A stretch of DNA of 64,000 nucleotides, taken from the NCBI GenBank assembly GCA_001817915.1, contig MHJJ01000014.1, positions 3,695 through 67,694 on the forward strand, written 5' to 3'. Below the pieces are notes generated by a model. The model searched no databases. It saw only the letters and a list, made by a program, of their open reading frames with translations, and was not told the origin of the DNA. The translations under genes were made by a program, and so were the position numbers. The DNA is from Candidatus Harrisonbacteria bacterium RIFCSPLOWO2_01_FULL_44_18. GTDB taxonomy: Bacteria > Patescibacteriota > Minisyncoccia > UBA6257 > WO2-44-18. Every line of letters starts with the position of its first letter. Position 1 is the stretch's first letter. Positions 1-64,000 of the stretch are shown here, piece after piece.

Positions 1-185
1 TGGCGTAGAAGGCGCTAATGATGACGAAAGCCGCCAATGACGACTGAAGAATAATTTTGGATTTGCCTTTTGTTATTTTTAATAATATTCGCGGCGCGGG
101 ATTGTCGTCAGGGACTTCTTTTTTTTGTAACTTCAAAAAATTTCCTTTATTCGAAGGGGCTTTGATGTCAACTATGAGCGGCTCG

Positions 186-1337
186 TTATTTTTTGATAAT
201 TTCATTGAATAGTTTTAGAGTTTGGCGCGCCGTGTTCGGCCAATTAAATTTTTGAACATTCCGCAAGCCGGCTTCCTGAAGTCTTTTTTTGAGAGCGGGG
301 TTATCTAAAATTTTTTTAACGGCTTCCGTTAATTCTTCAACCCGCCAGGGGTCTATTAAAATAGCCGATTGACCCAAGATTTCCGGAAGGGAAGCGCGAT
401 CGGCCGCGATTACCGGACAGCCACAGGCCTGAGCTTCAAGCGGCGGGAAGCCGAATCCTTCAAAAAAAGAAGGATAGATAAACACCTCAGCTAAATTATA
501 TAGCAAAACTCGATCTTCGCCGGAAACCGGACCAAAAAGCGCGATATCTTTACCGTAAGACGATTTGCCGATTTCGTTGGCGATGTTTTGATAAAGCCAA
601 CCCGGCCGGCCGGCCAAAATAAGTTTTAAATCTTTGAAACGCGGATTGCTTTTTAGGGCGTTAAAAGCGCGAATGATAGCCGGGATATTTTTTCTCGGTT
701 CCAATGTGCCTAAATATAAAATAAAAGGCGAATCTAGCTTGTGTTTGCCGCGAAAATCTTTTAGGCGCCGATCATCAGCCGACATTTTTTTAAATTGATC
801 ATCAACGCCCGAATAGATGACCGAAATTTTTTCTTCGGGTACGGCCAGCAAGTTTACGAGGTCTGATTTTGTAAATTCGGAAACAGCGATTATTTTTGCC
901 GCTTCCTGGGCTTGCTTTTTGTAATTCTGGAGCCAATGCCAAAATTTTTGTTTTTGGGAAAAGAAATACGGATGGCGCAAAAAAGAAAGATCGTGGAAGG
1001 TAATGACGCGGGGCGTTTCCGTCTTGGCCAATATGTTAAAATGCGGGCTAAAAATTAAATCGGCCTCGATAAAACGATCAAGTTTAGGCCAGGAAAGAAA
1101 GCGGCTTGAAACTTCAAAAATTTTATTCGGAATTTTCCAATCGATAATTTTTAGAGATTGGTAATTGGTAATTGGTAATTGGTAATTTAACGGTTGCTTA
1201 CGTAGGCCGCTGTAAAACAAAAAATAGCGATTAGCCGAATCAACGGCCAAAAGCGTTTTTAATAAATTACGGGCGTATTCTTCAATCCCAGAAAGACCCC
1301 CGCGCGTTAATACCCGCGCGTCAAAGATTATTTTCAT
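186..1337 (-). CDS. glycosyltransferase family 1 (GT4-like)
   Basis: 383-aa ORF. C-terminal EGFGFPPLEAQACGCPVIA motif typical of GT1 glycosyltransferases. Carries an in-frame tandem repeat at 1158-1188. Confidence 0.8.
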   Translation of the reverse strand: MKIIFDARVLTRGGLSGIEEYARNLLKTLLAVDSANRYFLFYSGLRKQPLNYQLPITNYQSLKIIDWKIPNKIFEVSSRFLSWPKLDRFIEADLIFSPHFNILAKTETPRVITFHDLSFLRHPYFFSQKQKFWHWLQNYKKQAQEAAKIIAVSEFTKSDLVNLLAVPEEKISVIYSGVDDQFKKMSADDRRLKDFRGKHKLDSPFILYLGTLEPRKNIPAIIRAFNALKSNPRFKDLKLILAGRPGWLYQNIANEIGKSSYGKDIALFGPVSGEDRVLLYNLAEVFIYPSFFEGFGFPPLEAQACGCPVIAADRASLPEILGQSAILIDPWRVEELTEAVKKILDNPALKKRLQEAGLRNVQKFNWPNTARQTLKLFNEIIKK

Positions 1338-1411
1338 ACAATCAATTTTTACTGTATGCTATATTTAGCGATTTGACAAAATAAGTCAGAGACTTTTCAA
1401 GGAGAAAAAAG

Positions 1412-2218
1412 ATGGTCGTTGACGGACGGGCGATAGCGCGAAAGATAATCAAAAGACTGCGCGCTCAAAAAACTCCGGCTAAAACTTTGGTGGCTTTGAT
1501 AGTTGACGGCGCCAGTTCGGCGGAGAAGTTTCTTGTTCAAAAGGAAAAAATCGCGAAAAAGCTCGGAGTGAATTTCAAAATCTGCCGATTTTCCGCTTTG
1601 ACGGCAACCACAGAATCAATTTTGAAATCACTGCGGGATTATTGCGGATCGGAAAATGTCGGCGGCGTGATCATCGAACGGCCATTGCCCGTTTTCATTG
1701 ACGTCAGAATGCTATTGAAAGAAATTACGCCCGCCAAAAATGTGGAAGCAGTTAATGAATTGGCGTTGCTCGTTGAGCCGGCGACCAAAACTTTTTTTAC
1801 CATTTTGAGCGAAATTAAACGCGATCTTGCCGGGCAAAATATCGCGGCGATTGGGAGAAGCGAAACCGTCGCCCTTCCCATCGGCAGATTTTTGAATAAA
1901 GAGAGAGAAAGATTGAAGTACCAATCCTTTACAATTATTCCGGCCAGGGAACTTTATAAACGCGCCTGGACAGAATGCTTGAAAAGCGCGGATATCGTTG
2001 TCGCGGCCGCCCGCATCCCCAATTTGATTACCGAAGAAAAAATAAAAGAAGGAGTGGTAGTCATCGACTTCGGTAAAAATGTTGATTTTGAAAACTGTAA
2101 AAATAGGGCATCTTTCATCACTCCGCCTCACGGAGGCGTTGGCCCGATTCTCGTAGCGCACGTATTTTCTAACTTCTACGCTCTGAATGGATCAACCCCT
2201 TTTTCTCTAATTTGTTAG
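1412..2218 (+). CDS. folD: bifunctional 5,10-methylene-THF dehydrogenase/cyclohydrolase
   Basis: 268-aa ORF with GRSETVALPIGRFL and C-terminal TPPHGGVGPILVAHVF motifs, FolD-like. SD-like GGAGAAAAAAGATG upstream. Confidence 0.75.
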   Translation: MVVDGRAIARKIIKRLRAQKTPAKTLVALIVDGASSAEKFLVQKEKIAKKLGVNFKICRFSALTATTESILKSLRDYCGSENVGGVIIERPLPVFIDVRMLLKEITPAKNVEAVNELALLVEPATKTFFTILSEIKRDLAGQNIAAIGRSETVALPIGRFLNKERERLKYQSFTIIPARELYKRAWTECLKSADIVVAAARIPNLITEEKIKEGVVVIDFGKNVDFENCKNRASFITPPHGGVGPILVAHVFSNFYALNGSTPFSLIC

Positions 2219-2246
2219 CGCCCCGATTAATCGCCGGGGCGTTTTA
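2217..2246 (+). terminator. rho-independent terminator after folD
   Basis: GC hairpin gcgccccgattaatcgccggggcg followed by TTTT. Confidence 0.6.
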
Positions 2247-2291
2247 TAATTTCTGCCAGAATAACAGCCCATTAGTATTTTATTGATCCCG

Positions 2292-2323
2292 TACTTCTAT
2301 TTCACAATCGGAATATAGAAGTA
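2292..2323. promoter_or_regulatory. 32-bp palindromic motif TACTTCTAT-N-ATAGAAGTA upstream of rplS
   Basis: Inverted repeat tacttctat...tatagaagta. A near-identical copy lies at 54723-54754 upstream of pheS and a related core at 14715-14735 upstream of leuS. Confidence 0.5.
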
Positions 2324-2456
2324 TTAACTTGAACGGTTATACGCCCCCTTGTAGCCAGTTTATTTTTATAGTAGGATATATCTATTGTTATATTGTATGG
2401 TTTGACGCGGCTCACCATAAAATGGCACGAATGGTAATCATCATGCGAAAAATCTT

Positions 2457-2846
2457 ATGATTGATTCTGAAACTAACAAAAAAATAAAGCCGGGCGCCGT
2501 GGTGCGTGTTTGGGAGAAAATACTCGCCGAGGGCGGGTCTTCGCCCGACGCCTCGTCAAAGGCAAGCGCGTCTCGGGAGCGCGCTTCTAGTGGAAAAGAA
2601 AGCGATAAATTCCGCTTTAGCAAGTTTGAAGGCCTTGTTTTGGCAAGAAAGCACGGCAATGAGTCCGGAGCCAGTTTTATTGTTCGCGCCACCGTTGCCG
2701 GCGTGGGCGTTGAAAAAGTTTATCCTATTCATTCGCCAATGATTGAAAAAGCGGAAATTATCAGTTCGCCTAAAAAAGTGCGCCGCGCCAAACTTTATTA
2801 CGTTCGCGGACTTTCTAAAAAAGAAACACGCCAGAAATTGGGATAA
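2457..2846 (+). CDS. rplS: 50S ribosomal protein L19
   Basis: KPGAVVRVWEKI ... GVGVEKVYPIHSPMIEKAEII ... RRAKLYYVRG match L19 conserved blocks. Has a Ser/Ala-rich internal insertion. Confidence 0.8.
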   Translation: MIDSETNKKIKPGAVVRVWEKILAEGGSSPDASSKASASRERASSGKESDKFRFSKFEGLVLARKHGNESGASFIVRATVAGVGVEKVYPIHSPMIEKAEIISSPKKVRRAKLYYVRGLSKKETRQKLG

Positions 2847-2876
2847 TGATTGAAAAACGGGATATTTTTAAATCCT

Positions 2877-2958
2877 GCCCAGGTGGAGGAATCGGCAGAC
2901 TCACTACTTTGAGGTGGTAGCGCCGTAAGGCATGCGGGTTCGAATCCCGCCCTGGGCA
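2877..2958 (+). tRNA. tRNA-Leu (anticodon GAG), type II
   Basis: Cloverleaf with acceptor GCCCAGG/CCTGGGC, anticodon loop TTGAGGT, long variable arm and T-arm GCGGGTTCGAATCCCGC. No encoded CCA. Close to E. coli tRNA-Leu(GAG). Confidence 0.85.
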
Positions 2959-2959
2959 C

Positions 2960-2987
2960 TTGACAAATTCTGTGGATATGCTATAAC
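2960..2987 (+). promoter_or_regulatory. sigma70-like promoter (TTGACA-16-TATAAC)
   Basis: cTTGACAAATTctgtggatatGCTATAAc. The same extended box GCTTGACAAATT...TGCTATAAT recurs at 22190-22217 and 13984-14010. Confidence 0.5.
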
Positions 2988-3079
2988 AGGGTTATACTTG
3001 AGTTGGGCGAGCTTATCGTGAGCTCGCTTGATAGCTCAAGGAATCAGTTCTTTGGCAAGGTTTTTGAGTAGGAGGCGCT

Positions 3080-3427
3080 ATGAGTGCTCTCACGATCGTT
3101 CTGGCGGCCAGCATTGTCATCATGGTTTTCGCGGCGGCCCTGATCTACAAGAGCAGGAAGTCCGGGAATCGCAGCGGCCTCGCGTCGGCGGATCAGCCCG
3201 CGCGTCCTCGCCCGAAGGTTCGGTTCGGCCAGTTCGAGACCGACCAACGGGTGGCCGTGCGTGGCATCGATCTCTTCGGGCGAGTCGAAGATCGCATGAT
3301 CGGCATGGGCAGGATCGTCGGCTTTGCCAATGGTGGCCGGGCGGTTCTTCAGATGGACAACCATCGGCCCGGCGTGTTCGTACGGCGAGTCATGCGCCGC
3401 CTCCGTTCGCTTGAGGTGCCTCGCTAG
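3080..3427 (+). CDS. hypothetical small membrane-anchored protein on GC-rich islet
   Basis: 115-aa ORF with a strong SD (AGGAGG) 6 nt upstream and an N-terminal TM helix. Local GC is about 65 % versus 40-45 % around it. A terminator follows on the same strand. Confidence 0.4.
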   Translation: MSALTIVLAASIVIMVFAAALIYKSRKSGNRSGLASADQPARPRPKVRFGQFETDQRVAVRGIDLFGRVEDRMIGMGRIVGFANGGRAVLQMDNHRPGVFVRRVMRRLRSLEVPR

Positions 3428-3543
3428 TATCTCGGTTCGACGGTAGAAGATCGTGGTTTCCGCTACGGTCGCAGTAACTTCCGTAGCGGACTCCTCGGCC
3501 TTCTGAAAAGGCCGACCACCACTCTCTCGGTTCGTCAGCGGAC

Positions 3544-3584
3544 GGCCGCCCAAGGTAACCCCTTGAGGCGGCCATTTTTTTTTG
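3544..3584 (+). terminator. rho-independent terminator ending the GC-rich islet
   Basis: ggccgcc...ggcggcc hairpin followed by a T9 run. Confidence 0.6.
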
Positions 3585-3603
3585 ATAAAATCATATTACC
3601 GAT

Positions 3604-4119
3604 ATGTATGAATGTTGCACTGAAGCGATAGTTTTAGATAAAGAAGATTTAGGCGAGGCGGACGCCCGAGTTTTTTTATTTACAAAATCGTTAGGTAAAG
3701 TTGTGGCGAAAGTTAAAAGCGCGAAAAAAATAACTTCAAAACTATCTTCGCATTTGGAACCGCTGAATTTAATAACCGTCCGGCTGGTGGAAAAGAACGG
3801 TTTTCAAGTGGTAGATGTTTTATCGAATCGGAAACTCCCGCAATCAGAGCTTCATATTTTAAATATGGTTAATCAGCTAAGCGCCGAGAATCAGCAAGAT
3901 CTTGAACTTTGGTCGGTTTTGACCGGCAGCATTGATTTAAGGCCGGTTGATTTTCAGAAACAAATTTTGAGCGCCTTGGGCTTTGATCCGAAATTCGCGA
4001 GTTGTCAAAATTGCGACAGACCCAGACCAGATTATTTTTCTTTGCTTGATACGAGTTACTTATGCCAAATTTGCGCGTTAAAATCAGGGGTTAGACAAAA
4101 TTGTTTTAAATTAAATTAG
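3604..4119 (+). CDS. recO: DNA repair protein RecO
   Basis: N-terminal OB-fold block (AIVLDKEDLGEADARVFLFTKSLGKVVAKVKSAKK) and C-terminal Cys4 zinc motif CQNC...CQIC, as in RecO. Confidence 0.65.
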   Translation: MYECCTEAIVLDKEDLGEADARVFLFTKSLGKVVAKVKSAKKITSKLSSHLEPLNLITVRLVEKNGFQVVDVLSNRKLPQSELHILNMVNQLSAENQQDLELWSVLTGSIDLRPVDFQKQILSALGFDPKFASCQNCDRPRPDYFSLLDTSYLCQICALKSGVRQNCFKLN

Positions 4120-4121
4120 TT

Positions 4122-5840
4122 ATGCTAACGAAACTTTATTGGATTTTAGCAATTGTTTTAATTTTGCTTATCGGTTTAGCCGGATTTTTTTGGTTTCAAT
4201 CCCGTTCAAATCAAGGCTTGGATTTGCAAATTAACGCTCCCGACGAAGTTTTAATTGGAGTGCCTTTTGATTTGGAAATCAACGTAACCAACGATTCCGG
4301 CGGCATTTTAAAAGACAGCAAACTTTCATTGGCCATTCCCGAAGATGTCGTGTTTGTGGGAAGCGCCGTCGGTAAAACCGTGGAATATAAAACATTGGGC
4401 AATTTGGGCGTCGGCAATTTGACCAAAGAAAGTTTTAAACTGATGGCGTTGGGCGAGGAGAATAGCTTGAGGCAAATCGAAGCCACCCTTAGTTATTTGC
4501 CGACTTCTTTGGGATCGCGATTTGAAATCGTAAAAAAAATTGATTTGGAAGCGGGCCAATTCGGCTTAGTTGTTGATTTAACGGCGCCGGAAAAAGTTTT
4601 CAGCGGCGAAGATTTTGAGATCGCCGCTTCTTATAAAAATGTTTCCGGCATTGATCTTTCGGGCCTTATCCTTAAAATGGAATATCCGCCGACGTTTAAT
4701 TTTATAGAATCTTCCTTGGAGCCGGACGCCGGGAACAATGTTTGGAATTTGGGAGATTTGCGGCGAGGTTCGGAAATGGAATTTAAAATAAAAGGAAACC
4801 TTATCGGCCCGGACGATTCATTTTTTGATTTAAGAGCCAGCCTAGAGGCCAATTTTTTGGGTAAAACCTATGTCATCAGCGGTAAATCGGCCAACGTCTC
4901 TATTTCGCCGTCGCCGCTCTCTTTGCGAATTTTCCTAAACGAGGATCCTGATTATGTTGCCGGGCCGGGCGATGTTTTAAATTATTCTCTGGCCTACGCC
5001 AACAACACCGACGTCGCGCTGCGGGACGTTGTTATTGAAGCGAAATTAATCGGTGAAATGTTTGACCTAAAAACTTTAAATACTAACGGAATTACCCGTT
5101 CCGGTGAAAACGCGCTGGTTTGGAACGCGTCAAATTTGCCCGAGCTGGCAGTTTTACCGGTCGGCGCTTCCGGGACAGTGAATTTTCAGACAAAAGTCGC
5201 GAACAGCTACCCCATAAAAAGATTGAGCGATAAAAATTTTGTTCTAAAAGCGGAAGCTCAAATTGAGTCGCCGACTGTGCCGTATTTTGTGGGAGCGCGG
5301 AAAACAGTCGGTCTGGCAAAGCTGGAAACTAAAGTTGCCGGGCAAATAAAAGTTGATACCAAAGTGTATTTTCGAGACGCGGCTTCAGGAATTTTGAATA
5401 AAGGGCCGATGCCTCTTAAAGCGGGGCAACCGACTCAATTTACCGCGCATTGGTTTATTACTAATTTTGGAACAGACGTCAGCGGCGTGGAAGTCAGAGC
5501 ATTTTTGGAAGGAAATGTTAGAATGATAGCAGATAAAACAAAGAGCAATAGCGGCGCTCTTCCGGTTTATAACGAAAGAACGCAGGAAGTGGTTTGGCTG
5601 ATAGATCGGATTCCGGCTACTAAAGGAGTAATCGGCGACCCCCTTGAGGCGATTTTTCAAATTGAGGCAATGCCTTCCGCTAATTTGGCCGGGACTTATA
5701 TGCCGCTTATAAAAAATAGCTCAATAACCGCCACGGACGATTTTACCGGATTAAAATTAAGCGGTTCGGATTTAGCCGCGACCACCGCGCTGCCGGACGA
5801 TCCGACAGTCGGTCCGCAAGGCGGCATCGTTAAGAATTAG
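4122..5840 (+). CDS. hypothetical membrane-anchored protein with repeated beta-rich (DUF11/CARDB-like) domains
   Basis: 572 aa. N-terminal TM helix, then several repeated about 100-aa modules with conserved N..G positions. No catalytic motif recognised. Confidence 0.55.
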   Translation: MLTKLYWILAIVLILLIGLAGFFWFQSRSNQGLDLQINAPDEVLIGVPFDLEINVTNDSGGILKDSKLSLAIPEDVVFVGSAVGKTVEYKTLGNLGVGNLTKESFKLMALGEENSLRQIEATLSYLPTSLGSRFEIVKKIDLEAGQFGLVVDLTAPEKVFSGEDFEIAASYKNVSGIDLSGLILKMEYPPTFNFIESSLEPDAGNNVWNLGDLRRGSEMEFKIKGNLIGPDDSFFDLRASLEANFLGKTYVISGKSANVSISPSPLSLRIFLNEDPDYVAGPGDVLNYSLAYANNTDVALRDVVIEAKLIGEMFDLKTLNTNGITRSGENALVWNASNLPELAVLPVGASGTVNFQTKVANSYPIKRLSDKNFVLKAEAQIESPTVPYFVGARKTVGLAKLETKVAGQIKVDTKVYFRDAASGILNKGPMPLKAGQPTQFTAHWFITNFGTDVSGVEVRAFLEGNVRMIADKTKSNSGALPVYNERTQEVVWLIDRIPATKGVIGDPLEAIFQIEAMPSANLAGTYMPLIKNSSITATDDFTGLKLSGSDLAATTALPDDPTVGPQGGIVKN

Positions 5841-5971
5841 GATTTTCCGTCAGAGGCGGATTCGCCTTCGGCGGAGGAATACAGAATTTAGGATTTAGGT
5901 ATAGGATTGGATAAATTCTACTTCCCTAAATTCTAAATTCTATATCCTATATTCTATTTTCAAAATCAACT

Positions 5972-7420
5972 ATGGATTTAATGGAAAAAATAGTTAATTT
6001 GTGCAAGCGTCGGGGTTTTATTTTTCCCGGCTCGGAAATTTACGGCGGTCTTGCCAACTCTTGGGATTACGGCCCACTTGGAGTTGAATTAAAAAATAAT
6101 ATCAAAAATGAATGGTGGAAAAGATTTGTGCGTCAGCGGACCGATATTGTCGGCATTGACGCCGCTTTAATGATGAATCCGAAAGTATGGGAAGCAAGCG
6201 GCCATCTCAAAGAATTTTCTGATCCGTTGGTGGAGTGCAAGAGTTGCCATAAGAGATTTAGGGTTGATGAATATGGAGACGAAGGAATGAAGGCGAAAAA
6301 AGAAAACCTTCCTGGTTTTTCTAACAAATCTCACCTTCTTAGTGTTAGAAGCAAAAATGATATTGCTTGTAAAAATTGTGGTTTAAAAGGAACACTTACT
6401 GATTTTCGTATGTTTAATTTAATGTTTAAAACTTTCCTCGGTCCTTCGGAAGACAGCGCCAGCGTCGTATATCTGCGTCCGGAAACGGCGCAGGCGATGT
6501 TTGTGGATTTTAAGCAGGTTTTGGAAACTGTCCGCAAGCGCGTGCCTTTCGGCATAGCTCAAGTCGGCAAAGCGTTTCGCAATGAGATAACGCCCGGCAA
6601 TTTTATTTTCCGTACGCGGGAATTTGAGCAAATGGAAATAGAATATTTTATCCGTCCGCCAGCCGGCGAAGAGTGGAAAAAGTATTTTGATATGTGGCTG
6701 GAAGAGATGAAAAATTGGTTAGTAAATTTAGGTGTTGATTTGAAGAAAATCCATTTTCGGGAAATCCCCGAGGAAGAACGAGCCCATTATTCAAAGCGCA
6801 CCGTGGACATTGACTATGAATTTCCGTTTGGCCAAAGCGAACTTTATGGTTTGGCGTATCGCGGCGATTTTGATTTGAAGAATCATATGGAAAAAAGCGG
6901 TCAGGATTTGCGATATACCGACCCGGATACCGGCGAAAAATTTGTGCCGCATGTTATTGAGCCGACTTGGGGAGTAGATAGATCAGTTTTAGTCGCGATG
7001 CTTGAGGCGTATCGCGAAGAGATAGTCGCGGACTCACGCGGACTGGACGCAGACTCGCGCGGAAAGAGAAGTAATGAGGAAGAAACGCGGGTAGTTATGA
7101 AGTTTCCGAAATGGCTCGCGCCGATAAAAGTCGCGATACTTCCGTTGTCCAAAAAGGAAGAGTTAATAAAAATCGCCAAGCCGCTATACGAACAGTTGGC
7201 TAAAAAATTCGTTTGCGAATATGACGAAACGCAGAGTATCGGCAGACGTTATCGCCGCCAAGACGAAATCGGCACGCCCTATTGCGTTACCGTTGATTTT
7301 GAAACAATAAATGATAAAGCGGTAACTATTCGCGATCGCGATACCATGAAACAGGAAAGAGTCGAGATTTCCGCTCTATCTAAAGTCTTAGAACAATCTA
7401 TTGGTTTCGGGAATCAATAG
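5972..7420 (+). CDS. glyQS: glycine--tRNA ligase (dimeric alpha2 type)
   Basis: N-terminal RRGFIFPGSEIYGGLANSWDYGPLG is diagnostic of class II GlyRS. Contains a 10-mer tandem insert at 7027-7063. Confidence 0.9.
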   Translation: MDLMEKIVNLCKRRGFIFPGSEIYGGLANSWDYGPLGVELKNNIKNEWWKRFVRQRTDIVGIDAALMMNPKVWEASGHLKEFSDPLVECKSCHKRFRVDEYGDEGMKAKKENLPGFSNKSHLLSVRSKNDIACKNCGLKGTLTDFRMFNLMFKTFLGPSEDSASVVYLRPETAQAMFVDFKQVLETVRKRVPFGIAQVGKAFRNEITPGNFIFRTREFEQMEIEYFIRPPAGEEWKKYFDMWLEEMKNWLVNLGVDLKKIHFREIPEEERAHYSKRTVDIDYEFPFGQSELYGLAYRGDFDLKNHMEKSGQDLRYTDPDTGEKFVPHVIEPTWGVDRSVLVAMLEAYREEIVADSRGLDADSRGKRSNEEETRVVMKFPKWLAPIKVAILPLSKKEELIKIAKPLYEQLAKKFVCEYDETQSIGRRYRRQDEIGTPYCVTVDFETINDKAVTIRDRDTMKQERVEISALSKVLEQSIGFGNQ

Positions 7421-7433
7421 ATTAGAATCCAAA

Positions 7434-8717
7434 ATGGCAAATTTTAAAAAAACAATTCTCAAAAATGGGCTTAGGATAGTTTTGGCGCCCCAGGCCGACA
7501 GTTTAACGGTTACGGTTTTAGTTTTGGTTGCCACCGGTTCAAAGTATGAAACCAAAGAGATCAACGGCATTTCTCATTTTTTAGAGCACCTTTGTTTTAA
7601 GGGCACGAAAAAGCGGCCAACGGCATTGGCCATCACTTCCGAACTTGACGGCATTGGCTCCGAGTACAACGCTTTTACCGGCGAAGAATACACCGGTTAT
7701 CACGCCAAAGTTGAAGCTCGGCATACCGATAAAATTCTGGACATCATTTCGGATCTTTACGTGAATCCGATTTTTGATCCGGCGGAAATTGAAAAAGAAA
7801 AAGGCGTTATCATTGAAGAACTTAATATGTATGAAGACCTGCCGATGCGCAAAGTTCAGGAAGTTTTTACAGAATTGCTTTACGGCGATCAGCCAGCCGG
7901 CTGGCCAATCGGCGGCCGCAAAGAAATTATTCAAAAGATCGCCCACGACGACATTATCAAATATCGTTCTCGGCACTATGTCGCTAATTCGACAGCCGTG
8001 ATAGTCAGCGGCGGCTTTTCCGCCAAAGGCGGAGAAAAATTGCTGGTTTCAAAAATCGAAAAATCTTTTAAAAACGTACTTATAGGAAAAAAGGGAACTA
8101 AAATAAAAACTCAAATTAACCAAACTAGGCCGGCTGTTTCAATTCAGTATAAGGAATCGGATCAAGCTCATTTAGTTTTGGGTTGCCACGCGTATGATAT
8201 TTTTGATAGGCGCCGTCATGCCTTGATGCTTTTGGCGGATATTTTAGGCGGCGGGATGAGTTCTCGTTTGTTTCAAAGAGTCAGAGAACAAATGGGCGCG
8301 GCTTATTATGTAAAAGCCGATCCGGAATTGCATACCGATCACGGGTATTTCGCGGTTTCCGCCGGAGTGGATAATCAAAAATTATTGCCGGTTATTAAAG
8401 CAATTTTGGAGGAACTGGCAAAGATCGGCCAAGGTTTAATTTCTGATAAAGAATTAAAACGAGCCAAAGACCATTTAAGCGGGGGATTGATAATCGGTTT
8501 GGAGACATCGGACGCGCTGGCGATGTTTTATGGCGGTCAGGAGATTTTTAAACGTGAGTTGATGACTCCGCGGGAATTGTTGAAAAAGATTGATTCCGTC
8601 GCGAAAAAAGAAGTAGTGGCCGCAGCCAAAGACATTTTCCAAAACTCAAAATTGAATTTGGCGCTTATCGGCCCTCACAAGAATTCTAAAGACATTGAAA
8701 AAATTTTGAGATTTTAA
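7434..8717 (+). CDS. M16 family zinc metallopeptidase (insulinase-like)
   Basis: Inverted zinc motif HFLEHLCFKGT (HxxEH). Start moved to the ATG at 7434 to avoid overlapping glyQS. Confidence 0.8.
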   Translation: MANFKKTILKNGLRIVLAPQADSLTVTVLVLVATGSKYETKEINGISHFLEHLCFKGTKKRPTALAITSELDGIGSEYNAFTGEEYTGYHAKVEARHTDKILDIISDLYVNPIFDPAEIEKEKGVIIEELNMYEDLPMRKVQEVFTELLYGDQPAGWPIGGRKEIIQKIAHDDIIKYRSRHYVANSTAVIVSGGFSAKGGEKLLVSKIEKSFKNVLIGKKGTKIKTQINQTRPAVSIQYKESDQAHLVLGCHAYDIFDRRRHALMLLADILGGGMSSRLFQRVREQMGAAYYVKADPELHTDHGYFAVSAGVDNQKLLPVIKAILEELAKIGQGLISDKELKRAKDHLSGGLIIGLETSDALAMFYGGQEIFKRELMTPRELLKKIDSVAKKEVVAAAKDIFQNSKLNLALIGPHKNSKDIEKILRF

Positions 8718-8822
8718 GCCGTGAAATTCAATTTGACTTATTTGTCGTGGTAAGCTATTCTTTATCGTAACAATTGTCGCCTTTTCGCGGTTCTCTTAAG
8801 TAGAGGACGGTATAAAATAAAA

Positions 8823-9848
8823 ATGGATTTTAAAAATTTCGACATTACTTGGGGAGGCCTTTGGCGGGTCTTTTTTATGGTTCTTTTGGTTTGGGCTTTG
8901 TTTATGGCTCGCGACGTTGTCATAGTTTTATTGCTGGCCATAGTTATTTCTTCCGCCCTTGATCCAATCGTGACATTTTTGCAAAAAAAGAAGATCCCGA
9001 GAATTTTGGGAGCGCTGGCGATTTTTATTTTAGTAATTTTCATTCTGGCGTTAATTTTCTACACCATCATTCCAATCGCCCTTTTTGAATTCAATAATTT
9101 ATTGGGCAGTCTTAGCCAAAGAACGGATTCGGTTTTTGAATTCGTTAAAGCCCCCGAGATTTTAGCTACTATCAATACCAGCCTGGAGAGATTGACCGAT
9201 ATCTTGCTAAGCGGCAGCGCTTCCGTCGTTGATATCGCCAGTAAATTTTTGGGAGGATTGGTTTTGCTGATTTCTGTTTTTGTTCTTTCTTTTTATCTTA
9301 CGGTTGACAAAGACGGCGTAGAAAGATTTCTCATCGCGGTTTTGCCAACGGCCTCCGAGTCCAAATTTTTGGATATTTACGCGCAAACTAAAAAGAAAAT
9401 CGGCGATTGGCTGAAGGGGCAAATATTTTTGAGTCTAACTATGGGCGTCGTGGTATTCGCGGGCTTGAAATTGCTGGGCGTAAAGTACAGTTTAGTTTTG
9501 GCTATCTTGGCCGGCGTTTTAGAACTTATTCCGTACGTCGGCCCTATTTTTAGCGGCACGGTCGCGGTTTTGATCGGTTTGACCGATTCATTTGCTTTAG
9601 GTCTTTATGTTCTTTTATTATTCATTGTTATTCAGCAACTTGAAGGCCATGTTTTAGTGCCGGCGGTTACCCGTTTCACCACCAACCTTAATCCCGTCGT
9701 GGTGTTGGTTAGTTTGATGATCGGCGCGAAAATTTTCGGTTTTGTCGGAGTTATTTTAGCCGTGCCATTGGCAGTAATGGCGCAGGAATTTATTGAGGAG
9801 TTGTCTCAGTCAAAGCAGCGCCGCCGAGACTCAAAACTCATTAGATGA
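8823..9848 (+). CDS. AI-2E family transporter (PerM/YhhT-like)
   Basis: 341 aa, about 8 TM helices, C-terminal AVPLAVMAQEF block typical of the UPF0118/AI-2E family. Confidence 0.65.
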   Translation: MDFKNFDITWGGLWRVFFMVLLVWALFMARDVVIVLLLAIVISSALDPIVTFLQKKKIPRILGALAIFILVIFILALIFYTIIPIALFEFNNLLGSLSQRTDSVFEFVKAPEILATINTSLERLTDILLSGSASVVDIASKFLGGLVLLISVFVLSFYLTVDKDGVERFLIAVLPTASESKFLDIYAQTKKKIGDWLKGQIFLSLTMGVVVFAGLKLLGVKYSLVLAILAGVLELIPYVGPIFSGTVAVLIGLTDSFALGLYVLLLFIVIQQLEGHVLVPAVTRFTTNLNPVVVLVSLMIGAKIFGFVGVILAVPLAVMAQEFIEELSQSKQRRRDSKLIR

Positions 9849-11344
9849 AAAAGTTTTATATTACCACTTCCATTGTTTATGTAAACGCGCCTCCGCATGT
9901 CGGTTTCGCGTTAGAATCCATTCAGGCGGATGTGTTAGCTCGGTATCATCGCCAAAAAGGCGATGAGGTTTTTTTTCTGACCGGCGCGGACGAGCATGGC
10001 GCTAAAATTGCGAGAGCCGCCGAGGCAGTCGGTAAAGATTTTCAGTTATTTGTTGACGAAATTGCCGCGAAAGTTAAAAAACTTAAAGACGTCCTGAATT
10101 TATCCTGGGACGATTTTATAAGGACCACTGATAAAAAACGCCATTGGCCCGGCGCTCAAAAATTATGGCGCGACATGGCCGCGGCCGGAGATCTTTATCG
10201 TAGAAAATATCGCGGCCTATATTGCGTTGGACACGAGGCGTTTGTTACCGAAAAAGATTTAATTGACGGCAAATGCCGAGATCATCAGAAGGAGCCGGAA
10301 GTTATTGAAGAGGAAAACTGGTTTTTTCGGTTATCAAAATATCAAAAGAAAATAGAATCAAGCATCAAGAAAAATAAATTAAGAATAATTCCGGAAGGGC
10401 GAAGAACGGAGGTTTTGTCTTTCATTAAAGAAGGCTTGGAGGATGTCAGCTTTTCTCGGCCGCGAAAAGATTTGTCTTGGGGTATCTCCGTGCCGGATGA
10501 CGAAACTAGCACGATGTATGTTTGGTGCGACGCTTTGGCGAATTATATTTCCGCCATCGGCTATGGCCAACAAAAAAGTTCTCCGCCGAAGGCGGATCCG
10601 CCTCAGGCGGAAAAGTTCACGAAATGGTGGCCTGCCGACATTCATTTAATTGGAAAAGATATTTTAAGATTTCACGCTTTGCTTTGGCCGGCGATGCTTC
10701 TTTCGGCAAAATTGCCGCTTCCTAAAAATATCTTTGTTCATGGGCATTTAACCGTTGATGGGCAAAAAATGTCCAAGAGCGTCGGCAATGTAGTAGATCC
10801 ATTTGAATTAGTCGCGAAGTATGGCATTGATCCGGCGCGCTATTATCTTTTGCGTGAGATTCCCAGCGGAGAAGACGGCGATTTTAGCTATAAAAAGCTT
10901 AAAGAAAGATACAACGGCGATTTAGCTAATGGCCTTGGGAATTTTGCCGCGCGCGTTTTAACTTTGGCGGAGAAATTGGGGGAGATAAAAGTTGATTTAA
11001 AAAGCGATGTTGATAAAGCAGTGGCTAAAAAAATCAAGGCGGTTCAAAAGAAAGTTGATGAAAAAATCACCGAATTCAAACTGCACGAGGCTTTAGCGGA
11101 AATTTGGGATTTGATCGCTTTTGGGGATAAATATGTTAATGAGAAAAAACCGTGGAACGCGTCGCTTAGCGTGAATGAAAAAGCGCGAACCATTTTTAAT
11201 TTAATCGCGATCTTGGATAATGTGGCGGCAATGCTATCGCCGTTTTTGCCGGAAACTTCTAAAAAAATTACCGAGAGCATTCATTGGTTATCAAAAAATA
11301 CTTTGAAAATTAAAAAATCCGCGATGCTTTTTCCGCGGATTTAA
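9845..11344 (+). CDS. metG: methionine--tRNA ligase (short form)
   Basis: HIGH-like PHVGFA and KMSKS (GQKMSKSVGNVVDP) motifs. N-terminal TSIVYVNAPPHVG block. Confidence 0.9.
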   Translation: MKKFYITTSIVYVNAPPHVGFALESIQADVLARYHRQKGDEVFFLTGADEHGAKIARAAEAVGKDFQLFVDEIAAKVKKLKDVLNLSWDDFIRTTDKKRHWPGAQKLWRDMAAAGDLYRRKYRGLYCVGHEAFVTEKDLIDGKCRDHQKEPEVIEEENWFFRLSKYQKKIESSIKKNKLRIIPEGRRTEVLSFIKEGLEDVSFSRPRKDLSWGISVPDDETSTMYVWCDALANYISAIGYGQQKSSPPKADPPQAEKFTKWWPADIHLIGKDILRFHALLWPAMLLSAKLPLPKNIFVHGHLTVDGQKMSKSVGNVVDPFELVAKYGIDPARYYLLREIPSGEDGDFSYKKLKERYNGDLANGLGNFAARVLTLAEKLGEIKVDLKSDVDKAVAKKIKAVQKKVDEKITEFKLHEALAEIWDLIAFGDKYVNEKKPWNASLSVNEKARTIFNLIAILDNVAAMLSPFLPETSKKITESIHWLSKNTLKIKKSAMLFPRI

Positions 11345-11345
11345 T

Positions 11346-11370
11346 CTATTGCTTCCGGGAAGCAATAGAT
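11346..11370. terminator. bidirectional terminator hairpin between convergent metG and the HAD gene
   Basis: ctattgcttccgggaagcaatag perfect hairpin. A second hairpin, aatccgcg...cgcggatt, overlaps the metG 3' end. Confidence 0.45.
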
Positions 11371-11374
11371 GGAA

Positions 11375-12031
11375 TCATTCTTCGCCGTTTTTAATAATTT
11401 CAATCAATTCCTCCAGCGAATCAATGATAAAGTCCGGATTGGCGGACATGATGTGCTGTTTTGAATTATATCCCCACGTGCAGCCGACGGTTACAATGCC
11501 TACTTTTTTAGCCGCCAGCATTCCATCAAAGGTGTCATCGGCATAAAAAGAATTTCCAGCCTCAACTTTGAAAAATTCCAATGTTTCTCTTAGGGCGTTT
11601 TCTTTCGGCCAGGCTCCGCCGCGCACGCGGTCAATCAAAGGCAGTAATTTTAATTCAGTTAATCTGCTATTAAGAATCGCGGGCACTTCAGCGCTTACTA
11701 TCGCGGTCAGTATTCGAAGATTTTTGCATTCTAATAACACTTTTTCCGCCGCATCATTTAGAACTGCCCCCTGCCAATGTTGCAGGAAAAATCGTTTTCT
11801 GATTTCATTTAACTTATCATGCGTGATTTCGGGCGGGATGCCGTATTTTCTGTAAAATTCAATGAAATTAGCGCTGATCTCGTCTCTGTAAGTTTCTTCC
11901 GGAGGCGGCGGTAAACTAAACCTTCTAAAAATTTCAACTGCCGAGTTGTAGCTTAGAGTAAAGCTATCAAACAGCGTCCCGTCCCAATCAAACATCGCCA
12001 ATCGCAAGTCAGTTAGTCGCGGATGAGTCAC
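11375..12031 (-). CDS. HAD-superfamily hydrolase (phosphatase)
   Basis: N-terminal DxDGT motif (MFDWDGTLFDS) and C-terminal ADDTFDGMLAAKKVG block. Confidence 0.8.
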   Translation of the reverse strand: MTHPRLTDLRLAMFDWDGTLFDSFTLSYNSAVEIFRRFSLPPPPEETYRDEISANFIEFYRKYGIPPEITHDKLNEIRKRFFLQHWQGAVLNDAAEKVLLECKNLRILTAIVSAEVPAILNSRLTELKLLPLIDRVRGGAWPKENALRETLEFFKVEAGNSFYADDTFDGMLAAKKVGIVTVGCTWGYNSKQHIMSANPDFIIDSLEELIEIIKNGEE

Positions 12032-12129
12032 CGGTTTTTCTCCTCGCAGTTTTTGAGTTAGTTCTCAAAGAGCTTTAACACATTATCAGTTAATGACTTA
12101 AGCGTCAATTTGCTATATTCTAAAATCTT

Positions 12130-13155
12130 ATGATACTTATTGATTCTCATACCCATATCCAATTTCCGGTTTATGATAATGATCGGGAGGCGGTTATTGA
12201 ACGCGCGAGAAACGCGGGGGTTTACCCCCACACCAAACGAGCATTGGCGTTAGAAGAAAATGATGCTCGTTATGGTGTGGGGGTAAAAATGATTTGCGTC
12301 GGCACTCAAGCATCAACTTCTGAATCGGCAATTAAGCTCGCGGAAAAATATCCAGAGGATGTTTGGGCGACAATCGGCTACCATCCCAATCATGTTGTGC
12401 CAGCGCAACATGCGCAGACTTTGCGGACTGGACGCAGACTTGCGCAGACAAATTGGTATCATGATCAGAAGGAGCAGAAATCGGCAAATCCGCCGCGATT
12501 TAATATTGAAGAACTGCGCAGGCTTGCTCAGCATCCGAAAGTCGTGGCGATCGGGGAGTGCGGTTTGGATTACTACCGACTAGCCGCTAGCGATTTGCCA
12601 CTAGCCACTAGGGTTAAAGAAAAACAGAAAGAAATTTTTTTGCAGCAAGTCGAACTTGCGCAGGAATTAAATAAAGCATTGATGATCCATTGCCGGCCAT
12701 CCAAAGGCACCAACGACGCCTACGAAGATTTGCTGAAGATTTTACAGGAGATTAAATTTTCTCAGAATGTAATTATTCATTTTTATGTTGGTTCTGTTGA
12801 AATGGCACGAAAATTTTTAGATGCCGGATTTTACCCCCACACCAAACGAGCATTATCGGGGGGCGTCAATGGCGCGAATGCTCGTTATGGTGCGGGGGTT
12901 TATTTTACCTTCGGTGGCGTGATTACATTTTCACGCGACTATGACGAAATTATAAAATACATTCCTCTGGATCGAATTCTTCTGGAAACCGACGCGCCCT
13001 ATGTCGCGCCGGAACCGTATCGCGGCCGCCGCAACGAACCGGCATACATCGTGGAAACCGCTAAAAAACTAGCGGAAGTTAAAAATGTAAGCTTTGAAAA
13101 AGTGGCTGAAATAACTACCAAAACTGCTGGACAGATTTTTAAGTTGCCATTATAA
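12130..13155 (+). CDS. tatD: TatD-family metal-dependent DNase with in-frame repeat insertions
   Basis: Begins LIDSHTHI and carries the GECGLDYY and ETDAPY motifs. It is about 80 aa longer than typical TatD because of three in-frame repeat insertions. Confidence 0.8.
   Translation: MILIDSHTHIQFPVYDNDREAVIERARNAGVYPHTKRALALEENDARYGVGVKMICVGTQASTSESAIKLAEKYPEDVWATIGYHPNHVVPAQHAQTLRTGRRLAQTNWYHDQKEQKSANPPRFNIEELRRLAQHPKVVAIGECGLDYYRLAASDLPLATRVKEKQKEIFLQQVELAQELNKALMIHCRPSKGTNDAYEDLLKILQEIKFSQNVIIHFYVGSVEMARKFLDAGFYPHTKRALSGGVNGANARYGAGVYFTFGGVITFSRDYDEIIKYIPLDRILLETDAPYVAPEPYRGRRNEPAYIVETAKKLAEVKNVSFEKVAEITTKTAGQIFKLPL
12221..12287. mobile_element. palindromic miniature element (CCCCACACCAAACGAG family), copy 1, inside tatD in-frame
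   Basis: TIRs tttacccccacaccaaacgagcat / atgctcgttatggtgtgggggtaaa. No stop codon; translated as VYPHTKRALALEENDARYGVGVK. Confidence 0.7.
12829..12906. mobile_element. palindromic miniature element, copy 2, inside tatD in-frame
   Basis: ttttacccccacaccaaacgagcat...atgctcgttatggtgcgggggtttatttt; translated as FYPHTKRALSGGVNGANARYGAGVYF. Confidence 0.7.
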
Positions 13156-13182
13156 TCATAATTGGCTTTTTGAGAGGAGAAT

Positions 13183-13575
13183 ATGCGAAAGTACGCCGCA
13201 TTGTTGATGATGGTATCAGCGTTGGGGTTTGGTATTTTGGCATTGTTATCTTTGGCTGGCATCGCGTTATGCGTCACTAAAGGATTGCCAAGAGAGAGTT
13301 TATGGTTCGCGTTGGCTGCATATTTCCCGATATCCGTAGGCGGATTCTTTGTCGTTTTGTTTTTTATATTTATCCTGGCTATGGAAAGCAATGATAATGT
13401 TCTTTTCGGCGCGGCGATTTTTTTAGGCTCTGTTTTTAGCATGTGCGTGACAGTAATTGCTACTGTCTCTGGCGTCCCGATGTTATTATTACCTGCCGCT
13501 ATTGGATGGGGATACGCCGTTGTAACTGTAATAACAGTCATGATACGGCGAAAACATAAAACAAAAGGGAATTAA
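13183..13575 (+). CDS. hypothetical small membrane protein (4 TM)
   Basis: 130-aa hydrophobic ORF with an SD (GAGAGGAG) upstream. Confidence 0.5.
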   Translation: MRKYAALLMMVSALGFGILALLSLAGIALCVTKGLPRESLWFALAAYFPISVGGFFVVLFFIFILAMESNDNVLFGAAIFLGSVFSMCVTVIATVSGVPMLLLPAAIGWGYAVVTVITVMIRRKHKTKGN

Positions 13576-13792
13576 GCGACGCGCTGCGCTTCATTAAAAG
13601 AGAATTAAAAGAAGCCAAGGGCCGATAAAAATCGGCCTTTTGTTTTACCTTTCAATAATGTAAATTATTGAAAGGTAAAACATTTTTAAAAGATCGTTGA
13701 AAAAAAGCTTGAGATTAATTACTGCGCAACAAATAACACAACAAACAACATCCTTACAAACTTGAGAATGTAAGGATGTTGTGTGGTAAGTG

Positions 13793-13962
13793 CGGTAAGC
13801 TCTGAATTACGAAACTCAGTTTTCCGTCATTGCGAGGAGGCTTTGCGACGCGGCAATCATACGTTGCTATCTGTATAAATGAATAAATAATAAAGTAAGA
13901 TTGCTTCGCGAATCCTCGCAATGACGATAGTTTGATAGTTTCGTAATTCAGAGCGGTAAGCG
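13793..13962. mobile_element. MITE-like element with 17-bp TIRs and 8-bp target-site duplication
   Basis: TIR ctctgaattacgaaact / agtttcgtaattcagag. Direct repeat cggtaagc on both flanks. Inner inverted repeat cgtcattgcgagg/cctcgcaatgacg. Confidence 0.6.
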
Positions 13963-13983
13963 TGTTGTGCCAAAAAATTTGCT

Positions 13984-14010
13984 TGACAAATTTTATAGGT
14001 TTGCTATTAT
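13984..14010 (+). promoter_or_regulatory. sigma70-like promoter (TTGACAAATT...TATTAT)
   Basis: gcTTGACAAATTttataggtttgcTATTAT immediately upstream of the 14062 CDS. Shares the extended box with the 2960 and 22190 promoters. Confidence 0.45.
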
Positions 14011-14061
14011 ATGGGAAGTTCGTTGATTGCTTTTCGAGGGCCATTTTCAGAAGGAGGAGCG

Positions 14062-14652
14062 ATGGAAGCGATGAGTAAGAACCATTGCTGTCTTTGTCAT
14101 AGTAATCCCGCCGAGGGTTTTTGCGTCTGTGATTGCAAGGAGCTGGCGAAGAACGCGCAGGCTGCGCCGGTTGCTTCGCCTGCGAATGCCGTTGCGGTTA
14201 TGCCCGATTTTCGGTTCAGCGTTCTTGAGCAAGCGCTTTTCCCGGTAATTGGTCTTTGGAATATTTTGGTGGGTTTAGTGAGAGGGATTTCCATAGCCTT
14301 GGGGTGTGCGGTAGTTTTGGGTTTGTGTACTTGGGTAATGCCAACTGCCGCGCGTAAGGGTTGTGTCGTTGACCACGCTAGTGCCAGCACGGACTGGAGT
14401 GCCATTTTTTTGGTTGGTTTATTGTTTTATCCGCTCTTTATTGTACTGGTTGTGTTCTTGGTTTTGTCTATTGGCGCGGCAATCGTGAGCGGTGATTGGG
14501 CTGGTTCAACGAAATGGGAGCAAAGCTACGACTATCTATTTAGCTACATTCAGCCCTTTTTAATTCCTCTTGCCGTTACCAACGCCTTGAGTCTCCTCTA
14601 CGAAATCGGCCGCACTAAGAGGAAGTTCGCTCAAGCGCCGATCAAGGTCTAA
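14062..14652 (+). CDS. hypothetical membrane protein with Cys-rich N-terminus
   Basis: Start set at the ATG preceded by the AAGGAGGA SD. N-terminal CCLCHSNP...CVCDC followed by 4 TM helices. Confidence 0.5.
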   Translation: MEAMSKNHCCLCHSNPAEGFCVCDCKELAKNAQAAPVASPANAVAVMPDFRFSVLEQALFPVIGLWNILVGLVRGISIALGCAVVLGLCTWVMPTAARKGCVVDHASASTDWSAIFLVGLLFYPLFIVLVVFLVLSIGAAIVSGDWAGSTKWEQSYDYLFSYIQPFLIPLAVTNALSLLYEIGRTKRKFAQAPIKV

Positions 14653-14671
14653 AGCGCCTAAAGCAAATACA

Positions 14672-14695
14672 CCCCGATGAGATGTCGGGGTTTTT
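14672..14695 (+). terminator. rho-independent terminator
   Basis: ccccgatgagatgtcgggg hairpin followed by TTTTT. Confidence 0.6.
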
Positions 14696-14703
14696 GATTT
14701 CTT

Positions 14704-14811
14704 GATTTCGGGAATCGATAGATACTTCTATCGATTCCCGAAATCGCCAAGTTAATTCAAATCCAAAAAGCCGATTCCCGAAATCACGCCGAACTATTGA
14801 TTTCGGGAATC
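14704..14811. promoter_or_regulatory. cluster of GATTCCCGAAATC palindromes (putative operator/repeat) upstream of leuS
   Basis: Perfect 42-bp palindrome gatttcgggaatcgatagatacttctatcgattcccgaaatc, plus a second pair at 14773-14811 overlapping the candidate -35/-10 (TATAAT at 14821-26) of leuS. The same 13-mer recurs at 37547-37599 upstream of the pilin gene. Confidence 0.5.
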
Positions 14812-14832
14812 ATAAAAGCCTATAATTTCTAT

Positions 14833-17385
14833 ATGCTGAAGTATAATTTTCGTAAAATAGAAAAAAAGTGGCAAGCCGTCTGGAAGCGCAATAAGTATAA
14901 GGTCTGGCGCGCCGCGGATTTTTCTAAAAATCAAAACCCAAAAGCTAAAAGCTATGTATTGGATATGTTTCCCTATCCCTCCGGCGAAGGACTGCATGTC
15001 GGCCATGTTGAGGGTTATACCGCTTCGGATATCTACGCGCGTTTTTTAAGAATGAACGGCCGTAATGTTTTGCATCCGATGGGATGGGACGCCTTTGGTT
15101 TACCTGCGGAAAATTACGCGATTAAGACAAAAACTCATCCCAGCTTGGTGGTAAAAAAGAATGTAAGGCGATTTAAAGCCCAATTAGACAGCTTGGGATT
15201 CAGCTACGATTGGCAAAGAGAAATTAATACCACCGACCCCGGATATTATAAATGGACGCAGTGGATTTTTCTGCAGATGTTCAAAAACGGCCTTGCTTAT
15301 GAAGCAGAGATGCCGGTTAATTGGTGTCCCTCTTGTAAAACCGTATTAGCCAATGAAGAGGTGATTGACGGCCATTGCGAACGTTGTGACAGCCTCGCAG
15401 AAAGAAAAAGTTTGAAACAATGGATTTTAAAAATTACCGATTACGCCGAGCGTCTGCTGAAGGATCTAGACGGGTTGGATTGGCCGGAGCGAGTAAAAGA
15501 AATGCAAAGAAATTGGATTGGCCGGTCAGAGGGGGTGATCATTAAGTTTCAAGTTTCAAGTTTAAAGTTTCCAATCGAAGTTTTTACGACTCGGCCGGAT
15601 ACTTTGGCCGGCGCCACTTATCTGGTTTTAGCGCCGGAACATCCGCTTATCAAAGACTTACAGCGCAAAATTAGGAATCCTAACGAGGTGACGCGTTATG
15701 TTGAGCAGGCGAGCCATAAATCAGAGCGCGAGCGACTGGCGGAAGTAAAAGAGAAAACCGGAGTCGAGCTTAAGGGCATTAAAGCCGTTAATCCTTTGAC
15801 CAACGAACAAATTCCGATTTGGGTCGCTGATTATGTTTTGGTCCATTATGGCACGGGCGCGATTATGGCAGTGCCGGCCCATGATCAAAGAGACTTTGAA
15901 TTTGCTCAGAAATTTGAGTTGCCGATAAAGATTGTTATTTGCCCGAATTATCCGGAACCCGTTTGCCCGATTTTAGAAAAAGCTTATGAAGGCGATGGAT
16001 ATTTGGTTGGTTCGGGCGAATTTGACGGCCTGCCTAATAACGAAGCTAAAAAAACGATTCTTGAATCGTTGATAAAAAAAGACTTGGCGAAAAAGACTGT
16101 TAATTACAAATTGCGGGATTGGGTTTTTTCCCGTCAGCGTTATTGGGGCGAGCCGATACCTTTGGTTTTTTGTAAAAATTGTAAAAAACAAGTGGAGAAT
16201 TTTAAATCTCAAAACCAAAATTATTCTTTTGATAAATTTAGTTTGGGAGAATTGTTAAATCCCGGTTGGACGGTCATTCCTGATTCAGAATTACCGGTCA
16301 AGTTGCCCAATGTTAAAAATTATCAGCCAACCGGCAAGGCCGAGTCGCCTTTGGCTGGCATTGAAAAATGGACCAAGACGAGTTGTCCCAGATGCGGCGG
16401 GTTAGCTACGCGAGAAACTAATACTATGCCGCAATGGGCGGGGTCTAATTGGTATTATTTGCGATATTTAGATCCCAAGAATAAAGAAGAATTAGTTGAT
16501 CACGACAAAGAAAAATACTGGATGGGAGTGGACTTATACATCGGTGGCGTAGAGCACGCGGTGTTGCATTTGTTGTACGCCCGCTTTTGGCATAAGTTTT
16601 TGTATGATATCGGCATAGTTTCCACCAAAGAACCTTTTGGCAAATTAATTAATCAAGGTTTAATTTTGGGGCCGGATGGCCAGAAAATGTCAAAATCGCG
16701 CGGCAATGTGGCAAATCCCGACGAAATAGTTTCTAAATTTGGCGCGGATTCTTTGCGGCTTTATGAAATGTTTATGGGGCCGTTGGAGGAGGCAAAACCG
16801 TGGGATTCCCGCGGGATCGTGGGAATGCACCGTTTTTTACAAAGAACGTGGAAGTTATTCACGAAACCGGGAATTGAAAAAAATCCGCGTAAATCTGCTT
16901 CTACCGACGCAGAATCCGCGTCAATCCGCGTAGCGAAGCTGTTACACAAAACTATCAAGAAAGTTACCGAAGATGTCAAAAATTTCCGGTTTAATACCGC
17001 TATCAGCGCGCTGATGATTTTAGTTAACGAAATGGAAAAGAATCCTCAATTACTAATTACTAATTACCAATTACTAATAAAATTGTTGTTTCCTTTCGCG
17101 CCGCATTTAGCTCAAGAACTTTGGCAAAAACTAGGAAATAAGAGTTTATTGGATTACGAGCCTTGGCCGGTCTGGGATGAAAAATTAATCCAAGAAGAAG
17201 AGTTTGAGTTAATTATTCAAATCAACGGCAAAATGCGGGGTAAAATTATGACTCAAAAGGGAATTGTCGAAGAAGACGCGAAAAAACTTGCATTCAGCCA
17301 AAATGTTATTAAGAAATGGATCGGCGGCAAAAAAATCAAAAAAACTATTTTCGTGAAAGATAGGTTGATAAATTTTATTGTTTGA
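14833..17385 (+). CDS. leuS: leucine--tRNA ligase
   Basis: HVGH motif (PYPSGEGLHVGHVEGY) and KMSKS (QKMSKSRGNV). Start set at the ATG at 14833, directly after a TATAAT, so the mRNA may be leaderless. Carries several in-frame repeats. Confidence 0.9.
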   Translation: MLKYNFRKIEKKWQAVWKRNKYKVWRAADFSKNQNPKAKSYVLDMFPYPSGEGLHVGHVEGYTASDIYARFLRMNGRNVLHPMGWDAFGLPAENYAIKTKTHPSLVVKKNVRRFKAQLDSLGFSYDWQREINTTDPGYYKWTQWIFLQMFKNGLAYEAEMPVNWCPSCKTVLANEEVIDGHCERCDSLAERKSLKQWILKITDYAERLLKDLDGLDWPERVKEMQRNWIGRSEGVIIKFQVSSLKFPIEVFTTRPDTLAGATYLVLAPEHPLIKDLQRKIRNPNEVTRYVEQASHKSERERLAEVKEKTGVELKGIKAVNPLTNEQIPIWVADYVLVHYGTGAIMAVPAHDQRDFEFAQKFELPIKIVICPNYPEPVCPILEKAYEGDGYLVGSGEFDGLPNNEAKKTILESLIKKDLAKKTVNYKLRDWVFSRQRYWGEPIPLVFCKNCKKQVENFKSQNQNYSFDKFSLGELLNPGWTVIPDSELPVKLPNVKNYQPTGKAESPLAGIEKWTKTSCPRCGGLATRETNTMPQWAGSNWYYLRYLDPKNKEELVDHDKEKYWMGVDLYIGGVEHAVLHLLYARFWHKFLYDIGIVSTKEPFGKLINQGLILGPDGQKMSKSRGNVANPDEIVSKFGADSLRLYEMFMGPLEEAKPWDSRGIVGMHRFLQRTWKLFTKPGIEKNPRKSASTDAESASIRVAKLLHKTIKKVTEDVKNFRFNTAISALMILVNEMEKNPQLLITNYQLLIKLLFPFAPHLAQELWQKLGNKSLLDYEPWPVWDEKLIQEEEFELIIQINGKMRGKIMTQKGIVEEDAKKLAFSQNVIKKWIGGKKIKKTIFVKDRLINFIV

Positions 17386-17400
17386 AGATAAGATGAGAGC

Positions 17401-19206
17401 ATGTGCGGAATTGCCGGTTATATAGGCAAAAAAGAGGGGTTGCCGATTGTATTCGGGACTTTGCGGAAATTAGAGTACAGGGGCTACGACTCGGCAGGCG
17501 TAGCTTATTTTGTTAAAAGACGAAAGTCTGGGGTCAAGGGCGTGAAGGTTGTAAAGACTGTTGGGAAATTAGATAATTTAGAGCAAGCTATTTTTGATAA
17601 AAAGTCTTCATTGGCCGCGGCCGCTATCGGACATACGAGATGGGCTACCCATGGGCCTCCCAATGAAATTAACGCTCATCCCCACTGGGACTGCAAAAAA
17701 GAAATTTTTCTCGTTCATAACGGCATCATTGAAAATTATAAAGAATTAAAAGAAGAATTATTAAAAGCGGGGCATCATTTCCGTTCACAAACCGATACTG
17801 AAGTGGCAGTTCATTTGATTGAAGAATATGGTTTTGAGAAAGCTCTTAAGAAAATAGTTGGAGCTTATGCGTTTGCCATAATTTATAGAAAAGAACCAAA
17901 CAAGATTTATTTTGCTCGCCTGGGAAGTCCATTGGTAGTGGGAGTGGGACAGGAAGAGTATTATTTAGCTTCAGATCCAACGGCATTAGCTGGCTTAGTA
18001 AAGCGAGTTATCTATTTAAAGGATGGGCAAAGAGGGGTTTTGAGTCTCGGCGGATTTAAAATCGGTCCGACTAGACCAAAAGTCGAGCCGCTCGATATTG
18101 ATCCGGAACAGGCCAGAAAAGGCGACTTTCCGCATTTTATGCTCAAGGAAATTTTCGAGGGTCCGGAGGTGGTTAGATCGGCTTTGCGCGGCAGGCTTTT
18201 CCCCGAAAGGAATTTAGTGAAACTCGGCGGCCTAGAAAGCGCGGCGGATAAATTAAAAAAGATTAGACGGTTGGAAATTATTTCATGCGGCACCTCTTAT
18301 TATTCGGGCCTAGCCGGCGAACTGCTGTTTGAAGAGCTGTCTGAATTGCCGGCTGAAATACACCTTGCTTCCGAGTATCGATATCGGAAAGATCCAACCC
18401 AAAAGAGAGCCGCCTGTGTATTTATTTCGCAATCCGGCGAAACCGCCGACACTTTAGCGGCCCTAAAAAAAGCCGGCAGTCGCGGATATTTAACATTGGG
18501 GGTAGTAAATGCCGTCGGCTCAAGCATTGCTCGCGCTACCGAGGCCGGCGTGTACAATCATGCCGGACCGGAAATCGGGGTTGCTTCCACCAAAGCTTTT
18601 TTATCGCAACTCAGCGTTTTGGCGCTTATGTCTTTGTTTTTGTCAAAAAATAAGAAAAGCAAAACGGCTAAAGAAGTAATGAGAGAACTTTCCGCGATTC
18701 CCGGTAAAATTAAATTAATTTTGGCGCAAAGCGATAAAATAAAAGAGCTGGCTAAAAAATATTTAAAATATAAAAACTTTCTATACTTGGGAAGAGGATA
18801 TAATTACCCGACAGCGTTGGAAGGCGCGTTGAAAATAAAAGAAATCGCTTATGTTCATGCCGAAGGATACGCCGGCGGCGAAATGAAACACGGCCCCATC
18901 GCGCTGGTAGATAAAAATTTCCCAATCGTTGCCATCGTCACTCAAAATGGCGTTTATGAAAAAATGATTTCTAACCTGGAAGAAATCAAAGCTCGCGGCG
19001 GCCCCATTTTGGCGATCGCCACCGTCGGGGATAAAAACATCGGCAAGCTGGCTGACGATGTTTTTTATGTTCCAAAAACCGTTAGGCAACTTGAGCCGAT
19101 GTTGAATGTCGTGCCGCTGCAGCTTTTCGCTTATTACTTTGGCGCGCTGAAAGGTTATGATGTAGATAAGCCAAGAAATTTAGCAAAAAGTGTTACAGTA
19201 GAATAA
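17401..19206 (+). CDS. glmS: glutamine--fructose-6-phosphate aminotransferase
   Basis: N-terminal MCGIAGY (Cys nucleophile) and two SIS domains. C-terminal end is DVDKPRNLAKSVTVE. Confidence 0.9.
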   Translation: MCGIAGYIGKKEGLPIVFGTLRKLEYRGYDSAGVAYFVKRRKSGVKGVKVVKTVGKLDNLEQAIFDKKSSLAAAAIGHTRWATHGPPNEINAHPHWDCKKEIFLVHNGIIENYKELKEELLKAGHHFRSQTDTEVAVHLIEEYGFEKALKKIVGAYAFAIIYRKEPNKIYFARLGSPLVVGVGQEEYYLASDPTALAGLVKRVIYLKDGQRGVLSLGGFKIGPTRPKVEPLDIDPEQARKGDFPHFMLKEIFEGPEVVRSALRGRLFPERNLVKLGGLESAADKLKKIRRLEIISCGTSYYSGLAGELLFEELSELPAEIHLASEYRYRKDPTQKRAACVFISQSGETADTLAALKKAGSRGYLTLGVVNAVGSSIARATEAGVYNHAGPEIGVASTKAFLSQLSVLALMSLFLSKNKKSKTAKEVMRELSAIPGKIKLILAQSDKIKELAKKYLKYKNFLYLGRGYNYPTALEGALKIKEIAYVHAEGYAGGEMKHGPIALVDKNFPIVAIVTQNGVYEKMISNLEEIKARGGPILAIATVGDKNIGKLADDVFYVPKTVRQLEPMLNVVPLQLFAYYFGALKGYDVDKPRNLAKSVTVE

Positions 19207-19442
19207 AGGGCTTTGTCTGAAATTTCGAGCCGCAAGCGATGAAATTTCAGGAACAAAACCTTTACCCCCTCACTCATTCTAGTAAAGATATGGCAATAGC
19301 GCCCAATCAGAGACGTAAGTCGGCTTCGCCTCTACTGATTCTGAAATACCGCAATCGTTGCTGGAATGAGTGAGGGGGTGCTCGATTTTGTGGCTAAATT
19401 TTCATCGCCACAAACGGGCTCGAAAATTTAGACAAAATCGGC
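19207..19442. repeat. nested inverted-repeat structured element
   Basis: ccccctcactcattc...gaatgagtgagggggt, plus outer arms tcgagccgcaagcgatgaaattt / aaattttcatcgccacaaacgggctcga. Confidence 0.4.
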
Positions 19443-20303
19443 ATGCATAAATTCATCGGTCTAATTTTATTAGTTGTCATAATTGGCTTTGTTTTTTTCG
19501 CGTACAATAAATTGCCGCAGTATTTTGGACGGGATTCTGATAAGAGCGATACGCAAAAGCCGCCGGCTTTTCAGTCAAAGATTAAGCCGGCGCCGGTAAT
19601 TGTCCGTCAGGAAAAAAGCGCCATCTCTGCCGTCGGAACCGTTGTTTCTAATTTAGAAAAAGTGAAAATTTCAGGAATCAGGCCGGCTAGCAGCGGGAGG
19701 AATTACAGCGAAATATCGCTTTCGGCTAATCTTCAAGAAGGAGAAAAAATTAATATTACCGGCTGGCAGATTAAAAGCAATAAAGCATATTTTTTTGTTC
19801 CCAGGGGAGCGGAAATTTATGAACCCGGCGGCTTGTCCGCCCCGAGTGATATTTATTTGCGCCGCGGCGATAAAGCGCGATTATATTCCAACACTAGCCG
19901 AGTGGGTCTCAATTTCAAGTTGAATAAGTGTATTGGTTATTTGGAAACCGCGGGATCGTTTACGCCGTCGCTTCCAAAAAATTGTCCGCGCGCCAATCGT
20001 TCAGAGATTGTCGGTTTTTCCGGCGCTTGCCAGGATTATAGTTTAAGTTTGCGGACTTGCGCGCCGGCTAACGATAATCCGCCGGTTCCTTATAACGATC
20101 AGCCGTGCAGAGATTTCTTAAAAACATTTACTTATCTGGGATGCTTTGAACGATATCAAGATGACGCGGATTTTCTTTCTCGGGAATGGTGGATTTGGCT
20201 GGGCGATTCTTTCGGCAATCAAGCGGATATTTTAGATCCTCGCCACGATCAAGTGCGGCTTTATGATGATAAAGGAAATTTGGTAGACGAGTATACTTAT
20301 TAA
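19443..20303 (+). CDS. hypothetical secreted/membrane-anchored protein
   Basis: 286 aa. N-terminal TM/signal anchor and a Cys-containing C-terminal domain. No recognised motif. Confidence 0.5.
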   Translation: MHKFIGLILLVVIIGFVFFAYNKLPQYFGRDSDKSDTQKPPAFQSKIKPAPVIVRQEKSAISAVGTVVSNLEKVKISGIRPASSGRNYSEISLSANLQEGEKINITGWQIKSNKAYFFVPRGAEIYEPGGLSAPSDIYLRRGDKARLYSNTSRVGLNFKLNKCIGYLETAGSFTPSLPKNCPRANRSEIVGFSGACQDYSLSLRTCAPANDNPPVPYNDQPCRDFLKTFTYLGCFERYQDDADFLSREWWIWLGDSFGNQADILDPRHDQVRLYDDKGNLVDEYTY

Positions 20304-20339
20304 TTTAGTGACATGTTTCATGTGACATGTGCCAGGGTT

Positions 20340-21392
20340 CTATTTTCTCTCGCTTAATATCGCTTTCGCTTCGAATTCTTTGCCTTGTCTCAAGACTTTT
20401 AGTTTTAATACATCGCCGACTTCAAGATTTTCCAGGAAATCCTGAATCGTCTTTTGAGTAGAGATTTTTTCGCCGTTGCATTCCAGAACAATATCTTTTT
20501 CTTTTATGCCTGATTTATCCGCCGGACTATTGTGGATAATGGCGGATGAATGAGGGCCGTGGCTGATAACCAAAGCGCCATAGCCAACCGGCAGATTTAA
20601 TTTTTCCTTAAGATCTTCATCAATGGTAATATAGCGAAGACCAAGAAGCGGCCGGCGGATTCGCCCATGTTCCTTTAGGTCATGAAGGTCTCTTTTTACG
20701 GTATTGATCGGAATAGCAAAGCCGAGATTTTGAGCGCCGAAGACGATAGCCGCGTTGATGCCGATTGCTTCGCCGTCCAGATTAACTAACGGACCGCCGG
20801 AATTCCCCGGATTGATGGCCGCGTCGGTTTGGATCAAGCCGCGCAATTCCTGAAGCGGCTGTTTTGGGCCGATTGCCGCTTGGATTGATCGGGAGAGTCC
20901 GGAAATGATGCCGGCTGAAACTGTATTTTTAAAAAGACCAAGGGCGTTGCCGATAGCCAAAACGGTTTCGCCTAACTCCACCTTCGAAGAATCGCCTAAT
21001 TTAACTATTGGAAGTTTATTGGCCGGCGGATTGATTTTGATGATTGCTACGTCATCGATTGGGTCGCGCGCCAGAATTTGCGCCTTATATTTTTTGTCGT
21101 CATTGGTGATTACGGCATACTCCGCCTCGCCGTCCGAGATGACATGTTTGTTAGTAACAATAATTCCATTGGCATCAACAATAAATCCCGAGCCGCCGCC
21201 GATTTTGACCATCCCGCGCGCGTCAATCATTTCCTCGGGAATTTGAAGATGAGGATCGCCGGAAGGAAATAGCGGCAACAATTCCGGAGGTATTTCTTTT
21301 TCTATCGCCTCAAGACTTTTTGAAATTACAATCGAAACTACCGACGGCATCACTTTTTTAATTGTTTTAGTAAGAGGGGATTTTTCAGCCAT
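20340..21392 (-). CDS. htrA: HtrA/DegP-family serine protease with PDZ domain
   Basis: Trypsin-like blocks GSGFIVDANGIIVTNKHV and GNSGGPLVN, with a C-terminal PDZ domain. Confidence 0.85.
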   Translation of the reverse strand: MAEKSPLTKTIKKVMPSVVSIVISKSLEAIEKEIPPELLPLFPSGDPHLQIPEEMIDARGMVKIGGGSGFIVDANGIIVTNKHVISDGEAEYAVITNDDKKYKAQILARDPIDDVAIIKINPPANKLPIVKLGDSSKVELGETVLAIGNALGLFKNTVSAGIISGLSRSIQAAIGPKQPLQELRGLIQTDAAINPGNSGGPLVNLDGEAIGINAAIVFGAQNLGFAIPINTVKRDLHDLKEHGRIRRPLLGLRYITIDEDLKEKLNLPVGYGALVISHGPHSSAIIHNSPADKSGIKEKDIVLECNGEKISTQKTIQDFLENLEVGDVLKLKVLRQGKEFEAKAILSERK

Positions 21393-21424
21393 GTAATAAA
21401 TTATACCATTTCTATATAAAAATT

Positions 21425-21667
21425 TGGACCTAGCCAGAATCCCCTGCCTGCCGGCAGGCAGGGAACTGGCGTTTCCTCATTGTCCCGACAGCAAAGGTGG
21501 ACCCAAGGAGATTCGAACTCCTGACCTCCACATTGCAAATGTGGCGCTCTAGCCAACTGAGCTATGGGCCCACCTTTACTGTCGTGGATCCTCGACTTCA
21601 TTTTATTATATTTTTTAAAAAAGTGCGTCGGGACAAATGAGGTGTTCTGCCACTGAACTATAGGCCC
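21425..21667 (-). tRNA. interrupted tRNA-Ala(UGC)-like gene with 151-nt insert that contains the intact tRNA-Ala
   Basis: 5' exon 21634-21667: GGGCCTA TA GTTC AGTGGCA GAAC A CCTCA TTTG. 3' exon 21425-21482: CAA TGAGG AAAC GCCAG TTC[22-nt palindrome]GATT CTGGC TAGGTCC A. The acceptor stem pairs with G3:U70. The anticodon loop reads TTTGCAA once the insert is removed. The insert is bounded by 7-bp inverted repeats TCCCGAC/GTCGGGA. Confidence 0.45.
21498..21571 (-). tRNA. tRNA-Ala (anticodon UGC)
   Basis: GGGCCCATAGCTCAGTTGGCTAGAGCGCCACATTTGCAATGTGGAGGTCAGGAGTTCGAATCTCCTTGGGTCCA. G3:U70 Ala identity pair, anticodon loop TTTGCAA. No encoded CCA. Confidence 0.85.
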
Positions 21668-21890
21668 GCCCACTTGATTTATATTATTCGATTGTTTGGA
21701 TTTTCGCCAGACTTTGTTTGCCAATAAAATCTAACGGTTCAACGCGTTGAACCATTAGAGTTTTTTGATTCCTCAACATAATATTTATATTTCTAAACTA
21801 GTTATGCGCGGCATAAAGGAACCGGCGTCAAATACTTCGGGCTTCGGCGAGGCGAAGCTTGCTTACGCTAAAGCTTTGACGAAGCGAATG

Positions 21891-21977
21891 CGGAGACGGG
21901 AGGATTCGAACCTCCGATGCCCTTTCGGGCATACCGCATTTCGAGTGCGGCCCATTCAACCACTCTGGCACGTCTCC
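21891..21977 (-). tRNA. tRNA-Ser (anticodon CGA), type II
   Basis: GGAGACG...CCGCA CTCGAAA TGCGG..., long variable arm TATGCCCGAAAGGGCATC, T-arm GGAGGTTCGAATCCTCC, acceptor 3' strand CGTCTCC, discriminator G. Confidence 0.85.
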
Positions 21978-21979
21978 AA

Positions 21980-22159
21980 TGCCCTCGGGAAGAATCGAAC
22001 CTCCATCCGCGCGTTAGGAGTGCGCTGTTCCCCGCCTGCCATCGCTTGTGCCCCCAGAAAGAATCGAACTCTCATCTTTCCCTTAGGACGGGATTGCTCG
22101 GTCCATTGAGCTATGGGGGCTCAGGCCATGGCGGGCAGTATCCATTGAACTACGAGGGC
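21980..22159 (-). tRNA. interrupted tRNA-Arg(CCU)-like gene with 108-nt insert in the D-loop containing the intact tRNA-Arg
   Basis: 5' exon 22139-22159: GCCCTCG TA GTTC AATGGATA. 3' exon 21980-22030: GAAC A GCGCA CTCCTAA CGCGC GGAT GGAGG TTCGATT CTTCC CGAGGGC A. Acceptor and D stems are perfectly complementary across the insert. The insert is flanked by CCCGCC/GGCGGG. Confidence 0.45.
22049..22120 (-). tRNA. tRNA-Arg (anticodon CCU)
   Basis: GCCCCCA TA GCTC AATGGACC GAGC A ATCCC GTCCTAA GGGAA AGAT GAGAG TTCGATT CTTTC TGGGGGC A. Confidence 0.75.
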
Positions 22160-22167
22160 ACGCAATT

Positions 22168-22196
22168 ATTATATTCGATCTTCGGCAACTTGACAA
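22168..22196 (-). promoter_or_regulatory. promoter of the minus-strand tRNA operon (TTGTCA-17-TATAAT)
   Basis: Minus strand reads TTGTCAAGTTGCCGAAGATCGAATATAAT, 8 nt upstream of the first tRNA-like 5' end at 22159. Confidence 0.5.
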
Positions 22197-22217
22197 ATTA
22201 TGTAGACCTGCTATAAT
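22190..22217 (+). promoter_or_regulatory. divergent promoter (TTGACA-16-TATAAT) for the 22259 gene
   Basis: TTGACAAATTatgtagacctgcTATAAT. Its -35 hexamer overlaps the -35 of the opposing tRNA promoter. Confidence 0.5.
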
Positions 22218-22258
22218 TTGGTTAAAGTGCGATAGTTCCCCGAAGGGGGATTTTTTTT

Positions 22259-22720
22259 ATGAATAAGAACATAGGCATCATATTCATTTTCGCCTTGACT
22301 CTGCCGACAACTTTCGCGGGGCAGCTTTATATTGTCGCCCCAGTCTTTGGTGAAGAAACTAACATTTTGGACATTCTTAGCAATCAAATAGCCGTTAGTT
22401 CTCTTTCGGGCGACATGCCGTTTTTTAATAATTCGGCGAGGATGAACGTTGTTGTCACCGGTTATTCTTCCACTCATGATCAAACAGACAGCACCCCGTT
22501 TATTACTGCTTCAGGGAAGCGGGTGCGGGACGGAATTATCGCCGCTAATTTTTTGAAGTTTGGCGCTCGGATTCAGATTCCGGAAATCTTCGGCGACAAG
22601 ATTTTTGTTGTTGAAGATCGGATGGCTCGCCGGTTTTCTGATCGGGTTGATATTTGGTTTCCGGACAGGGCGACGGCTTTAAAATTCGGGAAAAAAGAAG
22701 TGGAGATTGTTATACTCTAA
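22259..22720 (+). CDS. 3D-domain (MltA/YabE-like) cell-wall-associated protein
   Basis: Signal peptide, then TGYSSTHDQTDSTPFITASGKRVRDGIIAANFLKFGARIQIPE...IFVVEDRMARRFSDRVDIWF, typical of the 3D domain. Confidence 0.6.
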   Translation: MNKNIGIIFIFALTLPTTFAGQLYIVAPVFGEETNILDILSNQIAVSSLSGDMPFFNNSARMNVVVTGYSSTHDQTDSTPFITASGKRVRDGIIAANFLKFGARIQIPEIFGDKIFVVEDRMARRFSDRVDIWFPDRATALKFGKKEVEIVIL

Positions 22721-22772
22721 ATCAGAACCCATTAAAAATTCCTCCTAGGGGAGGAATTTAGAAATGGAGGAA

Positions 22773-23402
22773 TTAGAAATGGAAGGCGGCACCGGTTAAC
22801 AAGAAGAATAAGCCATTTATGGCAAAAGAAATAATCGGACTTAAAAACGGCAAAAGGATTATGACAATCAGCAGGCCGAACATGCCAAGACGGTCAAAGT
22901 TTTGTTGCTGGTGAGGCGAAAGGTTTAAAATTGTCCCCAATAGCTTGGATCCGTCCAAAGGGGGAATGGGTATCAAATTAAACAGGCCGAGGATTAAATT
23001 AATAAAGACCATTAAAGCTAGCAGGGATGTTGCAAGTTCGCCGACGGAAAATAAGAGTAAAAGTCGTAAAATCAATCCGAAGACAATTGCCAAAAGGAAA
23101 TTAGTAGCCACTCCGGCAAATGATACCCAGAACATTCCTTTGCGATAACTGAAAAATCTGCTCGGGTCTATTGGCACCGGTTTTGCTCCGCCGAGAATAA
23201 AAGGCGAGCCCATCAGTATTAGCGCGGCAGGAAGCAAAAGCGACATTAAAGGGTCAATGTGAGGAATCGGATTAAGCGTAAGCCGCCCGGCCAACTTTGC
23301 GGTAGGATCGCCAAATTTCAGCGCCATCCAGCCGTGAGCTATTTCATGTAGAATTGCCGAAAATATGAGGATTGCCAAGACCGTAATCCACCAGACCAGC
23401 AT
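22773..23402 (-). CDS. M50 site-2 protease family protein
   Basis: HEIAHG zinc motif and LNLIPIPPLDG motif. Start set at the ATG at 23402, preceded by AGGAGGTG contributed by the adjacent MITE TIR. Confidence 0.8.
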   Translation of the reverse strand: MLVWWITVLAILIFSAILHEIAHGWMALKFGDPTAKLAGRLTLNPIPHIDPLMSLLLPAALILMGSPFILGGAKPVPIDPSRFFSYRKGMFWVSFAGVATNFLLAIVFGLILRLLLLFSVGELATSLLALMVFINLILGLFNLIPIPPLDGSKLLGTILNLSPHQQQNFDRLGMFGLLIVIILLPFLSPIISFAINGLFFLLTGAAFHF

Positions 23403-23405
23403 GAG

Positions 23406-23630
23406 CCACCTCCTTTCATATAAATCTCTGTCTGACTTCCGATGTCCCCAATATTGATAATTTTCCGAAGGGCAATCGGCTGGAAGCCGATCGGACATCG
23501 GAAGTCTCAATATTAGGACATCCGATATCCGTCCCGATGTTCATCGGGATCGCCTGCGGCGAGAATATAATATTTGGGATATCGGATGTCTGCCAGCAGC
23601 GCGACCGAGAGCTTATATGAAAGGAGGTGG
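23406..23630. mobile_element. MITE-like element with 17-18-bp TIRs (CCACCTCCTTTCATATAA)
   Basis: ccacctcctttcatataa...ttatatgaaaggaggtgg, with internal inverted repeats gacttccgatgtcc/ggacatcggaagtc. Confidence 0.55.
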
Positions 23631-23761
23631 CCGCGCCTCCTCAATTTTCAATGAACCGCAATGTAAGTTAAATTATTGTATAGAATGGTTTCGATGTCAA
23701 AATCAGATAGGTTGTCGCGATTATTGCATATCAGACTTGGATTTATTAAATTATATATTAC

Positions 23762-23835
23762 GGGCCTATAGTGAAGCGGTATCACGGATCCATGGCATGG
23801 ATCAAGTCGGGGTTCGACTCCCCGTAGGTCCACCA
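23762..23835 (+). tRNA. tRNA-Ala (anticodon GGC) with encoded CCA
   Basis: GGGCCTA TA GTGA AGCGGTA TCAC G GATCC ATGGCAT GGATC AAGT CGGGG TTCGACT CCCCG TAGGTCC A CCA. G3:U70 present. Confidence 0.8.
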
Positions 23836-23919
23836 GACAGGAAATTGCAAGCGAGGCGACTGCCCCTGTTTTAGGCAGGCACATTTGGCGGGTTTTTATA
23901 TACTAGAGAAACGGGCGCG

Positions 23920-23948
23920 TTGACTACGCGTCACGGCTTCATATATTA
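23920..23948 (+). promoter_or_regulatory. sigma70-like promoter (TTGACT-17-TATATT) for the GNAT gene
   Basis: TTGACTacgcgtcacggcttcatATATATTAT, with a GGGGGT SD before the ATG at 23982. Confidence 0.45.
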
Positions 23949-23981
23949 TATTTCTGTACGTTGAAAGGGGGTAAGCCGGCT

Positions 23982-24464
23982 ATGATCAAAGTCGCGCTTT
24001 TTAATGAAATTTCCCATGAATTAGGCAATACTCTTCTTGTGGATGTCACAAGCAGGATCGTTGAAAGGATTAATAATCTTTTGAGGCAGTTGTCAGTCAA
24101 CGCTCCATATTGGACTATCGGATGTTTCGCGGAGTTTTTGCGGCAGTCCAATAATCATTTAGTTGTTGCTATTGATGGCAAAATTATTGCTGGTATGGGA
24201 ACGGTTATTTTGAGCTATTCTTTAATGGGCCGTCACGCGAGGATCGAGGATGTGATTGTAGATAAACCATATCTCGGTAAGGGTTTGGGTCGAAAAATTG
24301 TCGAGGAATTAATCAGAATCGCCAACAAGGAAGGAGCAAGATGGATTGATTTAACCAGCAATTCTTCGCGAGTCGGGGCACTGAAGCTTTATAGAAGCTT
24401 GGGATTTAAGGATGTGGCGACAAATTGTTTGCGGCTGGCTTTGGGAGAGCAGGATTCGAGCTAG
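23982..24464 (+). CDS. GNAT-family N-acetyltransferase (C-terminus supplied by a MITE)
   Basis: Acetyl-CoA-binding motif KGLGRKIVEELIRIA. The last 7 codons and the stop codon lie inside the TIR of the 24444 element. Confidence 0.7.
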   Translation: MIKVALFNEISHELGNTLLVDVTSRIVERINNLLRQLSVNAPYWTIGCFAEFLRQSNNHLVVAIDGKIIAGMGTVILSYSLMGRHARIEDVIVDKPYLGKGLGRKIVEELIRIANKEGARWIDLTSNSSRVGALKLYRSLGFKDVATNCLRLALGEQDSS

Positions 24465-24713
24465 CATCAATTTAGTGAGCCAATTCCCGCCCATCTTCTT
24501 TGTTACTCGTCGCTTATGTGCCTATTGGCACACTACGCTCCTCGCGCCTTGAATCTGGACAGGAATTGGCTCACCCGAAGGGAAGAGAGAATTTGAGCCA
24601 AGTTCGAGGAACGACGAGGAGGTTGTGCTGGTAAGCACATCGACGAGGAGTGACAAAGAAATTGGCTCAAATTCTCTCTTCTAAATTTGACGCCAGTTCG
24701 AATCCTGCTCTCC
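24444..24713. mobile_element. MITE-like element with about 33-bp TIRs whose ends resemble a tRNA T-arm/acceptor (GTTCGAATCCTGCTCTCC)
   Basis: ggagagcaggattcgagctagcatcaatttag ... ctaaatttgacgccagttcgaatcctgctctcc. A short copy of about 70 bp lies at 48682-48752. Confidence 0.6.
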
Positions 24714-24759
24714 TAGAGAAATAACCGCGGTTTCAAAAAATTCCCTCGAATGAGGGAAT

Positions 24760-25464
24760 TTAAATTGGATTTTGAATAATGTCGGGGATCATTGATGGAA
24801 CCAGTCCCAAGCGGTTACGCGCGGAACGGGGATCGCAAAACATGATCATAATCTTGTTTGTTCTGAAATGAACGTATGCTTGATATTGAGATAGATCGCC
24901 GTCGCCATTATCGGCGCACCAAATCGCCTGTTCATTAAAAATAAGTTTTTTTCTAAGCAAGCGGCGGATCAGCCAAGTGTAGACGTAGACTACGGCCCTT
25001 TCCCGAATTTGCGTTTCTCCAGTGAAGCGTTCTTCTTGATCGAAAAAACTTTTCCGCAAACTGCCGCTTAGAATCGCCTTTCTTAGCAAATACCACTTGA
25101 GTTCGCAGGTCTCGCGCTTCACGAAATCCATTTTTGTAATATCTGCCGCCTCTTCGCTTAAAATCGAGTTTTTCGCCTGGACAAATTTTACCCCCGGAAT
25201 TTTACCGCATAGAAATATAATCCTATTTATTGTGAGCGGGCGATTGGCGCCGTCTTGAGTTAGGCCCGGGAAGAGCACATAGTCGTCTTTACATTCTATG
25301 AGTTTAGCCGGAGAAAAGGGGATGACATCCAGACGCGTTTTTTCTGGAATAGATAATTTTGTTTTCCAAATCTCGCAGACTTCCATATAATCCATAAAAT
25401 TGTTTCCCATTATTTTTCGAGCGCCCCAGCGGGAGGTTCCATCATCTGTCATTTCGCGCCTCAT
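24760..25464 (-). CDS. hypothetical protein (orphan, in tRNA/MITE hotspot)
   Basis: 234-aa ORF with no recognisable motif. AT-rich upstream region. Confidence 0.5.
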   Translation of the reverse strand: MRREMTDDGTSRWGARKIMGNNFMDYMEVCEIWKTKLSIPEKTRLDVIPFSPAKLIECKDDYVLFPGLTQDGANRPLTINRIIFLCGKIPGVKFVQAKNSILSEEAADITKMDFVKRETCELKWYLLRKAILSGSLRKSFFDQEERFTGETQIRERAVVYVYTWLIRRLLRKKLIFNEQAIWCADNGDGDLSQYQAYVHFRTNKIMIMFCDPRSARNRLGLVPSMIPDIIQNPI

Positions 25465-25559
25465 TGAATTTTTTGATGAACTGCTTAAACTATAAAGATT
25501 AGTGAAAAATTAGTCAATTAGGGGTAAAATATTTTTAAATTGCCCTAAGAAATAAATTT

Positions 25560-25592
25560 GGAAGCGTTGCAGAGTGGACGAATGCACCATTT
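25560..25592 (+). pseudogene. tRNA-Ser 5' fragment (acceptor + D arm duplicate)
   Basis: GGAAGCGTTGCAGAGTGGACGAATGCACC aligns to the first about 30 nt of the adjacent tRNA-Ser. No matching 3' half was found. Confidence 0.4.
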
Positions 25593-25607
25593 GGCTCTAT
25601 TCAAAGC

Positions 25608-25694
25608 GGAGGGTTGGCAGAGTGGTCTAACGCGCCGCACTTGAAATGCGGTTTCCCGGAAACGGGATCACAGGTTCGAATCCTGTACCCTCCG
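25608..25694 (+). tRNA. tRNA-Ser (anticodon UGA), type II
   Basis: Acceptor GGAGGGT/ACCCTCC, anticodon arm CCGCA CTTGAAA TGCGG, long variable arm, T-arm ACAGGTTCGAATCCTGT. Flanked by 12-bp inverted repeats tctattcaaagc/gctttgaataga. Confidence 0.85.
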
Positions 25695-25768
25695 CTTTGA
25701 ATAGAAACTTGTCCTCCGAAGGAGGATCCGCCTCCGGTGGAAAATGCGGTATCGCAACCAAAAAGAAA

Positions 25769-25790
25769 AACTCCGCGTTGCGGAGTTTTT
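25769..25790 (+). terminator. rho-independent terminator
   Basis: ctccgcgttgcggag hairpin followed by TTTTT. Confidence 0.55.
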
Positions 25791-26400
25791 ATAATGAGGG
25801 TTTTCCGGGCAATTCATGGCATTTGTAACAACGGACTTCGTAAGTTTCTTTGCCGCCGACCCGGATCAAAGGAGCATGGTAAGCCGCCGGTTTTCCTCTG
25901 ATTAGCCGTTGTGGTAATCTTGCCGGTTTTTTACAGCGGCCGCAGTGGGCGGCATCGCGCCTATCAATGCCGTCAGCCAAGGCCATCAAAAGAGGAGTTG
26001 AACCAAAGGGTTCGCCACGAAAATCCAGATCAAGGCCGGCCGCGATGACATCGTATCCCGCGGCGCAAATTTCACTTACCACCAGGTGTAAATTCGATGC
26101 CGCTGAAAAAAATTGAACTTCGTCCATGGCCGCCACATTAAAATGGCGCGTTCGTCCTAAAATTCGCAGCATTTTTTCCGGCTTATCAGTCTCAATTTCA
26201 TGAGCCGCCATTTTATTGCCATCGGCGCTTTCGATAAAACCTCGTTGACTGCGGGTGTCAATGCTGGGCTTAAACACAATCACTTTTCGCCCGCCATATT
26301 CCCTAAGCCGTTTAATTCGGCGAATAAGCTCATCGGTTTTTCCCGAAAACATTGTGCCGGTGATCACTGTCAACTTTCCTCTTGTGATTTTTTTGTTCAT
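25789..26400 (-). CDS. tdk: thymidine kinase
   Basis: P-loop GTMFSGKTDELIRR and C-terminal zinc ribbon CxxC...CxxC. Start set at the ATG at 26400 with a GAGGGGAG SD. The upstream extension of the long ORF lies in a MITE. Confidence 0.8.
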   Translation of the reverse strand: MNKKITRGKLTVITGTMFSGKTDELIRRIKRLREYGGRKVIVFKPSIDTRSQRGFIESADGNKMAAHEIETDKPEKMLRILGRTRHFNVAAMDEVQFFSAASNLHLVVSEICAAGYDVIAAGLDLDFRGEPFGSTPLLMALADGIDRRDAAHCGRCKKPARLPQRLIRGKPAAYHAPLIRVGGKETYEVRCYKCHELPGKPSL

Positions 26401-26440
26401 CGTCTCCCCTCGGAATTTTTCTATCAAGCAGCTGATGTCC

Positions 26441-26706
26441 AGAACCCATCTCAATAATAATCCCCAAACGCGTTCTTGGCTAGGGCCTGTCTGAGTGCGA
26501 GGCTTTCCGACGCAGGCGTACCTGAAAGGTACGTCGAGGAGGAATAACGAAGCAATCGGACAGGATAGCCAGAACCCGAAGGGATATGGCTCTTTTTGTC
26601 CATCGCGGCGTTGTCTCCTTTTCATCGTATTCTTTGAGTACGACTTCGTCGTCGCGCCTTGCGCTGAATGAAAAGAGTTCACATCGCGTTAGGAATTATT
26701 ATTGAG
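26441..26706. mobile_element. MITE-like element with 21-bp TIRs (AGAACCCATCTCAATAATAAT)
   Basis: agaacccatctcaataataat...attattattgagatgggttct. The interior is rich in hairpins (gcgtacctgaaaggtacgtc). Confidence 0.55.
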
Positions 26707-26754
26707 ATGGGTTCTCGTATATAATAAAGGTAAAATAATACGCAATTTTAATAA

Positions 26755-29373
26755 ATGATTACCAAAGAAACTTTGCGAAAATCTTTTTGGGCTTTGCCGG
26801 TTCACGAGGCGCTTGACGCGCTTGAAACTACTGCCAGCGGGTTGATGCGGGATGAAGCAGAAGAGCGTCTTAGGGTTTTCGGGAAAAACGTTTTAGCCAA
26901 AAGGATAAGAATAACTAAATTAAAAATTCTTGTCAGGCAGTTCGGAAGCCCGCTGATTTTTCTTTTGTTAATTGCCGGCGGCGTTACTTTGTTTTTGAAG
27001 GATTTTAAGGATGCCGGATTTATTCTTGCCGCCGCTTTAATAAACGCGATTTTGGGATTTTATCAAGAAAGCAAAGCCGAGACGGCGTTGGCGCATTTAA
27101 GAACTTACATCAGAGAACGCAATCGCGTATTTAGAGATAATCACGAGATAGAAGTTGATTCCAGCGAATTAGCGCCGGGAGACGTCATCCATTTATCTCA
27201 AGGGGATCGGATACCCGCGGACTGCCGATTAATTTATGTCAACGATTTTGCCGTTGATCAAGCGATTTTAACCGGCGAATCCCTGCCGGTTTCTAAAGAT
27301 ATCAAGCCCGCCAGTTTTCAGGCAGTCCTCGCGGATCAGAATTCAATGGTCTTTAGCGGCACGGTGGCGGTACAGGGGTTTGCCAATGCCGTTGTTTCCG
27401 CTACCGGCAAATACACCGAATTGGGGAAAATCGCCGCTCTAGTCGCGAGGCCGGAAAAGGAACGCACTCCTCTTCGCGAGGCAATAAATAAATTCAGTAT
27501 TAAGGCCAGCATTATTTTGATCGGATTAACGGCCCTGATTTTTTCGCTCGGCGTTTTGACGGGAAGTTCATTGCTGGATATGTTTTTGATTTCGGTGGCG
27601 ATCGTAGTTTCGGCGATACCGGAAGGATTGCCAATCGCGATGACCGTCATTTTGGCGGTAGGCGTGCAAAGATTGGCGTGGAAAAAAGGAATTGTCCGCA
27701 AATTGCTCGCGGCGGAAACAATGGGCAGCACCTCGGTAATTTTGACTGATAAGACCGGCACCTTGACTGAAGCCAAGATGGAACTTTCGGAAATAAAAGT
27801 TTATAAGGAGGACCGCGCGGAAGAGCGGAAAGAAACGATATTAAAACTCGCCATCCTTAATAGCGACGTGGTGATAGAAAATCCCGGCGATTCGCCTTTT
27901 GACTGGGAAATTATTGGCCGGCCGCTGGAGGTGGCGATTGTCAGATCGGCGGCCAAATTTGATATTTTGGCGCCGGATGTTCGTAAGAAAATGAAAGCCG
28001 TCGATTATCTTCCATTTAGTTCCGTAAATAAATTTTCGGCAAACGTTATTCAGCAAGGTTCGAAATATTTACTTAGCGTGTTCGGCGCGCCGGAAATTTT
28101 ATTAAAATTTTCTAATTTGCCCGATAATTCGCGCCGCCAAATTCATAGAGATGTCGACAAGGTCGCCTATGGCGGCGCGAGAGTTTTAGCAGTCGCGACA
28201 AAAGAATTATCGGGCATTGAAGGAGTTTCGCTTCGCCAGAAAGAAATTTTTAAAGATTTGGATTTTTTGGGAACAATGTCTTTTAGGGACCCGATTCGCA
28301 AAGAAGTCAGAGACGCGGTTAATCGGGTCGCTCAAGCCGGTGTCCGCACTTTAATTGTCACGGGAGATCATCGCGGCACCGCGGAGTTTGTAGCTAAAGA
28401 AGTCGGCATTTCTATTGATGGCGATAGTGTCATTGACGGCGCTGAACTTGACGCGCTGAACGATGAAGATCTTAAAAATAGACTTCCGAATTTAAGGATT
28501 GTTTCGCGGGTAAGTCCGGAAGGAAAATTGAGGATAGTTAAAGCGCTTCAGGGGATAGGGGAGATTGTGGCAATGACCGGCGACGGCGTGAATGACGCCC
28601 CAAGTTTAAAGGAAGCTGATATCGGCGTTAGCATGGGTTCGGGCACCGATGTTGCTAAAGATGTATCGGATTTAGTTTTGCTTGACGATAATTTTGAAAC
28701 CATCGTGGAAGCCGTGGCTGAGGGCCGAAGGATTATACAAAATATCAGAAAAGTAATCGTTTATCTGCTTTCAAATGCTTTGGACGGATTGATTTTAATT
28801 GGCGGGTCCTTGCTTATCGGCTTGAGCTTGCCGTTGAACGCGCTGCAGATTCTTTGGGTTAATTTTTTTACCGATAGTTTTCCGGCAATCGCCTTGGCTT
28901 TTGAAAAAAAGATTGACCATTGGGTTGATCGTCCCGCGCCAATCCATAAAGGATTGCTTGACTCGGAAATGAGATTTTTGATTCAAGTGATCGGAGCGCT
29001 CACGAGTGTTTTGCTTTTGGTTTTATACGTTGGCTTGCTTTATTTGGGTATTGAAGAAAAATTGGTTCACACTTTTATCTTTGCCGCCTTTGGGACATAC
29101 AGTTTGTTTTTGGTTTTCGCGGTTCGAAGTTTGAGACGGAGTATTTTCACTTATAATCCTTTTTCAAACCCCGCGCTTTTGGGAAGCGTGATTTTAGGAT
29201 TGGGATTAATGGCGATCGCGATTTACGTTCCTTTTCTCCAAAAATTATTCGGCACCATGCCCTTGCCGTTAAACTGGCTCTGGGGCATCGTGGGTTTGGG
29301 AATTTTGAATGTCTTCGCGATTGAGTTTGGAAAGTGGGTTTTTAGAAAAAAACAACTAACAACTAACAACTAA
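26755..29373 (+). CDS. cation-transporting P-type ATPase (P2-type, Ca2+/Mg2+-like)
   Basis: DKTGTLT phosphorylation motif, TGDGVNDAPSLK, TGES and about 10 TM helices. The C-terminus and stop codon run into a heptamer tandem repeat. Confidence 0.9.
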   Translation: MITKETLRKSFWALPVHEALDALETTASGLMRDEAEERLRVFGKNVLAKRIRITKLKILVRQFGSPLIFLLLIAGGVTLFLKDFKDAGFILAAALINAILGFYQESKAETALAHLRTYIRERNRVFRDNHEIEVDSSELAPGDVIHLSQGDRIPADCRLIYVNDFAVDQAILTGESLPVSKDIKPASFQAVLADQNSMVFSGTVAVQGFANAVVSATGKYTELGKIAALVARPEKERTPLREAINKFSIKASIILIGLTALIFSLGVLTGSSLLDMFLISVAIVVSAIPEGLPIAMTVILAVGVQRLAWKKGIVRKLLAAETMGSTSVILTDKTGTLTEAKMELSEIKVYKEDRAEERKETILKLAILNSDVVIENPGDSPFDWEIIGRPLEVAIVRSAAKFDILAPDVRKKMKAVDYLPFSSVNKFSANVIQQGSKYLLSVFGAPEILLKFSNLPDNSRRQIHRDVDKVAYGGARVLAVATKELSGIEGVSLRQKEIFKDLDFLGTMSFRDPIRKEVRDAVNRVAQAGVRTLIVTGDHRGTAEFVAKEVGISIDGDSVIDGAELDALNDEDLKNRLPNLRIVSRVSPEGKLRIVKALQGIGEIVAMTGDGVNDAPSLKEADIGVSMGSGTDVAKDVSDLVLLDDNFETIVEAVAEGRRIIQNIRKVIVYLLSNALDGLILIGGSLLIGLSLPLNALQILWVNFFTDSFPAIALAFEKKIDHWVDRPAPIHKGLLDSEMRFLIQVIGALTSVLLLVLYVGLLYLGIEEKLVHTFIFAAFGTYSLFLVFAVRSLRRSIFTYNPFSNPALLGSVILGLGLMAIAIYVPFLQKLFGTMPLPLNWLWGIVGLGILNVFAIEFGKWVFRKKQLTTNN

Positions 29374-29457
29374 CAACTAACAACTAACAACTAACAACTA
29401 ACAACTAACAACTAACAACTAACAACTAACAACTAACAACTAACAACTAACAACTAA
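29351..29457. repeat. tandem heptamer (CAACTAA) x about 15
   Basis: aacaactaacaactaac... perfect copies covering the ATPase stop codon and the 3' end of convergent comF. Confidence 0.9.
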
Positions 29458-30167
29458 ACCTTGGCTATTACCAGTCCGATGACTCTTGCCGCGCCGGCTT
29501 TTCGTAAAATTTTTACTGCTTCGTTCATAGTACTGCCGGAAGTAAATACGTCATCGATCGGGATTATCTTTTTGCCCTTAATCAACTCCGGATTTTTTAC
29601 CGCGAAGCATCCGGCAATGTTCTCTTGCCTTTTTTCTAATCCTTTTATTTCCGGCTGGGGCTTAGTATTTTTTATTCTGATTAAATTGCCGGTCATCAAT
29701 TTCACGCCAAGGGTTTTGCTGATTTCTTCGGCAATGGCTTCAGATTGATTAAACCCGCGCCCCCTTTCTCGAGAAGGATGAAGCGGGATCGGGATAATCA
29801 AACTTGCGGGACTTATTGGCCTTATAGGCCCTATGTAGGCCAGCAGGATTTTCGCCAGCGGTTTGGCGGCGCATTTTTGTTTTTTGTACTTGAGCCGCCA
29901 AATCAGTTTTTTTACTTTTTCATCGTCATAGGACGTTGCCGCGCCCAATAAGTAGGAGTCTTTTTTGTGGCAGACTTTTTTATTGTCGGCTAATCTTGCC
30001 CGACAGATCGAGCAATACAACGCGGTATTTATAGGAATAGAATTAAAACAAGAAGCGCAGATATATTCTTCCTTTTCGGTTTTTTGAAGAGCTTTTTCGC
30101 AAATCAAACAAATCGGCGGGGAGAGAATATCCAAAACAGCGCCTTTTAATCTTATTAAGTAATTCAT
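29454..30167 (-). CDS. comF: ComF-family competence protein (double zinc ribbon + phosphoribosyltransferase domain)
   Basis: N-terminal PPICLICEKAL...CASCF zinc ribbon, and a C-terminal PRTase motif KKIIPIDDVFTSGSTM. Confidence 0.75.
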   Translation of the reverse strand: MNYLIRLKGAVLDILSPPICLICEKALQKTEKEEYICASCFNSIPINTALYCSICRARLADNKKVCHKKDSYLLGAATSYDDEKVKKLIWRLKYKKQKCAAKPLAKILLAYIGPIRPISPASLIIPIPLHPSRERGRGFNQSEAIAEEISKTLGVKLMTGNLIRIKNTKPQPEIKGLEKRQENIAGCFAVKNPELIKGKKIIPIDDVFTSGSTMNEAVKILRKAGAARVIGLVIAKV

Positions 30168-30390
30168 AAGACCTCTTGCTTAATAATTTTTCGTTACGAA
30201 ATGGATAAATTTGAGGCGAAACAAAGCGAAAATTTCGAGGCATATACAAGAGTATCTGTCGAGAAATTTTCGCAAAGTTGTAGCCCAAATTTATACATTG
30301 CAGTAGAAAAGGTTATTACGCAAGAGGTCTATATTCTGGTATACTAAAGCTAGATTGTCGTTAAGGCAAATTCACTGAACTAAGAACTAA

Positions 30391-31470
30391 ATGGCTTTCG
30401 ATTTTTTTAAATCTTTACTCGGCGCCCAAAATTATTTGGCGGTTGATATCGGCACTACTTCGATAAAGGTTTTAGAATTTTCAAAAAAATCCAACGGCCG
30501 GCCGGCTCTTCGCAATTACGGATTTTTGGAAACCTACGGCTATCTGGAAAGATTTAATGAAGCCCTTCAAACCAGTAGTTTGAAAATGCTTGATGTGGAG
30601 GCGGCGAAGTATTTAAAAATAGTTTTGGATCGCGCCGGAATCAAGTCGCGGTCGGCGGTCGCGTCCATACCCGCCTTTATGGCCTTTACCACTTTAATCG
30701 AACTGCCAATGATGAGCGAAGCTGAAACTTCGCAGACAATGGATTTTCAGGCAAAACAGTATATTCCCATCCCGGTAAAAGCGGCCGCGATTGATTGGAT
30801 AAAGATAGGCGAACGCGAGGACGAAGAGGGGCGAAAGAGACAGCAAGTTTTTTTGATTTCCGTTCCAAAGGAACAAATTGAAAAATATCAAAAGATTTTC
30901 CGGCTAGCCGGTTTGAAATTAGCCGCTTTGGAAATCGAGGGTTTGAGTCTTGCTCGAGCGCTTAGCCGAGGCATTAAAGAGCCGGTTTTGATTGTTGATA
31001 TCGGCGCTCGTTCAACCAGCCTGACCGTCGGAGTAGACGGGCTTTTGAGATTCGCCGGTCAAACCGATTTTGCCGGCGGCTCCTTGACTCAAGCAGTGGC
31101 TTCGGGTTTGGGCATCGCCGCCCGACGAGCTGAAGAATTGAAGTGGCGGAAGGGCTTAATCGCCACCGGCGGCGAGCAAGAGTTATCCACACTGATGCTA
31201 CCGTTTTTAGATGTTATAATTAATGAGGCGAAAAGAGTCAAGCAGAATTACGAAACCAGTTATCAGAATAAGATAGCCGCGGTTATTTTGGCGGGAGGCG
31301 GGGCAAATTTGTTGGGTATAGAGAAATATTTTGGTCAACAGATAGAACTGCCGGCATCTTTAGCCGCTCCCTTCAAAGAGATTGACTATCCGCCGGAGAT
31401 TGCCTCGTTAATCAAAGATTTGGGACCGGCATTTTCAGCCGCGATAGGACTAGGGATGAAAGGGCTATAA
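30391..31470 (+). CDS. pilM: type IV pilus assembly ATPase-like protein PilM
   Basis: Actin-like fold signature LAVDIGTTSIKVLEF. Position at the head of the pilus operon. Confidence 0.85.
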   Translation: MAFDFFKSLLGAQNYLAVDIGTTSIKVLEFSKKSNGRPALRNYGFLETYGYLERFNEALQTSSLKMLDVEAAKYLKIVLDRAGIKSRSAVASIPAFMAFTTLIELPMMSEAETSQTMDFQAKQYIPIPVKAAAIDWIKIGEREDEEGRKRQQVFLISVPKEQIEKYQKIFRLAGLKLAALEIEGLSLARALSRGIKEPVLIVDIGARSTSLTVGVDGLLRFAGQTDFAGGSLTQAVASGLGIAARRAEELKWRKGLIATGGEQELSTLMLPFLDVIINEAKRVKQNYETSYQNKIAAVILAGGGANLLGIEKYFGQQIELPASLAAPFKEIDYPPEIASLIKDLGPAFSAAIGLGMKGL

Positions 31471-31612
31471 CGAAGTAATCGCGAACAACGCGAATCTATG
31501 CAAAATAATGCTAATAATTTATTCGCGTTATTTCGAATCAGATTAGCATTATTCGCGATTACTCCGATTCGTGTTATTTTGAAACAAATTAGCATTATTC
31601 GCGATTACTCCG
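31471..31612 (+). repeat. 145-bp structured intercistronic element, copy 1 (pilM stop to pilN start)
   Basis: cgaagtaatcgcgaacaacgcgaa...aatgctaataatttattcgcgttatttcgaatcagattagcattattcgcgattactccgATG, with several internal inverted repeats. Near-identical copies lie at 34958-35108 and 36183-36331. Confidence 0.85.
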
Positions 31613-32146
31613 ATGAATCAAAATCTTGTTGATAAATTTGAAACGGAAAGATTGCCGACCGGGTGGCCATGGCGGTTATTTTTGTTCAGTTTTTTGCTTT
31701 TCGCGGCGACGGTCGTCAGTTATTTTGGTTTGTCATTGGGCTATAAGCCGTTTTTAAACAGGCAAATTGCCGGAAAGGAAGCGGAAGTTAATCAATTGGC
31801 GGCGGCCGTTCCCGAAGCCGAGCAGGAAAATTTTATTAGATTTTATTCTCAATTGGCGAATTTGGAGAAAGTCTTAAACAACCATGTTGTTTCTTCCGCC
31901 CTCTTTCCATTTTTAGAAAGAAATACCAACGTCCAGATATATTACAATATCTTGGATTTCAGCGCTTCGGAGAAGAGATTGACTTTGGATGGCGTTGCTC
32001 AAAACTACGATATTTTAGCGCAGCAGCTCGAGGCTTTCACTCAAGCTAAAGAGGTTGAGCGGTTTTTAATCAATGAATCGCAATTAAGCGAAGGAAAAAT
32101 AAGATTTCGGGTATCGCTATTTTTAGCGCCGCAAGTATTGAGATAA
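31613..32146 (+). CDS. pilN: type IV pilus assembly protein PilN-like
   Basis: Single N-terminal TM, then a coiled-coil periplasmic domain. Position after pilM. Confidence 0.6.
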   Translation: MNQNLVDKFETERLPTGWPWRLFLFSFLLFAATVVSYFGLSLGYKPFLNRQIAGKEAEVNQLAAAVPEAEQENFIRFYSQLANLEKVLNNHVVSSALFPFLERNTNVQIYYNILDFSASEKRLTLDGVAQNYDILAQQLEAFTQAKEVERFLINESQLSEGKIRFRVSLFLAPQVLR

Positions 32147-32147
32147 A

Positions 32148-32717
32148 ATGAAGGCTTCAACTAAAAGAATTTTCAGTTTGTTGGGAATCGCCGCTTTGTT
32201 GGTGGCGACATTGGCGGTTTACGCGAGTTTAATCAGGCCTGAATATGAAATTGTGGCCCAGCTTCGCGGCGTTCTTTCGGCAAAGACCAAATTGCTTGAA
32301 GAACAGGGGCGGGTAATCGCTCAAGTTCAGGATTTGATCGCGCAGTATCAAGGCGCGGCTCAGCTTCAGGAAACTATTTCTCTGGCATTGCCAACGGATG
32401 AAGCAACGGCCTCTATTTTCCAGCAAGTTAACGCCATTGCCAGAGCGAACGGCCAGTCCACTCAGGCTTTTGGTTTAACGGCTTTGGCCATTAAGCCGGC
32501 GTCCAGCGACGCGCCCGGATCCAAAGGATTGGGGACGCTGCGGCTGAACTTCCGCCTTTTGGGTAATTACGGAGGATTTAAGGGATTCTTAAAAGCTCTT
32601 GAGACCAATGTCCGAGTTATGGATTTAGCCGGTTTGAAAATGGAACAGGCCGGTCGCCCCAATCAAGATTTATATTTTTATAATTTAGTGGTCGATACAT
32701 ACTATCAATCACATTAG
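32148..32717 (+). CDS. pilO: type IV pilus assembly protein PilO-like
   Basis: N-terminal TM plus coiled coil. Gene order pilM-N-O. Confidence 0.55.
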   Translation: MKASTKRIFSLLGIAALLVATLAVYASLIRPEYEIVAQLRGVLSAKTKLLEEQGRVIAQVQDLIAQYQGAAQLQETISLALPTDEATASIFQQVNAIARANGQSTQAFGLTALAIKPASSDAPGSKGLGTLRLNFRLLGNYGGFKGFLKALETNVRVMDLAGLKMEQAGRPNQDLYFYNLVVDTYYQSH

Positions 32718-32832
32718 TCTGTTATCGCGAGGCATTTATGCCGAGCTAGTTACCAGTTACCAATTACTTCGTGGAATCGCCGTGTAATCAGTAACTTGCT
32801 CAACATAAAGGTTTCGCGACACAGTTCAAAGT

Positions 32833-33123
32833 ATGGCCATACTTGTCAGCGAGCAAAAAAAACCGATTAACTGGTTCGCCATAATTTTTGTGGTGATTTT
32901 AATCGCGCTAGTCGCGGGCGGCGCCTACTATTTGTTTTTTGCTCCGACGCCGGGTATTGAAATAATCGTGCCTCCATCGCTTCAATCCGTTACTAAAATT
33001 TCCCAGGTTGAATTCGACCCGGCCGCCGTAGTTAACAGCCGGGCATTCAAAGTTTTGCGTTCTTATACCGGCTTGCCAAGTGTCGGAACGTTGGGAAGAG
33101 GTAATCCGTTTATTGGTTTTTAA
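32833..33123 (+). CDS. hypothetical small membrane protein in pilus operon
   Basis: 96 aa with a single TM (FAIIFVVILIALVAGGAYYLFF). Confidence 0.4.
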   Translation: MAILVSEQKKPINWFAIIFVVILIALVAGGAYYLFFAPTPGIEIIVPPSLQSVTKISQVEFDPAAVVNSRAFKVLRSYTGLPSVGTLGRGNPFIGF

Positions 33124-33223
33124 TAATTGTATAGACCGATGCTAAAAATGCGAAATAAATGCGAATTATGCGAAGTATAAAGTTTTTTCGCAACATTCGC
33201 ATCATCAATTTCGCATCGGTAAC

Positions 33224-34957
33224 ATGAAAGATCAAGACCTCTTAAAATCTTTAATCGAAGCCGGTTTTTTAACTTCCGATCAGGAAGATAAGATTTCCAA
33301 AGAATCAGCCGTTCTTCATAAAAGCGCCGAAGATATTATTTACGGCCGGCATTTGGTTGATGAAGCCGAGGTGGCGAAAATAAAAAGCCGGCTGTTGGGC
33401 GTTCCTTATAAAAAAGTTGATGTTGATGAGCTAGGCGACGAGCTTTTGGGTTTAATCCCGGAAGAAACCGCCCGGACTTATAAAGTTTTTCCGATTTCTC
33501 GGACAAAAGATTTGCTGGTGGTAGGGATGCTTCATCCGGACGATCCGAAGGCCCAAGAAGCCCTTCGTTTTATCGCTAAACAATCGCGCGTCAGTCTCGG
33601 GATTTATTTGGTGACGCCCTCCGACGTGGAATTAGTTTCGCGAAAATACGCTCCTTATAAAAGCGAGGTTCAGGCCGCGCTGCAGTCTTTAAATATAAAA
33701 CCCGGCCAAGGCGTTTCTTCTTTTCAGAGAGTGATAAAACTGGAAGAAGCGGCCGCCGCCGCCGAAGAGGCGCCGGTTATTAGAATTGTAGCTTCGACTC
33801 TGCGCGAAGCGGTTAACGCCAACGCTTCCGACATTCACATTGAGCCGCAGCGCGCTCGGTTAAGAATCAGATTTCGGCTCGATGGCGATCTGCAGGAGGT
33901 TTCTTCTTTGCCCATAGAACTTCATCAGCCCATAATTTCCCGAATTAAAATTTTATCCAGTTTGAAAATTGATGAAACGCGCGTTCCTCAAGACGGGCGT
34001 TTTAGGACTGTTATTTATGACCGCGAGATAGATTTTCGCGTTTCCACTTTTCCGACGCCGGCCGGCGAAAAAGCGGCTCTGCGGGTTCTTGACCCGACTA
34101 TCGGTTTGCGAAGTCTTGATGATTTGGGTTTGATCGGAAGAAATTTAGACATCGCTAAGGAAGCAATTGAAAAACCTTACGGCATGGTCTTGATTACCGG
34201 TCCGACCGGATCCGGCAAAACAACAACGCTTTACGCTTTGATGCAGGTTCTTAATAAAGAAAGCGTCAATGTCGTGAGCCTTGAAGACCCGGTGGAATAT
34301 ACGATTGACGGCGTCAATCAATCGCAGGTTCGTCCGGAGATCGGCTATGATTTTGCCTCGGGCCTGCGCCAGATTTTGCGCCAAGATCCGGACATTATGA
34401 TGGTCGGCGAGATTCGCGACAGCGAAACCGCCGCTTTGGCGATTCACGCGGCTCTGACGGGGCACATCGTGCTTTCAACTTTGCATACCAATAATGCCGT
34501 CGCCGTTATTCCGCGCTTAACAGATATGAAAGTCGAGCCGTTTTTATTGCCGAGTTCTTTAAATTTAATGATATCTCAACGTTTGGTTTCTCGGCTTTGC
34601 CAGCGCTGTAAAAAAGCCGAGGATCCCTCGCCGAAAATTCTGGAAGAAATTAAAAAAGAAATTGAGAAACTTCCGGCCGTTGTCAGGGTCAAGTACCGGG
34701 AACCGTATAAAATTCATCATTCGCCGGGATGCAAGTTCTGCAATAACAAGGGGTTTGTCGGCCGAATAGCCCTGTTTGAAGTTCTTCAGATGACTCCGGA
34801 ATTGGCGGAGATAATAGCCGCCGGGATCAATGAGGCAAAAATTTTAGCCGAAGCCAAGCGGCAAGGGATGATTAGTTTGCGCCAGGACGGCGTGGTAAAA
34901 GCGCTAGACGGTTTGGTGAGCGTGGAAGAAGTATTAAGAGAAACAGAAGAACTGTGA
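33224..34957 (+). CDS. pilB: type IV pilus assembly ATPase PilB (GspE family)
   Basis: Walker A GPTGSGKTTTLYA, Asp box, His box and a tetracysteine motif (CQRC...CKFC). Confidence 0.9.
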   Translation: MKDQDLLKSLIEAGFLTSDQEDKISKESAVLHKSAEDIIYGRHLVDEAEVAKIKSRLLGVPYKKVDVDELGDELLGLIPEETARTYKVFPISRTKDLLVVGMLHPDDPKAQEALRFIAKQSRVSLGIYLVTPSDVELVSRKYAPYKSEVQAALQSLNIKPGQGVSSFQRVIKLEEAAAAAEEAPVIRIVASTLREAVNANASDIHIEPQRARLRIRFRLDGDLQEVSSLPIELHQPIISRIKILSSLKIDETRVPQDGRFRTVIYDREIDFRVSTFPTPAGEKAALRVLDPTIGLRSLDDLGLIGRNLDIAKEAIEKPYGMVLITGPTGSGKTTTLYALMQVLNKESVNVVSLEDPVEYTIDGVNQSQVRPEIGYDFASGLRQILRQDPDIMMVGEIRDSETAALAIHAALTGHIVLSTLHTNNAVAVIPRLTDMKVEPFLLPSSLNLMISQRLVSRLCQRCKKAEDPSPKILEEIKKEIEKLPAVVRVKYREPYKIHHSPGCKFCNNKGFVGRIALFEVLQMTPELAEIIAAGINEAKILAEAKRQGMISLRQDGVVKALDGLVSVEEVLRETEEL

Positions 34958-35108
34958 TATAATTAACGAAGTAATCGCGAACAACGCGAACCTATGCAAA
35001 ATAATGCTAATAATTTATTCGCGTTATTTCGAATCAAATTAGCATTATTCACGATTACTCCGATTCGTGTTATTTTGAAACAAATTAGCATTATTCGCGA
35101 TTACTCCG
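34958..35108 (+). repeat. 145-bp structured intercistronic element, copy 2 (pilB stop to pilT start)
   Basis: About 95 % identical to copy 1. Confidence 0.85.
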
Positions 35109-36182
35109 ATGGACGATTACAAACAAAAACTAGATGAATTACTGTTGACTACGGCGAAACAGAACGCTTCGGATCTTCATTTGGCCGTCGGTCGCCGTCC
35201 GACTTTAAGGATTGACGGCGCTTTAGTGCCTTTGCAAAAAGAGACGATATTAACTCCCGAGTCAGCCGAGGGTTTGATCAGCGCCTTTTTAACGCCGGAG
35301 CAAAAGGAAGAATTTCTAAAAAATAAGGAGCACGATCTTTCCTATTCTTTTGAAGACAAAGCCCGGTTTCGCGTCAATGTTTTTTATCAGCGGGGATTTA
35401 TGGCCGCCGCTTTGCGCTTGATACCGGCTCAAATAAGGACAGTCGAAGAACTTAATTTGCCGCCAGTCTTGCACGATTTTACCCGTCTTTCTCAAGGTTT
35501 TGTTTTACTTGTCGGTCCGGCCGGCCACGGCAAATCTACAACGATGGCCGCGCTGGCGGATGAAATCAATCATCAGCGCACCGCTCATATCATTAGCATT
35601 GAAGATCCCATTGAGTATTTATTTTCTCAAGATCGGAGCATTATTTCTCAAAGAGAGGTGAGAAATGATACGCCGGATTTTCACAAAGCGCTCCGTTCTG
35701 TTTTAAGACAAGACCCGGATGTGGTGATAATCGGCGAAATGCGCGACCCGGAGTCAATCTCAACGGCGCTGACGGCCGCCGAAACCGGCCACTTGGTTTT
35801 TTCAACGCTTCATACCAATTCCGCCTCCCAAACGATAGATAGAATTATTGATAGTTTTCCGCCCGCCCAACAGAGCCAGATTACATCTCAATTATCCGCC
35901 ACATTAGTCGGCATTGTTTCTCAACGTTTAATTCCGCGGGTTGACGGCGGCCGTATGCCGGCTTGCGAAGTAATGCTCGTTAATTCGGCGATCAGAAATT
36001 TGATCCGCGAGAGAAAGGCGTATCAAATTGATTTGGTGATTGAAACCAGCATGCAGGAAGGAATGTTAACTCTTAACCGTTCTTTAATCGGTTTGGTGAA
36101 AAAGAGGCAGATTTCAATTGAAAACGCGGAGCTTTATTCATTGAACCCGAGCGAGTTGAGGATATTATTGGAGAGAACATAA
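35109..36182 (+). CDS. pilT: twitching motility ATPase PilT
   Basis: Walker A GPAGHGKSTTMAA; PilT-type retraction ATPase blocks. Confidence 0.9.
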   Translation: MDDYKQKLDELLLTTAKQNASDLHLAVGRRPTLRIDGALVPLQKETILTPESAEGLISAFLTPEQKEEFLKNKEHDLSYSFEDKARFRVNVFYQRGFMAAALRLIPAQIRTVEELNLPPVLHDFTRLSQGFVLLVGPAGHGKSTTMAALADEINHQRTAHIISIEDPIEYLFSQDRSIISQREVRNDTPDFHKALRSVLRQDPDVVIIGEMRDPESISTALTAAETGHLVFSTLHTNSASQTIDRIIDSFPPAQQSQITSQLSATLVGIVSQRLIPRVDGGRMPACEVMLVNSAIRNLIRERKAYQIDLVIETSMQEGMLTLNRSLIGLVKKRQISIENAELYSLNPSELRILLERT

Positions 36183-36331
36183 CGAAGTAATCGCGAACAA
36201 CGCGAACCTATGCAAAATAATGCGAATACTGTTAACGGAGCAATCGCTAATAATGCGAATTTTGGCAAAATAATGCTAATAATTTATTCGCGTTATTTTG
36301 AATCAGATTAGCATTATTAGCGATTACTTCG
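36183..36331 (+). repeat. structured intercistronic element, copy 3 (variant; pilT stop to pilC start)
   Basis: Same 5' block taacgaagtaatcgcgaacaacgcgaacctatgcaaaataatgc and same 3' block aatgctaataatttattcgcgttattttgaatcagattagcattatt. The central segment is diverged. Confidence 0.8.
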
Positions 36332-37540
36332 ATGAAATATAGATACAGCGCCAGAACTAAAGTTGGGGATTTGCAGGTGGGATTTGTCGAGGCCGTTAAT
36401 CGCGACGCCGCGGCCAATATTTTAATTAGCCACGATCTTTTTGTTTTGAGTTTGGAATCGGCGGAGGCGTCAAGGTGGTTTGGCTGGATTTTGGGTTTTT
36501 TCCGACGAGTAAAAAAGATTGACCTGATGATTTTTACCCGCCAATTCGCCACCATGCTTGAAGCAAAAATTCCCTTAGGCGATTCCCTGAAAAGTCTTTA
36601 CGCTCAAACTAAGAATGTCGCTTTGAAAGAAACAATTTTTGAAATTTCTTCGGATATTGACGCCGGCCTTTCGCTTTCTCAATCTTTAAGCCGCCACGCC
36701 AATATCTTTTCGGAATTTTACATTAATTTGGTGCAGGCTTCGGAAGTGACCGGCCGCATTGAAGAGGCGGTTGGTTTTTTGGCAGACTATCTAGACAAGG
36801 AAATCTCTTTATTGGGACGCGTCCGCAGCGCCCTTATCTATCCGGTTTTTGTTATCGGCTTATTCATAGTCGTGGTTGGCGTTATGGTCGGCACGGTCTT
36901 CCCTCAGCTTTTGCCGATTTTTGAGGAGTCGGCGGCGGAGCTGCCTTTAATCACCAGCCTGCTTTTAAATTCCGGAAATTTCATCGCTGATTGGTGGTTG
37001 GCGATTCTGGTTATTCTGGCAATTCTTATCACTGTTTTGGTTGATTATTTCCGCACCGAAGAGGGCAGAATTATTCAGGATCAGTTGCTTATTAACACAC
37101 CGGTTGTGGGAGGCTTATTTAGAAAAATGTATGTCGCGAGATTCGCGGAGGCGGTCAGCGTTTTAATAAAAGGAGGAATTCCGATTGCTCAAGCAATGGA
37201 AATAAGCAGTCATACTGTTGGAAGTTTTGTTTATCGCGAGGCATTGCATGAGGTGGCGGAAGCTATCCGCGGGGGCGAGTTGCTGTCGCAAGCCTTGTCG
37301 CGCGACACGAATTATTTTCCGCCGATCGTCAGCCAAATGGTGGCGGTAGGCGAACGCACCGGCAAGCTGGACGAGATGTTTGGACGCGTAGCCAAATTTT
37401 ATACGCGCGAGGTTGATGCCACAGTGGGTAATTTAGTAGAATTAGTTCAGCCGACTCTTATGGTGGTTATCGGCTTAGGAGTGGGATTGCTTTTTGCGGC
37501 TGTATTGTTACCGATTTACAATTTGGCAGCAACATTTTAG
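36332..37540 (+). CDS. pilC: type IV pilus platform protein PilC (GspF family)
   Basis: Two GspF repeats and 3 TM segments; C-terminal end LLPIYNLAATF. Confidence 0.9.
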   Translation: MKYRYSARTKVGDLQVGFVEAVNRDAAANILISHDLFVLSLESAEASRWFGWILGFFRRVKKIDLMIFTRQFATMLEAKIPLGDSLKSLYAQTKNVALKETIFEISSDIDAGLSLSQSLSRHANIFSEFYINLVQASEVTGRIEEAVGFLADYLDKEISLLGRVRSALIYPVFVIGLFIVVVGVMVGTVFPQLLPIFEESAAELPLITSLLLNSGNFIADWWLAILVILAILITVLVDYFRTEEGRIIQDQLLINTPVVGGLFRKMYVARFAEAVSVLIKGGIPIAQAMEISSHTVGSFVYREALHEVAEAIRGGELLSQALSRDTNYFPPIVSQMVAVGERTGKLDEMFGRVAKFYTREVDATVGNLVELVQPTLMVVIGLGVGLLFAAVLLPIYNLAATF

Positions 37541-37546
37541 GATTTC

Positions 37547-37599
37547 GATTCCCGAAACCGATAGTGGATTTCGGGAATCCAGCGGATTCCCGAAATCCC
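37547..37599. promoter_or_regulatory. GATTCCCGAAATC palindrome cluster upstream of major pilin gene
   Basis: gattcccgaaaccgatagtggatttcgggaatc and ggattcccgaaatcc. Same motif family as at 14704-14811. Confidence 0.5.
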
Positions 37600-37640
37600 A
37601 AATTTAGGACTTATTATTGAAATATGCTATACTTAAATAT

Positions 37641-38111
37641 ATGAAAAAGGGTTTTACTTTAATTGAAGTTTTAATCGTTGTTTCCATCATTGGACTTTTG
37701 GCTTCGGTGATTTTGGTCGGCTTAGGCGGCTTTCGAGCGCGCGGCCGAGACGCTCGCCGAGTGGCGGATTTAAGACAAGCCCAGAATGGTTTGGAACTTT
37801 ATTACACTAAATTTGGCGTTTACCCTGATTCAACTACTTGGCAGACATTGGGCGGCGCCTTAATTAGCGCGGGAATCGGAGTTAATGCCGTTCCTAACGA
37901 TCCTACTGCCAACTGGAATTATGGGTATTGCCGCTTCAATACCGACAGTTATGTGGTGGCGGCTTATTCGGAAGACATCGGCAATCCAAATTTGAAGCAA
38001 TATCCGCAAGCCACGACTTTTCCTTGCGATCCCGTTCTTTCCGGAACTCCGGGAAATCCCAGCTGCAGCAAAGAAGGCACAGTCACCAATAAATTTTGCT
38101 TAATATTTTAA
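37641..38111 (+). CDS. pilA: type IV pilin (major pilin, PilA-like)
   Basis: Prepilin leader MKKG|FTLIEVLIVVSIIGLLASV, with a C-terminal Cys pair (CDP...PSC). Confidence 0.8.
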   Translation: MKKGFTLIEVLIVVSIIGLLASVILVGLGGFRARGRDARRVADLRQAQNGLELYYTKFGVYPDSTTWQTLGGALISAGIGVNAVPNDPTANWNYGYCRFNTDSYVVAAYSEDIGNPNLKQYPQATTFPCDPVLSGTPGNPSCSKEGTVTNKFCLIF

Positions 38112-39010
38112 TAATTCAATCCGTTTTGCCATCTGTTTTTTTATTTGTTTTTGGCCTTGGCATCGGTAGTTTTTTGAATGTTGTGGTTTTGCGTTACCAA
38201 GTTAACCAGCGGCTTTTTGATTTTAAAATCATTGGCGGCCGCTCTTACTGCCCGTTTTGTCAAAAAAAATTATCTTGGTATGAGTTAATCCCGCTGGCGA
38301 GTTTTTTGATTCAAAAAGGCCGCTGCCGGAGTTGCGGTCAGAAGATCTCTTGGCAATATCCGCTGGTTGAATTAGCAACCGGTTTGGCTTTCGCGTTTAT
38401 TCCAAATTATCTATACAAATTCTACGGCGTAGCAACAACGCTTTTAGCCAATCAAACAATAGCTTGGTATTATCTCTTGTTGGTAATCTGGATTTTAGCG
38501 GCCTTGGCTTTAATTTTGCTTTCGGTAATTGATTTCCGGCTTTCGATAATTCCCGATCAGATAAATTTATTCTTGGGTCTTTTGGGAATCGCGTCCATTT
38601 TTATAAAAGATCTTTTTGATAAATTCGGCCTGTTGGAAGGGTCGTTTCTAAAAAATTACGCTTTATTTTTCGGATTACGGGATAATATCTGGCTCAATCA
38701 TTTGTTTGCCGCGTTTTTGGCGGCGGCGATTTTTGGCGCGATAATTTTTTTGAGCCGCGGACGAGGAATGGGGATGGGGGATTTAAAATTAGGAACGGCG
38801 CTTGGCTTGTTGTTGGGCTGGCCGGATATTTTATTGGCGTTGATTCTGGCGTTTGTTATCGGCGGAATTTTTGGCGCGGCTCTGATTTTGACTCGCAAAA
38901 AAACTATGAAAAGCAGTATTCCATTCGGCCCATTTATAGTTGCGGGCGTTTTTTTGGCAATCTTTTTCGGCCATCAAATTCTGGAATGGTACCTACATTT
39001 ATTGAATTGA
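38096..39010 (+). CDS. pilD: prepilin peptidase (A24 family)
   Basis: N-terminal CPFC...CRSC zinc motif and polytopic membrane domains with conserved Asp residues. Confidence 0.85.
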   Translation: MLNILIIQSVLPSVFLFVFGLGIGSFLNVVVLRYQVNQRLFDFKIIGGRSYCPFCQKKLSWYELIPLASFLIQKGRCRSCGQKISWQYPLVELATGLAFAFIPNYLYKFYGVATTLLANQTIAWYYLLLVIWILAALALILLSVIDFRLSIIPDQINLFLGLLGIASIFIKDLFDKFGLLEGSFLKNYALFFGLRDNIWLNHLFAAFLAAAIFGAIIFLSRGRGMGMGDLKLGTALGLLLGWPDILLALILAFVIGGIFGAALILTRKKTMKSSIPFGPFIVAGVFLAIFFGHQILEWYLHLLN

Positions 39011-39057
39011 TTTTGGGTTTGATTTTTGATGATTGAATGCGGGGTGTTTATTTCTGT

Positions 39058-39143
39058 TCACTACTATCTCATAAGATAGTGATAAGATAGCGATGCTTAG
39101 AGTATTTGTTTATGCTTACCACTATCTCGCGAGATAGTGGTGG
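39058..39143. promoter_or_regulatory. pair of palindromic operators (CACTATCTC...GAGATAGTG)
   Basis: actatctcataagatagt inverted repeat and the perfect 20-bp palindrome cactatctcgcgagatagtg. Confidence 0.5.
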
Positions 39144-39330
39144 GTGTGAAATACCATGATTTCACGTAATGGTCATATACGATTACCGCGAAAAATCCAC
39201 AGCCAACATTAGGTAAATTCGGTTTCGGCTATGACTGCGATGTCAAATCTTGTCGACAAAATCGCCAAGAGCAATATGGTTCCGAGCGACCCCGCGCAAT
39301 AATAGGCGGCGATGCGGAATCTAACGCCAA

Positions 39331-39362
39331 TCAAGCGCTTGTGGAAACACAAGCGCTTTTTA
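39331..39362 (+). terminator. rho-independent terminator ahead of minor pilin gene
   Basis: aagcgcttgtggaaacacaagcgctt hairpin followed by TTTT. Confidence 0.55.
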
Positions 39363-39399
39363 TTTGTTTAGTCGCGTGAATTCAGTTAAAATTATAGTA

Positions 39400-39915
39400 A
39401 TGTCTCAAAAAACTTCCGCAGGCTTCACAATTCTTGAAATGCTGGTGATTGTCAGCGTGATGGCTTTGCTTTCGGCGATGCTTTTGGTTTATAACCGCTC
39501 CGGCGAAAAACAGATTTCTTTATTTAAAGAACAAGCCAAAGTGATAAGCGTGATTTTGCGAAGCAAAGCTCTTGCGATTCAGACATTTCAGCAAGCAACG
39601 CCGGGCTGCGGATACGGCGTTCATTTTGAAGCCGGAAAGTATTGGATTTTCCGCGATCTGCCCGATCCGACAACCGGATGCAGCGGCAGTGACAGAAAAT
39701 ATTCCGGTTCGGCCGAGAATTTTGAAGTATTTACGCTGGAGTCCGGACTTTATTTTTCCGAACTGACGCTTTCCGATATTCTTTTTGTGCCGCCAGACCC
39801 GCGAGTATTTTTAAATCCGGATCAAGCCGAAGCAACTATAACCCTTTCCACATCAGATAACGCTTCCCAAGTGAATATAAAAATCAATGACGCCGGACAA
39901 GTTACAACGCAATAA
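39400..39915 (+). CDS. type IV pilin-like protein (minor pilin)
   Basis: Leader MSQKTSAG|FTILEMLVIVSV prepilin cleavage/methylation motif. Confidence 0.65.
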   Translation: MSQKTSAGFTILEMLVIVSVMALLSAMLLVYNRSGEKQISLFKEQAKVISVILRSKALAIQTFQQATPGCGYGVHFEAGKYWIFRDLPDPTTGCSGSDRKYSGSAENFEVFTLESGLYFSELTLSDILFVPPDPRVFLNPDQAEATITLSTSDNASQVNIKINDAGQVTTQ

Positions 39916-40387
39916 CGGCCAGGTGATGGTTGAGGCGATGTTGGCGATTACCATCGCGGTTATCGGGCTTTTGGGGATTTTTTCTTTGGTGTCCAGATCG
40001 TTGAGTCTCAACAGGGTAGTGTTAGACAGATACATCGGAACTTATTTGGCGGCGGAAGGAATTGAAATCGTGAAAAATATGATTGACGCCAATGTTATTC
40101 AGGCCAAGCCCTGGAATGTTGATCTCGCGTCCGGCAGTTACGAAGTTGATTATAATGATTCAACATTACAGCCGGGCAGCAATCGATTTATTTCGCACGA
40201 TTCGGCTAGCGGTTTTTATAGCTATGATTCCGGCGAGCCAACCCGCTTTAAGCGGTCTGTGACCATTGAATATCCGGGCGCGGGCGCGGGCGAGAAAATG
40301 AAAGTTAATTCAGTCGTCAAATGGACCACTCGCGGCGGCGGCAATTTCGAAGTTAATCTTGAAGATCATTTTTTTAACTGGCGATAG
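39887..40387 (+). CDS. type IV pilin-like protein (minor pilin, PilV-like)
   Basis: Leader MTPDKLQRNNG|QVMVEAMLAITIAV, with Glu at +5. Confidence 0.6.
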   Translation: MTPDKLQRNNGQVMVEAMLAITIAVIGLLGIFSLVSRSLSLNRVVLDRYIGTYLAAEGIEIVKNMIDANVIQAKPWNVDLASGSYEVDYNDSTLQPGSNRFISHDSASGFYSYDSGEPTRFKRSVTIEYPGAGAGEKMKVNSVVKWTTRGGGNFEVNLEDHFFNWR

Positions 40388-40444
40388 TATAAGCAGAAAT
40401 ACGCGGATTTATGCAAAAATTAGAAGCGGATACACGCAGAAAAT

Positions 40445-40945
40445 ATGGCAACTAAAAGAAGCGGTTTTACGGTGGTTGAGCTACTCGTGGCAATGACGGT
40501 GTTTGCCGTTGTCATTACGATTGCCACCGGCAGTTTTATTCGGGCTTTAAGAACCCAGCAAGGAACGGCGGCTTTAATCGCGGTTAATGACAATGCCAAT
40601 TTGACTTTAGAACAAATGGCCCGAGAAATTAGAACCGGGCAGAATTTTACTTCGCCAAATCCGCAGCAGCTTGATTTTACCAGCGCCTTAGCGCATCAAA
40701 TTACCTACCGACTGGATTTGATCAATCAAGCGATTGAACGGACAGACAACGGCGTAGCGCGTCCGATTACCGCCAGCAATGTCAAAGTTAAAAAACTATC
40801 TTTTGTTTTGATCGGCGATCAACTTACCGATGGCCGGCCGCCGCGAGTGACGATTACGCTCACGGTCGGAACTGACGCGCGCAATCTTCAAGATGTTACT
40901 GCCACGCTTCAAACAACCGTTAGTTCCAGAATACTCGATGGATAA
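40445..40945 (+). CDS. type IV pilin-like protein (minor pilin)
   Basis: MATKRSG|FTVVELLVAMTVFAVV prepilin motif. Confidence 0.65.
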   Translation: MATKRSGFTVVELLVAMTVFAVVITIATGSFIRALRTQQGTAALIAVNDNANLTLEQMAREIRTGQNFTSPNPQQLDFTSALAHQITYRLDLINQAIERTDNGVARPITASNVKVKKLSFVLIGDQLTDGRPPRVTITLTVGTDARNLQDVTATLQTTVSSRILDG

Positions 40946-40972
40946 ATCGAATGTGTTATAATAAAAATAACG

Positions 40973-43489
40973 ATGGATAAATGGCTTAAATTATTATCTA
41001 TAGTTTTAATTATTGCCGTTTCGGTTTATTTGATTTCGGCTAAAACCGCGCAAGCGGCTTCTTTCCTGCAAATCATTGCCGGAGTATTCGCGGTTGTTTT
41101 TTCCGTGGCTCTTATCGCGCTTACCGGCGGCCTTGGGGCCGCGGCGGTATGCACTGTTACTTGTGGCGTTGTCGGAGGTTTCGCGTCCGGCGCGGTAGGC
41201 ACCGGCATTGTTGGCGCGGTTAACGCCGGCGCTATCGCTTGCGCCACCGGTTTGATTTGTTCAAGCGGAACAGCCGGGCCGGTCGCGGTTTATGCGCCGC
41301 AAACCGACGAAACCTGCGCTTATCAAGTTAATGTTGCTTTTTATAATACCGATCCTAAACTGCCGGATGATGAATCAGCTCAAGTGGCCATTTACCGTAT
41401 AGATGGGATAAGCACGGAAACATATATTCATGAGTATCATAAAGTTGCTTGGTTGTTAGGCGCTCCGGAAAAAACAGGACCGGGTTTATACAGCTATAGA
41501 TGGGGTGATGGATATTATTCTTACGCCGAATCCGGCCAACTTGGGCTTAATGCCGTAAGCGATTTTTACGGATCTCTTGGCAAAGACTATTACGATCATC
41601 CATGGACTTATAGTCCTTCAGCCAGCCCTCTGGCTATAGTCCCTTATAATAATATCTGTGACGATCAAGGAATGTGCCGATTTATAGACGCCAATCCTCC
41701 GTCCAATCAGTACGTGATTTATATGGCGAAATTGATGAGGAATTATACTCAAGGTGTCGTTAAGGAGTCGGGCGGATTAAAATTTTATAATCCGGATTCG
41801 TCTCTTGCAGATGCAATCGCGGCTGTGCCCGCTAACGCTCAACATAAGACCGCCACCTCTGAAGTTTTTTCCAAGCCGAGCGGTGTTGGAGGAGGGCCTG
41901 GATTTGGAGGAGCAGGGCAGCAGCCGATGCTTCTTTATAAACTATCAGACCCAGCCGGCAAAATAACAAGTAAATTCTTATCGGCAAAACCCGGGGAGCA
42001 AGCGACATTAACAACCGTAACTTATGACAGCGACGATCGTCCGACAAATGTAAATCTCGGCTCGGCGCTTTACTTTTTCGCGATTAAGGGGACGCCTGAT
42101 CCGACATTGTGCGCCATTACGATTACGGGGACGCCGCCTACGACGCCAACCTCCGCGCCGTTTTCCGTTGATTGTTCGGTTTCGCCTTCCAGCGCGGTTG
42201 TTAATCAAAATGTAAATTGGTCAGCTTCGGCTTCCGGAGGAAGCGCTCCTTATGCTTATTCATGGTCAGGCACGGATGGACTTTCCAGTAATTATTCTTC
42301 ATTTAATGTTTCTTATGCCGGTGAAGGCAGTAAAACCGCTTCCGTTACTGCTAATTCGTCAGATGGACAAACGGCGACAGCGAATTGCGGCAGTGTGGCG
42401 ATAGTCCCGGCGCTTTCGGCGAGTTGTTCGGTTTCTCCGACAACGGCAGTGGTTAATCAGTCGGTAACTTGGGACGCGACCGCGTCCGGCGGCGCCGGGT
42501 CTTATGTTTATAGTTGGTCAGGCACCGACGGATTAACCGGCAATAATTCTTTGGTTACGACATCGTATTCAACCTCCGGATTAAAAACCGGAAGCGTGAC
42601 CGTGGGTTCTGGCGGGCAAACCGTAACTGTTAATTGCGCCGGCGGGCCGGGAGGCGGAGTACAGGTGTTTCCGGCGCAGTTGATTGTGGCGCCGCCATCG
42701 GCCACTGTGGATATCAATGAAACGTTACAATTTAACGCGATATACGAACTGGGATCATTTGATTCTCAAGTGGTGACTGCGTCGGCGAATTGGTCTTCAG
42801 ATAATTCGGGCATCGCGGCAGTCAATAATTCCGGTCAAAGGGGCTTAGCTACTGGCGTTTCCGGCGGTTCGGCAAACATCACCGCGAATTATACCGACGC
42901 TTTTGGCAATACTTTTTCAGCCGCTTCCAACATTACCGTGCCTCCCGCGCCTACGGTCAACGTAACTCCGGTGCCTACGGGAGGAGGCGGAGCCGGCGGG
43001 GGAGCAGGCGAATATTGCGGTTCGGTAACGCTTTCTATTGATGTTTCAAATGCGGCTACTTATGACATTCTCCGAAACGGCGTACAAATCGCGTCTGATC
43101 TTTCTCCGTCGCAAACATCTTATACTGATACCAATGTCGCGTTGCACTCCAGTTATCAATATCAAGTCATTGCCGAAAGACCGACAGTTTCCACCGTTTC
43201 CGCGCCGGTTAACGTGTATACCAATTGCCTTCCTCAATGTAGTTTCAGCGCCCAGCCGGCCAGTATTGTAAAATTTGACGATACGGATCTTATTTGGGAT
43301 TGTCAGTACGCGAGCGCTTGTTCGATTTCGCCGACAGTAGGGCCGGTTTCTCCGACCAGCGGCACCAGTAAAGTTTTTCCGGAGAGCGCGATAACTTATA
43401 CGCTGTCCTGCAGCAATGCTGACGGCGCGCGAAATTGGCCAGCCACGGTTAATGTCACCGAACCGGCGATTATTGAAGTAATCCCATAG
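40973..43489 (+). CDS. large secreted Gly/Ala-rich protein with tandem Ig-like (PKD/Big_2-like) domains, candidate pilus-associated adhesin
   Basis: 838 aa. Signal peptide (AQA|AS), then a Gly/Ala/Cys-rich hydrophobic segment. Two about 90-aa repeats (CSVSP..AVVNQ.V.W.A.ASGG...Y.YSWSGTDGL), a Big_2-like module and Cys-containing C-terminal domains. Confidence 0.7.
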   Translation: MDKWLKLLSIVLIIAVSVYLISAKTAQAASFLQIIAGVFAVVFSVALIALTGGLGAAAVCTVTCGVVGGFASGAVGTGIVGAVNAGAIACATGLICSSGTAGPVAVYAPQTDETCAYQVNVAFYNTDPKLPDDESAQVAIYRIDGISTETYIHEYHKVAWLLGAPEKTGPGLYSYRWGDGYYSYAESGQLGLNAVSDFYGSLGKDYYDHPWTYSPSASPLAIVPYNNICDDQGMCRFIDANPPSNQYVIYMAKLMRNYTQGVVKESGGLKFYNPDSSLADAIAAVPANAQHKTATSEVFSKPSGVGGGPGFGGAGQQPMLLYKLSDPAGKITSKFLSAKPGEQATLTTVTYDSDDRPTNVNLGSALYFFAIKGTPDPTLCAITITGTPPTTPTSAPFSVDCSVSPSSAVVNQNVNWSASASGGSAPYAYSWSGTDGLSSNYSSFNVSYAGEGSKTASVTANSSDGQTATANCGSVAIVPALSASCSVSPTTAVVNQSVTWDATASGGAGSYVYSWSGTDGLTGNNSLVTTSYSTSGLKTGSVTVGSGGQTVTVNCAGGPGGGVQVFPAQLIVAPPSATVDINETLQFNAIYELGSFDSQVVTASANWSSDNSGIAAVNNSGQRGLATGVSGGSANITANYTDAFGNTFSAASNITVPPAPTVNVTPVPTGGGGAGGGAGEYCGSVTLSIDVSNAATYDILRNGVQIASDLSPSQTSYTDTNVALHSSYQYQVIAERPTVSTVSAPVNVYTNCLPQCSFSAQPASIVKFDDTDLIWDCQYASACSISPTVGPVSPTSGTSKVFPESAITYTLSCSNADGARNWPATVNVTEPAIIEVIP

Positions 43490-43543
43490 GCGGAAGCGCG
43501 CTATTCGGATGCATAAGGTCGAAAAAATGTTATAATTTTAATT

Positions 43544-43843
43544 ATGGAAGATAAATTTCAGCTTTATAGAAAATGGTTTTGGGTCGGGATTGCTGTCGGG
43601 GCCTTGAATATGCTGTTGGGGATAATATACGGGATAGCCGTTTGGACGGAGCCGCCCGGGCATCGCAAGGAAGGAGTAATAATTATTTTTTGGTCAGTTC
43701 TGGCGTTTCTATTCCTGTATTATGTTGTCGGTCCTTGGTTGGCTGAATTGGGAGTTTTGCCGAATTTAGTTCTTGTCCCGGAACAAGTCGGTCAGCAACC
43801 CGGAGTCGTGCCGACATTGCCTACTTTGCCAGCCGCGCAATAG
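43544..43843 (+). CDS. hypothetical small membrane protein (2 TM)
   Basis: 99-aa hydrophobic ORF. Confidence 0.4.
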   Translation: MEDKFQLYRKWFWVGIAVGALNMLLGIIYGIAVWTEPPGHRKEGVIIIFWSVLAFLFLYYVVGPWLAELGVLPNLVLVPEQVGQQPGVVPTLPTLPAAQ

Positions 43844-43847
43844 AGTT

Positions 43848-44225
43848 ATGAATAGGGGGCAAGTTATGTTAATGACGGTGCTGGTTTTGAGCGGCACTAT
43901 TTTAGTAGCCACCACAATCGCGGGGCTTCTAATGCTTTATCAAATCAGGCAATCGGTTAATGTCAGCCAATCGGCGCAGGCGATTTTTGCCGCCGATGCC
44001 GGTTTGGAATGGGAATTGTACCGACATTACAGGGATCCCGTCTATCAGAGGCCCAGCTTGACTAACGGAGCTGATTTTACAACGACTTTAATTCCTGACG
44101 GCATTCCTTCATTAGCCAATGTTTCGGTAAAATCTGTCGGAAAGGCGGGCGCGACTGGTCAAACAGCCAGAGCTTTTCAGCTTTTATTTTCGGCATTTCC
44201 GGCTACTACGCCGCCGACGCCTTAG
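43848..44225 (+). CDS. pilin-like/PilX-like hypothetical protein
   Basis: MNRGQVMLMTVLVLSGTILVATTIAG is a pilin-type N-terminal helix, but it lacks Glu at +5. The start was chosen to avoid overlap with the upstream ORF. Confidence 0.45.
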   Translation: MNRGQVMLMTVLVLSGTILVATTIAGLLMLYQIRQSVNVSQSAQAIFAADAGLEWELYRHYRDPVYQRPSLTNGADFTTTLIPDGIPSLANVSVKSVGKAGATGQTARAFQLLFSAFPATTPPTP

Positions 44226-44261
44226 TCGCCGAGCTATCGCATTATCTAGATTCATAATTTT

Positions 44262-44440
44262 CCGTTCTCACCAGATATTTTTCTCTTGCCCTCGCGACCT
44301 GCTTCGCGCGTTTAACGCCGCTATTTCCGGCCCTCCCGACGCGTATCGGGAGAAGGACGTTTCGCTCCCGAAAATAGCGGCTACGCGCTCGCGGTATCCC
44401 GCTCGGGTCGCGTTCAGAAAATCTGGTGGGAACTAACCAC
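44262..44440. ncRNA. candidate structured RNA (rod-like nested helices, GC-rich)
   Basis: Perfectly nested complementary arms: caccagatattttctc/gaaaatctggtg, cgcgacc/ggtcgcg, gccgctattt/aaatagcggc, ctcccg/cgggag and ggag...ctcc. Strand not determined. Confidence 0.35.
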
Positions 44441-44467
44441 TCCACGTTTTATCCATAAACCTGCTAA

Positions 44468-46531
<2,064 letters not shown>

Positions 46532-46581
46532 TTACAACCGGGTATATTTATTTAGTTCATTGAAATCTTTTAGGAGCTACC

Positions 46582-46932
46582 GTGCGCATTGTAGGTCTAG
46601 GCAGACGGGCTTTGTTTCTTATCCCTTCAGTAAAAGTTTATAATCCGAAACATTCTAAGACTCGTCAAAGTATTGCCAAGACAATTCATAATTTCTTATT
46701 GGCGACATTCGGGGGTTATACTTGCGCCTCCGGAAATATTTACGGCTATTATAGTTCAGAGGCCGCGGAGTATGACGAATTGCGGGAGTTTCGAGTAGGA
46801 TTTAAAGAAGACGAAAAGAAAACAAAAGTTCCGCTTCTTCAAGAGTTTCTTGCAAAAATTTGTGAAGATATTGGCGAAGAGTGTATTTATTTGGAGTGCG
46901 GCGAAGACGCGATGTTGGTTTATCCGAGGTGA
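46582..46932 (+). CDS. hypothetical protein
   Basis: 116 aa; GTG start 4 nt after AGGAG. No motif recognised. Confidence 0.45.
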   Translation: MRIVGLGRRALFLIPSVKVYNPKHSKTRQSIAKTIHNFLLATFGGYTCASGNIYGYYSSEAAEYDELREFRVGFKEDEKKTKVPLLQEFLAKICEDIGEECIYLECGEDAMLVYPR

Positions 46933-46934
46933 CT

Positions 46935-47378
46935 ATGGCTTTCTTGATTCAGTTTCAGCGTCGGGCGATTGAAAGCTTGAAATCGCATCTTTTTCGGCCG
47001 CGGCACGCGATTGAAGATATTCATCACTTGCGGTCAGTTATTTCGGGCAATTTCACCTGTGACGGAGTATCGCTTGACATACTGGGCGTGAGCAAGGGAG
47101 TCGGTACCTGCTCGGATATTCACGGAATGGATGTTTTGGTTTTGGGATGGAGTAAAAGTCATAGATGCCGCGCGGCCAACGAGATATCGCTTGAGAAGAT
47201 CAAGCGTTGCGCTTACGCGGTTCTATTGCGCCAAGCAACCGAAGAGGAAGCGAAAAGCCAGCATTTTGCTCCCGATGTCGCTGTTTTATGCGTTGAATTA
47301 TTGAGAATAACAGATATCGCGTCCGACTATACCAATTTTCAATCAACCGGCCTTTACGCTTGCTATGCCGCGATATAG
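46935..47378 (+). CDS. hypothetical protein
   Basis: 147 aa. Start set at the ATG 2 nt after the upstream stop (GTGACTATGG). Tightly coupled to the 46582 gene. Confidence 0.45.
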   Translation: MAFLIQFQRRAIESLKSHLFRPRHAIEDIHHLRSVISGNFTCDGVSLDILGVSKGVGTCSDIHGMDVLVLGWSKSHRCRAANEISLEKIKRCAYAVLLRQATEEEAKSQHFAPDVAVLCVELLRITDIASDYTNFQSTGLYACYAAI

Positions 47379-47386
47379 TTTTTGCT

Positions 47387-47447
47387 AAACCCCCACACCA
47401 AATGAGTTTCAAGATTCTATAAAAACTCGTTATGGTGTGGGGGTAAA
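47387..47447. mobile_element. palindromic miniature element (CCCCACACCAAA family), copy 3, intergenic
   Basis: aaacccccacaccaaatgag...ctcgttatggtgtgggggtaaa, followed by a terminator-like hairpin cccgccttcgagcggg. Confidence 0.7.
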
Positions 47448-47509
47448 CCCGCCTTCGAGCGGGTTTTATTATTATTGACTAGTATCGCGGCTGGGAGTAT
47501 TTTTAAGAC

Positions 47510-48664
47510 ATGTTTATCACTTCGGAATCAGTTACCGAAGGCCATCCCGACAAGATGGCCGATCAGATTTCCGATGCCATTTTAGACGAAGTTTTAAGGC
47601 GCGACCCTTATGGCCGCGTGGCTGTTGAAACTCTTCTTACTAAAAATTTAGCGGTTATTGCCGGCGAGGTGACCACGCGCCATCGTTTTGACGCTGAAAA
47701 AATCGCGCGCAAAGTTATCAAAGAAATTGGCTATATCGATTCTGCCTATGGTTTTGATTCCAAGACTTCAAAAGTCCAAGTATTTTTAAATCAGCAATCG
47801 CCGGATATTGCTCAAGGAGTAAGTCAATATCGCGAGGAAAAACCGGAAAGCGTGGGCGCCGGCGATCAGGGCATTATGTATGGCTATGCCACGAATGAGA
47901 CGCCGGCTCTAATGCCGCTGCCGATTTTTTTAGCCCATAATTTAACTCGCCGTTTAGCCGAGGTTAGAAAAAAGGGAATTTTGAAATATTTAAGGCCAGA
48001 TGGTAAGGCGCAGGTAACAATTGAATATCAAAACGGCCGGCCCCGGCGAGCGCATACGATCTTGATCTCAACTCAGCACGCGCCGGAAGTGAAGCACGAG
48101 CAGATTAAAAAAGATGTTATCAATAAAGTAGTGGGCGCGGTTTTGTCAAAGAAATTAGTTGATAAAAATACGCGATTTTTGGTTAATCCGACCGGCCGTT
48201 TCGTAATCGGCGGGCCGGAAGGGGACACCGGTCTTACGGGGCGAAAAATAATCGTTGATACTTATGGTGGAGTTGCTTCTCATGGCGGCGGCGCTTTTTC
48301 CGGCAAGGATCCGACAAAAGTTGATCGCTCCGCCGCTTACGCCGCGCGATGGGTGGCTAAAAATATCATTGCCGCCGGTTTAGCCGATAAAGTCCAAACG
48401 CAAGTGGCTTATGCCATTGGCATTCCAGAGCCGTTGGCGGTGAATATTGATACTTTTGGCACGGGTAAAATACCAGACGAGAAATTGTCCGGAGTTGTCG
48501 CCGAAGTTTTTGATTTGCGCCCCGGAATGATTATTAAAAACCTGCGGCTCCGCCGGCCAATTTATCGCCAAGTGGCCGCTTATGGACATTTTGGAAGAAT
48601 TGATCTTGATTTACCCTGGGAAAAAACCGATAAAGTAGGGGAGCTGAAAAGACGGTTAAAGTAG
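47510..48664 (+). CDS. metK: S-adenosylmethionine synthetase
   Basis: [20 protein letters not shown] and [22 protein letters not shown] motifs. Confidence 0.9.
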
Positions 48665-48681
48665 CGTCAATCCCGCGCCTA

Positions 48682-48752
48682 GGAGAGCAGGATTCGAACT
48701 AGCGTCAAATTTAGAAGAGAGAATTTGAGCCAAGTTCGAATCCTGCTCTCCT
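48682..48752. mobile_element. short copy of the tRNA-end-like MITE (GGAGAGCAGGATTCGAAC TIRs)
   Basis: ggagagcaggattcgaactagcgtcaaatttagaagagagaatttgagccaagttcgaatcctgctctcc. Confidence 0.6.
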
Positions 48753-48756
48753 ATTA

Positions 48757-48786
48757 TCCGCCTAAATGGCGGATTTTTGTTTTTGA
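48757..48786 (+). terminator. rho-independent terminator after metK
   Basis: ccgcctaaatggcgg hairpin followed by ATTTTTGTTTTT. Confidence 0.55.
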
Positions 48787-48810
48787 ATAAACAAGTTATA
48801 ATTAAACTTA

Positions 48811-49110
48811 ATGGCTGAAATTAACAAAAAATCCTTGGAGCATTTGGCCGATTTGGCGCGGTTGGAGCTTTCCGGAAAAGAAAGCGAGAGTTTTTTAGTT
48901 GATCTGCAAAAAATTCTTGATCATTTTAATGAATTGCAAGAACTAAACACCGAAGAGGTTCAGCCGATGACTGGAGGGACAATGTCTAAAAATGTTATGC
49001 GCGAAGACGAAATTTTTAAAGAAGACCATTACACTGATGCCGGAAAGTTGGCCGAGCAATTTCCTGAACGCCAAGACGGGTTTTTGAAAATACCCCCGGT
49101 GTTTGAATAA
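48811..49110 (+). CDS. gatC: Asp-tRNA(Asn)/Glu-tRNA(Gln) amidotransferase subunit C
   Basis: 99 aa; LEHLADLARLELS...LQKILDHFNELQELNTEEVQPM is typical of GatC. Confidence 0.8.
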   Translation: MAEINKKSLEHLADLARLELSGKESESFLVDLQKILDHFNELQELNTEEVQPMTGGTMSKNVMREDEIFKEDHYTDAGKLAEQFPERQDGFLKIPPVFE

Positions 49111-49190
49111 ACTCCACCAATATGACTAATCAAGCACCAATATGCCAATATGCGAATTCGTATATTCGCGCTATATTCGTATATTAGTGA
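49111..49190. repeat. about 80-bp leader repeat (ACTCCACCAATAT...TCGTATATTCGCGCTATATTCG), copy 1 upstream of gatA
   Basis: About 85 % identical to 63821-63890, upstream of nusG. Both end a few nt before the start codon. Confidence 0.8.
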
Positions 49191-49196
49191 AGTTTT

Positions 49197-50672
49197 ATGC
49201 ACTTACACGATTTAACAATCAAAAAGTTCCACGAAGGTTTACTAAAAAAAGATTTTTCCGCGCTGGAAATAACGAAGGAATTTTTTGATTACATTGAAGT
49301 TAAGGATAAAGAAATTGGGGCTTATCTTTCCTTGGCCAAAGACGAAGCATTTTTGCGGGCCGAAAAAGCAGATTTAAAAATTGCCAAAGACGAACCGATG
49401 GACGCGCTGAGCGGGGTGCCGCTCGCGATCAAAGACAATATTTTGATTGATGGCCAGCCGGCTACTGCCGCATCTAAAATTTTGGAAAATTATAAGGCGG
49501 TTTATGACGCAACGGTAATTAAGAAATTAAAAGCCGTTGGAGCGGTTTTCCTTGGCAAAACTAATATGGACGAGTTTGCCATGGGTTCTTCGACAGAAAA
49601 TTCCGGATTTAAATTAACTAAGAATCCTTATGATTTGGAACGAGTTCCGGGAGGGTCTTCCGGCGGTTCGGCAGCCGCGGTTGCCGCCCATATGGCAGTG
49701 GCCGCCTTTGGTTCTGATACCGGCGGTTCAATTCGACAGCCAGCCAGTTTCTGCGGTGTTGTCGGATTAAAGCCGACTTATGGAGCGGTTTCTCGACATG
49801 GATTGATCGCGATGGCTTCAAGCTTGGATCAGATCGGCCCTTTTACGAAAACCGTTGAAGACGCGGCGATTTTATTTAAAACTATTGCCGGAAAAGATCA
49901 GTTTGATTCTACCAGCGTTGAAACAAATTATAATGATGAATTATTAAATCCAAAGCTTGAAGATGTTAAAAAACTGACCGTCGGTCTGCCGGAAGAATAT
50001 TTTATAAGCGGCGTTGAGCCAGGCGTCATTAAAGCAGTTGAATCGGCAATCAATCAATTCAAAAGTTTGGGGATTAATTTTAAAAAAATCAGTTTGCCGC
50101 ACACCAAATACGCCTTATCTTGCTACTATATCATTATGCCCGCGGAAGTTAGCGCCAATTTAGCTCGTTTTGATGGTATAAGATATTCCAAAATCCAAAA
50201 TCCAAAATCCAAAATCCAAAACTTGCTGGAATTGTATAAAAGACAGCGCAGCGAAGGATTCGGGCCGGAAGTGAAGCGAAGAATTATTCTGGGAACTTTT
50301 GTTTTATCATCCGGATATTACGATGCTTACTATGCCAAAGCGCAGAAGGCGCGCGCGCTGATCAAAAAAGATTTTGATGAAGCATTCAAAGAAGTAGATG
50401 TTATTCTTACTCCGGTCGCGCCAACGCCGGCATTCAAATTCGGAGAAAAAACCAGCGACCCATTGGCGATGTACCTTTCTGACATATTTACCATTCCAGT
50501 CAATCTTGCTGGCTTACCCGCTATTTCGATACCAGTGAAACAAGCGACAAGCGACATGTCGCGCGTCACAAGTCATAAGCCACTGCCTATCGGTTTTCAA
50601 TTGATTGGCAAACATTGGCGAGAGGCCGATATTTTGGGGATGGGGATGTTTTATGAAAGATTACAAATTTAA
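49197..50672 (+). CDS. gatA: Glu-tRNA(Gln)/Asp-tRNA(Asn) amidotransferase subunit A
   Basis: Amidase signature GGSSGGSAAAVAA, Ser-cisSer-Lys triad context. In-frame TCCAAAA tandem repeat at 50187-50221. Confidence 0.9.
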   Translation: MHLHDLTIKKFHEGLLKKDFSALEITKEFFDYIEVKDKEIGAYLSLAKDEAFLRAEKADLKIAKDEPMDALSGVPLAIKDNILIDGQPATAASKILENYKAVYDATVIKKLKAVGAVFLGKTNMDEFAMGSSTENSGFKLTKNPYDLERVPGGSSGGSAAAVAAHMAVAAFGSDTGGSIRQPASFCGVVGLKPTYGAVSRHGLIAMASSLDQIGPFTKTVEDAAILFKTIAGKDQFDSTSVETNYNDELLNPKLEDVKKLTVGLPEEYFISGVEPGVIKAVESAINQFKSLGINFKKISLPHTKYALSCYYIIMPAEVSANLARFDGIRYSKIQNPKSKIQNLLELYKRQRSEGFGPEVKRRIILGTFVLSSGYYDAYYAKAQKARALIKKDFDEAFKEVDVILTPVAPTPAFKFGEKTSDPLAMYLSDIFTIPVNLAGLPAISIPVKQATSDMSRVTSHKPLPIGFQLIGKHWREADILGMGMFYERLQI

Positions 50673-50688
50673 TTAAATTTGTAAAAAT

Positions 50689-51219
50689 ATGACAAACAAA
50701 GTTATTCAATTTTCAATTCAAGCCAGCGGGATTATTGGGAATTTTTTAGATGAAAATCTTCTCTGGCTGCGGATCGTTTCGTTTATTATTTCCGGCCTGC
50801 TTTTGTGGGGAATTATTTATTGTATTTTAGGCAGCAGTTATCTTAAAACTAAAACCGATCAGTGGATGGATTTTTTGGGAGTGGGAGACGTAGGCCGCCG
50901 CAGGCAGTTGCGCGGATGGAGACAAATTAAAAAGCGATTGAAAACCGACGAAATGACAAATTGGAAATTAGCGATAGCAGAAGCGGATAAAATTCTAGAC
51001 GAGATTTTTAAAATGAGCGGTCTGCGCGGGGAAACGACGGAAGATCGTTTTAAGCAAGTCGCGCCAACCCAACTTTCTAACATTGAAGAGATTATGCAAG
51101 CTCATAAATTGCGCGATCGGGTTATGCGCGAGCCGGATTTTGTTATTAGTCAGGAGGAAGCTGGAGCCGCCATTGCTATTTATCAAAAAGCTTTCAAGAA
51201 ACTTGGTTTGCTTGACTAA
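50689..51219 (+). CDS. hypothetical membrane protein
   Basis: 176 aa, one hydrophobic segment, no motif. Sits where gatB would be expected. Confidence 0.5.
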   Translation: MTNKVIQFSIQASGIIGNFLDENLLWLRIVSFIISGLLLWGIIYCILGSSYLKTKTDQWMDFLGVGDVGRRRQLRGWRQIKKRLKTDEMTNWKLAIAEADKILDEIFKMSGLRGETTEDRFKQVAPTQLSNIEEIMQAHKLRDRVMREPDFVISQEEAGAAIAIYQKAFKKLGLLD

Positions 51220-51296
51220 TATATAATAATTCCGCTAAAATTTCTAAAGTTCCTTAGTTCCTTGCGTCAAAGATTTATATAAAGGGAGGTGGCAGG

Positions 51297-51557
51297 ATGG
51301 CCGAGGACAGACCAGTGAATGTTGGTGTTACTATTATGGTTTTTTGTCAATTTAAGGGAAAACTTGCTCGCGCCTTTGTGTCCGAGGAAACGCATACGAG
51401 ATTAAGAAAGATAATTAATTATGGCCGGTTTGACGGCCGGAAAGAATGGAGTTTGGTAGGGATTTTGCGAAGGGCATTTACGTTATATGGCATTTCTGAA
51501 AACGCGATCAAAAAATATCTTGATGAGCTTGAAAGGAAGATAAGAGACGATAAATGA
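51297..51557 (+). CDS. hypothetical small protein
   Basis: 86 aa; strong SD (AGGGAGGTGG). A terminator (caccctaacgggtg + T-run) follows at 51589-51612. Confidence 0.5.
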   Translation: MAEDRPVNVGVTIMVFCQFKGKLARAFVSEETHTRLRKIINYGRFDGRKEWSLVGILRRAFTLYGISENAIKKYLDELERKIRDDK

Positions 51558-51623
51558 GCGATGAACAGGGCCCAGCCGTAATTTCAAAACACCCTAACGG
51601 GTGCTTTTTGTTTCAGCAGTCTG

Positions 51624-51698
51624 CGCGGGCGGCCGGATTTGAACCGGTGACCTTCCGCGTGACAGGCGGACGCTCTAACCAGACTGAGCTACGCCCGC
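51624..51698 (-). tRNA. tRNA-Asp (anticodon GUC)
   Basis: GCGGGCG TA GCTC AGTCTGGTTA GAGC G TCCGC CTGTCAC GCGGA AGGTC ACCGG TTCAAAT CCGGC CGCCCGC G. The flanks extend the acceptor helix by 4 bp (CTGC/GCAG). Confidence 0.85.
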
Positions 51699-51728
51699 GC
51701 AGATTGCTGGAATACCTTTGTTAATATA

Positions 51729-53078
51729 CTATTTTTTAATTTGTTTTACAATTTTTTTGAATTTTCTTCCGCGATCTTTATAATCTTTGAACATGTCAAA
51801 ACTGGCGGCGCCGGGAGAAAAGACGATAGTAACTGGCAATCGGTAATCGGCAATTAGAGACTTCGCAGTTTTATATGCAATTTTAATAGCAGATTCTAAA
51901 TTGCCGCCTTTTCTAATTACTATTTTCTGGTTACTAATTACTGAGGCTATTTTATTTTTATTTTCGCCAAAAAGCATAACAGCTTTGACATTGCAGGCTT
52001 TTTTAATGGCATCGGCAAGAGGTTTATAATTGAGATTTTTATCTTTTCCGCCGGCAATCAAAATGGTTAATTGGTTTGTTGATTGGCTGGTTATTTGGTT
52101 ATTAGAAAAGGAAAGAACGGCGGCGGCGGAAGTTTGCGGATTGGTGCTCGCGGAATCATTGTAAAAATCTATTCTAGAATTCATTCCAACGTTCTTAAGA
52201 ACGTTGGAATGAATTTTTATACCGCGGACGAATTCCAGCCGATGCTCTATTCCTTTAAATTCCGCGATTGTTTTATCAATGATATGGTCGGGACAGTCCA
52301 GATTTTGGGCGATTGCTTTTGCCATCGCGGCGTTTTTTTGATTATGATCGCCCGGGATTTGCAGACCGGGTAGGCCAATGTTTTCCGGAGAAACGGGGAT
52401 TTTTCGAGCAGGCGATTGATCGGCAATCCATTTTGAAAACTTGTTATCAGAGGAATAAAATATCTTATCTTGTTTTGAATTCTGAAAACGGCCGATGTTA
52501 GCTTTGGCATTAATATATTCTTTGAAATTTTTGTGACTATCTAGGTGATCGGGGAAAATATCTAAAATCGCCGCCAATCGCGGAGATTTCGCGAGGTCTT
52601 GGAGTTGAAAACTAGAGAGTTCCAGAATAACCATTGTTCGAGAATCAATTTTTGGCAATATTTCCAGCGCCGACTTGCCGATATTTCCAGCCAAGGCCGC
52701 CTTAAATCCGGAGTTTTTGAGAATTTGATAAAGCAATGTGGCAGTTGTGCCCTTCCCCTTGGTGCCCGTTATTCCGATGACGATTTGTCCGTGATGTCCG
52801 TGTTCAGTCCGCGTGGTTCCGTGAAGTTGTTCAAAGAACAACTTAGTGGCGCTGGAGAAACGAATCCCTTTTTTGATGGCGCGCTGAATCTGCGGTAAAT
52901 TGTACGGCACTCCCGGCGAGCGAAAAACAACATCAAACTTGTCGAGATTTTTTAAATAATTTTTGTCCCGTTTTTGATCCAGAATTTCAATTTTTGCTCC
53001 GCCATAAATCGGCGAGCGTTTCAAGAATTTGAGCGTTGATTTTCCTTCTATTCCAAAGCCCAGAATCGCGATCTTCAT
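51729..53078 (-). CDS. murD: UDP-N-acetylmuramoylalanine--D-glutamate ligase
   Basis: N-terminal Rossmann MKIAILGFGIEG and Mur-ligase P-loop GITGTKGKGTT. Contains an in-frame 30-bp palindrome at 52183-52213. Confidence 0.85.
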   Translation of the reverse strand: MKIAILGFGIEGKSTLKFLKRSPIYGGAKIEILDQKRDKNYLKNLDKFDVVFRSPGVPYNLPQIQRAIKKGIRFSSATKLFFEQLHGTTRTEHGHHGQIVIGITGTKGKGTTATLLYQILKNSGFKAALAGNIGKSALEILPKIDSRTMVILELSSFQLQDLAKSPRLAAILDIFPDHLDSHKNFKEYINAKANIGRFQNSKQDKIFYSSDNKFSKWIADQSPARKIPVSPENIGLPGLQIPGDHNQKNAAMAKAIAQNLDCPDHIIDKTIAEFKGIEHRLEFVRGIKIHSNVLKNVGMNSRIDFYNDSASTNPQTSAAAVLSFSNNQITSQSTNQLTILIAGGKDKNLNYKPLADAIKKACNVKAVMLFGENKNKIASVISNQKIVIRKGGNLESAIKIAYKTAKSLIADYRLPVTIVFSPGAASFDMFKDYKDRGRKFKKIVKQIKK

Positions 53079-53131
53079 ATTTACACAATATACAAAAAAC
53101 TCGCCCGTGGCGAGTTAGAGATAGCTAGAAT

Positions 53132-53566
53132 CTAGATAATTCTTTTTACTAAAACCACCGGATGTTTTGTTCCGGGAACGGGTTTTATTTCTACGCCTCT
53201 TTTGCTTGAACAATGAGTCATGTGCCTGTTTCCGATATATATTGCCACGTGGCCAATCAGCAATTCCCGATTGTCTAGAATAACTGTCCGAGGTCTGTGT
53301 CCTTTGAAAAACAATAAATCGCCGATTTCCCAAAGTTCGGGATTGCCAACCGCGACTTCTTTTCCGCAAAGTGCCTGAAGATTGGAACTGCGCGCCAGAT
53401 TGATTCCGAATTTTCCAAATATATATTTTACGAACAAGGAGCAATCGAAATAATTTGGCGTATCCTCGTTTTTCGCGCCGTATTTATAAGGCCTACCTAA
53501 CAGCTTAACTGATTCCAGGATTATTTTTTTCTGGATATTTCGTTTCGGCTTTTCGCTGGGCGTCAC
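53132..53566 (-). CDS. NlpC/P60 (C40) family peptidase
   Basis: YFDCSLFVKYIF (catalytic Cys) and HVAIYIGNRHMTHCS (His). 144 aa. Confidence 0.7.
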   Translation of the reverse strand: MTPSEKPKRNIQKKIILESVKLLGRPYKYGAKNEDTPNYFDCSLFVKYIFGKFGINLARSSNLQALCGKEVAVGNPELWEIGDLLFFKGHRPRTVILDNRELLIGHVAIYIGNRHMTHCSSKRGVEIKPVPGTKHPVVLVKRII

Positions 53567-53606
53567 CGGTGCCTCTTTAAAGGGCTAATTATCATTTTAT
53601 CGAGAC

Positions 53607-53636
53607 CCCATAAGGCTTGTCAATCGCAAGGATAGT
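53607..53636 (+). promoter_or_regulatory. sigma70 promoter (TTGTCA-17-TATAAT) driving tRNA-fMet
   Basis: TTGTCAatcgcaaggatagtttgaTATAAT, ending 4 nt before the tRNA 5' end. Confidence 0.55.
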
Positions 53637-53639
53637 TTG

Positions 53640-53711
53640 ATATAATATTCTCGCGGGGTAGAGAAGTAGTATCTCGCAAGGCCCATAACCTTGAGATCGT
53701 TGGTGCAATTC
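53640..53711 (+). tRNA. initiator tRNA-fMet (anticodon CAU) with non-canonical D and T loops
   Basis: CGCGGGG TA GAGA AGTAGTA TCTC G CAAGG CCCATAA CCTTG AGATC GTTGG TGCAATT CCAAC CCCCGCA A. The acceptor stem is identical to E. coli tRNA-fMet, including the C1:A72 mismatch. The D-loop lacks GG and the T-loop is TGCAATT rather than TTCRAAT. Confidence 0.65.
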
Positions 53712-53742
53712 CAACCCCCGCAACAAAATTTTTACTTTAATT

Positions 53743-53805
53743 GCCGGCGTAGCTCAGCGGCACCCCGCACTAAAACAAGTTTAGTACGGGGCAAGGAGCG
53801 AGCCA
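53743..53805 (+). pseudogene. tRNA 5' fragment (acceptor + D arm) with hairpin insertion
   Basis: GCCGGCG TA GCTC AGCGGCA, then the hairpin CCCCGCACTAAAACAAGTTTAGTACGGGG, then GAGC. No anticodon arm, T arm or acceptor 3' strand follows. Confidence 0.4.
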
Positions 53806-53809
53806 AGAT

Positions 53810-53884
53810 GGCTGGGTAGCTCAGTGGTAGAGCAGGCGTTTCATAAGCGCCAGGTCGCGAGTTCGATCCTCGCCCCAGCCACCA
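53810..53884 (+). tRNA. tRNA with CAU anticodon, elongator Met or lysidine-type Ile2, CCA encoded
   Basis: GGCTGGG TA GCTC AGTGGTA GAGC A GGCGT TTCATAA GCGCC AGGTC GCGAG TTCGATC CTCGC CCCAGCC A CCA. G1:C72 is paired, so it is not an initiator. The AGAGCAGGCG...GGTCGC blocks resemble E. coli tRNA-Ile2. Confidence 0.75.
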
Positions 53885-53966
53885 AAATTTGTGATGCCCC
53901 CTTGTTTTATTGCTGTCAGTCTACTAATCTAAGTCCGTACTTTGAAAAGTCATTTTTGGAGGGAAC

Positions 53967-54317
53967 GTGGCGGAGCAATTGGTGTGGGTAGGATTTACGG
54001 CCATCCTTTTTCTTGTCGGACTTTGTGTATTGGGCGCCATTTTGTCAATTGAGAAAAAGTCAAAGCGATACGCATCTTTGGCCGCCCTTTATTTTTTTGT
54101 TTGCGGTATGGTATGCGTTTTCGCGGGATTAGTAACTGCGATGCCCTGGTTTAAATTTTTTATGATGTTGGCGGCCGGGTGTAATCTTATTTGGGGGATA
54201 GAATATGTGCGGCAATATCATAAGGAAAGTAAAAAGGCTTCGCTACCATGTCCCGAGGAAAACCGCGAAAAGCAAAAGACGAATCAGGGCGCGGAGCATT
54301 TTGATAGATACGCGTAA
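53967..54317 (+). CDS. hypothetical membrane protein
   Basis: 116 aa, 3 TM; GTG start 3 nt after GGAGGGAAC. Confidence 0.45.
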   Translation: MAEQLVWVGFTAILFLVGLCVLGAILSIEKKSKRYASLAALYFFVCGMVCVFAGLVTAMPWFKFFMMLAAGCNLIWGIEYVRQYHKESKKASLPCPEENREKQKTNQGAEHFDRYA

Positions 54318-54626
54318 GCTTGGAAAGGAGGTGGGATCATAACAGCCACGACTGCTATGGCCGTTTCAGTTGCAGTGATTCTCGTTATATCTATCGCGGC
54401 AACCTTACTTTTCAGACATAGTCGCAGATTACACCTTTTTTGCGGTGTTCGGGATTTGATGTTTGCCGGTTTGTCTTTTCTGTCATTCGCGATTCATAAT
54501 TTTCACTGGCTTTGGTCTTGGGTCCCTTTATATTTTTTTTGATATCAGGCTTACTGCAGTTGCGTAAAGGAATGGAATCTCCACCAGTATGCGCAGTATG
54601 CAAAGAGTGCACCGACGGTAAAATTA

Positions 54627-54652
54627 ATCCCCCTAATTAGGGGGATTTTATA
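54627..54652 (+). terminator. rho-independent terminator
   Basis: aatccccctaattagggggatt hairpin followed by TTAT. Confidence 0.5.
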
Positions 54653-54722
54653 ATTTTGGAAAATGACTTCGGTGTTTATTCCAATGTTCTTAAGAACTTG
54701 AGAATAACCTTTAATTTCTATA

Positions 54723-54754
54723 TACTTCTATTTCACAATCGAGACATAGAAGTA
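54723..54754. promoter_or_regulatory. TACTTCTAT-N-ATAGAAGTA palindrome upstream of pheS (second copy)
   Basis: tacttctatttcacaatcgagacatagaagta; compare 2292-2323. Confidence 0.5.
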
Positions 54755-54831
54755 CAGCTTATAATATAAAGAAAAATAATTTATCATCAGAAGAATTCGT
54801 ATTTTCCTCCAAAAATGTTAAAATAATAAGC

Positions 54832-55977
54832 ATGGATATTCAAGATTTACGACATTCTTTTCATCACGAGATCAAAGGCGTTAAAGACGCAAAAACCCTT
54901 GAGGGGTTTAGAATAAAGTATTTAGGGCGCAAAGACGGCGAGCTTACTAAAATTTTGCGTTCACTGAAAGATTTGCCGTTGGCAAAAAAGAGAAAAATTG
55001 GTCCTGCCGCCAATAATTTGCGAAAGGAAATCGAAGTCGCTTTAGAAGCAAAACTTAAGGAGCTACAAACTACAAACTACAAACTACAAACTAGAATTGA
55101 TGTTACTATGCCCGGCAAAAAGATTCCGGTCGGGCATCTTCACCCGCTGACTTTGATGGAAAATAGAATTCGGGAAATTTTCCGCGGTTTGAATTTTTCC
55201 GTTGTTGAAGGCCCGGAGATAGAAACCGAACATTATAATTTTGACGCTTTAAATATTCCGGCTAATCATCCAGCTAGGGATATGTGGGACACCTTTTGGT
55301 TAAAACTTTCTGCCAACGGCGGAAAGTTCGCCCAACCAGATTTGCGAAGCAAATCTGGTTTAGGGCTAAAAACGCAGACTAACGCAGAAAAAATTCCGCG
55401 TGAGTCCGCGTCAAGTCCGCGTGTGTCTGCGCTGTTAAGAACTCACACCAGTCCGATGCAGATTCGTTATATGGAAACGCATCGGCCGCCGTTTCAGATA
55501 ATTGTGCCCGGACGAGTATTTCGTTATGAGGCTACTGACGCTTCCCACGAAATCAATTTTCATCAAGTTGAGGGTTTGATGGTCGGAGAAAATATCAATC
55601 TGGCTAATTTTAAATATATTATTGAGGAATTTTTCCGCCAGCTTTTCGGCGCCGGCACGCATATCCGTTTTCGCCCAAGTTATTTTCCGTTTGTCGAACC
55701 CGGTTTGGAAATAGACATTCTCCTTGACAGGAGCGCAGAAGAACGCGGACTATACGCAGACCAACGTGGAAAAAGTCTGCGTGAATCCGCGTGGTTGGAG
55801 GTGATGGGCGCGGGAATGGTGCATCCCAATGTTTTTCGAGCCGTTGGTTATGATTCCAGAAAGGTCCAGGGTTTTGCTTTCGGTTTGGGCATAGAAAGGC
55901 TGGCGATGATTAAATATAAGATCCCCGATATACGATTGTTCTACTCGGGAGACCTGCGTTTCATTAACCAGTTTTGA
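54832..55977 (+). CDS. pheS: phenylalanine--tRNA ligase alpha subunit
   Basis: Class II motifs RPSYFPFVEPG and GAGMVHPNV. Contains in-frame repeats at 55063-55094, 55394-55434 and 55743-55794. Confidence 0.9.
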   Translation: MDIQDLRHSFHHEIKGVKDAKTLEGFRIKYLGRKDGELTKILRSLKDLPLAKKRKIGPAANNLRKEIEVALEAKLKELQTTNYKLQTRIDVTMPGKKIPVGHLHPLTLMENRIREIFRGLNFSVVEGPEIETEHYNFDALNIPANHPARDMWDTFWLKLSANGGKFAQPDLRSKSGLGLKTQTNAEKIPRESASSPRVSALLRTHTSPMQIRYMETHRPPFQIIVPGRVFRYEATDASHEINFHQVEGLMVGENINLANFKYIIEEFFRQLFGAGTHIRFRPSYFPFVEPGLEIDILLDRSAEERGLYADQRGKSLRESAWLEVMGAGMVHPNVFRAVGYDSRKVQGFAFGLGIERLAMIKYKIPDIRLFYSGDLRFINQF

Positions 55978-56084
55978 TGAATGCCACGATGAATTATGAG
56001 GCACGAATTATGAATTATGCAGCATGAATTTTAGCCGAAGGCCATCCTTGATTCATAATTCCTAATTCATAATTCAACAAAACA

Positions 56085-58055
56085 ATGAAATTTTCCTACA
56101 CATTATTAAAAAAACTGGCGCCCGTTATAAAAAGCTCCGAGCAACTGATGGAAGCCTTAGCTTTTCATGCTTTTGAAGTTGAAAAAGTTGATGGCGATGT
56201 TATAGACATCGTCATTCCTGCTAATCGTTATTCTGATGCCGCCTCGCATTATGGGATGGCCGTGGTAGTGTCGGCAATTTTAGGCAAAAAAACGCCAGAA
56301 TTAAAACTGCCGGCGCTAAAGTCTAAAGCGCAAAGTTTAAACTTCAAAGTTGGCATTGATTCCAAAAAGCTTTGTCCGCGTTACAGCGGACTTTATGCCG
56401 AGATTAACAAGATTGGTAAATCTCCCGAGTGGATGCAAAAAATTTTAATTTCCTGCGGTTTGCGTCCAATTAACAACATCGTTGACGTGATGAATTATGT
56501 GATGCTGGAAATAGGACAACCATTACACGCTTTCGATTTTGACGAAATAGAAAGCGTGAAATCCAAAATCCAAAATCCAAAATCCAAAAATATTGTCGTT
56601 AGATTAGCAAAAGAAGGCGAAAAAATTGAAACAATTGATGGTGGCAAATATGACCTCGATGTAAATGATTTAGTAATAGCGGATGAAAAAGGGGCATTAG
56701 CGATTGCCGGGGTAAAAGGCGGAAAGCGCGCCGAGGTTTCTTTAAAAACTAAACGTATTATTGTTGAGGCGGCGAATTTCGATTCGGTTAGCGTTTACAA
56801 AACTTCTCGGCGGCTCAATTTATTCACTGATGCTTCGGCGCGCTTTTCTCATGGACTAGCACCCGTGTTAGTTGAAAAGGGGATTAAGAGAGCGGCTCAG
56901 CTTTTGAAAGAAGTTTGCGGCGCCAGATTGGGCGATTGGCTCGATGTGAACTATGTGAAGCCGAGTAAAACGATTATCAAGTTTGACGTGGAAAGATTTA
57001 ATAAGTTGACCGGACTTAGTTTAAGCGAAAAAGCGTGTTTGGAATATCTTAAAAAATTAGGATTTCAAGCAAGGGGCAAATTTATTGAGCCGCCGGCTGA
57101 ACGGACCGACATTTTGATTTTCGAGGATTTAGCCGAGGAAATTGTTAATCTTTATGGGTATGACCGGTTGCTTTCGGTTGTCCCGCGCGCGCTCTTGAGC
57201 CCTTCTGGAGCGGAAGATCAAATAGTTCTTAAAGATAAAATCAGAAGCATTCTAACCGGCTTTGGCTTGAGTGAAGTTTATAATTATTCTTTCATCGGAG
57301 AGCCTGATCCGAATCTACAAAATAAATTTTCATTGGTGGAGCTGGTAAATCCAATTGCCGATGATAAGAAATACCTGCGGCCCAGTTTATTTCCTCACTT
57401 GACTAGAAATATCGAAGAGAATTTTCGGTTTTACGATGAAGTAAGGATTTTTGAAATCGGTCGCGTTTTTGCGAAGGCAAGCGGCAAGAACGGTATAGCA
57501 AGCGGCATTAATGAGCAATTGAGTTTGGGGATCGCATTGGGGCTTAAAAAAGGCGCGCCATTTTTGGAGTTGAAAGGAATTGTTGAACAAATGCTCGGAC
57601 AAGCGGGCTTAGTTGATTATTTTACAAAAGAAGACGGCGAAGGTCGTTTACGGCTTGAATCCGATCATCGCACGCTCGGGTATTTAATTGCCAAAGACAA
57701 TAAAGCCCTTGCGGAAATTAATCTTGATGAATTGCTTCAATTGGTGGTCGGCGAAAAAGAATATAGGCCATTGCCGAAATATCCATCGGCGACGCGCGAT
57801 CTTTCATTTATGGTTGACGCTGAAGCGAGAGTAGCCGCGATTCAAAATATTATTGAAAATACCAGCCATTTACTCGATGACGCCGACTTATTGGATTGGT
57901 ACGAAGACCCGAAACTTGGCCCGAATAGAAAAAGTCTTACTTTTCGATTAGTTTTCCAAGCCGAAGATCGAACTTTAACCGATGAGGAAGTCGATCAAGA
58001 GTTAGGCAAAATTGTAGCCAGTTTGAAGGAGAAGTTTGATGTAGAATTAAGATAA
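56085..58055 (+). CDS. pheT: phenylalanine--tRNA ligase beta subunit (short form)
   Basis: B3/4 and B5 domain blocks and a C-terminal FDSA-like domain. Follows pheS. In-frame AAATCCA repeat at 56559-56590. Confidence 0.85.
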   Translation: MKFSYTLLKKLAPVIKSSEQLMEALAFHAFEVEKVDGDVIDIVIPANRYSDAASHYGMAVVVSAILGKKTPELKLPALKSKAQSLNFKVGIDSKKLCPRYSGLYAEINKIGKSPEWMQKILISCGLRPINNIVDVMNYVMLEIGQPLHAFDFDEIESVKSKIQNPKSKNIVVRLAKEGEKIETIDGGKYDLDVNDLVIADEKGALAIAGVKGGKRAEVSLKTKRIIVEAANFDSVSVYKTSRRLNLFTDASARFSHGLAPVLVEKGIKRAAQLLKEVCGARLGDWLDVNYVKPSKTIIKFDVERFNKLTGLSLSEKACLEYLKKLGFQARGKFIEPPAERTDILIFEDLAEEIVNLYGYDRLLSVVPRALLSPSGAEDQIVLKDKIRSILTGFGLSEVYNYSFIGEPDPNLQNKFSLVELVNPIADDKKYLRPSLFPHLTRNIEENFRFYDEVRIFEIGRVFAKASGKNGIASGINEQLSLGIALGLKKGAPFLELKGIVEQMLGQAGLVDYFTKEDGEGRLRLESDHRTLGYLIAKDNKALAEINLDELLQLVVGEKEYRPLPKYPSATRDLSFMVDAEARVAAIQNIIENTSHLLDDADLLDWYEDPKLGPNRKSLTFRLVFQAEDRTLTDEEVDQELGKIVASLKEKFDVELR

Positions 58056-59104
58056 TGAAAACATTACGACTAGTTTTACTTCTGGTGTCAGTTGGCATAC
58101 TGGCTTTGGCTGGGGGAGTGTTCGCGCGGTATGGCTATGAAAAGGTTTCGGTGGCGCGCGCGCAAAAGATAGTTCAAAAATCAACCGAGCGTTTGTCGGA
58201 AATTAAGTCTTTTGAATACTCGGCTAAAGCAAAAATTGAGCAAGCTGGGCCCCCGCTTCCTGGGACTTCGGCAGTAATCGCGATAGACGGCGTTTCGGAT
58301 TTTAGTAGCGCGCAGAATCCAAAAAGCCGTTCTCTCTTGACTGTAATGCCCGAAAGTTTTCAGACGACCCTTTTGCCAAAAGACGCAGTTATAAGTTTAG
58401 AAACTAGACATTTGGGGAAAATTTATTATTTGAGACTAGCAATATCACCAGAGCTACTTCCCTTCTTACCACTCCAACTTCCCAAAGATTGGATTAAAAT
58501 TGATTTCGAAGAAGCGCGAAAATCACTTTTACCAAGTTTACCGGGCGTCCCGAAGGGCGCGGAGCAGGTGCGATTGTCCGAAGAGCAAAAAGCTAAACTT
58601 AAAGAGATTATTATCAAAGCCAAGCTTTTAAAGATAACGGCGGTTTTGCCCGGCGAAAAATTGGACGACATAGACACCTACCGCTATGGATTTGTAATAG
58701 ACAAAAACGCCCTTATAGATTTTGCCTGGCAGTTAATAGCATTACAGTTAGAGCTTATGCAGCAAATACAACCAGATCAGCCGGTTGATAAAGAAGCCCT
58801 GGGAAAAGCCAATGCCGATTTTAGAAAAAAGCTGGAAGAGCAGTTAGCGCTAATTGTAATGCCTAAAGGTGAAATATGGATAAGCAAAGCTGATCTTTTG
58901 CCCCGCAAAATATCTTTAGTTTGGGAGCCGACATTTCTTGGACAGACTACACCGACCGGTAAACTGGGCATAGAATTTATCTTTAAAAGTTTTAACCAAC
59001 CCGTAGAAGTACAAATTCCTTTTCCGACGAAATCACTTGAAGAAGTTATGGGGGCGCTTTTTGGCGATTTCTTTGGAGGTATTCCAGCCCCATTAGTAAA
59101 ATAG
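58055..59104 (+). CDS. hypothetical secreted/anchored protein
   Basis: 349 aa with an N-terminal signal anchor. Start overlaps the pheT stop. Confidence 0.5.
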   Translation: MKTLRLVLLLVSVGILALAGGVFARYGYEKVSVARAQKIVQKSTERLSEIKSFEYSAKAKIEQAGPPLPGTSAVIAIDGVSDFSSAQNPKSRSLLTVMPESFQTTLLPKDAVISLETRHLGKIYYLRLAISPELLPFLPLQLPKDWIKIDFEEARKSLLPSLPGVPKGAEQVRLSEEQKAKLKEIIIKAKLLKITAVLPGEKLDDIDTYRYGFVIDKNALIDFAWQLIALQLELMQQIQPDQPVDKEALGKANADFRKKLEEQLALIVMPKGEIWISKADLLPRKISLVWEPTFLGQTTPTGKLGIEFIFKSFNQPVEVQIPFPTKSLEEVMGALFGDFFGGIPAPLVK

Positions 59105-59215
59105 TCCATAGTTTGTAAACTAATTTTGACATAGAATTGCGACAGAGAGTTGTCGTTTCCCAATATCCTTGAGTTGTCATCGAGTTGCCATCTCCCAATA
59201 TCCTTGAGTTGTCAT

Positions 59216-59293
59216 CTCCCGTTATGCGCGCTATAGCGCGCATAACGGGAGATTTTAAGTAAATTAATTTAGCCGCCAATTCTGGCGGCTTTT
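59216..59293. terminator. two tandem hairpin terminators between convergent genes
   Basis: cccgttatgcgcgctatagcgcgcataacggg followed by ATTTT, and gccgccaattctggcggc followed by TTTT. Confidence 0.55.
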
Positions 59294-59303
59294 GCGTTAA
59301 TCA

Positions 59304-59549
59304 TCATTCGCGTTCATCATCGGATTTTTCTTGTTCTTCGGGATCAATTCCAATTAGTTCAAACTTCCTTTTTTCAAGCTTTTCCAGCGCCTCAATCAAC
59401 GGCATATCCATTTGTAAAAATCCTTTTTCAATGTGCCCTGCGCAGATTTTAAGAAATCTATCAATCCATAAGGCTTCATGGAGGGCGTCTACCGCTTTTT
59501 CTTCTTCTTGCTTAAAAAATTCATCCGCTTCGCGATCTATGTTGCCCAT
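59304..59549 (-). CDS. hypothetical acidic small protein
   Basis: 81 aa; strong SD (AGGAGGTGGCAG) 1 nt from the ATG. Confidence 0.55.
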   Translation of the reverse strand: MGNIDREADEFFKQEEEKAVDALHEALWIDRFLKICAGHIEKGFLQMDMPLIEALEKLEKRKFELIGIDPEEQEKSDDERE

Positions 59550-59688
59550 CTGCCACCTCCTTTCTATACCTATAGTCTAGTTTAATCCATTATAACTCAT
59601 AAAATCAAACGGAATTAAAATCTTGCATTATTGCGTTAATTATGTAAAATTATCACAGTTCTTTACAACCACAATTTAGAGGTCAACG

Positions 59689-59949
59689 ATGCATTTCAAA
59701 ACCGCGTGTCTGCTGGCAGTCGGCCTTATGGACGTTGTTACTTTTAGCTGGGCGATACATATTCATAGAACCGAACTCCATTCTTTCAAAGAAGATTTGT
59801 TATTCGGCGCCGCCGCGTTTTTTGCCCTGTTATTTTTCGCGATTATGTCCAGCCATAGATGTTGTAGGTCAAGGTGGAGGTCAAGCAAGAATACAGAGAA
59901 TACAATCGGCCGCGACGAGTTTTGCCGCGTGGAGAGTAAATATGGCTAA
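59689..59949 (+). CDS. hypothetical small membrane protein
   Basis: 86 aa, 2 TM, SD AGAGG. Its stop overlaps the next start (ATGGCTAA). Confidence 0.4.
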   Translation: MHFKTACLLAVGLMDVVTFSWAIHIHRTELHSFKEDLLFGAAAFFALLFFAIMSSHRCCRSRWRSSKNTENTIGRDEFCRVESKYG

Positions 59950-60232
59950 GAGATCAGGTGGTCAAAGGCTTTGTTTGCGTTGCGGCAAAGCAAAAGTCGC
60001 TTCTTGCAGAATTACTCGTGACCTCTGTTTGGAAATTGAATTGATTTTAAGGCGAGATCCTCAGTTGCCGCAGAGAGTCAAGAGATCATTGAACGAGATA
60101 GATAAAAGATTTTATTGGACTCTTAAAAATGGTGTTTTATACCCCTCCGAGAAGCTGGCAAAAAGAGGCGAAAAACCTCACAAATTGCTTAGCGGCGGCC
60201 GCGCTTCCAAGAAAAGATCGCCAAAACACTAG
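59943..60232 (+). CDS. hypothetical basic small protein with CxxC...C motif
   Basis: 96 aa (MAKRSGGQRLCLRCGKAKVASC...), SD GGAGAG. Translationally coupled to the upstream ORF. Confidence 0.45.
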
Positions 60233-60319
60233 CCAGCCAAATCAGGTTGGTTTTTTATTTGTTTTTGACGATGAAATTTGCTATAATTAAATAGTCTTAA
60301 AAGAGGTCTATTTATTAAA

Positions 60320-63300
60320 ATGGCTAAAACAAAAGCAAAAAAAGCGAGTAAAAATGAGGAGAAACAGCCTTCTTATACTGCCAAAGACATTTATGTTTTG
60401 GAAGGATTGGAGCCGGTTCGAAAGCGGCCGGGGATGTATATTGGCACAACTGATGTTGCTGGCCTACACCACCTAATTTATGAAGTCGTTGATAATTCAA
60501 TTGACGAGGCGATGGCCGGATACGCGAAAAATATTCAAGTTGAGTTTTTGCCGGGCAATCGGATAGCGGTAACCGATGATGGCCGCGGCATTCCGGTAGA
60601 GATTCATAAACAAACCAAAAAATCCGCGCTTGAAACCGTGATGACAACTTTGCATGCCGGAGGGAAATTTGGCGGCGAATCTTATAAAGTCTCCGGCGGC
60701 TTGCATGGCGTCGGCGTTTCGGTAGTTTGCGCCCTCTCAAAGTGGATGAAAGCGGAGGTTTGCCGCGATAAAGGACTTTATGTTCAAGAATATGAGCGCG
60801 GTAAACCGCAATATAAAGTTAAAAAAATAGCAAAGTGCGATAGTACCGGCACTAAAGTAACTTTTGAGCCGGATCCGGAAATTTTTAAAACGATTGAATT
60901 CGACCGCAAGCGCGTCTTGGATCATTTGCGCCAGCAAGCTTTTCTTACTAAAGGCGCAAGAATCGAAGTCATCGATATTCGCGAAAAAACGCCTTTTTAC
61001 CACGCCTTCTATTTTGACGGCGGACTTTTATCATTTATCAAATTTCTTAACCGCAGCGAAAAACCGCTGCAAGAGACGCCTTTTTACATTAATAAAACCT
61101 CGGAGGGCGTGGAGGTTGAGGCGGTTTTTACTTATAATAACGAATTGGAAATTCAGGAATTGAGCTTTGCCAATAATATTTATACTCCTGATGGCGGGAT
61201 GCATTTGACCGGTTTTCGTTCGGCCTTAACCCGCACTTTAAATGATTATGCTCGCGGCAACGATTATGTTAAAAAAGATGAAGATAATTTGACTGGTGAT
61301 GATGTGAGGGAGGGTCTTGTTGCCATTGTTTCGGTGAAAATTCGCGAGCCGCAATTTGAAGGCCAGACTAAGGCAAGGTTAGGAAATTCTGAAGCCAGGA
61401 CGGCGGTTGAGGGCGTTATCGGTGAAGCGCTTAAGGAATTTTTGGAAAGAAATTCTGTCGATGCCAGGCGTATCATGGAAAAATGCCTGTTGGCCGCTAA
61501 GGCCAGGAAAGCGGCTAAAGCGGCGAAAGAAACCGTGCTACGCAAGGGGATTTTAGAAGGATTAACTCTGCCCGGAAAATTAGCCGATTGTAGTTCAAGA
61601 AACCCCGAAGAATCGGAGTTGTTTATCGTGGAAGGAGATAGCGCCGGTGGGTGTTTTTTCGGTGAAACAAAAGTAGCTTTATTAGATGGAAGGAATATCT
61701 CGTTTAAAGATTTAGTTGAGGAAGAAAAAAAAGGAAAGAAAAATTTTTGTTATACCATAAAAAAAGATGGCCATATTGGCGTTGCTCCTATTTTAAATCC
61801 AAGAATAACCAGGCAGAATGCTAAAGTGGCTAAGGTTATTTTGGATAATGGTCAAGAAATTATATGTACGCCAGGTCATAAGTTTATGCTTAGAGATGGC
61901 ACTTTTAGAGAGGCCAAAGATTTAAATTGCAGAGATTCTTTAATGCCTTTATATCGAAAAAAATCGGAGATTGGAGGGCGAATAACAATTGATGGGTATG
62001 AAATGGTCTACAATCCTAAAGAAAATTTTTGGAGGTTTACTCATGTTTTATCAGATGGGCTTAATTTAGAAAATAAAACGTATTTTGAAACTAATGGACC
62101 ACAAAGGCACCATAAAGATTTTAATAAATTAAATAATAATCCGAATAATATTACCCGACTATCCAAAGAAGATCATTTTAGAATCCATCAAGAAATTGCC
62201 CTGACCGTATTGAGAAGCCCAGAGGTTTTAGAAAAATTAAGGAAAATAAGGCAATCCCCCGAATATAGAAATAGGATAAGCAAAAAAATGCGCGAGCCCA
62301 GAATGAGAGCCATACTTAGCGAAAGAGCCAAAAAACAATGGGAAAACGAGAATTATAAAAAATTTATGGCTCAGAAGTTTTTAGGATTTTATAAAAATAA
62401 TGAGGAATACAGAAATAAAAATAAAAAATTACTGTACAAAAGCCAGATGGAGTATTGGAACAACGAAGACAACAGAAAGAAACAAGCCGAAAGGGTTAGA
62501 AATTATTTCCATAAAAATTTAGTCATAAGGTCTTGGCTTTCTCAAATCGCGAAACAGCAGTGGGATGATTCAGCTCTAATAAAATGGAGGGCGAACAAAA
62601 CCAAAGAACAATGGACTCAAGCATTTAGAATTAAAAGGAGCATGGCTTATAGCAAGACATATAAAGAGAAGGCCCTGAAATTGCTAAAAGAACTTTTTGA
62701 TGGAAATGGGAAAATTGAAAAAGGAGAATATACACGGGAAAGACTTATTAGAAAAGACAAATCTATCCTTAGATATGAAACCATTTGTGAAAGATTTTTT
62801 GATAGTGATGAAAATAAATTGAAAGAAGCCGTAATAAATTACAATCATAAAATTAAAGCAGTGATTCCATTAGAAGAAAAGATGGACGTATACGATATAG
62901 AGGTTCCCAATACTCACAATTTTGCTCTTGCTTCTGGAGTTTTTGTTCATAATAGTAGTAAGCAAGGACGTGACCGGCGAACTCAAGCAATTCTTCCGCT
63001 TAAGGGCAAGATTTTGAATGTGGAAAAATCAAGGATTGATAAAATGCTTTTGAACAAAGAGATTAAAGCGTTAGTGGTTGCCATAGGAACGGCGATAGCC
63101 GAGTCGTTCGATATCAATAAATTGCGCTACCATAAAGTGATTTTAATGACTGACGCCGATGTTGACGGATCGCATATCCGGACTTTGCTTTTGACTCTTT
63201 TTTATCGCTACTTTCCCCAAATTATTGACGAAGGCCATCTTTACATCGCCCAACCCCCGCTTTATCGCGTTCAAAAAGGCAAAGAAATAAGCTATATTTA

Positions 63301-63553
63301 CAGAGAAGAAGAAAGAGAAAAATTACCGAAAGAGGGGATTAATTTACAGCGCTATAAAGGTCTTGGCGAAATGAATCCGGAACAGCTTTGGGAAACGACC
63401 ATGGATCCGGCCAAAAGAGCATTGAGGATAGTGAAGGTGGATGATGTCGAAGAGGCTGATAGAATGTTTGATGTTTTGATGGGTGAAGACGTTGAGCCGA
63501 GGAAAAATTTTATACAAGCCCACGCTCTTTCAGTTAAAAACTTCGATATATAA
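60320..63553 (+). CDS. gyrB: DNA gyrase subunit B containing an intein
   Basis: Exteins total 643 aa with GyrB ATPase and Toprim blocks (HAGGKFGG, EGDSAGG|S.KQGRDR, MTDADVDGSHI). A 434-aa insertion sits between GG and S. Confidence 0.9.
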   Translation: MAKTKAKKASKNEEKQPSYTAKDIYVLEGLEPVRKRPGMYIGTTDVAGLHHLIYEVVDNSIDEAMAGYAKNIQVEFLPGNRIAVTDDGRGIPVEIHKQTKKSALETVMTTLHAGGKFGGESYKVSGGLHGVGVSVVCALSKWMKAEVCRDKGLYVQEYERGKPQYKVKKIAKCDSTGTKVTFEPDPEIFKTIEFDRKRVLDHLRQQAFLTKGARIEVIDIREKTPFYHAFYFDGGLLSFIKFLNRSEKPLQETPFYINKTSEGVEVEAVFTYNNELEIQELSFANNIYTPDGGMHLTGFRSALTRTLNDYARGNDYVKKDEDNLTGDDVREGLVAIVSVKIREPQFEGQTKARLGNSEARTAVEGVIGEALKEFLERNSVDARRIMEKCLLAAKARKAAKAAKETVLRKGILEGLTLPGKLADCSSRNPEESELFIVEGDSAGGCFFGETKVALLDGRNISFKDLVEEEKKGKKNFCYTIKKDGHIGVAPILNPRITRQNAKVAKVILDNGQEIICTPGHKFMLRDGTFREAKDLNCRDSLMPLYRKKSEIGGRITIDGYEMVYNPKENFWRFTHVLSDGLNLENKTYFETNGPQRHHKDFNKLNNNPNNITRLSKEDHFRIHQEIALTVLRSPEVLEKLRKIRQSPEYRNRISKKMREPRMRAILSERAKKQWENENYKKFMAQKFLGFYKNNEEYRNKNKKLLYKSQMEYWNNEDNRKKQAERVRNYFHKNLVIRSWLSQIAKQQWDDSALIKWRANKTKEQWTQAFRIKRSMAYSKTYKEKALKLLKELFDGNGKIEKGEYTRERLIRKDKSILRYETICERFFDSDENKLKEAVINYNHKIKAVIPLEEKMDVYDIEVPNTHNFALASGVFVHNSSKQGRDRRTQAILPLKGKILNVEKSRIDKMLLNKEIKALVVAIGTAIAESFDINKLRYHKVILMTDADVDGSHIRTLLLTLFYRYFPQIIDEGHLYIAQPPLYRVQKGKEISYIYREEEREKLPKEGINLQRYKGLGEMNPEQLWETTMDPAKRALRIVKVDDVEEADRMFDVLMGEDVEPRKNFIQAHALSVKNFDI
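61652..62953 (+). mobile_element. GyrB intein with HNH-type homing endonuclease domain
   Basis: Begins Cys (CFFGETKVALLDG, block A), block B ICTPGHKF, and ends VFVHN with S as the +1 residue. Central HH...N...N...H motif (RHHKDFNKLNNNPNNITRLSKEDHFRIH). Composition is AT-richer than the exteins. Confidence 0.8.
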
Positions 63554-63630
63554 GAACGGAGAGGTTAGATGCGACAGATGGGGGTTGGGGGTTGACAATT
63601 CATCAAAAATTTACTAAAATATAAAATAAT

Positions 63631-63816
63631 ATGTTAGCTAAATTTCAGGCGTTCCTACAAGAATCGAAACAAGAATTTAAGAGAATCAACTGGCCGGATT
63701 TTCAGGAAACCAGGCGTTTAACTTTAATCGTTATAGGGTTGTCGCTCGGGGTAGCAATTTTTCTGGGCTTGCTGGATTTTATATTCAGCAGTTTATTGCA
63801 GAAATTGATTTTATAA
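63631..63816 (+). CDS. secE: preprotein translocase subunit SecE
   Basis: 61 aa with a single C-terminal TM (LTLIVIGLSLGVAIFLGLLDFIF). Immediately upstream of nusG. Confidence 0.7.
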   Translation: MLAKFQAFLQESKQEFKRINWPDFQETRRLTLIVIGLSLGVAIFLGLLDFIFSSLLQKLIL

Positions 63817-63820
63817 CTCC

Positions 63821-63890
63821 ACCAATATACTAATCAAGCACCAATATACAAATTCGTATATTCGCGCTATATTCGCCATATTGGCGAAGT
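63821..63890. repeat. about 80-bp leader repeat, copy 2 (upstream of nusG)
   Basis: actccaccaatatactaatcaagcaccaatatacaaattcgtatattcgcgctatattcgccatattgg. Confidence 0.8.
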
Positions 63891-63894
63891 AACA

Positions 63895-64000
63895 TGAAGA
63901 CTGAAGAAAAAAAATTAACTAGACATTGGTATGCCATTCATACTTATTCCGGATATGAAGACGCAGTGTCTCGTTATTTAAAACAAAGGGTTGAGTCGTT
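63895..64000 (+). CDS. nusG: transcription antiterminator NusG (5' partial)
   Basis: MKTEEKKLTRHWYAIHTYSGYEDAV matches the NusG NGN-domain start. Runs off the window. Confidence 0.7.

What the first reader, a model, noticed from the sequence alone, without database searches (positions are those of the whole stretch)
50187..50221. Identical microsatellite-like arrays in unrelated genes, and a heptamer array spanning a stop codon
The same array is translated identically in two unrelated genes: gatA 50187-50221 and pheT 56559-56590 both read TCCAAAA x4-5, giving KIQNPKSKIQN. Other in-frame arrays:
- TAATTGG / CCAATTA in the glycosyltransferase (1158-1188) and leuS (17050-17077); a related non-coding copy lies at 32745-32768.
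- AGTTTCA x3 in leuS (15544-15572).
- CAAACTA x4 in pheS (55063-55094).
- CAACTAA x15 (29351-29457) supplies the last residues and the stop codon of the P-type ATPase and abuts the convergent comF.

These are candidate contingency or phase-variable tracts, or hitch-hiking mini-repeats.
Basis: seen in the sequence. Interest (0 to 1): 0.55.

Follow-up and report, generated by a model that had tools for sequence, protein, structure and literature searches.

The report
Heptamer repeat arrays inside essential genes
This uncultured groundwater bacterium (Candidatus Harrisonbacteria) carries many short runs of 7-base repeats, several of them in frame inside essential genes; they are real and fixed in length, so they are not on/off switches, and related species carry different 7-base arrays at the same spots.

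Summary
The window, from a Candidatus Harrisonbacteria (Parcubacteria/CPR) genome, holds 5 perfect period-7 arrays of at least 3 copies (0.0002 expected) and about 14 imperfect ones. Eleven lie in frame in genes, including gatA, pheS, pheT, leuS and ligA. The identical peptides in gatA and pheT follow automatically from the same unit on the coding strand, because a 7-nt array reads all three frames every 21 nt.

The contingency-locus reading is not supported for the genic arrays. Fourteen assemblies show no indel in any of them, the 90% protein clusters hold no length variants, and the genes are essential. Only the 15-copy CAACTAA array between the ATPase and comF varies (4, 13, 15, 17 copies). 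It has stops in all six frames, so both proteins stay unchanged.

Most genic arrays replace sequence without changing protein length. Related Parcubacteria carry different heptamer units at the same codons although silent sites are saturated. Deviant units sit exactly where a perfect array would create a stop.

Best explanation: STRR-like heptanucleotide simple-sequence repeats, homogenised by strand misalignment and filtered by selection. This is a new variant of a known kind. Why some units recur at unrelated loci is unexplained.

The parts
50187..50221 (+). TCCAAAA x5 perfect array in gatA, encoding SKIQNPKSKIQN in the variable loop after RFDGIRY.
   Evidence: The loop has the same 23-aa length as in close relatives. 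It is predicted as coil with pLDDT below 50.
56559..56589 (+). AAATCCA x4.4 perfect array in pheT, the same unit as in gatA, encoding KSKIQNPKSK.
   Evidence: It is a net +11 aa insertion after HAFD relative to T. thermophilus PheRS-beta 1b70_B and most Parcubacteria pheT.
55063..55093 (+). CTACAAA x4.4 perfect array in pheS, encoding LQTTNYKLQT at the end of the N-terminal segment, just before DVTMPG.
   Evidence: There is no net insertion relative to 1b70_A. The same unit occurs in ligA of locus L002.
17048..17078 (+). AATTACT x4.4 array in leuS, encoding QLLITNYQLLIK. Its one AATTACC unit removes an in-frame TAA.
   Evidence: It lies in a loop plus helix 742-752 of the model, at high confidence. 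Orthologous in-register arrays are ATTGGAA/ATTGGTA in L098 and ATTGGTC in L099.
15544..15571 (+). AAGTTTC x4 array (one mismatch) in leuS, encoding KFQVSSLKF.
   Evidence: No length change relative to 1h3n_A. It forms a beta-hairpin in the model. Relatives carry KFQIxNxKFQI-type periodic peptides at the same site.
14920..14950 (+). Degenerate NNNAAAA period-7 tract in the leuS N-terminus, encoding SKNQNPKAKS.
   Evidence: (family D3).
1157..1187 (-). AATTACC x4.4 perfect array on the coding strand of a GT4 glycosyltransferase gene, encoding NYQLPITNYQ.
46277..46306 (+). AGCGACA x4.3 array in ligA, in the linker before the BRCT domain, encoding [10 protein letters not shown].
   Evidence: L001 has AGTATCA x4.4 at the same 10 codons. 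L002 and L102 have the same length with no array.
46074..46100 (+). Degenerate GTAAAAT x3.9 array in ligA. L001 has a perfect GTATCAA x4.1 array at the corresponding site.
50540..50576 (+). ACAAGCG x2.4 (the same unit family as ligA 46277) followed by a GCGACA/TGTCGC palindrome. It forms a +10 aa insertion (KQATSDMSRVTSHK) in a second gatA loop.
   Evidence: (D9). Predicted as coil with pLDDT below 50. Other lineages carry arrays at the same site (P0091, P0002; L096).
29351..29457 (.). AACAACT (=CAACTAA) x15.3 perfect array. It has stops in all six frames, encodes the last residues and stop of the P-type ATPase, supplies the stop of the convergent comF-like gene, and is the only length-variable array.
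32748..32767 (.). Intergenic AGTTACC x2.9 tract related to the leuS and glycosyltransferase unit.
   Evidence: (D14).
12579..12611 (+). Degenerate ACTAGCC array in a TatD-family gene. One of its mismatches falls in the would-be in-frame TAG.
5886..5961 (.). Intergenic inverted pair of heptamer tracts (ATTTAGG... / CCTAAAT...) that forms a long hairpin.
   Evidence: z-score -6.5.
55989..56076 (.). Intergenic inverted pair ATGAATT... / AATTCAT... between pheS and pheT, flanking a GCC-GAAG-GC hairpin.
   Evidence: z-score -2.7.

Best explanation
These are genuine heptanucleotide simple-sequence repeats (STRR/LSSR-like), a trait of this Parcubacteria lineage. They are not switches and not mobile elements.

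Shown:
- Period 7 is the dominant tandem-repeat period.
- Arrays of about 4-5 units (28-35 nt) sit in frame in essential genes and, proportionally more often, between genes.
- Because 7 and 3 share no factor, every 21 nt of array is read in all three frames. Any array of a given unit therefore encodes the same cyclic heptapeptide whatever its phase.
- Genic arrays are invariant in length.
- Most occupy the same number of codons as the non-repetitive sequence in relatives.
- The same codons carry arrays with different units in other genera.
- Deviant units coincide with would-be stop codons.

Inferred:
- The arrays are created and kept homogeneous by out-of-register (7-nt) strand misalignment during replication or repair. 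In essential genes this must act mainly through length-preserving templated conversion between neighbouring units, because a change of one unit is lethal.
- Purifying selection leaves arrays only where a 7-residue periodic peptide is tolerated, in disordered loops and linkers but also in a helix and a beta-hairpin. It also blocks homogenisation where that would make a stop.
- The long CAACTAA array lies outside this constraint, because its stops in all six frames make any copy number harmless to both genes. It therefore expands and contracts freely by ordinary slippage.
For: Enrichment:
- 5 perfect period-7 arrays against 0.0002 expected, and none for neighbouring periods.
- 32 period-7 arrays in 283 kb of CPR loci, against 24 in 1140 kb of non-CPR loci, where periods 9, 12 and 15 dominate.
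- 34 perfect arrays per Mb in CPR loci against 2.6 per Mb in non-CPR loci.

Reality and fixity:
- 14 assemblies are 99.5-100% identical with no indel in any genic array.
- No length variants in the 90% protein clusters.
- The long array has 4, 4, 13, 13, 15 and 17 copies with identical flanks and intact 872-aa and 237-aa products.

Length neutrality:
- gatA loop, 23 aa as in relatives.
- ligA linker, 10 codons.
- leuS sites and pheS against PDB homologues.

Turnover at orthologous sites:
- gatA loop: TCCAAAA, CTCAAAT, GGAATCA and ACAAGCG in four genomes.
- leuS site 2: AATTACT, ATTGGAA/ATTGGTA and ATTGGTC in the same register. Four-fold degenerate sites of the same genes are only 35-47% identical.

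Selection:
- Stop avoidance falls exactly at mismatched units.
- 8 of 19 arrays lie in the 12% of sequence that is non-coding.

Structure:
- The gatA segments are low-confidence coil.
- The leuS segments are a confident hairpin and helix.

Precedent:
- Heptanucleotide repeats are reported as the commonest class among 5-11 nt repeats in prokaryotes, attributed to polymerase slippage (Mrazek 2007 as summarised in PMC4679880).
- Genome-wide single-unit heptamer families with a 4-unit preference are described in Xanthomonas and Nostoc (PMC4692102).
Against: - The misalignment and conversion mechanism is inferred, not observed. No reads or mutation-accumulation data were available.
- Simple slippage predicts net insertions, yet most genic arrays are length-neutral. 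A length-preserving variant therefore has to be assumed.
- Local origin does not obviously explain why the same unit recurs at unrelated loci and genomes. In 30 CPR arrays there are 13 identical-unit pairs, against about 0.7 expected from 7-mer frequencies.
- A codon-usage-weighted model makes AAAATCC-type units likely, but not AAGCGAC (rank 559 of 1608) or AAACTAC (rank 762).
- Many of the assemblies come from one aquifer, and some may re-use the same reads. They are independent assemblies, not all independent populations.
- The copy-number differences in the long array could partly be short-read assembly effects, especially the 4-copy form.
Confidence: 0.62

Rival explanations
1. Contingency or phase-variable loci. 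Slippage changes the copy number and switches or modulates the genes that carry or flank the arrays.
For: - The 15-copy array does vary: 4, 13, 15 and 17 copies.
- 7-bp repeats are known to modulate expression of H. influenzae HMW adhesins (PMC8262952, listed).
Against: - The genic arrays are invariant in 14 assemblies and in the protein clusters.
- They sit in gatA, pheS, pheT, leuS and ligA, essential genes present once each in this window, where a frameshift is lethal rather than a switch.
- The variable array has stops in all six frames, so both flanking proteins are identical at every copy number.
- None of the array-bearing genes confirmed here (gatA, pheS, pheT, leuS, ligA, TatD, a Mur-family ligase, a GT4 glycosyltransferase) is a typical surface-antigen or restriction-modification gene.
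Confidence: 0.05
2. Arrays are written or spread by a trans-acting, sequence-specific process: a small mobile element, ectopic conversion between dispersed arrays, or an enzyme that copies a 7-nt template. This would explain why the same units appear at unrelated loci.
For: Identical units occur at non-orthologous sites:
- TCCAAAA in gatA and pheT. The same KIQNPKSKIQN peptide occurs in leuS of another genome (P0297) and a near-identical one in pheT of P0192.
- AGCGACA in window ligA, in window gatA site 2, in the L001 gatA loop and at L096 9909, with a looser 15-nt-period tract in L097 ligA.
- CAAACTA in window pheS and L002 ligA.
- GTATCAA at two sites of L001 ligA.

Overall there are 13 identical pairs against about 0.7 expected. 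Array size is narrow, 28-35 nt. Replacement is length-neutral.
Against: - There are no terminal inverted repeats, target-site duplications or conserved flanks.
- No candidate enzyme was identified in the window.
- Orthologous arrays keep their position and register while their units change by 1-3 nt, which looks like in-place evolution.
- Composition and codon usage alone raise the chance of shared units about 30-fold.
- Within the window, pairs of units differing by one mismatch are no more frequent than chance: 4 observed against 4.3 expected.
Confidence: 0.15
3. The arrays are selected for a function of their own: protein-binding iterons, RNA structure, translational pausing, or useful heptad peptides.
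For: - Arrays persist at the same codons across genera.
- Intergenic inverted pairs form stable hairpins.
- A 7-aa period matches the spacing of about two helical turns, and a two-strand hairpin.
Against: - Unit sequence is not conserved between orthologous arrays.
- The closest relative (L102) and L002 lack the arrays at the same sites and have the same length.
- The host genes are functionally unrelated.
- Arrays are depleted from coding sequence relative to non-coding sequence.
Confidence: 0.08
4. Assembly or sequencing artefact.
For: Several contigs end inside the long array, which is typical of repeats in short-read assemblies.
Against: - Identical genic arrays appear in 14 assemblies from JGI and ENA samples.
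- Homologous arrays appear in unrelated projects and species.
- The ORFs stay intact.
Confidence: 0.02

Closest known systems
Heptanucleotide long simple-sequence repeats (LSSR) of prokaryotes and cyanobacterial STRR (Mrazek et al. 2007 and Mazel et al. 1990, as summarised in PMC4679880 and PMC4692102)
   Same: Tandem 7-nt units at many dispersed loci per genome. Period 7 is preferred over neighbouring periods. Particular units recur within a genome. The attributed cause is polymerase slippage.
   Different: Those repeats are described mainly in large genomes (Burkholderia, Xanthomonas, cyanobacteria) and mostly between genes. Here they occur in a CPR genome, a lineage typically with small genomes. 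Several unit families coexist, and many arrays lie in frame inside core housekeeping genes.
GGGAATC (Xanthomonas) and GGGGAYT (Nostoc) heptamer repeat families (PMC4692102)
   Same: About 100-190 dispersed arrays per genome, a strong preference for about 4 units, some overlapping stop codons, and under-representation in coding sequence.
   Different: Those units are G-rich and form quadruplexes, and the 4-unit preference was ascribed to G4 formation. The units here are A-rich and contain no G-runs, with one possible exception, the short TGGGGGT x2.3 tract at 63579-63594.
TAACTGA direct repeats of marine Beggiatoaceae (PMC4679880)
   Same: A heptamer with stops in all three forward frames, often overlapping the stop codon of the upstream gene. 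Rare in-ORF copies in the reverse orientation encode a 7-aa periodic peptide. This parallels the CAACTAA array at 29351.
   Different: A single unit is used genome-wide. It is concentrated just upstream of start codons and was proposed to be regulatory. It is not found inside conserved domains of essential genes.
Perfect tandem repeats of Borg elements (PMC9879509)
   Same: Near-perfect, A-enriched on the coding strand, present in genes and between genes, with hotspots where homologous proteins carry different repeats at the same place. They evolve fast relative to their flanks.
   Different: All Borg genic repeats have unit lengths divisible by three, add new disordered regions and vary in copy number within populations. 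Here the unit is 7 nt, the frame is kept only through the 21-nt super-period, arrays are short and fixed, and they mostly replace existing sequence, including folded elements.
Phase-variable contingency loci (for example tetranucleotide repeats in Haemophilus or Neisseria, and the 7-bp HMW promoter repeats, PMC8262952)
   Same: Tandem short units whose length is not a multiple of three, associated with genes.
   Different: No copy-number variation is seen in the genic arrays. The host genes are essential housekeeping genes, not surface or restriction-modification genes.
Rickettsia palindromic elements, RPE (recalled from memory; not checked in a paper here)
   Same: Small repeats tolerated in frame within conserved proteins at permissive sites. 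The same window also has GC-rich elements of this style (see Noticed in passing).
   Different: RPEs are 100-150 nt palindromic mobile elements that always add length. The heptamer arrays are tandem, about 30 nt and often length-neutral.

Membership tests
Heptanucleotide simple-sequence repeat (LSSR/STRR-like) | Head-to-tail copies of a 7-nt unit, longer than chance allows. | tested here: met
   5 perfect arrays of at least 3 copies against 0.0002 expected, and 19 TRF period-7 hits.
Heptanucleotide simple-sequence repeat (LSSR/STRR-like) | Many dispersed loci per genome, with period 7 over-represented relative to other periods. | tested here: met
   Period 7 is the commonest period in 283 kb of CPR loci (32 arrays). 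It is about 5-fold denser there than in 1140 kb of non-CPR loci.
Heptanucleotide simple-sequence repeat (LSSR/STRR-like) | Copy number mutable by slippage, rising with array length. | tested here: inconclusive
   The 15-copy array differs among assemblies (4-17 copies). Arrays of 4-5 copies never differ. Read-level data were not available, and an assembly contribution cannot be excluded.
Phase-variable contingency locus | Copy-number polymorphism within or between closely related populations. | tested here: not met
   No indels in genic arrays across 14 assemblies and no length variants in the 90% clusters. The feature is met only by the intergenic 29351 array.
Phase-variable contingency locus | A copy-number change alters expression or the reading frame of a dispensable, usually surface or restriction-modification, gene. 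| tested here: not met
   The hosts are gatA, pheS, pheT, leuS and ligA (Pfam and PDB matches). The variable array leaves both flanking products unchanged.
MITE/RPE-type mobile mini-element | Terminal inverted repeats, target-site duplication or conserved ends shared by copies. | tested here: not met
   Flanks of the 19 arrays share nothing. The repeat families found by the repeat finder match only through the heptamers themselves (D3, D9, D14, I7).
MITE/RPE-type mobile mini-element | Presence/absence polymorphism with a length change at the insertion site. | tested here: not met
   At the gatA loop, the ligA linker, both leuS sites and pheS, the array occupies about the same number of codons as non-repeat sequence in relatives. 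Only pheT (+11 aa) and gatA site 2 (+10 aa) add length.
Borg-like amino-acid tandem repeats | Genic repeat units divisible by three that create new disordered regions. | tested here: not met
   The unit is 7 nt. The leuS arrays encode a confident hairpin and helix. Only the gatA segments are disordered.

The most novel reading that the evidence does not exclude
Parcubacteria may possess fixed 'array loci' inside essential genes. At these loci about 30 nt of coding sequence would be repeatedly overwritten with a new heptamer array, with no change in length. The process would have an intrinsic 7-nt register and a limited repertoire of units shared between unrelated loci and genomes (for example AGCGACA and TCCAAAA). 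That would imply a dedicated templated or enzyme-specific mechanism, rather than ordinary slippage followed by selection. Candidates are an unusual replicative or repair polymerase or primase property, or a trans-acting template.
Probability: 0.15. Interest if true: 0.8.

Novelty: new variant of a known kind. Interest (0 to 1): 0.5.

Why it matters
- It shows that repeats whose unit is not a multiple of three can live stably inside essential, highly conserved enzymes. They even encode folded elements, because a 7-nt array is a 21-nt (7-residue) repeat at the protein level.
- It warns annotators and evolutionary biologists that identical peptides in unrelated CPR proteins, and apparently conserved periodic motifs such as xLxIxNWxLxIK in LeuRS, can be by-products of DNA repeat dynamics rather than functional motifs or homology.
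- It gives a natural system for measuring concerted evolution without length change. The arrays are homogenised much faster than silent sites diverge, and selection visibly blocks homogenisation where it would create a stop.
- If the heptamer preference reflects a property of the CPR replication or repair machinery, it offers a handle on DNA metabolism in organisms that mostly cannot be cultured.
- No paper describing this in CPR was found in the searchable library.

Tried and rejected
- Two scans of metagenome contigs, with the gatA array flanks and then with the left flank alone, aimed to find copy-number alleles. The first found nothing. The second found only an unrelated gatA without an array, so that collection does not hold this organism.
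- Copy-number alleles of genic arrays were sought through exact-protein look-ups. A look-up by gatA cannot reveal gatA length variants. This was compensated by reading the neighbouring genes in the same loci and the 90% protein clusters. None were found.
- A common sequence pattern among units (AA-N-NNN-C) was considered by eye and dropped, because canonical rotation and A-richness could produce it.
- A three-unit slippage cycle (loss or gain of 21 nt) was considered as the homogenising route. No relatives differing by exactly 7 aa were seen at the leuS sites. Gain of 3 units from a 1.4-unit remnant is mechanistically implausible, and no 7.4-unit genic arrays were seen. It was not adopted.
- Rfam and tRNA scans of the window gave only 9 tRNAs and nothing overlapping the arrays.
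- The gatA AlphaFold model is only moderate (mean pLDDT 70, with low confidence even in the conserved core). Its 'disordered loop' call for the array is therefore weak support, used only alongside the PDB alignment.
- The Mrazek 2007 paper could not be read. It is cited only as summarised in PMC4679880.
Full report
**Source and observation**

The gatA product is 100% identical to OGY63109.1/OGY65186.1 of a Candidatus Harrisonbacteria bacterium (Parcubacteria, CPR) from the Rifle aquifer data set. Perfect arrays of at least three copies:

| Period | Observed | Expected |
|---|---|---|
| 7 | 5 | 0.0002 (analytic); none in 100 Markov simulations |
| 6 | 1 | 0.0035 |
| 5, 8-15 | 0 | at most 0.054 |

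Tandem Repeats Finder gives 19 period-7 hits in all.
- ligA, two sites
- a second gatA site
- TatD
- a Mur-family ligase
- a degenerate tract in the leuS N-terminus
- several intergenic tracts

Two small corrections apply. The leuS array at 17048 is AATTACT with one AATTACC unit, so it is similar but not identical to the glycosyltransferase array. The pheT peptide is the gatA peptide in another phase.

**Why the translations are identical**

Seven and three share no factor, so 21 nt of a heptamer array passes through all three reading frames. Any array of a given unit on the coding strand therefore encodes the same cyclic heptapeptide regardless of phase: KIQNPKS for TCCAAAA. The identical translation in two unrelated genes follows from the shared unit. 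The real question is why the unit is shared.

**Not an artefact, and not phase-variable inside genes**

Exact-protein look-ups returned 14 other assemblies of this organism from JGI and ENA samples.
- Over window 39197-60672, seven loci are 99.8-100% identical with no gaps.
- Over 16755-39359, seven more show no indel in any genic array.
- The 90%-identity protein clusters of gatA, pheT and leuS contain no in-frame length variants.

The host genes are gatA, pheS, pheT, leuS and ligA (Pfam and PDB matches). They are essential, and each is present once in this window. In such genes a change of one unit is a lethal frameshift rather than a switch.

The exception is the CAACTAA array at 29351-29457. 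With identical flanks it has 15 copies here and 17, 13, 13, 4 and 4 copies elsewhere, and two contigs end inside it. Its unit has TAA on one strand and TAG on the other, so all six frames are closed. The ATPase always ends ...KKQLTTNN*, and the comF-like gene always stops in the last unit. Both products keep their length (872 and 237 aa) at every copy number. The variation is therefore real or at least plausible, although the 4-copy form could be an assembly collapse. Either way it is silent at the protein level.

**Where the arrays sit in the proteins**

| Array | Encoded peptide | Length effect | Structural context |
|---|---|---|---|
| pheT 56559 | KSKIQNPKSK | +11 aa insertion after HAFD | B3_4 domain |
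| gatA 50540 (site 2) | KQATSDMSRVTSHK | +10 aa | coil, pLDDT below 50 |
| gatA 50187 (loop 1) | SKIQNPKSKIQN | same 23-aa loop as close relatives; +3 aa vs Aquifex | coil, pLDDT below 50 |
| ligA 46277 | [10 protein letters not shown] | same 10 codons as L001, L002 and L102 | linker before BRCT |
| pheS 55063 | LQTTNYKLQT | no net gain | end of the N-terminal segment before DVTMPG |
| leuS 15544 | KFQVSSLKF | none | confident beta-hairpin, strands 231-241 and 247-252 |
| leuS 17048 | QLLITNYQLLIK | none | loop plus helix 742-752 |

Most genic arrays therefore replace existing codons one for one. The gatA model is only moderate (mean pLDDT 70), so its coil calls are weak support. The leuS model is better (mean pLDDT 85.6), with block means of about 86-92 at both arrays. 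A 7-residue repeat suits two similar strands, or about two helical turns. This probably explains why arrays are tolerated in these folded elements.

**Selection is visible**

Every perfect genic array has a unit that is stop-free in tandem. Every genic array whose consensus unit would give an in-frame stop carries a mismatch exactly in that codon. In leuS 17048, the single deviant base in 31 nt turns TAA into CAA. Arrays are also depleted from genes: 8 of 19 lie in the 12% of the window that is non-coding.

**A lineage-wide phenomenon with turnover at fixed sites**

In 283 kb of CPR loci, period 7 is the commonest tandem period (32 arrays). In 1140 kb of non-CPR loci, periods 9, 12 and 15 dominate (perfect arrays). 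Homologues of gatA, pheT and leuS from other Parcubacteria often carry 7-aa periodic peptides at the same sites.

DNA confirms this:
- The gatA loop holds TCCAAAA here, CTCAAAT x5.3 (perfect) in L096, GGAATCA/GGAATTA in L097 and ACAAGCG in L001. All have the same loop length.
- The ligA linker holds AGCGACA here and AGTATCA in L001.
- leuS site 2 holds AATTACT here, alternating ATTGGAA/ATTGGTA in L098 and perfect ATTGGTC x4.9 in L099. All three start after the same Pro codon and end at the same ATT AAA.

These leuS genes are only 66-68% identical in DNA, and 35-47% identical at four-fold degenerate sites. A neutral 30-nt tract would have lost its periodicity long ago at that divergence. The arrays must therefore be homogenised, or regenerated, far faster than the species diverge, and without changing length. 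The closest available relative (L102, 80% identical GatA) has non-repetitive sequence of the same length at both the gatA and ligA sites. The direction of change, gain or decay, cannot be read from these data.

**Mechanism**

The anatomy, fixity, length neutrality, turnover and stop avoidance are shown. That the arrays arise and are kept uniform by out-of-register pairing of neighbouring 7-nt units during replication or repair is inferred. In essential genes the events that survive must preserve length. Two such routes are transient misalignment that copies a few bases from the adjacent unit and then realigns, and a conversion tract with both ends inside the array. Net slippage is allowed only where it is harmless, as in the long intergenic array.

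The preference for 7 nt is a known but unexplained property of prokaryotic simple-sequence repeats. It has been ascribed to the polymerase footprint (Mrazek 2007 as summarised in PMC4679880).

**What remains unexplained**

Identical units recur at unrelated loci.
- In the window there are 3 identical pairs against 0.24 expected (p about 0.005).
- In 30 CPR arrays there are 13 pairs against about 0.7 expected.
- The KIQNPKSKIQN peptide also occurs in LeuRS of another genome, and a near-identical one occurs in PheT of a third.

A codon-usage-weighted, stop-free model raises the chance of a match about 30-fold. It ranks AAAATCC, AAATTGG and AAATTTC among the likeliest units, but not AAGCGAC or AAACTAC, and both of those recur across genomes. 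A trans-acting or sequence-specific process therefore cannot be excluded. Against it, no flanking signature of mobility was found.

**Comparison with known systems**

The closest matches are:
- the heptanucleotide LSSR/STRR class;
- the dispersed heptamer families of Xanthomonas and Nostoc, which have a 4-unit preference, are under-represented in coding sequence and sometimes overlap stop codons (PMC4692102);
- the Beggiatoaceae TAACTGA repeats, which have all-frame stops at gene ends (PMC4679880).

Borg tandem repeats share perfection, A-richness and hotspots, but their genic units are all multiples of three and they add disordered regions (PMC9879509).

The features that appear new are the CPR host, the coexistence of several unit families, the in-frame residence in core enzymes including folded elements, and the length-neutral turnover at orthologous codons. 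Searches of the paper library for such repeats in CPR or Parcubacteria found nothing.

**Verdict**

The arrays are not an artefact and the genic arrays are not contingency loci; only the intergenic array is length-variable.
- Novelty: new variant of a known kind.
- Interest: moderate.

Noticed in passing
window 7027-7063, 12423-12448, 55395-55431, 55745-55770; also leuS around 16900-16950: A GC-rich element (GCGGACTGGACGCAGACTCGCGCGGA-like, with a period-10 sub-structure) is inserted in frame in several genes: ORF 5972-7420, TatD, pheS twice, and leuS. It encodes motifs such as PRKSAS, RESASSPRVSA and ADQRGKSLRESA. The leuS copy lies in a disordered loop (pLDDT below 50, residues 683-689). Relatives carry the same motif in the gatA loops (P0114, L097). 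It resembles Rickettsia-palindromic-element-style in-frame insertions.
   Followed up: partly
window 12266-12287, 12881-12902, 47426-47447: A 22-nt repeat (CTCGTTATGGTGTGGGGGTAAA) occurs twice inside TatD and once upstream of metK. In TatD it is part of two similar in-frame insertions, YPHTKRAL...ARYGVGV. TatD has about 85 residues more than its Pfam profile length.
   Followed up: no
window 5838-5975 and 55975-56090: Intergenic heptamer tracts occur as inverted pairs (ATTTAGG/CCTAAAT and ATGAATT/AATTCAT) around GC-rich GAAG-loop hairpins. They fold into long stem-loops (z-scores -6.5 and -2.7). They may be extended terminators, one of them between pheS and pheT.
   Followed up: partly
window 31468-31615, 34964-35111, 36233-36380: Three copies of a 148-nt intergenic repeat (98% and 72% identical to the first), each with an internal 46-53-nt tandem duplication. 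They lie upstream of the type IV pilus / T2SS genes (T2SSE ATPases and T2SSF) and may be a shared regulatory region.
   Followed up: no
window 24658-24716 and 48679-48737 (also 24439-24473, 48722-48753): A 59-nt inverted repeat pair, 97% complementary and 24 kb apart, contains a tRNA T-arm-like GGTTCGAATCC motif. The copies are not called as tRNAs. They may be tRNA-derived repeats or attachment-site remnants.
   Followed up: no
window 60320-63553: gyrB encodes a 1077-aa product with an Intein_splicing Pfam hit, so it is an intein-containing GyrB.
   Followed up: no
window 7396-7422, 11344-11370, 14697-14723, 14792-14818: A palindromic 27-nt family (ATCTATTGnTTyCGGGAAnCAATAGAT) lies at or near gene ends and looks like terminator hairpins. 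A separate conserved promoter-like 37-mer (TTGACA...TATAAT-like) occurs at 2958, 13981 and 22188.
   Followed up: no
L098 2981-3017 and L099 269-295; L018 5639 and L057 1354, 2636, 5448: Other Parcubacteria loci also share heptamer units across non-orthologous sites and genomes: AAAGCTC in L098 and L099, and AAAATTG in L018 and three sites of L057. Unit recurrence is therefore not peculiar to this genome.
   Followed up: partly

Follow-up and report, generated by a model that had tools for sequence, protein, structure and literature searches.

The window analysed here is a 64,000-nt stretch of a metagenome-assembled genome (MAG) of Candidatus Harrisonbacteria (Parcubacteria, CPR/Patescibacteria), and it carries an initiator tRNA gene on its forward strand at positions 53652-53723 (tRNA positions 1-73). 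ARAGORN calls the gene as tRNA-Met(CAT) at 53652-53724 (+), one of nine tRNAs in the 64-kb window, and Infernal matches it to the Rfam tRNA family RF00005 over 53652-53723 with 55.1 bits (E=4e-9; gathering score 29). Its minimum free energy fold is the cloverleaf (z = -3.2 relative to shuffled sequences). The first-pass annotation had placed the gene at 53640-53711, about 12 nt too far to the left, with the start inside the -10 box and the end inside the 3' strand of the T-stem, although it had correctly read the D-loop AGTAGTA (53665-53671) and the T-loop TGCAATT (53704-53710) with G55 at 53705. From the 5' end, the tRNA consists of one strand of the acceptor stem CGCGGGG/CCCCGCA, U8 and A9, the D-stem GAGA/UCUC enclosing the D-loop AGUAGUA, G26, the anticodon stem CAAGG/CCUUG (giving A29:U41, G30:C40 and G31:C39) with the loop CCCAUAA, a 5-nt variable loop (AGAUC), and the T-stem GUUGG/CCAAC with the loop UGCAAUU. 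The anticodon CAT lies at 53684-53686 (+) according to both ARAGORN and Infernal. The gene does not encode CCA: the three bases after A73 are CAA.

The surroundings are those of housekeeping genes. To the left, the order is metK, gatC, gatA, tRNA-Asp, murD (-), an NlpC/P60 peptidase gene (-) and then the initiator; to the right, the initiator is followed by another CAU tRNA, a small membrane protein gene, pheS, pheT and an intein-containing gyrB (60320-63553; the 1077-aa product has a Pfam Intein_splicing match). The neighbouring CAU tRNA (53810-53884, +), either an elongator tRNA-Met or a tRNA-Ile2, is canonical, with a GG D-loop, the T-loop TTCGATC and an encoded CCA, and in the related loci L201, L182 and L160 the initiator likewise has a CAU tRNA downstream. 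The spacer between the two CAU tRNAs (53743-53809) contains a sequence resembling a tRNA 5' half, GCCGGCGTAGCTCAG, which is also how an elongator-Met-like tRNA in L191 begins, and after it a 12-bp hairpin (CCCCGCACTAAA...TTTAGTACGGGG). We considered this fragment as a possible part of the finding and set it aside as a remnant, since no matching 3' acceptor strand was found within 3 kb and conservation of the spacer does not extend to L201, L182 or L160.

A promoter-like site lies just upstream of the initiator gene, as had been proposed, although the spacer is 18 nt rather than 17 and the -10 element is TG-extended. It consists of a -35-like hexamer, TTGTCA (53617-53622, +), which is a consensus match only, and an extended -10 box, TGaTATAAT (53638-53646, +), ending 5 nt before nucleotide 1; together the two hexamers match the consensus at 11 of 12 positions. 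A TGnTATAAT-like box is found upstream of the initiator in five relatives (L201, L182, L160, L193 and L139), and this conservation supports a promoter belonging to the initiator gene itself, from which it would be expressed. With TATAAT (from 53641) only 5 nt before nucleotide 1, the putative leader of the primary transcript would be about 0-2 nt long, which raises the question of whether the window tRNA needs RNase P processing; in relatives the distance from box to tRNA is 11-25 nt.

The identification as an initiator from the acceptor stem and the CAU anticodon is borne out. C1 (53652) stands opposite A72 (53722) without forming a Watson-Crick pair, a position that Infernal flags as non-standard, and in relatives position 1 is C, A or U, always opposite A72. 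In E. coli tRNA-fMet the formylation determinants are G2:C71, C3:G70 and A73, and on reading the sequence all three are present in the window tRNA. A11:U24 is also present, as it is in 62/70 of the relatives with G55 and 60/66 of those with U55. The tRNA thus has in common with the E. coli tRNA-fMet type the CAU anticodon, C1xA72, the three elements just named, A11:U24, G30:C40, G31:C39, A57, a 5-nt variable loop and the G19:C56 and U54-A58 tertiary pairs; it differs in A18/G55, C33, A29:U41, the 7-nt D-loop and the absence of an encoded CCA.

The anticodon stem has, as first described, two of the three G:C pairs expected of an initiator. The relaxed form of the '3GC' rule holds, with three purine:pyrimidine pairs at 29-31:39-41 including G30:C40, whereas the strict version with three G:C pairs does not. 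Such au/GC/GC stems are a natural variant in alpha-proteobacteria and some mycoplasmas, in which G30:C40 is essential (PMC5389676), and they are found in 54 of 65 distinct G55 initiators; the two-pair stem is therefore a known natural variant and no sign of decay. In the published au/GC/GC initiators, as here, the first G:C is replaced by A:U and G30:C40 is kept; however, a normal elbow is described for them (PMC5389676), which makes the exchange at positions 18 and 55 an additional and independent feature of the window tRNA.

A further departure was overlooked in the first-pass annotation: position 33 of the anticodon loop CCCAUAA is C (53683), where nearly all tRNAs have U. Many eukaryotic initiators are known to have C33 (PMC5041475). 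Among distinct CPR-like initiators, C33 occurs in 15/70 with G55 and 31/66 with U55, and some Bacilli MAGs have it too; the nearest relative by tRNA sequence, L201, has U33.

The contact between G18 and Psi55 is treated as invariant in the structure of cytoplasmic and bacterial tRNAs. In the usual elbow, G18 intercalates between positions 57 and 58 and bonds to Psi55. This canonical G18-U/Psi55 contact is absent from the window tRNA, which has A18 (53668) and G55 (53705) instead. The initial description was of a D-loop without G18 and G19 and of a T-loop that had lost T54-Psi55-C56. Only one position of each claim stands, as G18 is gone and position 55 has changed, whereas G19 (53669), U54 and C56 are all present. 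The T-loop (53704-53710) reads U54, G55, C56, A57, A58, U59 and U60, and the D-loop contains A18 and G19 at 53668-53669. The assignment of these last two is provided by the Infernal alignment, which places AGUAGUA onto the consensus AaUGGUA, and by matched 7-nt D-loops from canonical and variant initiators: AGTGGTA (with TTC in the T-loop) corresponds to AGTAGTA (with TGC), AACGGTA to AACAGTA and AGCGGTA to AGCAGTA. As the members of each pair differ at the first G only, it is G18 that has become A18, and G19 is retained. The partners of G19:C56, U54-A58, U8-A14 and G15:C48 are likewise all in place. The suggestion that both sides of the elbow had changed together is thus correct, although the contacts are not lost: one of two is exchanged. 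Read from the sequence, G18-Psi55 is replaced on both sides by A18-G55, with no change to the outer G19:C56 pair. All eight remaining tRNAs of the window have the canonical GG and TTC.

The two positions also changed together elsewhere. Genome contigs were scanned with an initiator pattern that allowed any base but T at position 55, and at least 119 stretches matched. Among the matches listed, 69 are G55 initiators, with A-G at positions 18-19 in 68 of the 69; the D-loops of the G55 initiators listed are AGTAGTA (43), AGTAGCA (7), AGCAGTA (5), AACAGTA (4) and rarer forms. The sole exception among the matches listed is L019 (280-356), from a Chthoniobacter flavus MAG, with G55 (T-loop TGCAAAT) and the D-loop AGCCTGGTA. 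L019 could be erroneous or a genuine intermediate, and since it keeps GG with G55, the coupling of 18 and 55 is not absolute. The C55 initiators among the matches listed from genome contigs keep GG in 24 of 24 cases. These C55 initiators, with the T-loop TCCAAAT or TCCGAAT and a normal GG D-loop, occur in many Clostridia, Bacilli and Mollicutes MAGs (for example L007, L024, L025, L028, L034, L039, L046 and L047) and show no compensating change in the D-loop.

Metagenome contigs were scanned with position 55 left free, using a pattern that covers only au/GC/GC stems with an ACA 3' tail (at least 120 matches). The 110 parseable CPR-like initiators among the matches listed comprise 30 with A18/G55, about 27% of this sample, 80 with G18/U55 and none with a mixed state; the association of G55 with the absence of GG, and of U55 with its presence, has a Fisher p of ~1e-27 in these matches. 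A scan of viral contigs for G55 initiator-like tRNAs, which was complete at 38 matches, found A-G at 18/19 in every one with a readable D-arm. G18/U55 and A18/G55 therefore behave as mutually exclusive alternative states of one contact, with single-change intermediates essentially absent. That mixed states are missing can be explained by work on a yeast suppressor tRNA, in which single changes in G18-U55 abolish function (PMC4117946).

Among the matches listed, nearly all carriers of A18/G55 are Patescibacteria, including Saccharibacteria, Kaiser-, Adler-, Taylor-, Nomura-, Uhr-, Falkow-, Nealson- and Tagabacteria and Paceibacterota; the few beyond this group include the isolate Euryhalocaulis caribicus (L060) and Polyangiales MAGs. 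By tRNA sequence, L201 is an A18/G55 initiator one base (U33) from the window tRNA, L182 is another with a compensatory change in the T-stem, and L193 is canonical (AATGGTA, TTCAATT) with the window tRNA's three stems and C33. By proteins, the closest genome recovered is a Harrisonbacteria MAG (L001/L002; GatA 74.5% and PheS 64% identical), and the initiator of L001, which adjoins the NlpC/P60 gene at the syntenic position, is canonical, while the more distant L160, L182 and L201 have A18/G55 and L139 and L193 are canonical. In a search for synteny based on PheS, the tRNA lay near pheS in only one of the three relatives looked up (L001/L002), and no tRNA was found within 10 kb in L003-L006. 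The covariation that the first-pass annotation had proposed to look for across the lineage is accordingly recurrent in Patescibacteria but not lineage-wide, as the state is polymorphic and the syntenic initiator of L001 is canonical. A neighbour-joining tree of the tRNAs with a Fitch count gave about 29 state changes, compared with about 64 after shuffling; the count is noisy and, because tRNA similarity does not track genome relatedness, we read it as no more than an indication of interspersed states. Such interspersion requires repeated switching or transfer.

At the Patescibacteria loci, A18/G55 is limited to CAU tRNAs, namely the initiator and a second family, GYCGGCGTAGCTCAGGTAGTTAGAGC...TGCAAGT. 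This second family looks from its sequence like an elongator tRNA-Met, and we take its D-arm to resemble that of the E. coli elongator tRNA-Met. It has A18/G55 regardless of whether the initiator of the genome is of the G55 or the U55 type (L014, L015, L021, L033, L089, L113, L128, L146, L162, L174, L191, L198, L208, L212 and L231).

Several A18/G55 initiator genes are interrupted just 5' of CAT by group I introns (Rfam RF00028, 54-72 bits), as in the Kaiserbacteria, Nomurabacteria and Parcubacteria MAGs represented by L018 (1697-1903), L078 (6208-6406) and L010 (4243-4485), and the interrupted pattern is seen at about 12 further loci.

The IMG/VR phage contigs (L248-L285) carry an A18/G55 initiator-like tRNA-Met, often in arrays of up to 24 tRNAs. 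In the phage arrays, G55 was confined to tRNA-Met (30/30), and 135 other tRNAs have TTC and GG. Arrays also occur in Polyangiales MAGs (L098, 2768-5169, with 24 tRNAs in 2.4 kb; L038, 43-858), where Phe, two Gly, Leu and an initiator-like Met tRNA carry A18/G55-type loops (TGCGACT with AACAGTA) and several other tRNAs have odd D- or T-loops.

Constraint on the variant was assessed in an alignment of 65 distinct 72-nt G55 initiators, with pairs counted on the cloverleaf. Standard pairs make up 99.8% of stem cells, compared with 39-50% in shifted-partner controls, 11 stem pairs show double (compensatory) changes, and the bases of the tertiary pair 15:48 covary, forming either G:C or A:U. The A in column 17 (A18) and the G in column 18 (G19) are invariant in this set; U54, C56, A58, C39, C40 and the 3' acceptor strand were preset by the search patterns, so that invariance there is no evidence. 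A 7-nt D-loop (65/70) and A57 (62/70) also prevail among the G55 initiators, whereas in their U55 relatives the D-loop varies from 7 to 10 nt and position 57 is mostly G.

These data bear on two rival explanations. As the source is a metagenome-assembled genome, the unusual bases might be sequencing or assembly artefacts; however, the 73-nt sequence of the initiator is identical in two independent metagenome assemblies from different sources (L246, JGI; L247, ENA), which excludes such an error, and the A18/G55 variant occurs in more than 130 other contigs, so that an artefact is scarcely conceivable. The gene could also be a decaying or silent extra copy, with a canonical tRNA elsewhere in the genome acting as the real initiator: A18, G55, C33, A29:U41 and the lack of an encoded CCA coincide in one gene, and the part of the genome inspected is 64 kb plus 10 kb. 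Against this, the au/GC/GC stem and the absence of an encoded CCA are normal for the group, and the gene occupies the site of the canonical initiator of the closest relative. No second initiator was found in the 64-kb window or in the 10 kb beyond the gyrB end, nor in the sequence flanking 99 G55 initiators (about 614 kb in total), and this gene may be the only initiator of its genome. All stems are intact with an Rfam score of 55 bits, the extended -10 box is conserved, and A18/G55 is maintained with compensatory stem changes across 65 distinct sequences at 99.8% pairing. We therefore agree with the first-pass annotation that this is a tRNA of functional type, and consider a pseudogene very unlikely.

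An explanation that deserves somewhat more weight, although we still regard it as improbable, is that the gene encodes an initiator-like tRNA that is specialised or came in by horizontal transfer, for example from a phage, and that stands beside or has replaced the canonical initiator and perhaps serves a specific purpose such as escape from a nuclease or enzyme that reads the T-loop. The presence of A18/G55 initiator-like tRNAs in phage and Polyangiales arrays is in line with this, as are the sporadic occurrence outside Patescibacteria (Euryhalocaulis caribicus, L060, for example) and the patchy states among relatives, with G55 in the window, L160, L182 and L201 and U55 in L001, L139 and L193. 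However, the window tRNA has its D-, anticodon and T-stems in common with relatives of both states: L201 is 1 nt away, and the U55 tRNA of L193 only 2 nt away outside the D-loop and position 55, so a change in place fits better than wholesale replacement. Furthermore, no mobile-element genes adjoin the window tRNA, which sits in housekeeping surroundings of conserved order (gatCA, murD, the NlpC/P60 gene and pheST).

The reading that we prefer, and hold to be quite probable, is that the gene has an extended -10 promoter of its own and encodes a functional initiator tRNA whose D-loop and T-loop are joined by an alternative A18-G55 contact; function and geometry are judged here from sequence. 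A plausible geometry is suggested by riboswitch T-loops. They follow the consensus YGNRA, in which UGHAA is the functionally favoured form, and the base that inserts between the fourth and fifth loop nucleotides is nearly always an adenosine; through two hydrogen bonds it contacts the sugar edge of the G in position 2, a position at which tRNA T-loops are the exception (10.1101/2022.12.26.521914). The window T-loop is a Y-G-N-R-A pentaloop within a 7-nt loop, UGCAA followed by UU, and together with A18 it matches this T-loop/receptor consensus. By analogy, A18 would stack between A57 and A58 of the UGCAA T-loop and hydrogen-bond to the sugar edge of G55. The outer G19:C56 pair would be unchanged and would keep the flat face that is contacted by RNase P, uL5 and the L1 stalk (PMC4810234), and U54-A58, U8-A14 and G15:C48 would likewise be unaffected. 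Given the retained elbow face, tertiary pairs and initiator determinants, the tRNA should still be processed, charged with Met by MetRS, formylated and placed in the P site.

The T-loop/receptor modules of FMN and cobalamin riboswitches have, like the window T-loop, Y-G-N-R-A plus two extra loop nucleotides, and in them a partner-loop adenosine bonds the G at position 2, with A18 in the matching place in sequence here; the difference is that the candidate module, known from sequence alone, lies inside a tRNA, where the partner is a D-loop that also gives G19 to C56. Eukaryotic initiators (A54, A60; yeast tRNAi) offer another initiator-specific departure in the T-loop, with a distinctive D/T-loop substructure (yeast tRNAi structure cited in PMC7912444 and PMC7566577); there, however, the changes are at positions 54 and 60 and are fixed, whereas here they are at 18 and 55 and are polymorphic between related genomes. 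Bacterial tRNAs without GG and without the U55/C56 consensus are known in the non-proteinogenic tRNA-Gly that Staphylococcus uses for its cell wall, which has U18U19 or C18U19, has lost both elbow contacts and has an extra-ribosomal role, in contrast to the window tRNA, which keeps G19:C56 (PMC4574755).

Tolerance of the exchange in initiators could stem from their bypass of EF-Tu and of the A site, an explanation that would not cover the elongator case. The ribosomes of CPR bacteria carry a shorter uL5 and in many cases have no uL1 (PMC9297842), and a link between A18/G55 and this reduction is possible. The Trbp111-like C-terminal domain of MetRS was considered as a co-evolving partner that reads the elbow, an idea that would have accounted for the restriction of the variant to Met tRNAs, and rejected because in the co-crystal its OB fold binds the 3' end of the tRNA and not the elbow (PMC11286949).

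Going further, A18-G55 could be a selected, non-neutral mark of initiator and sometimes elongator Met tRNAs. Such a mark might hide these tRNAs from factors that read a T-loop with Psi55, such as a modification enzyme, a tRNA-cleaving toxin or a defence nuclease, or alternatively might reflect tuning to the reduced ribosomes of Patescibacteria (PMC9297842), and it might have spread between genomes partly on phage-borne tRNA genes. Even with these variants taken together, we see this proposal as rather unlikely.

We found no published description of A18/G55 initiators in the literature searched, in which coverage of subscription journals was incomplete. The tRNA described here represents a natural, widespread and strictly coupled A18-G55 replacement in the tRNA of initiation, present in many Patescibacteria and in phage tRNA sets. 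The replacement provides a clean natural example of two-state epistasis in a tertiary RNA contact, testable with single and double mutants, and it ties the tRNA elbow to the general T-loop/receptor rule of riboswitches. It also predicts an initiator tRNA that would be unable to carry Psi55, which bears on how the elbow is read by TruB, TrmA, RNase P, the CCA-adding enzyme and the ribosomal P and E sites. For annotation pipelines, the consequence is that A18/G55 genes should not be called pseudogenes. Finally, the concentration of A18/G55 in CAU tRNAs may point to an unrecognised constraint that is specific to the initiator.
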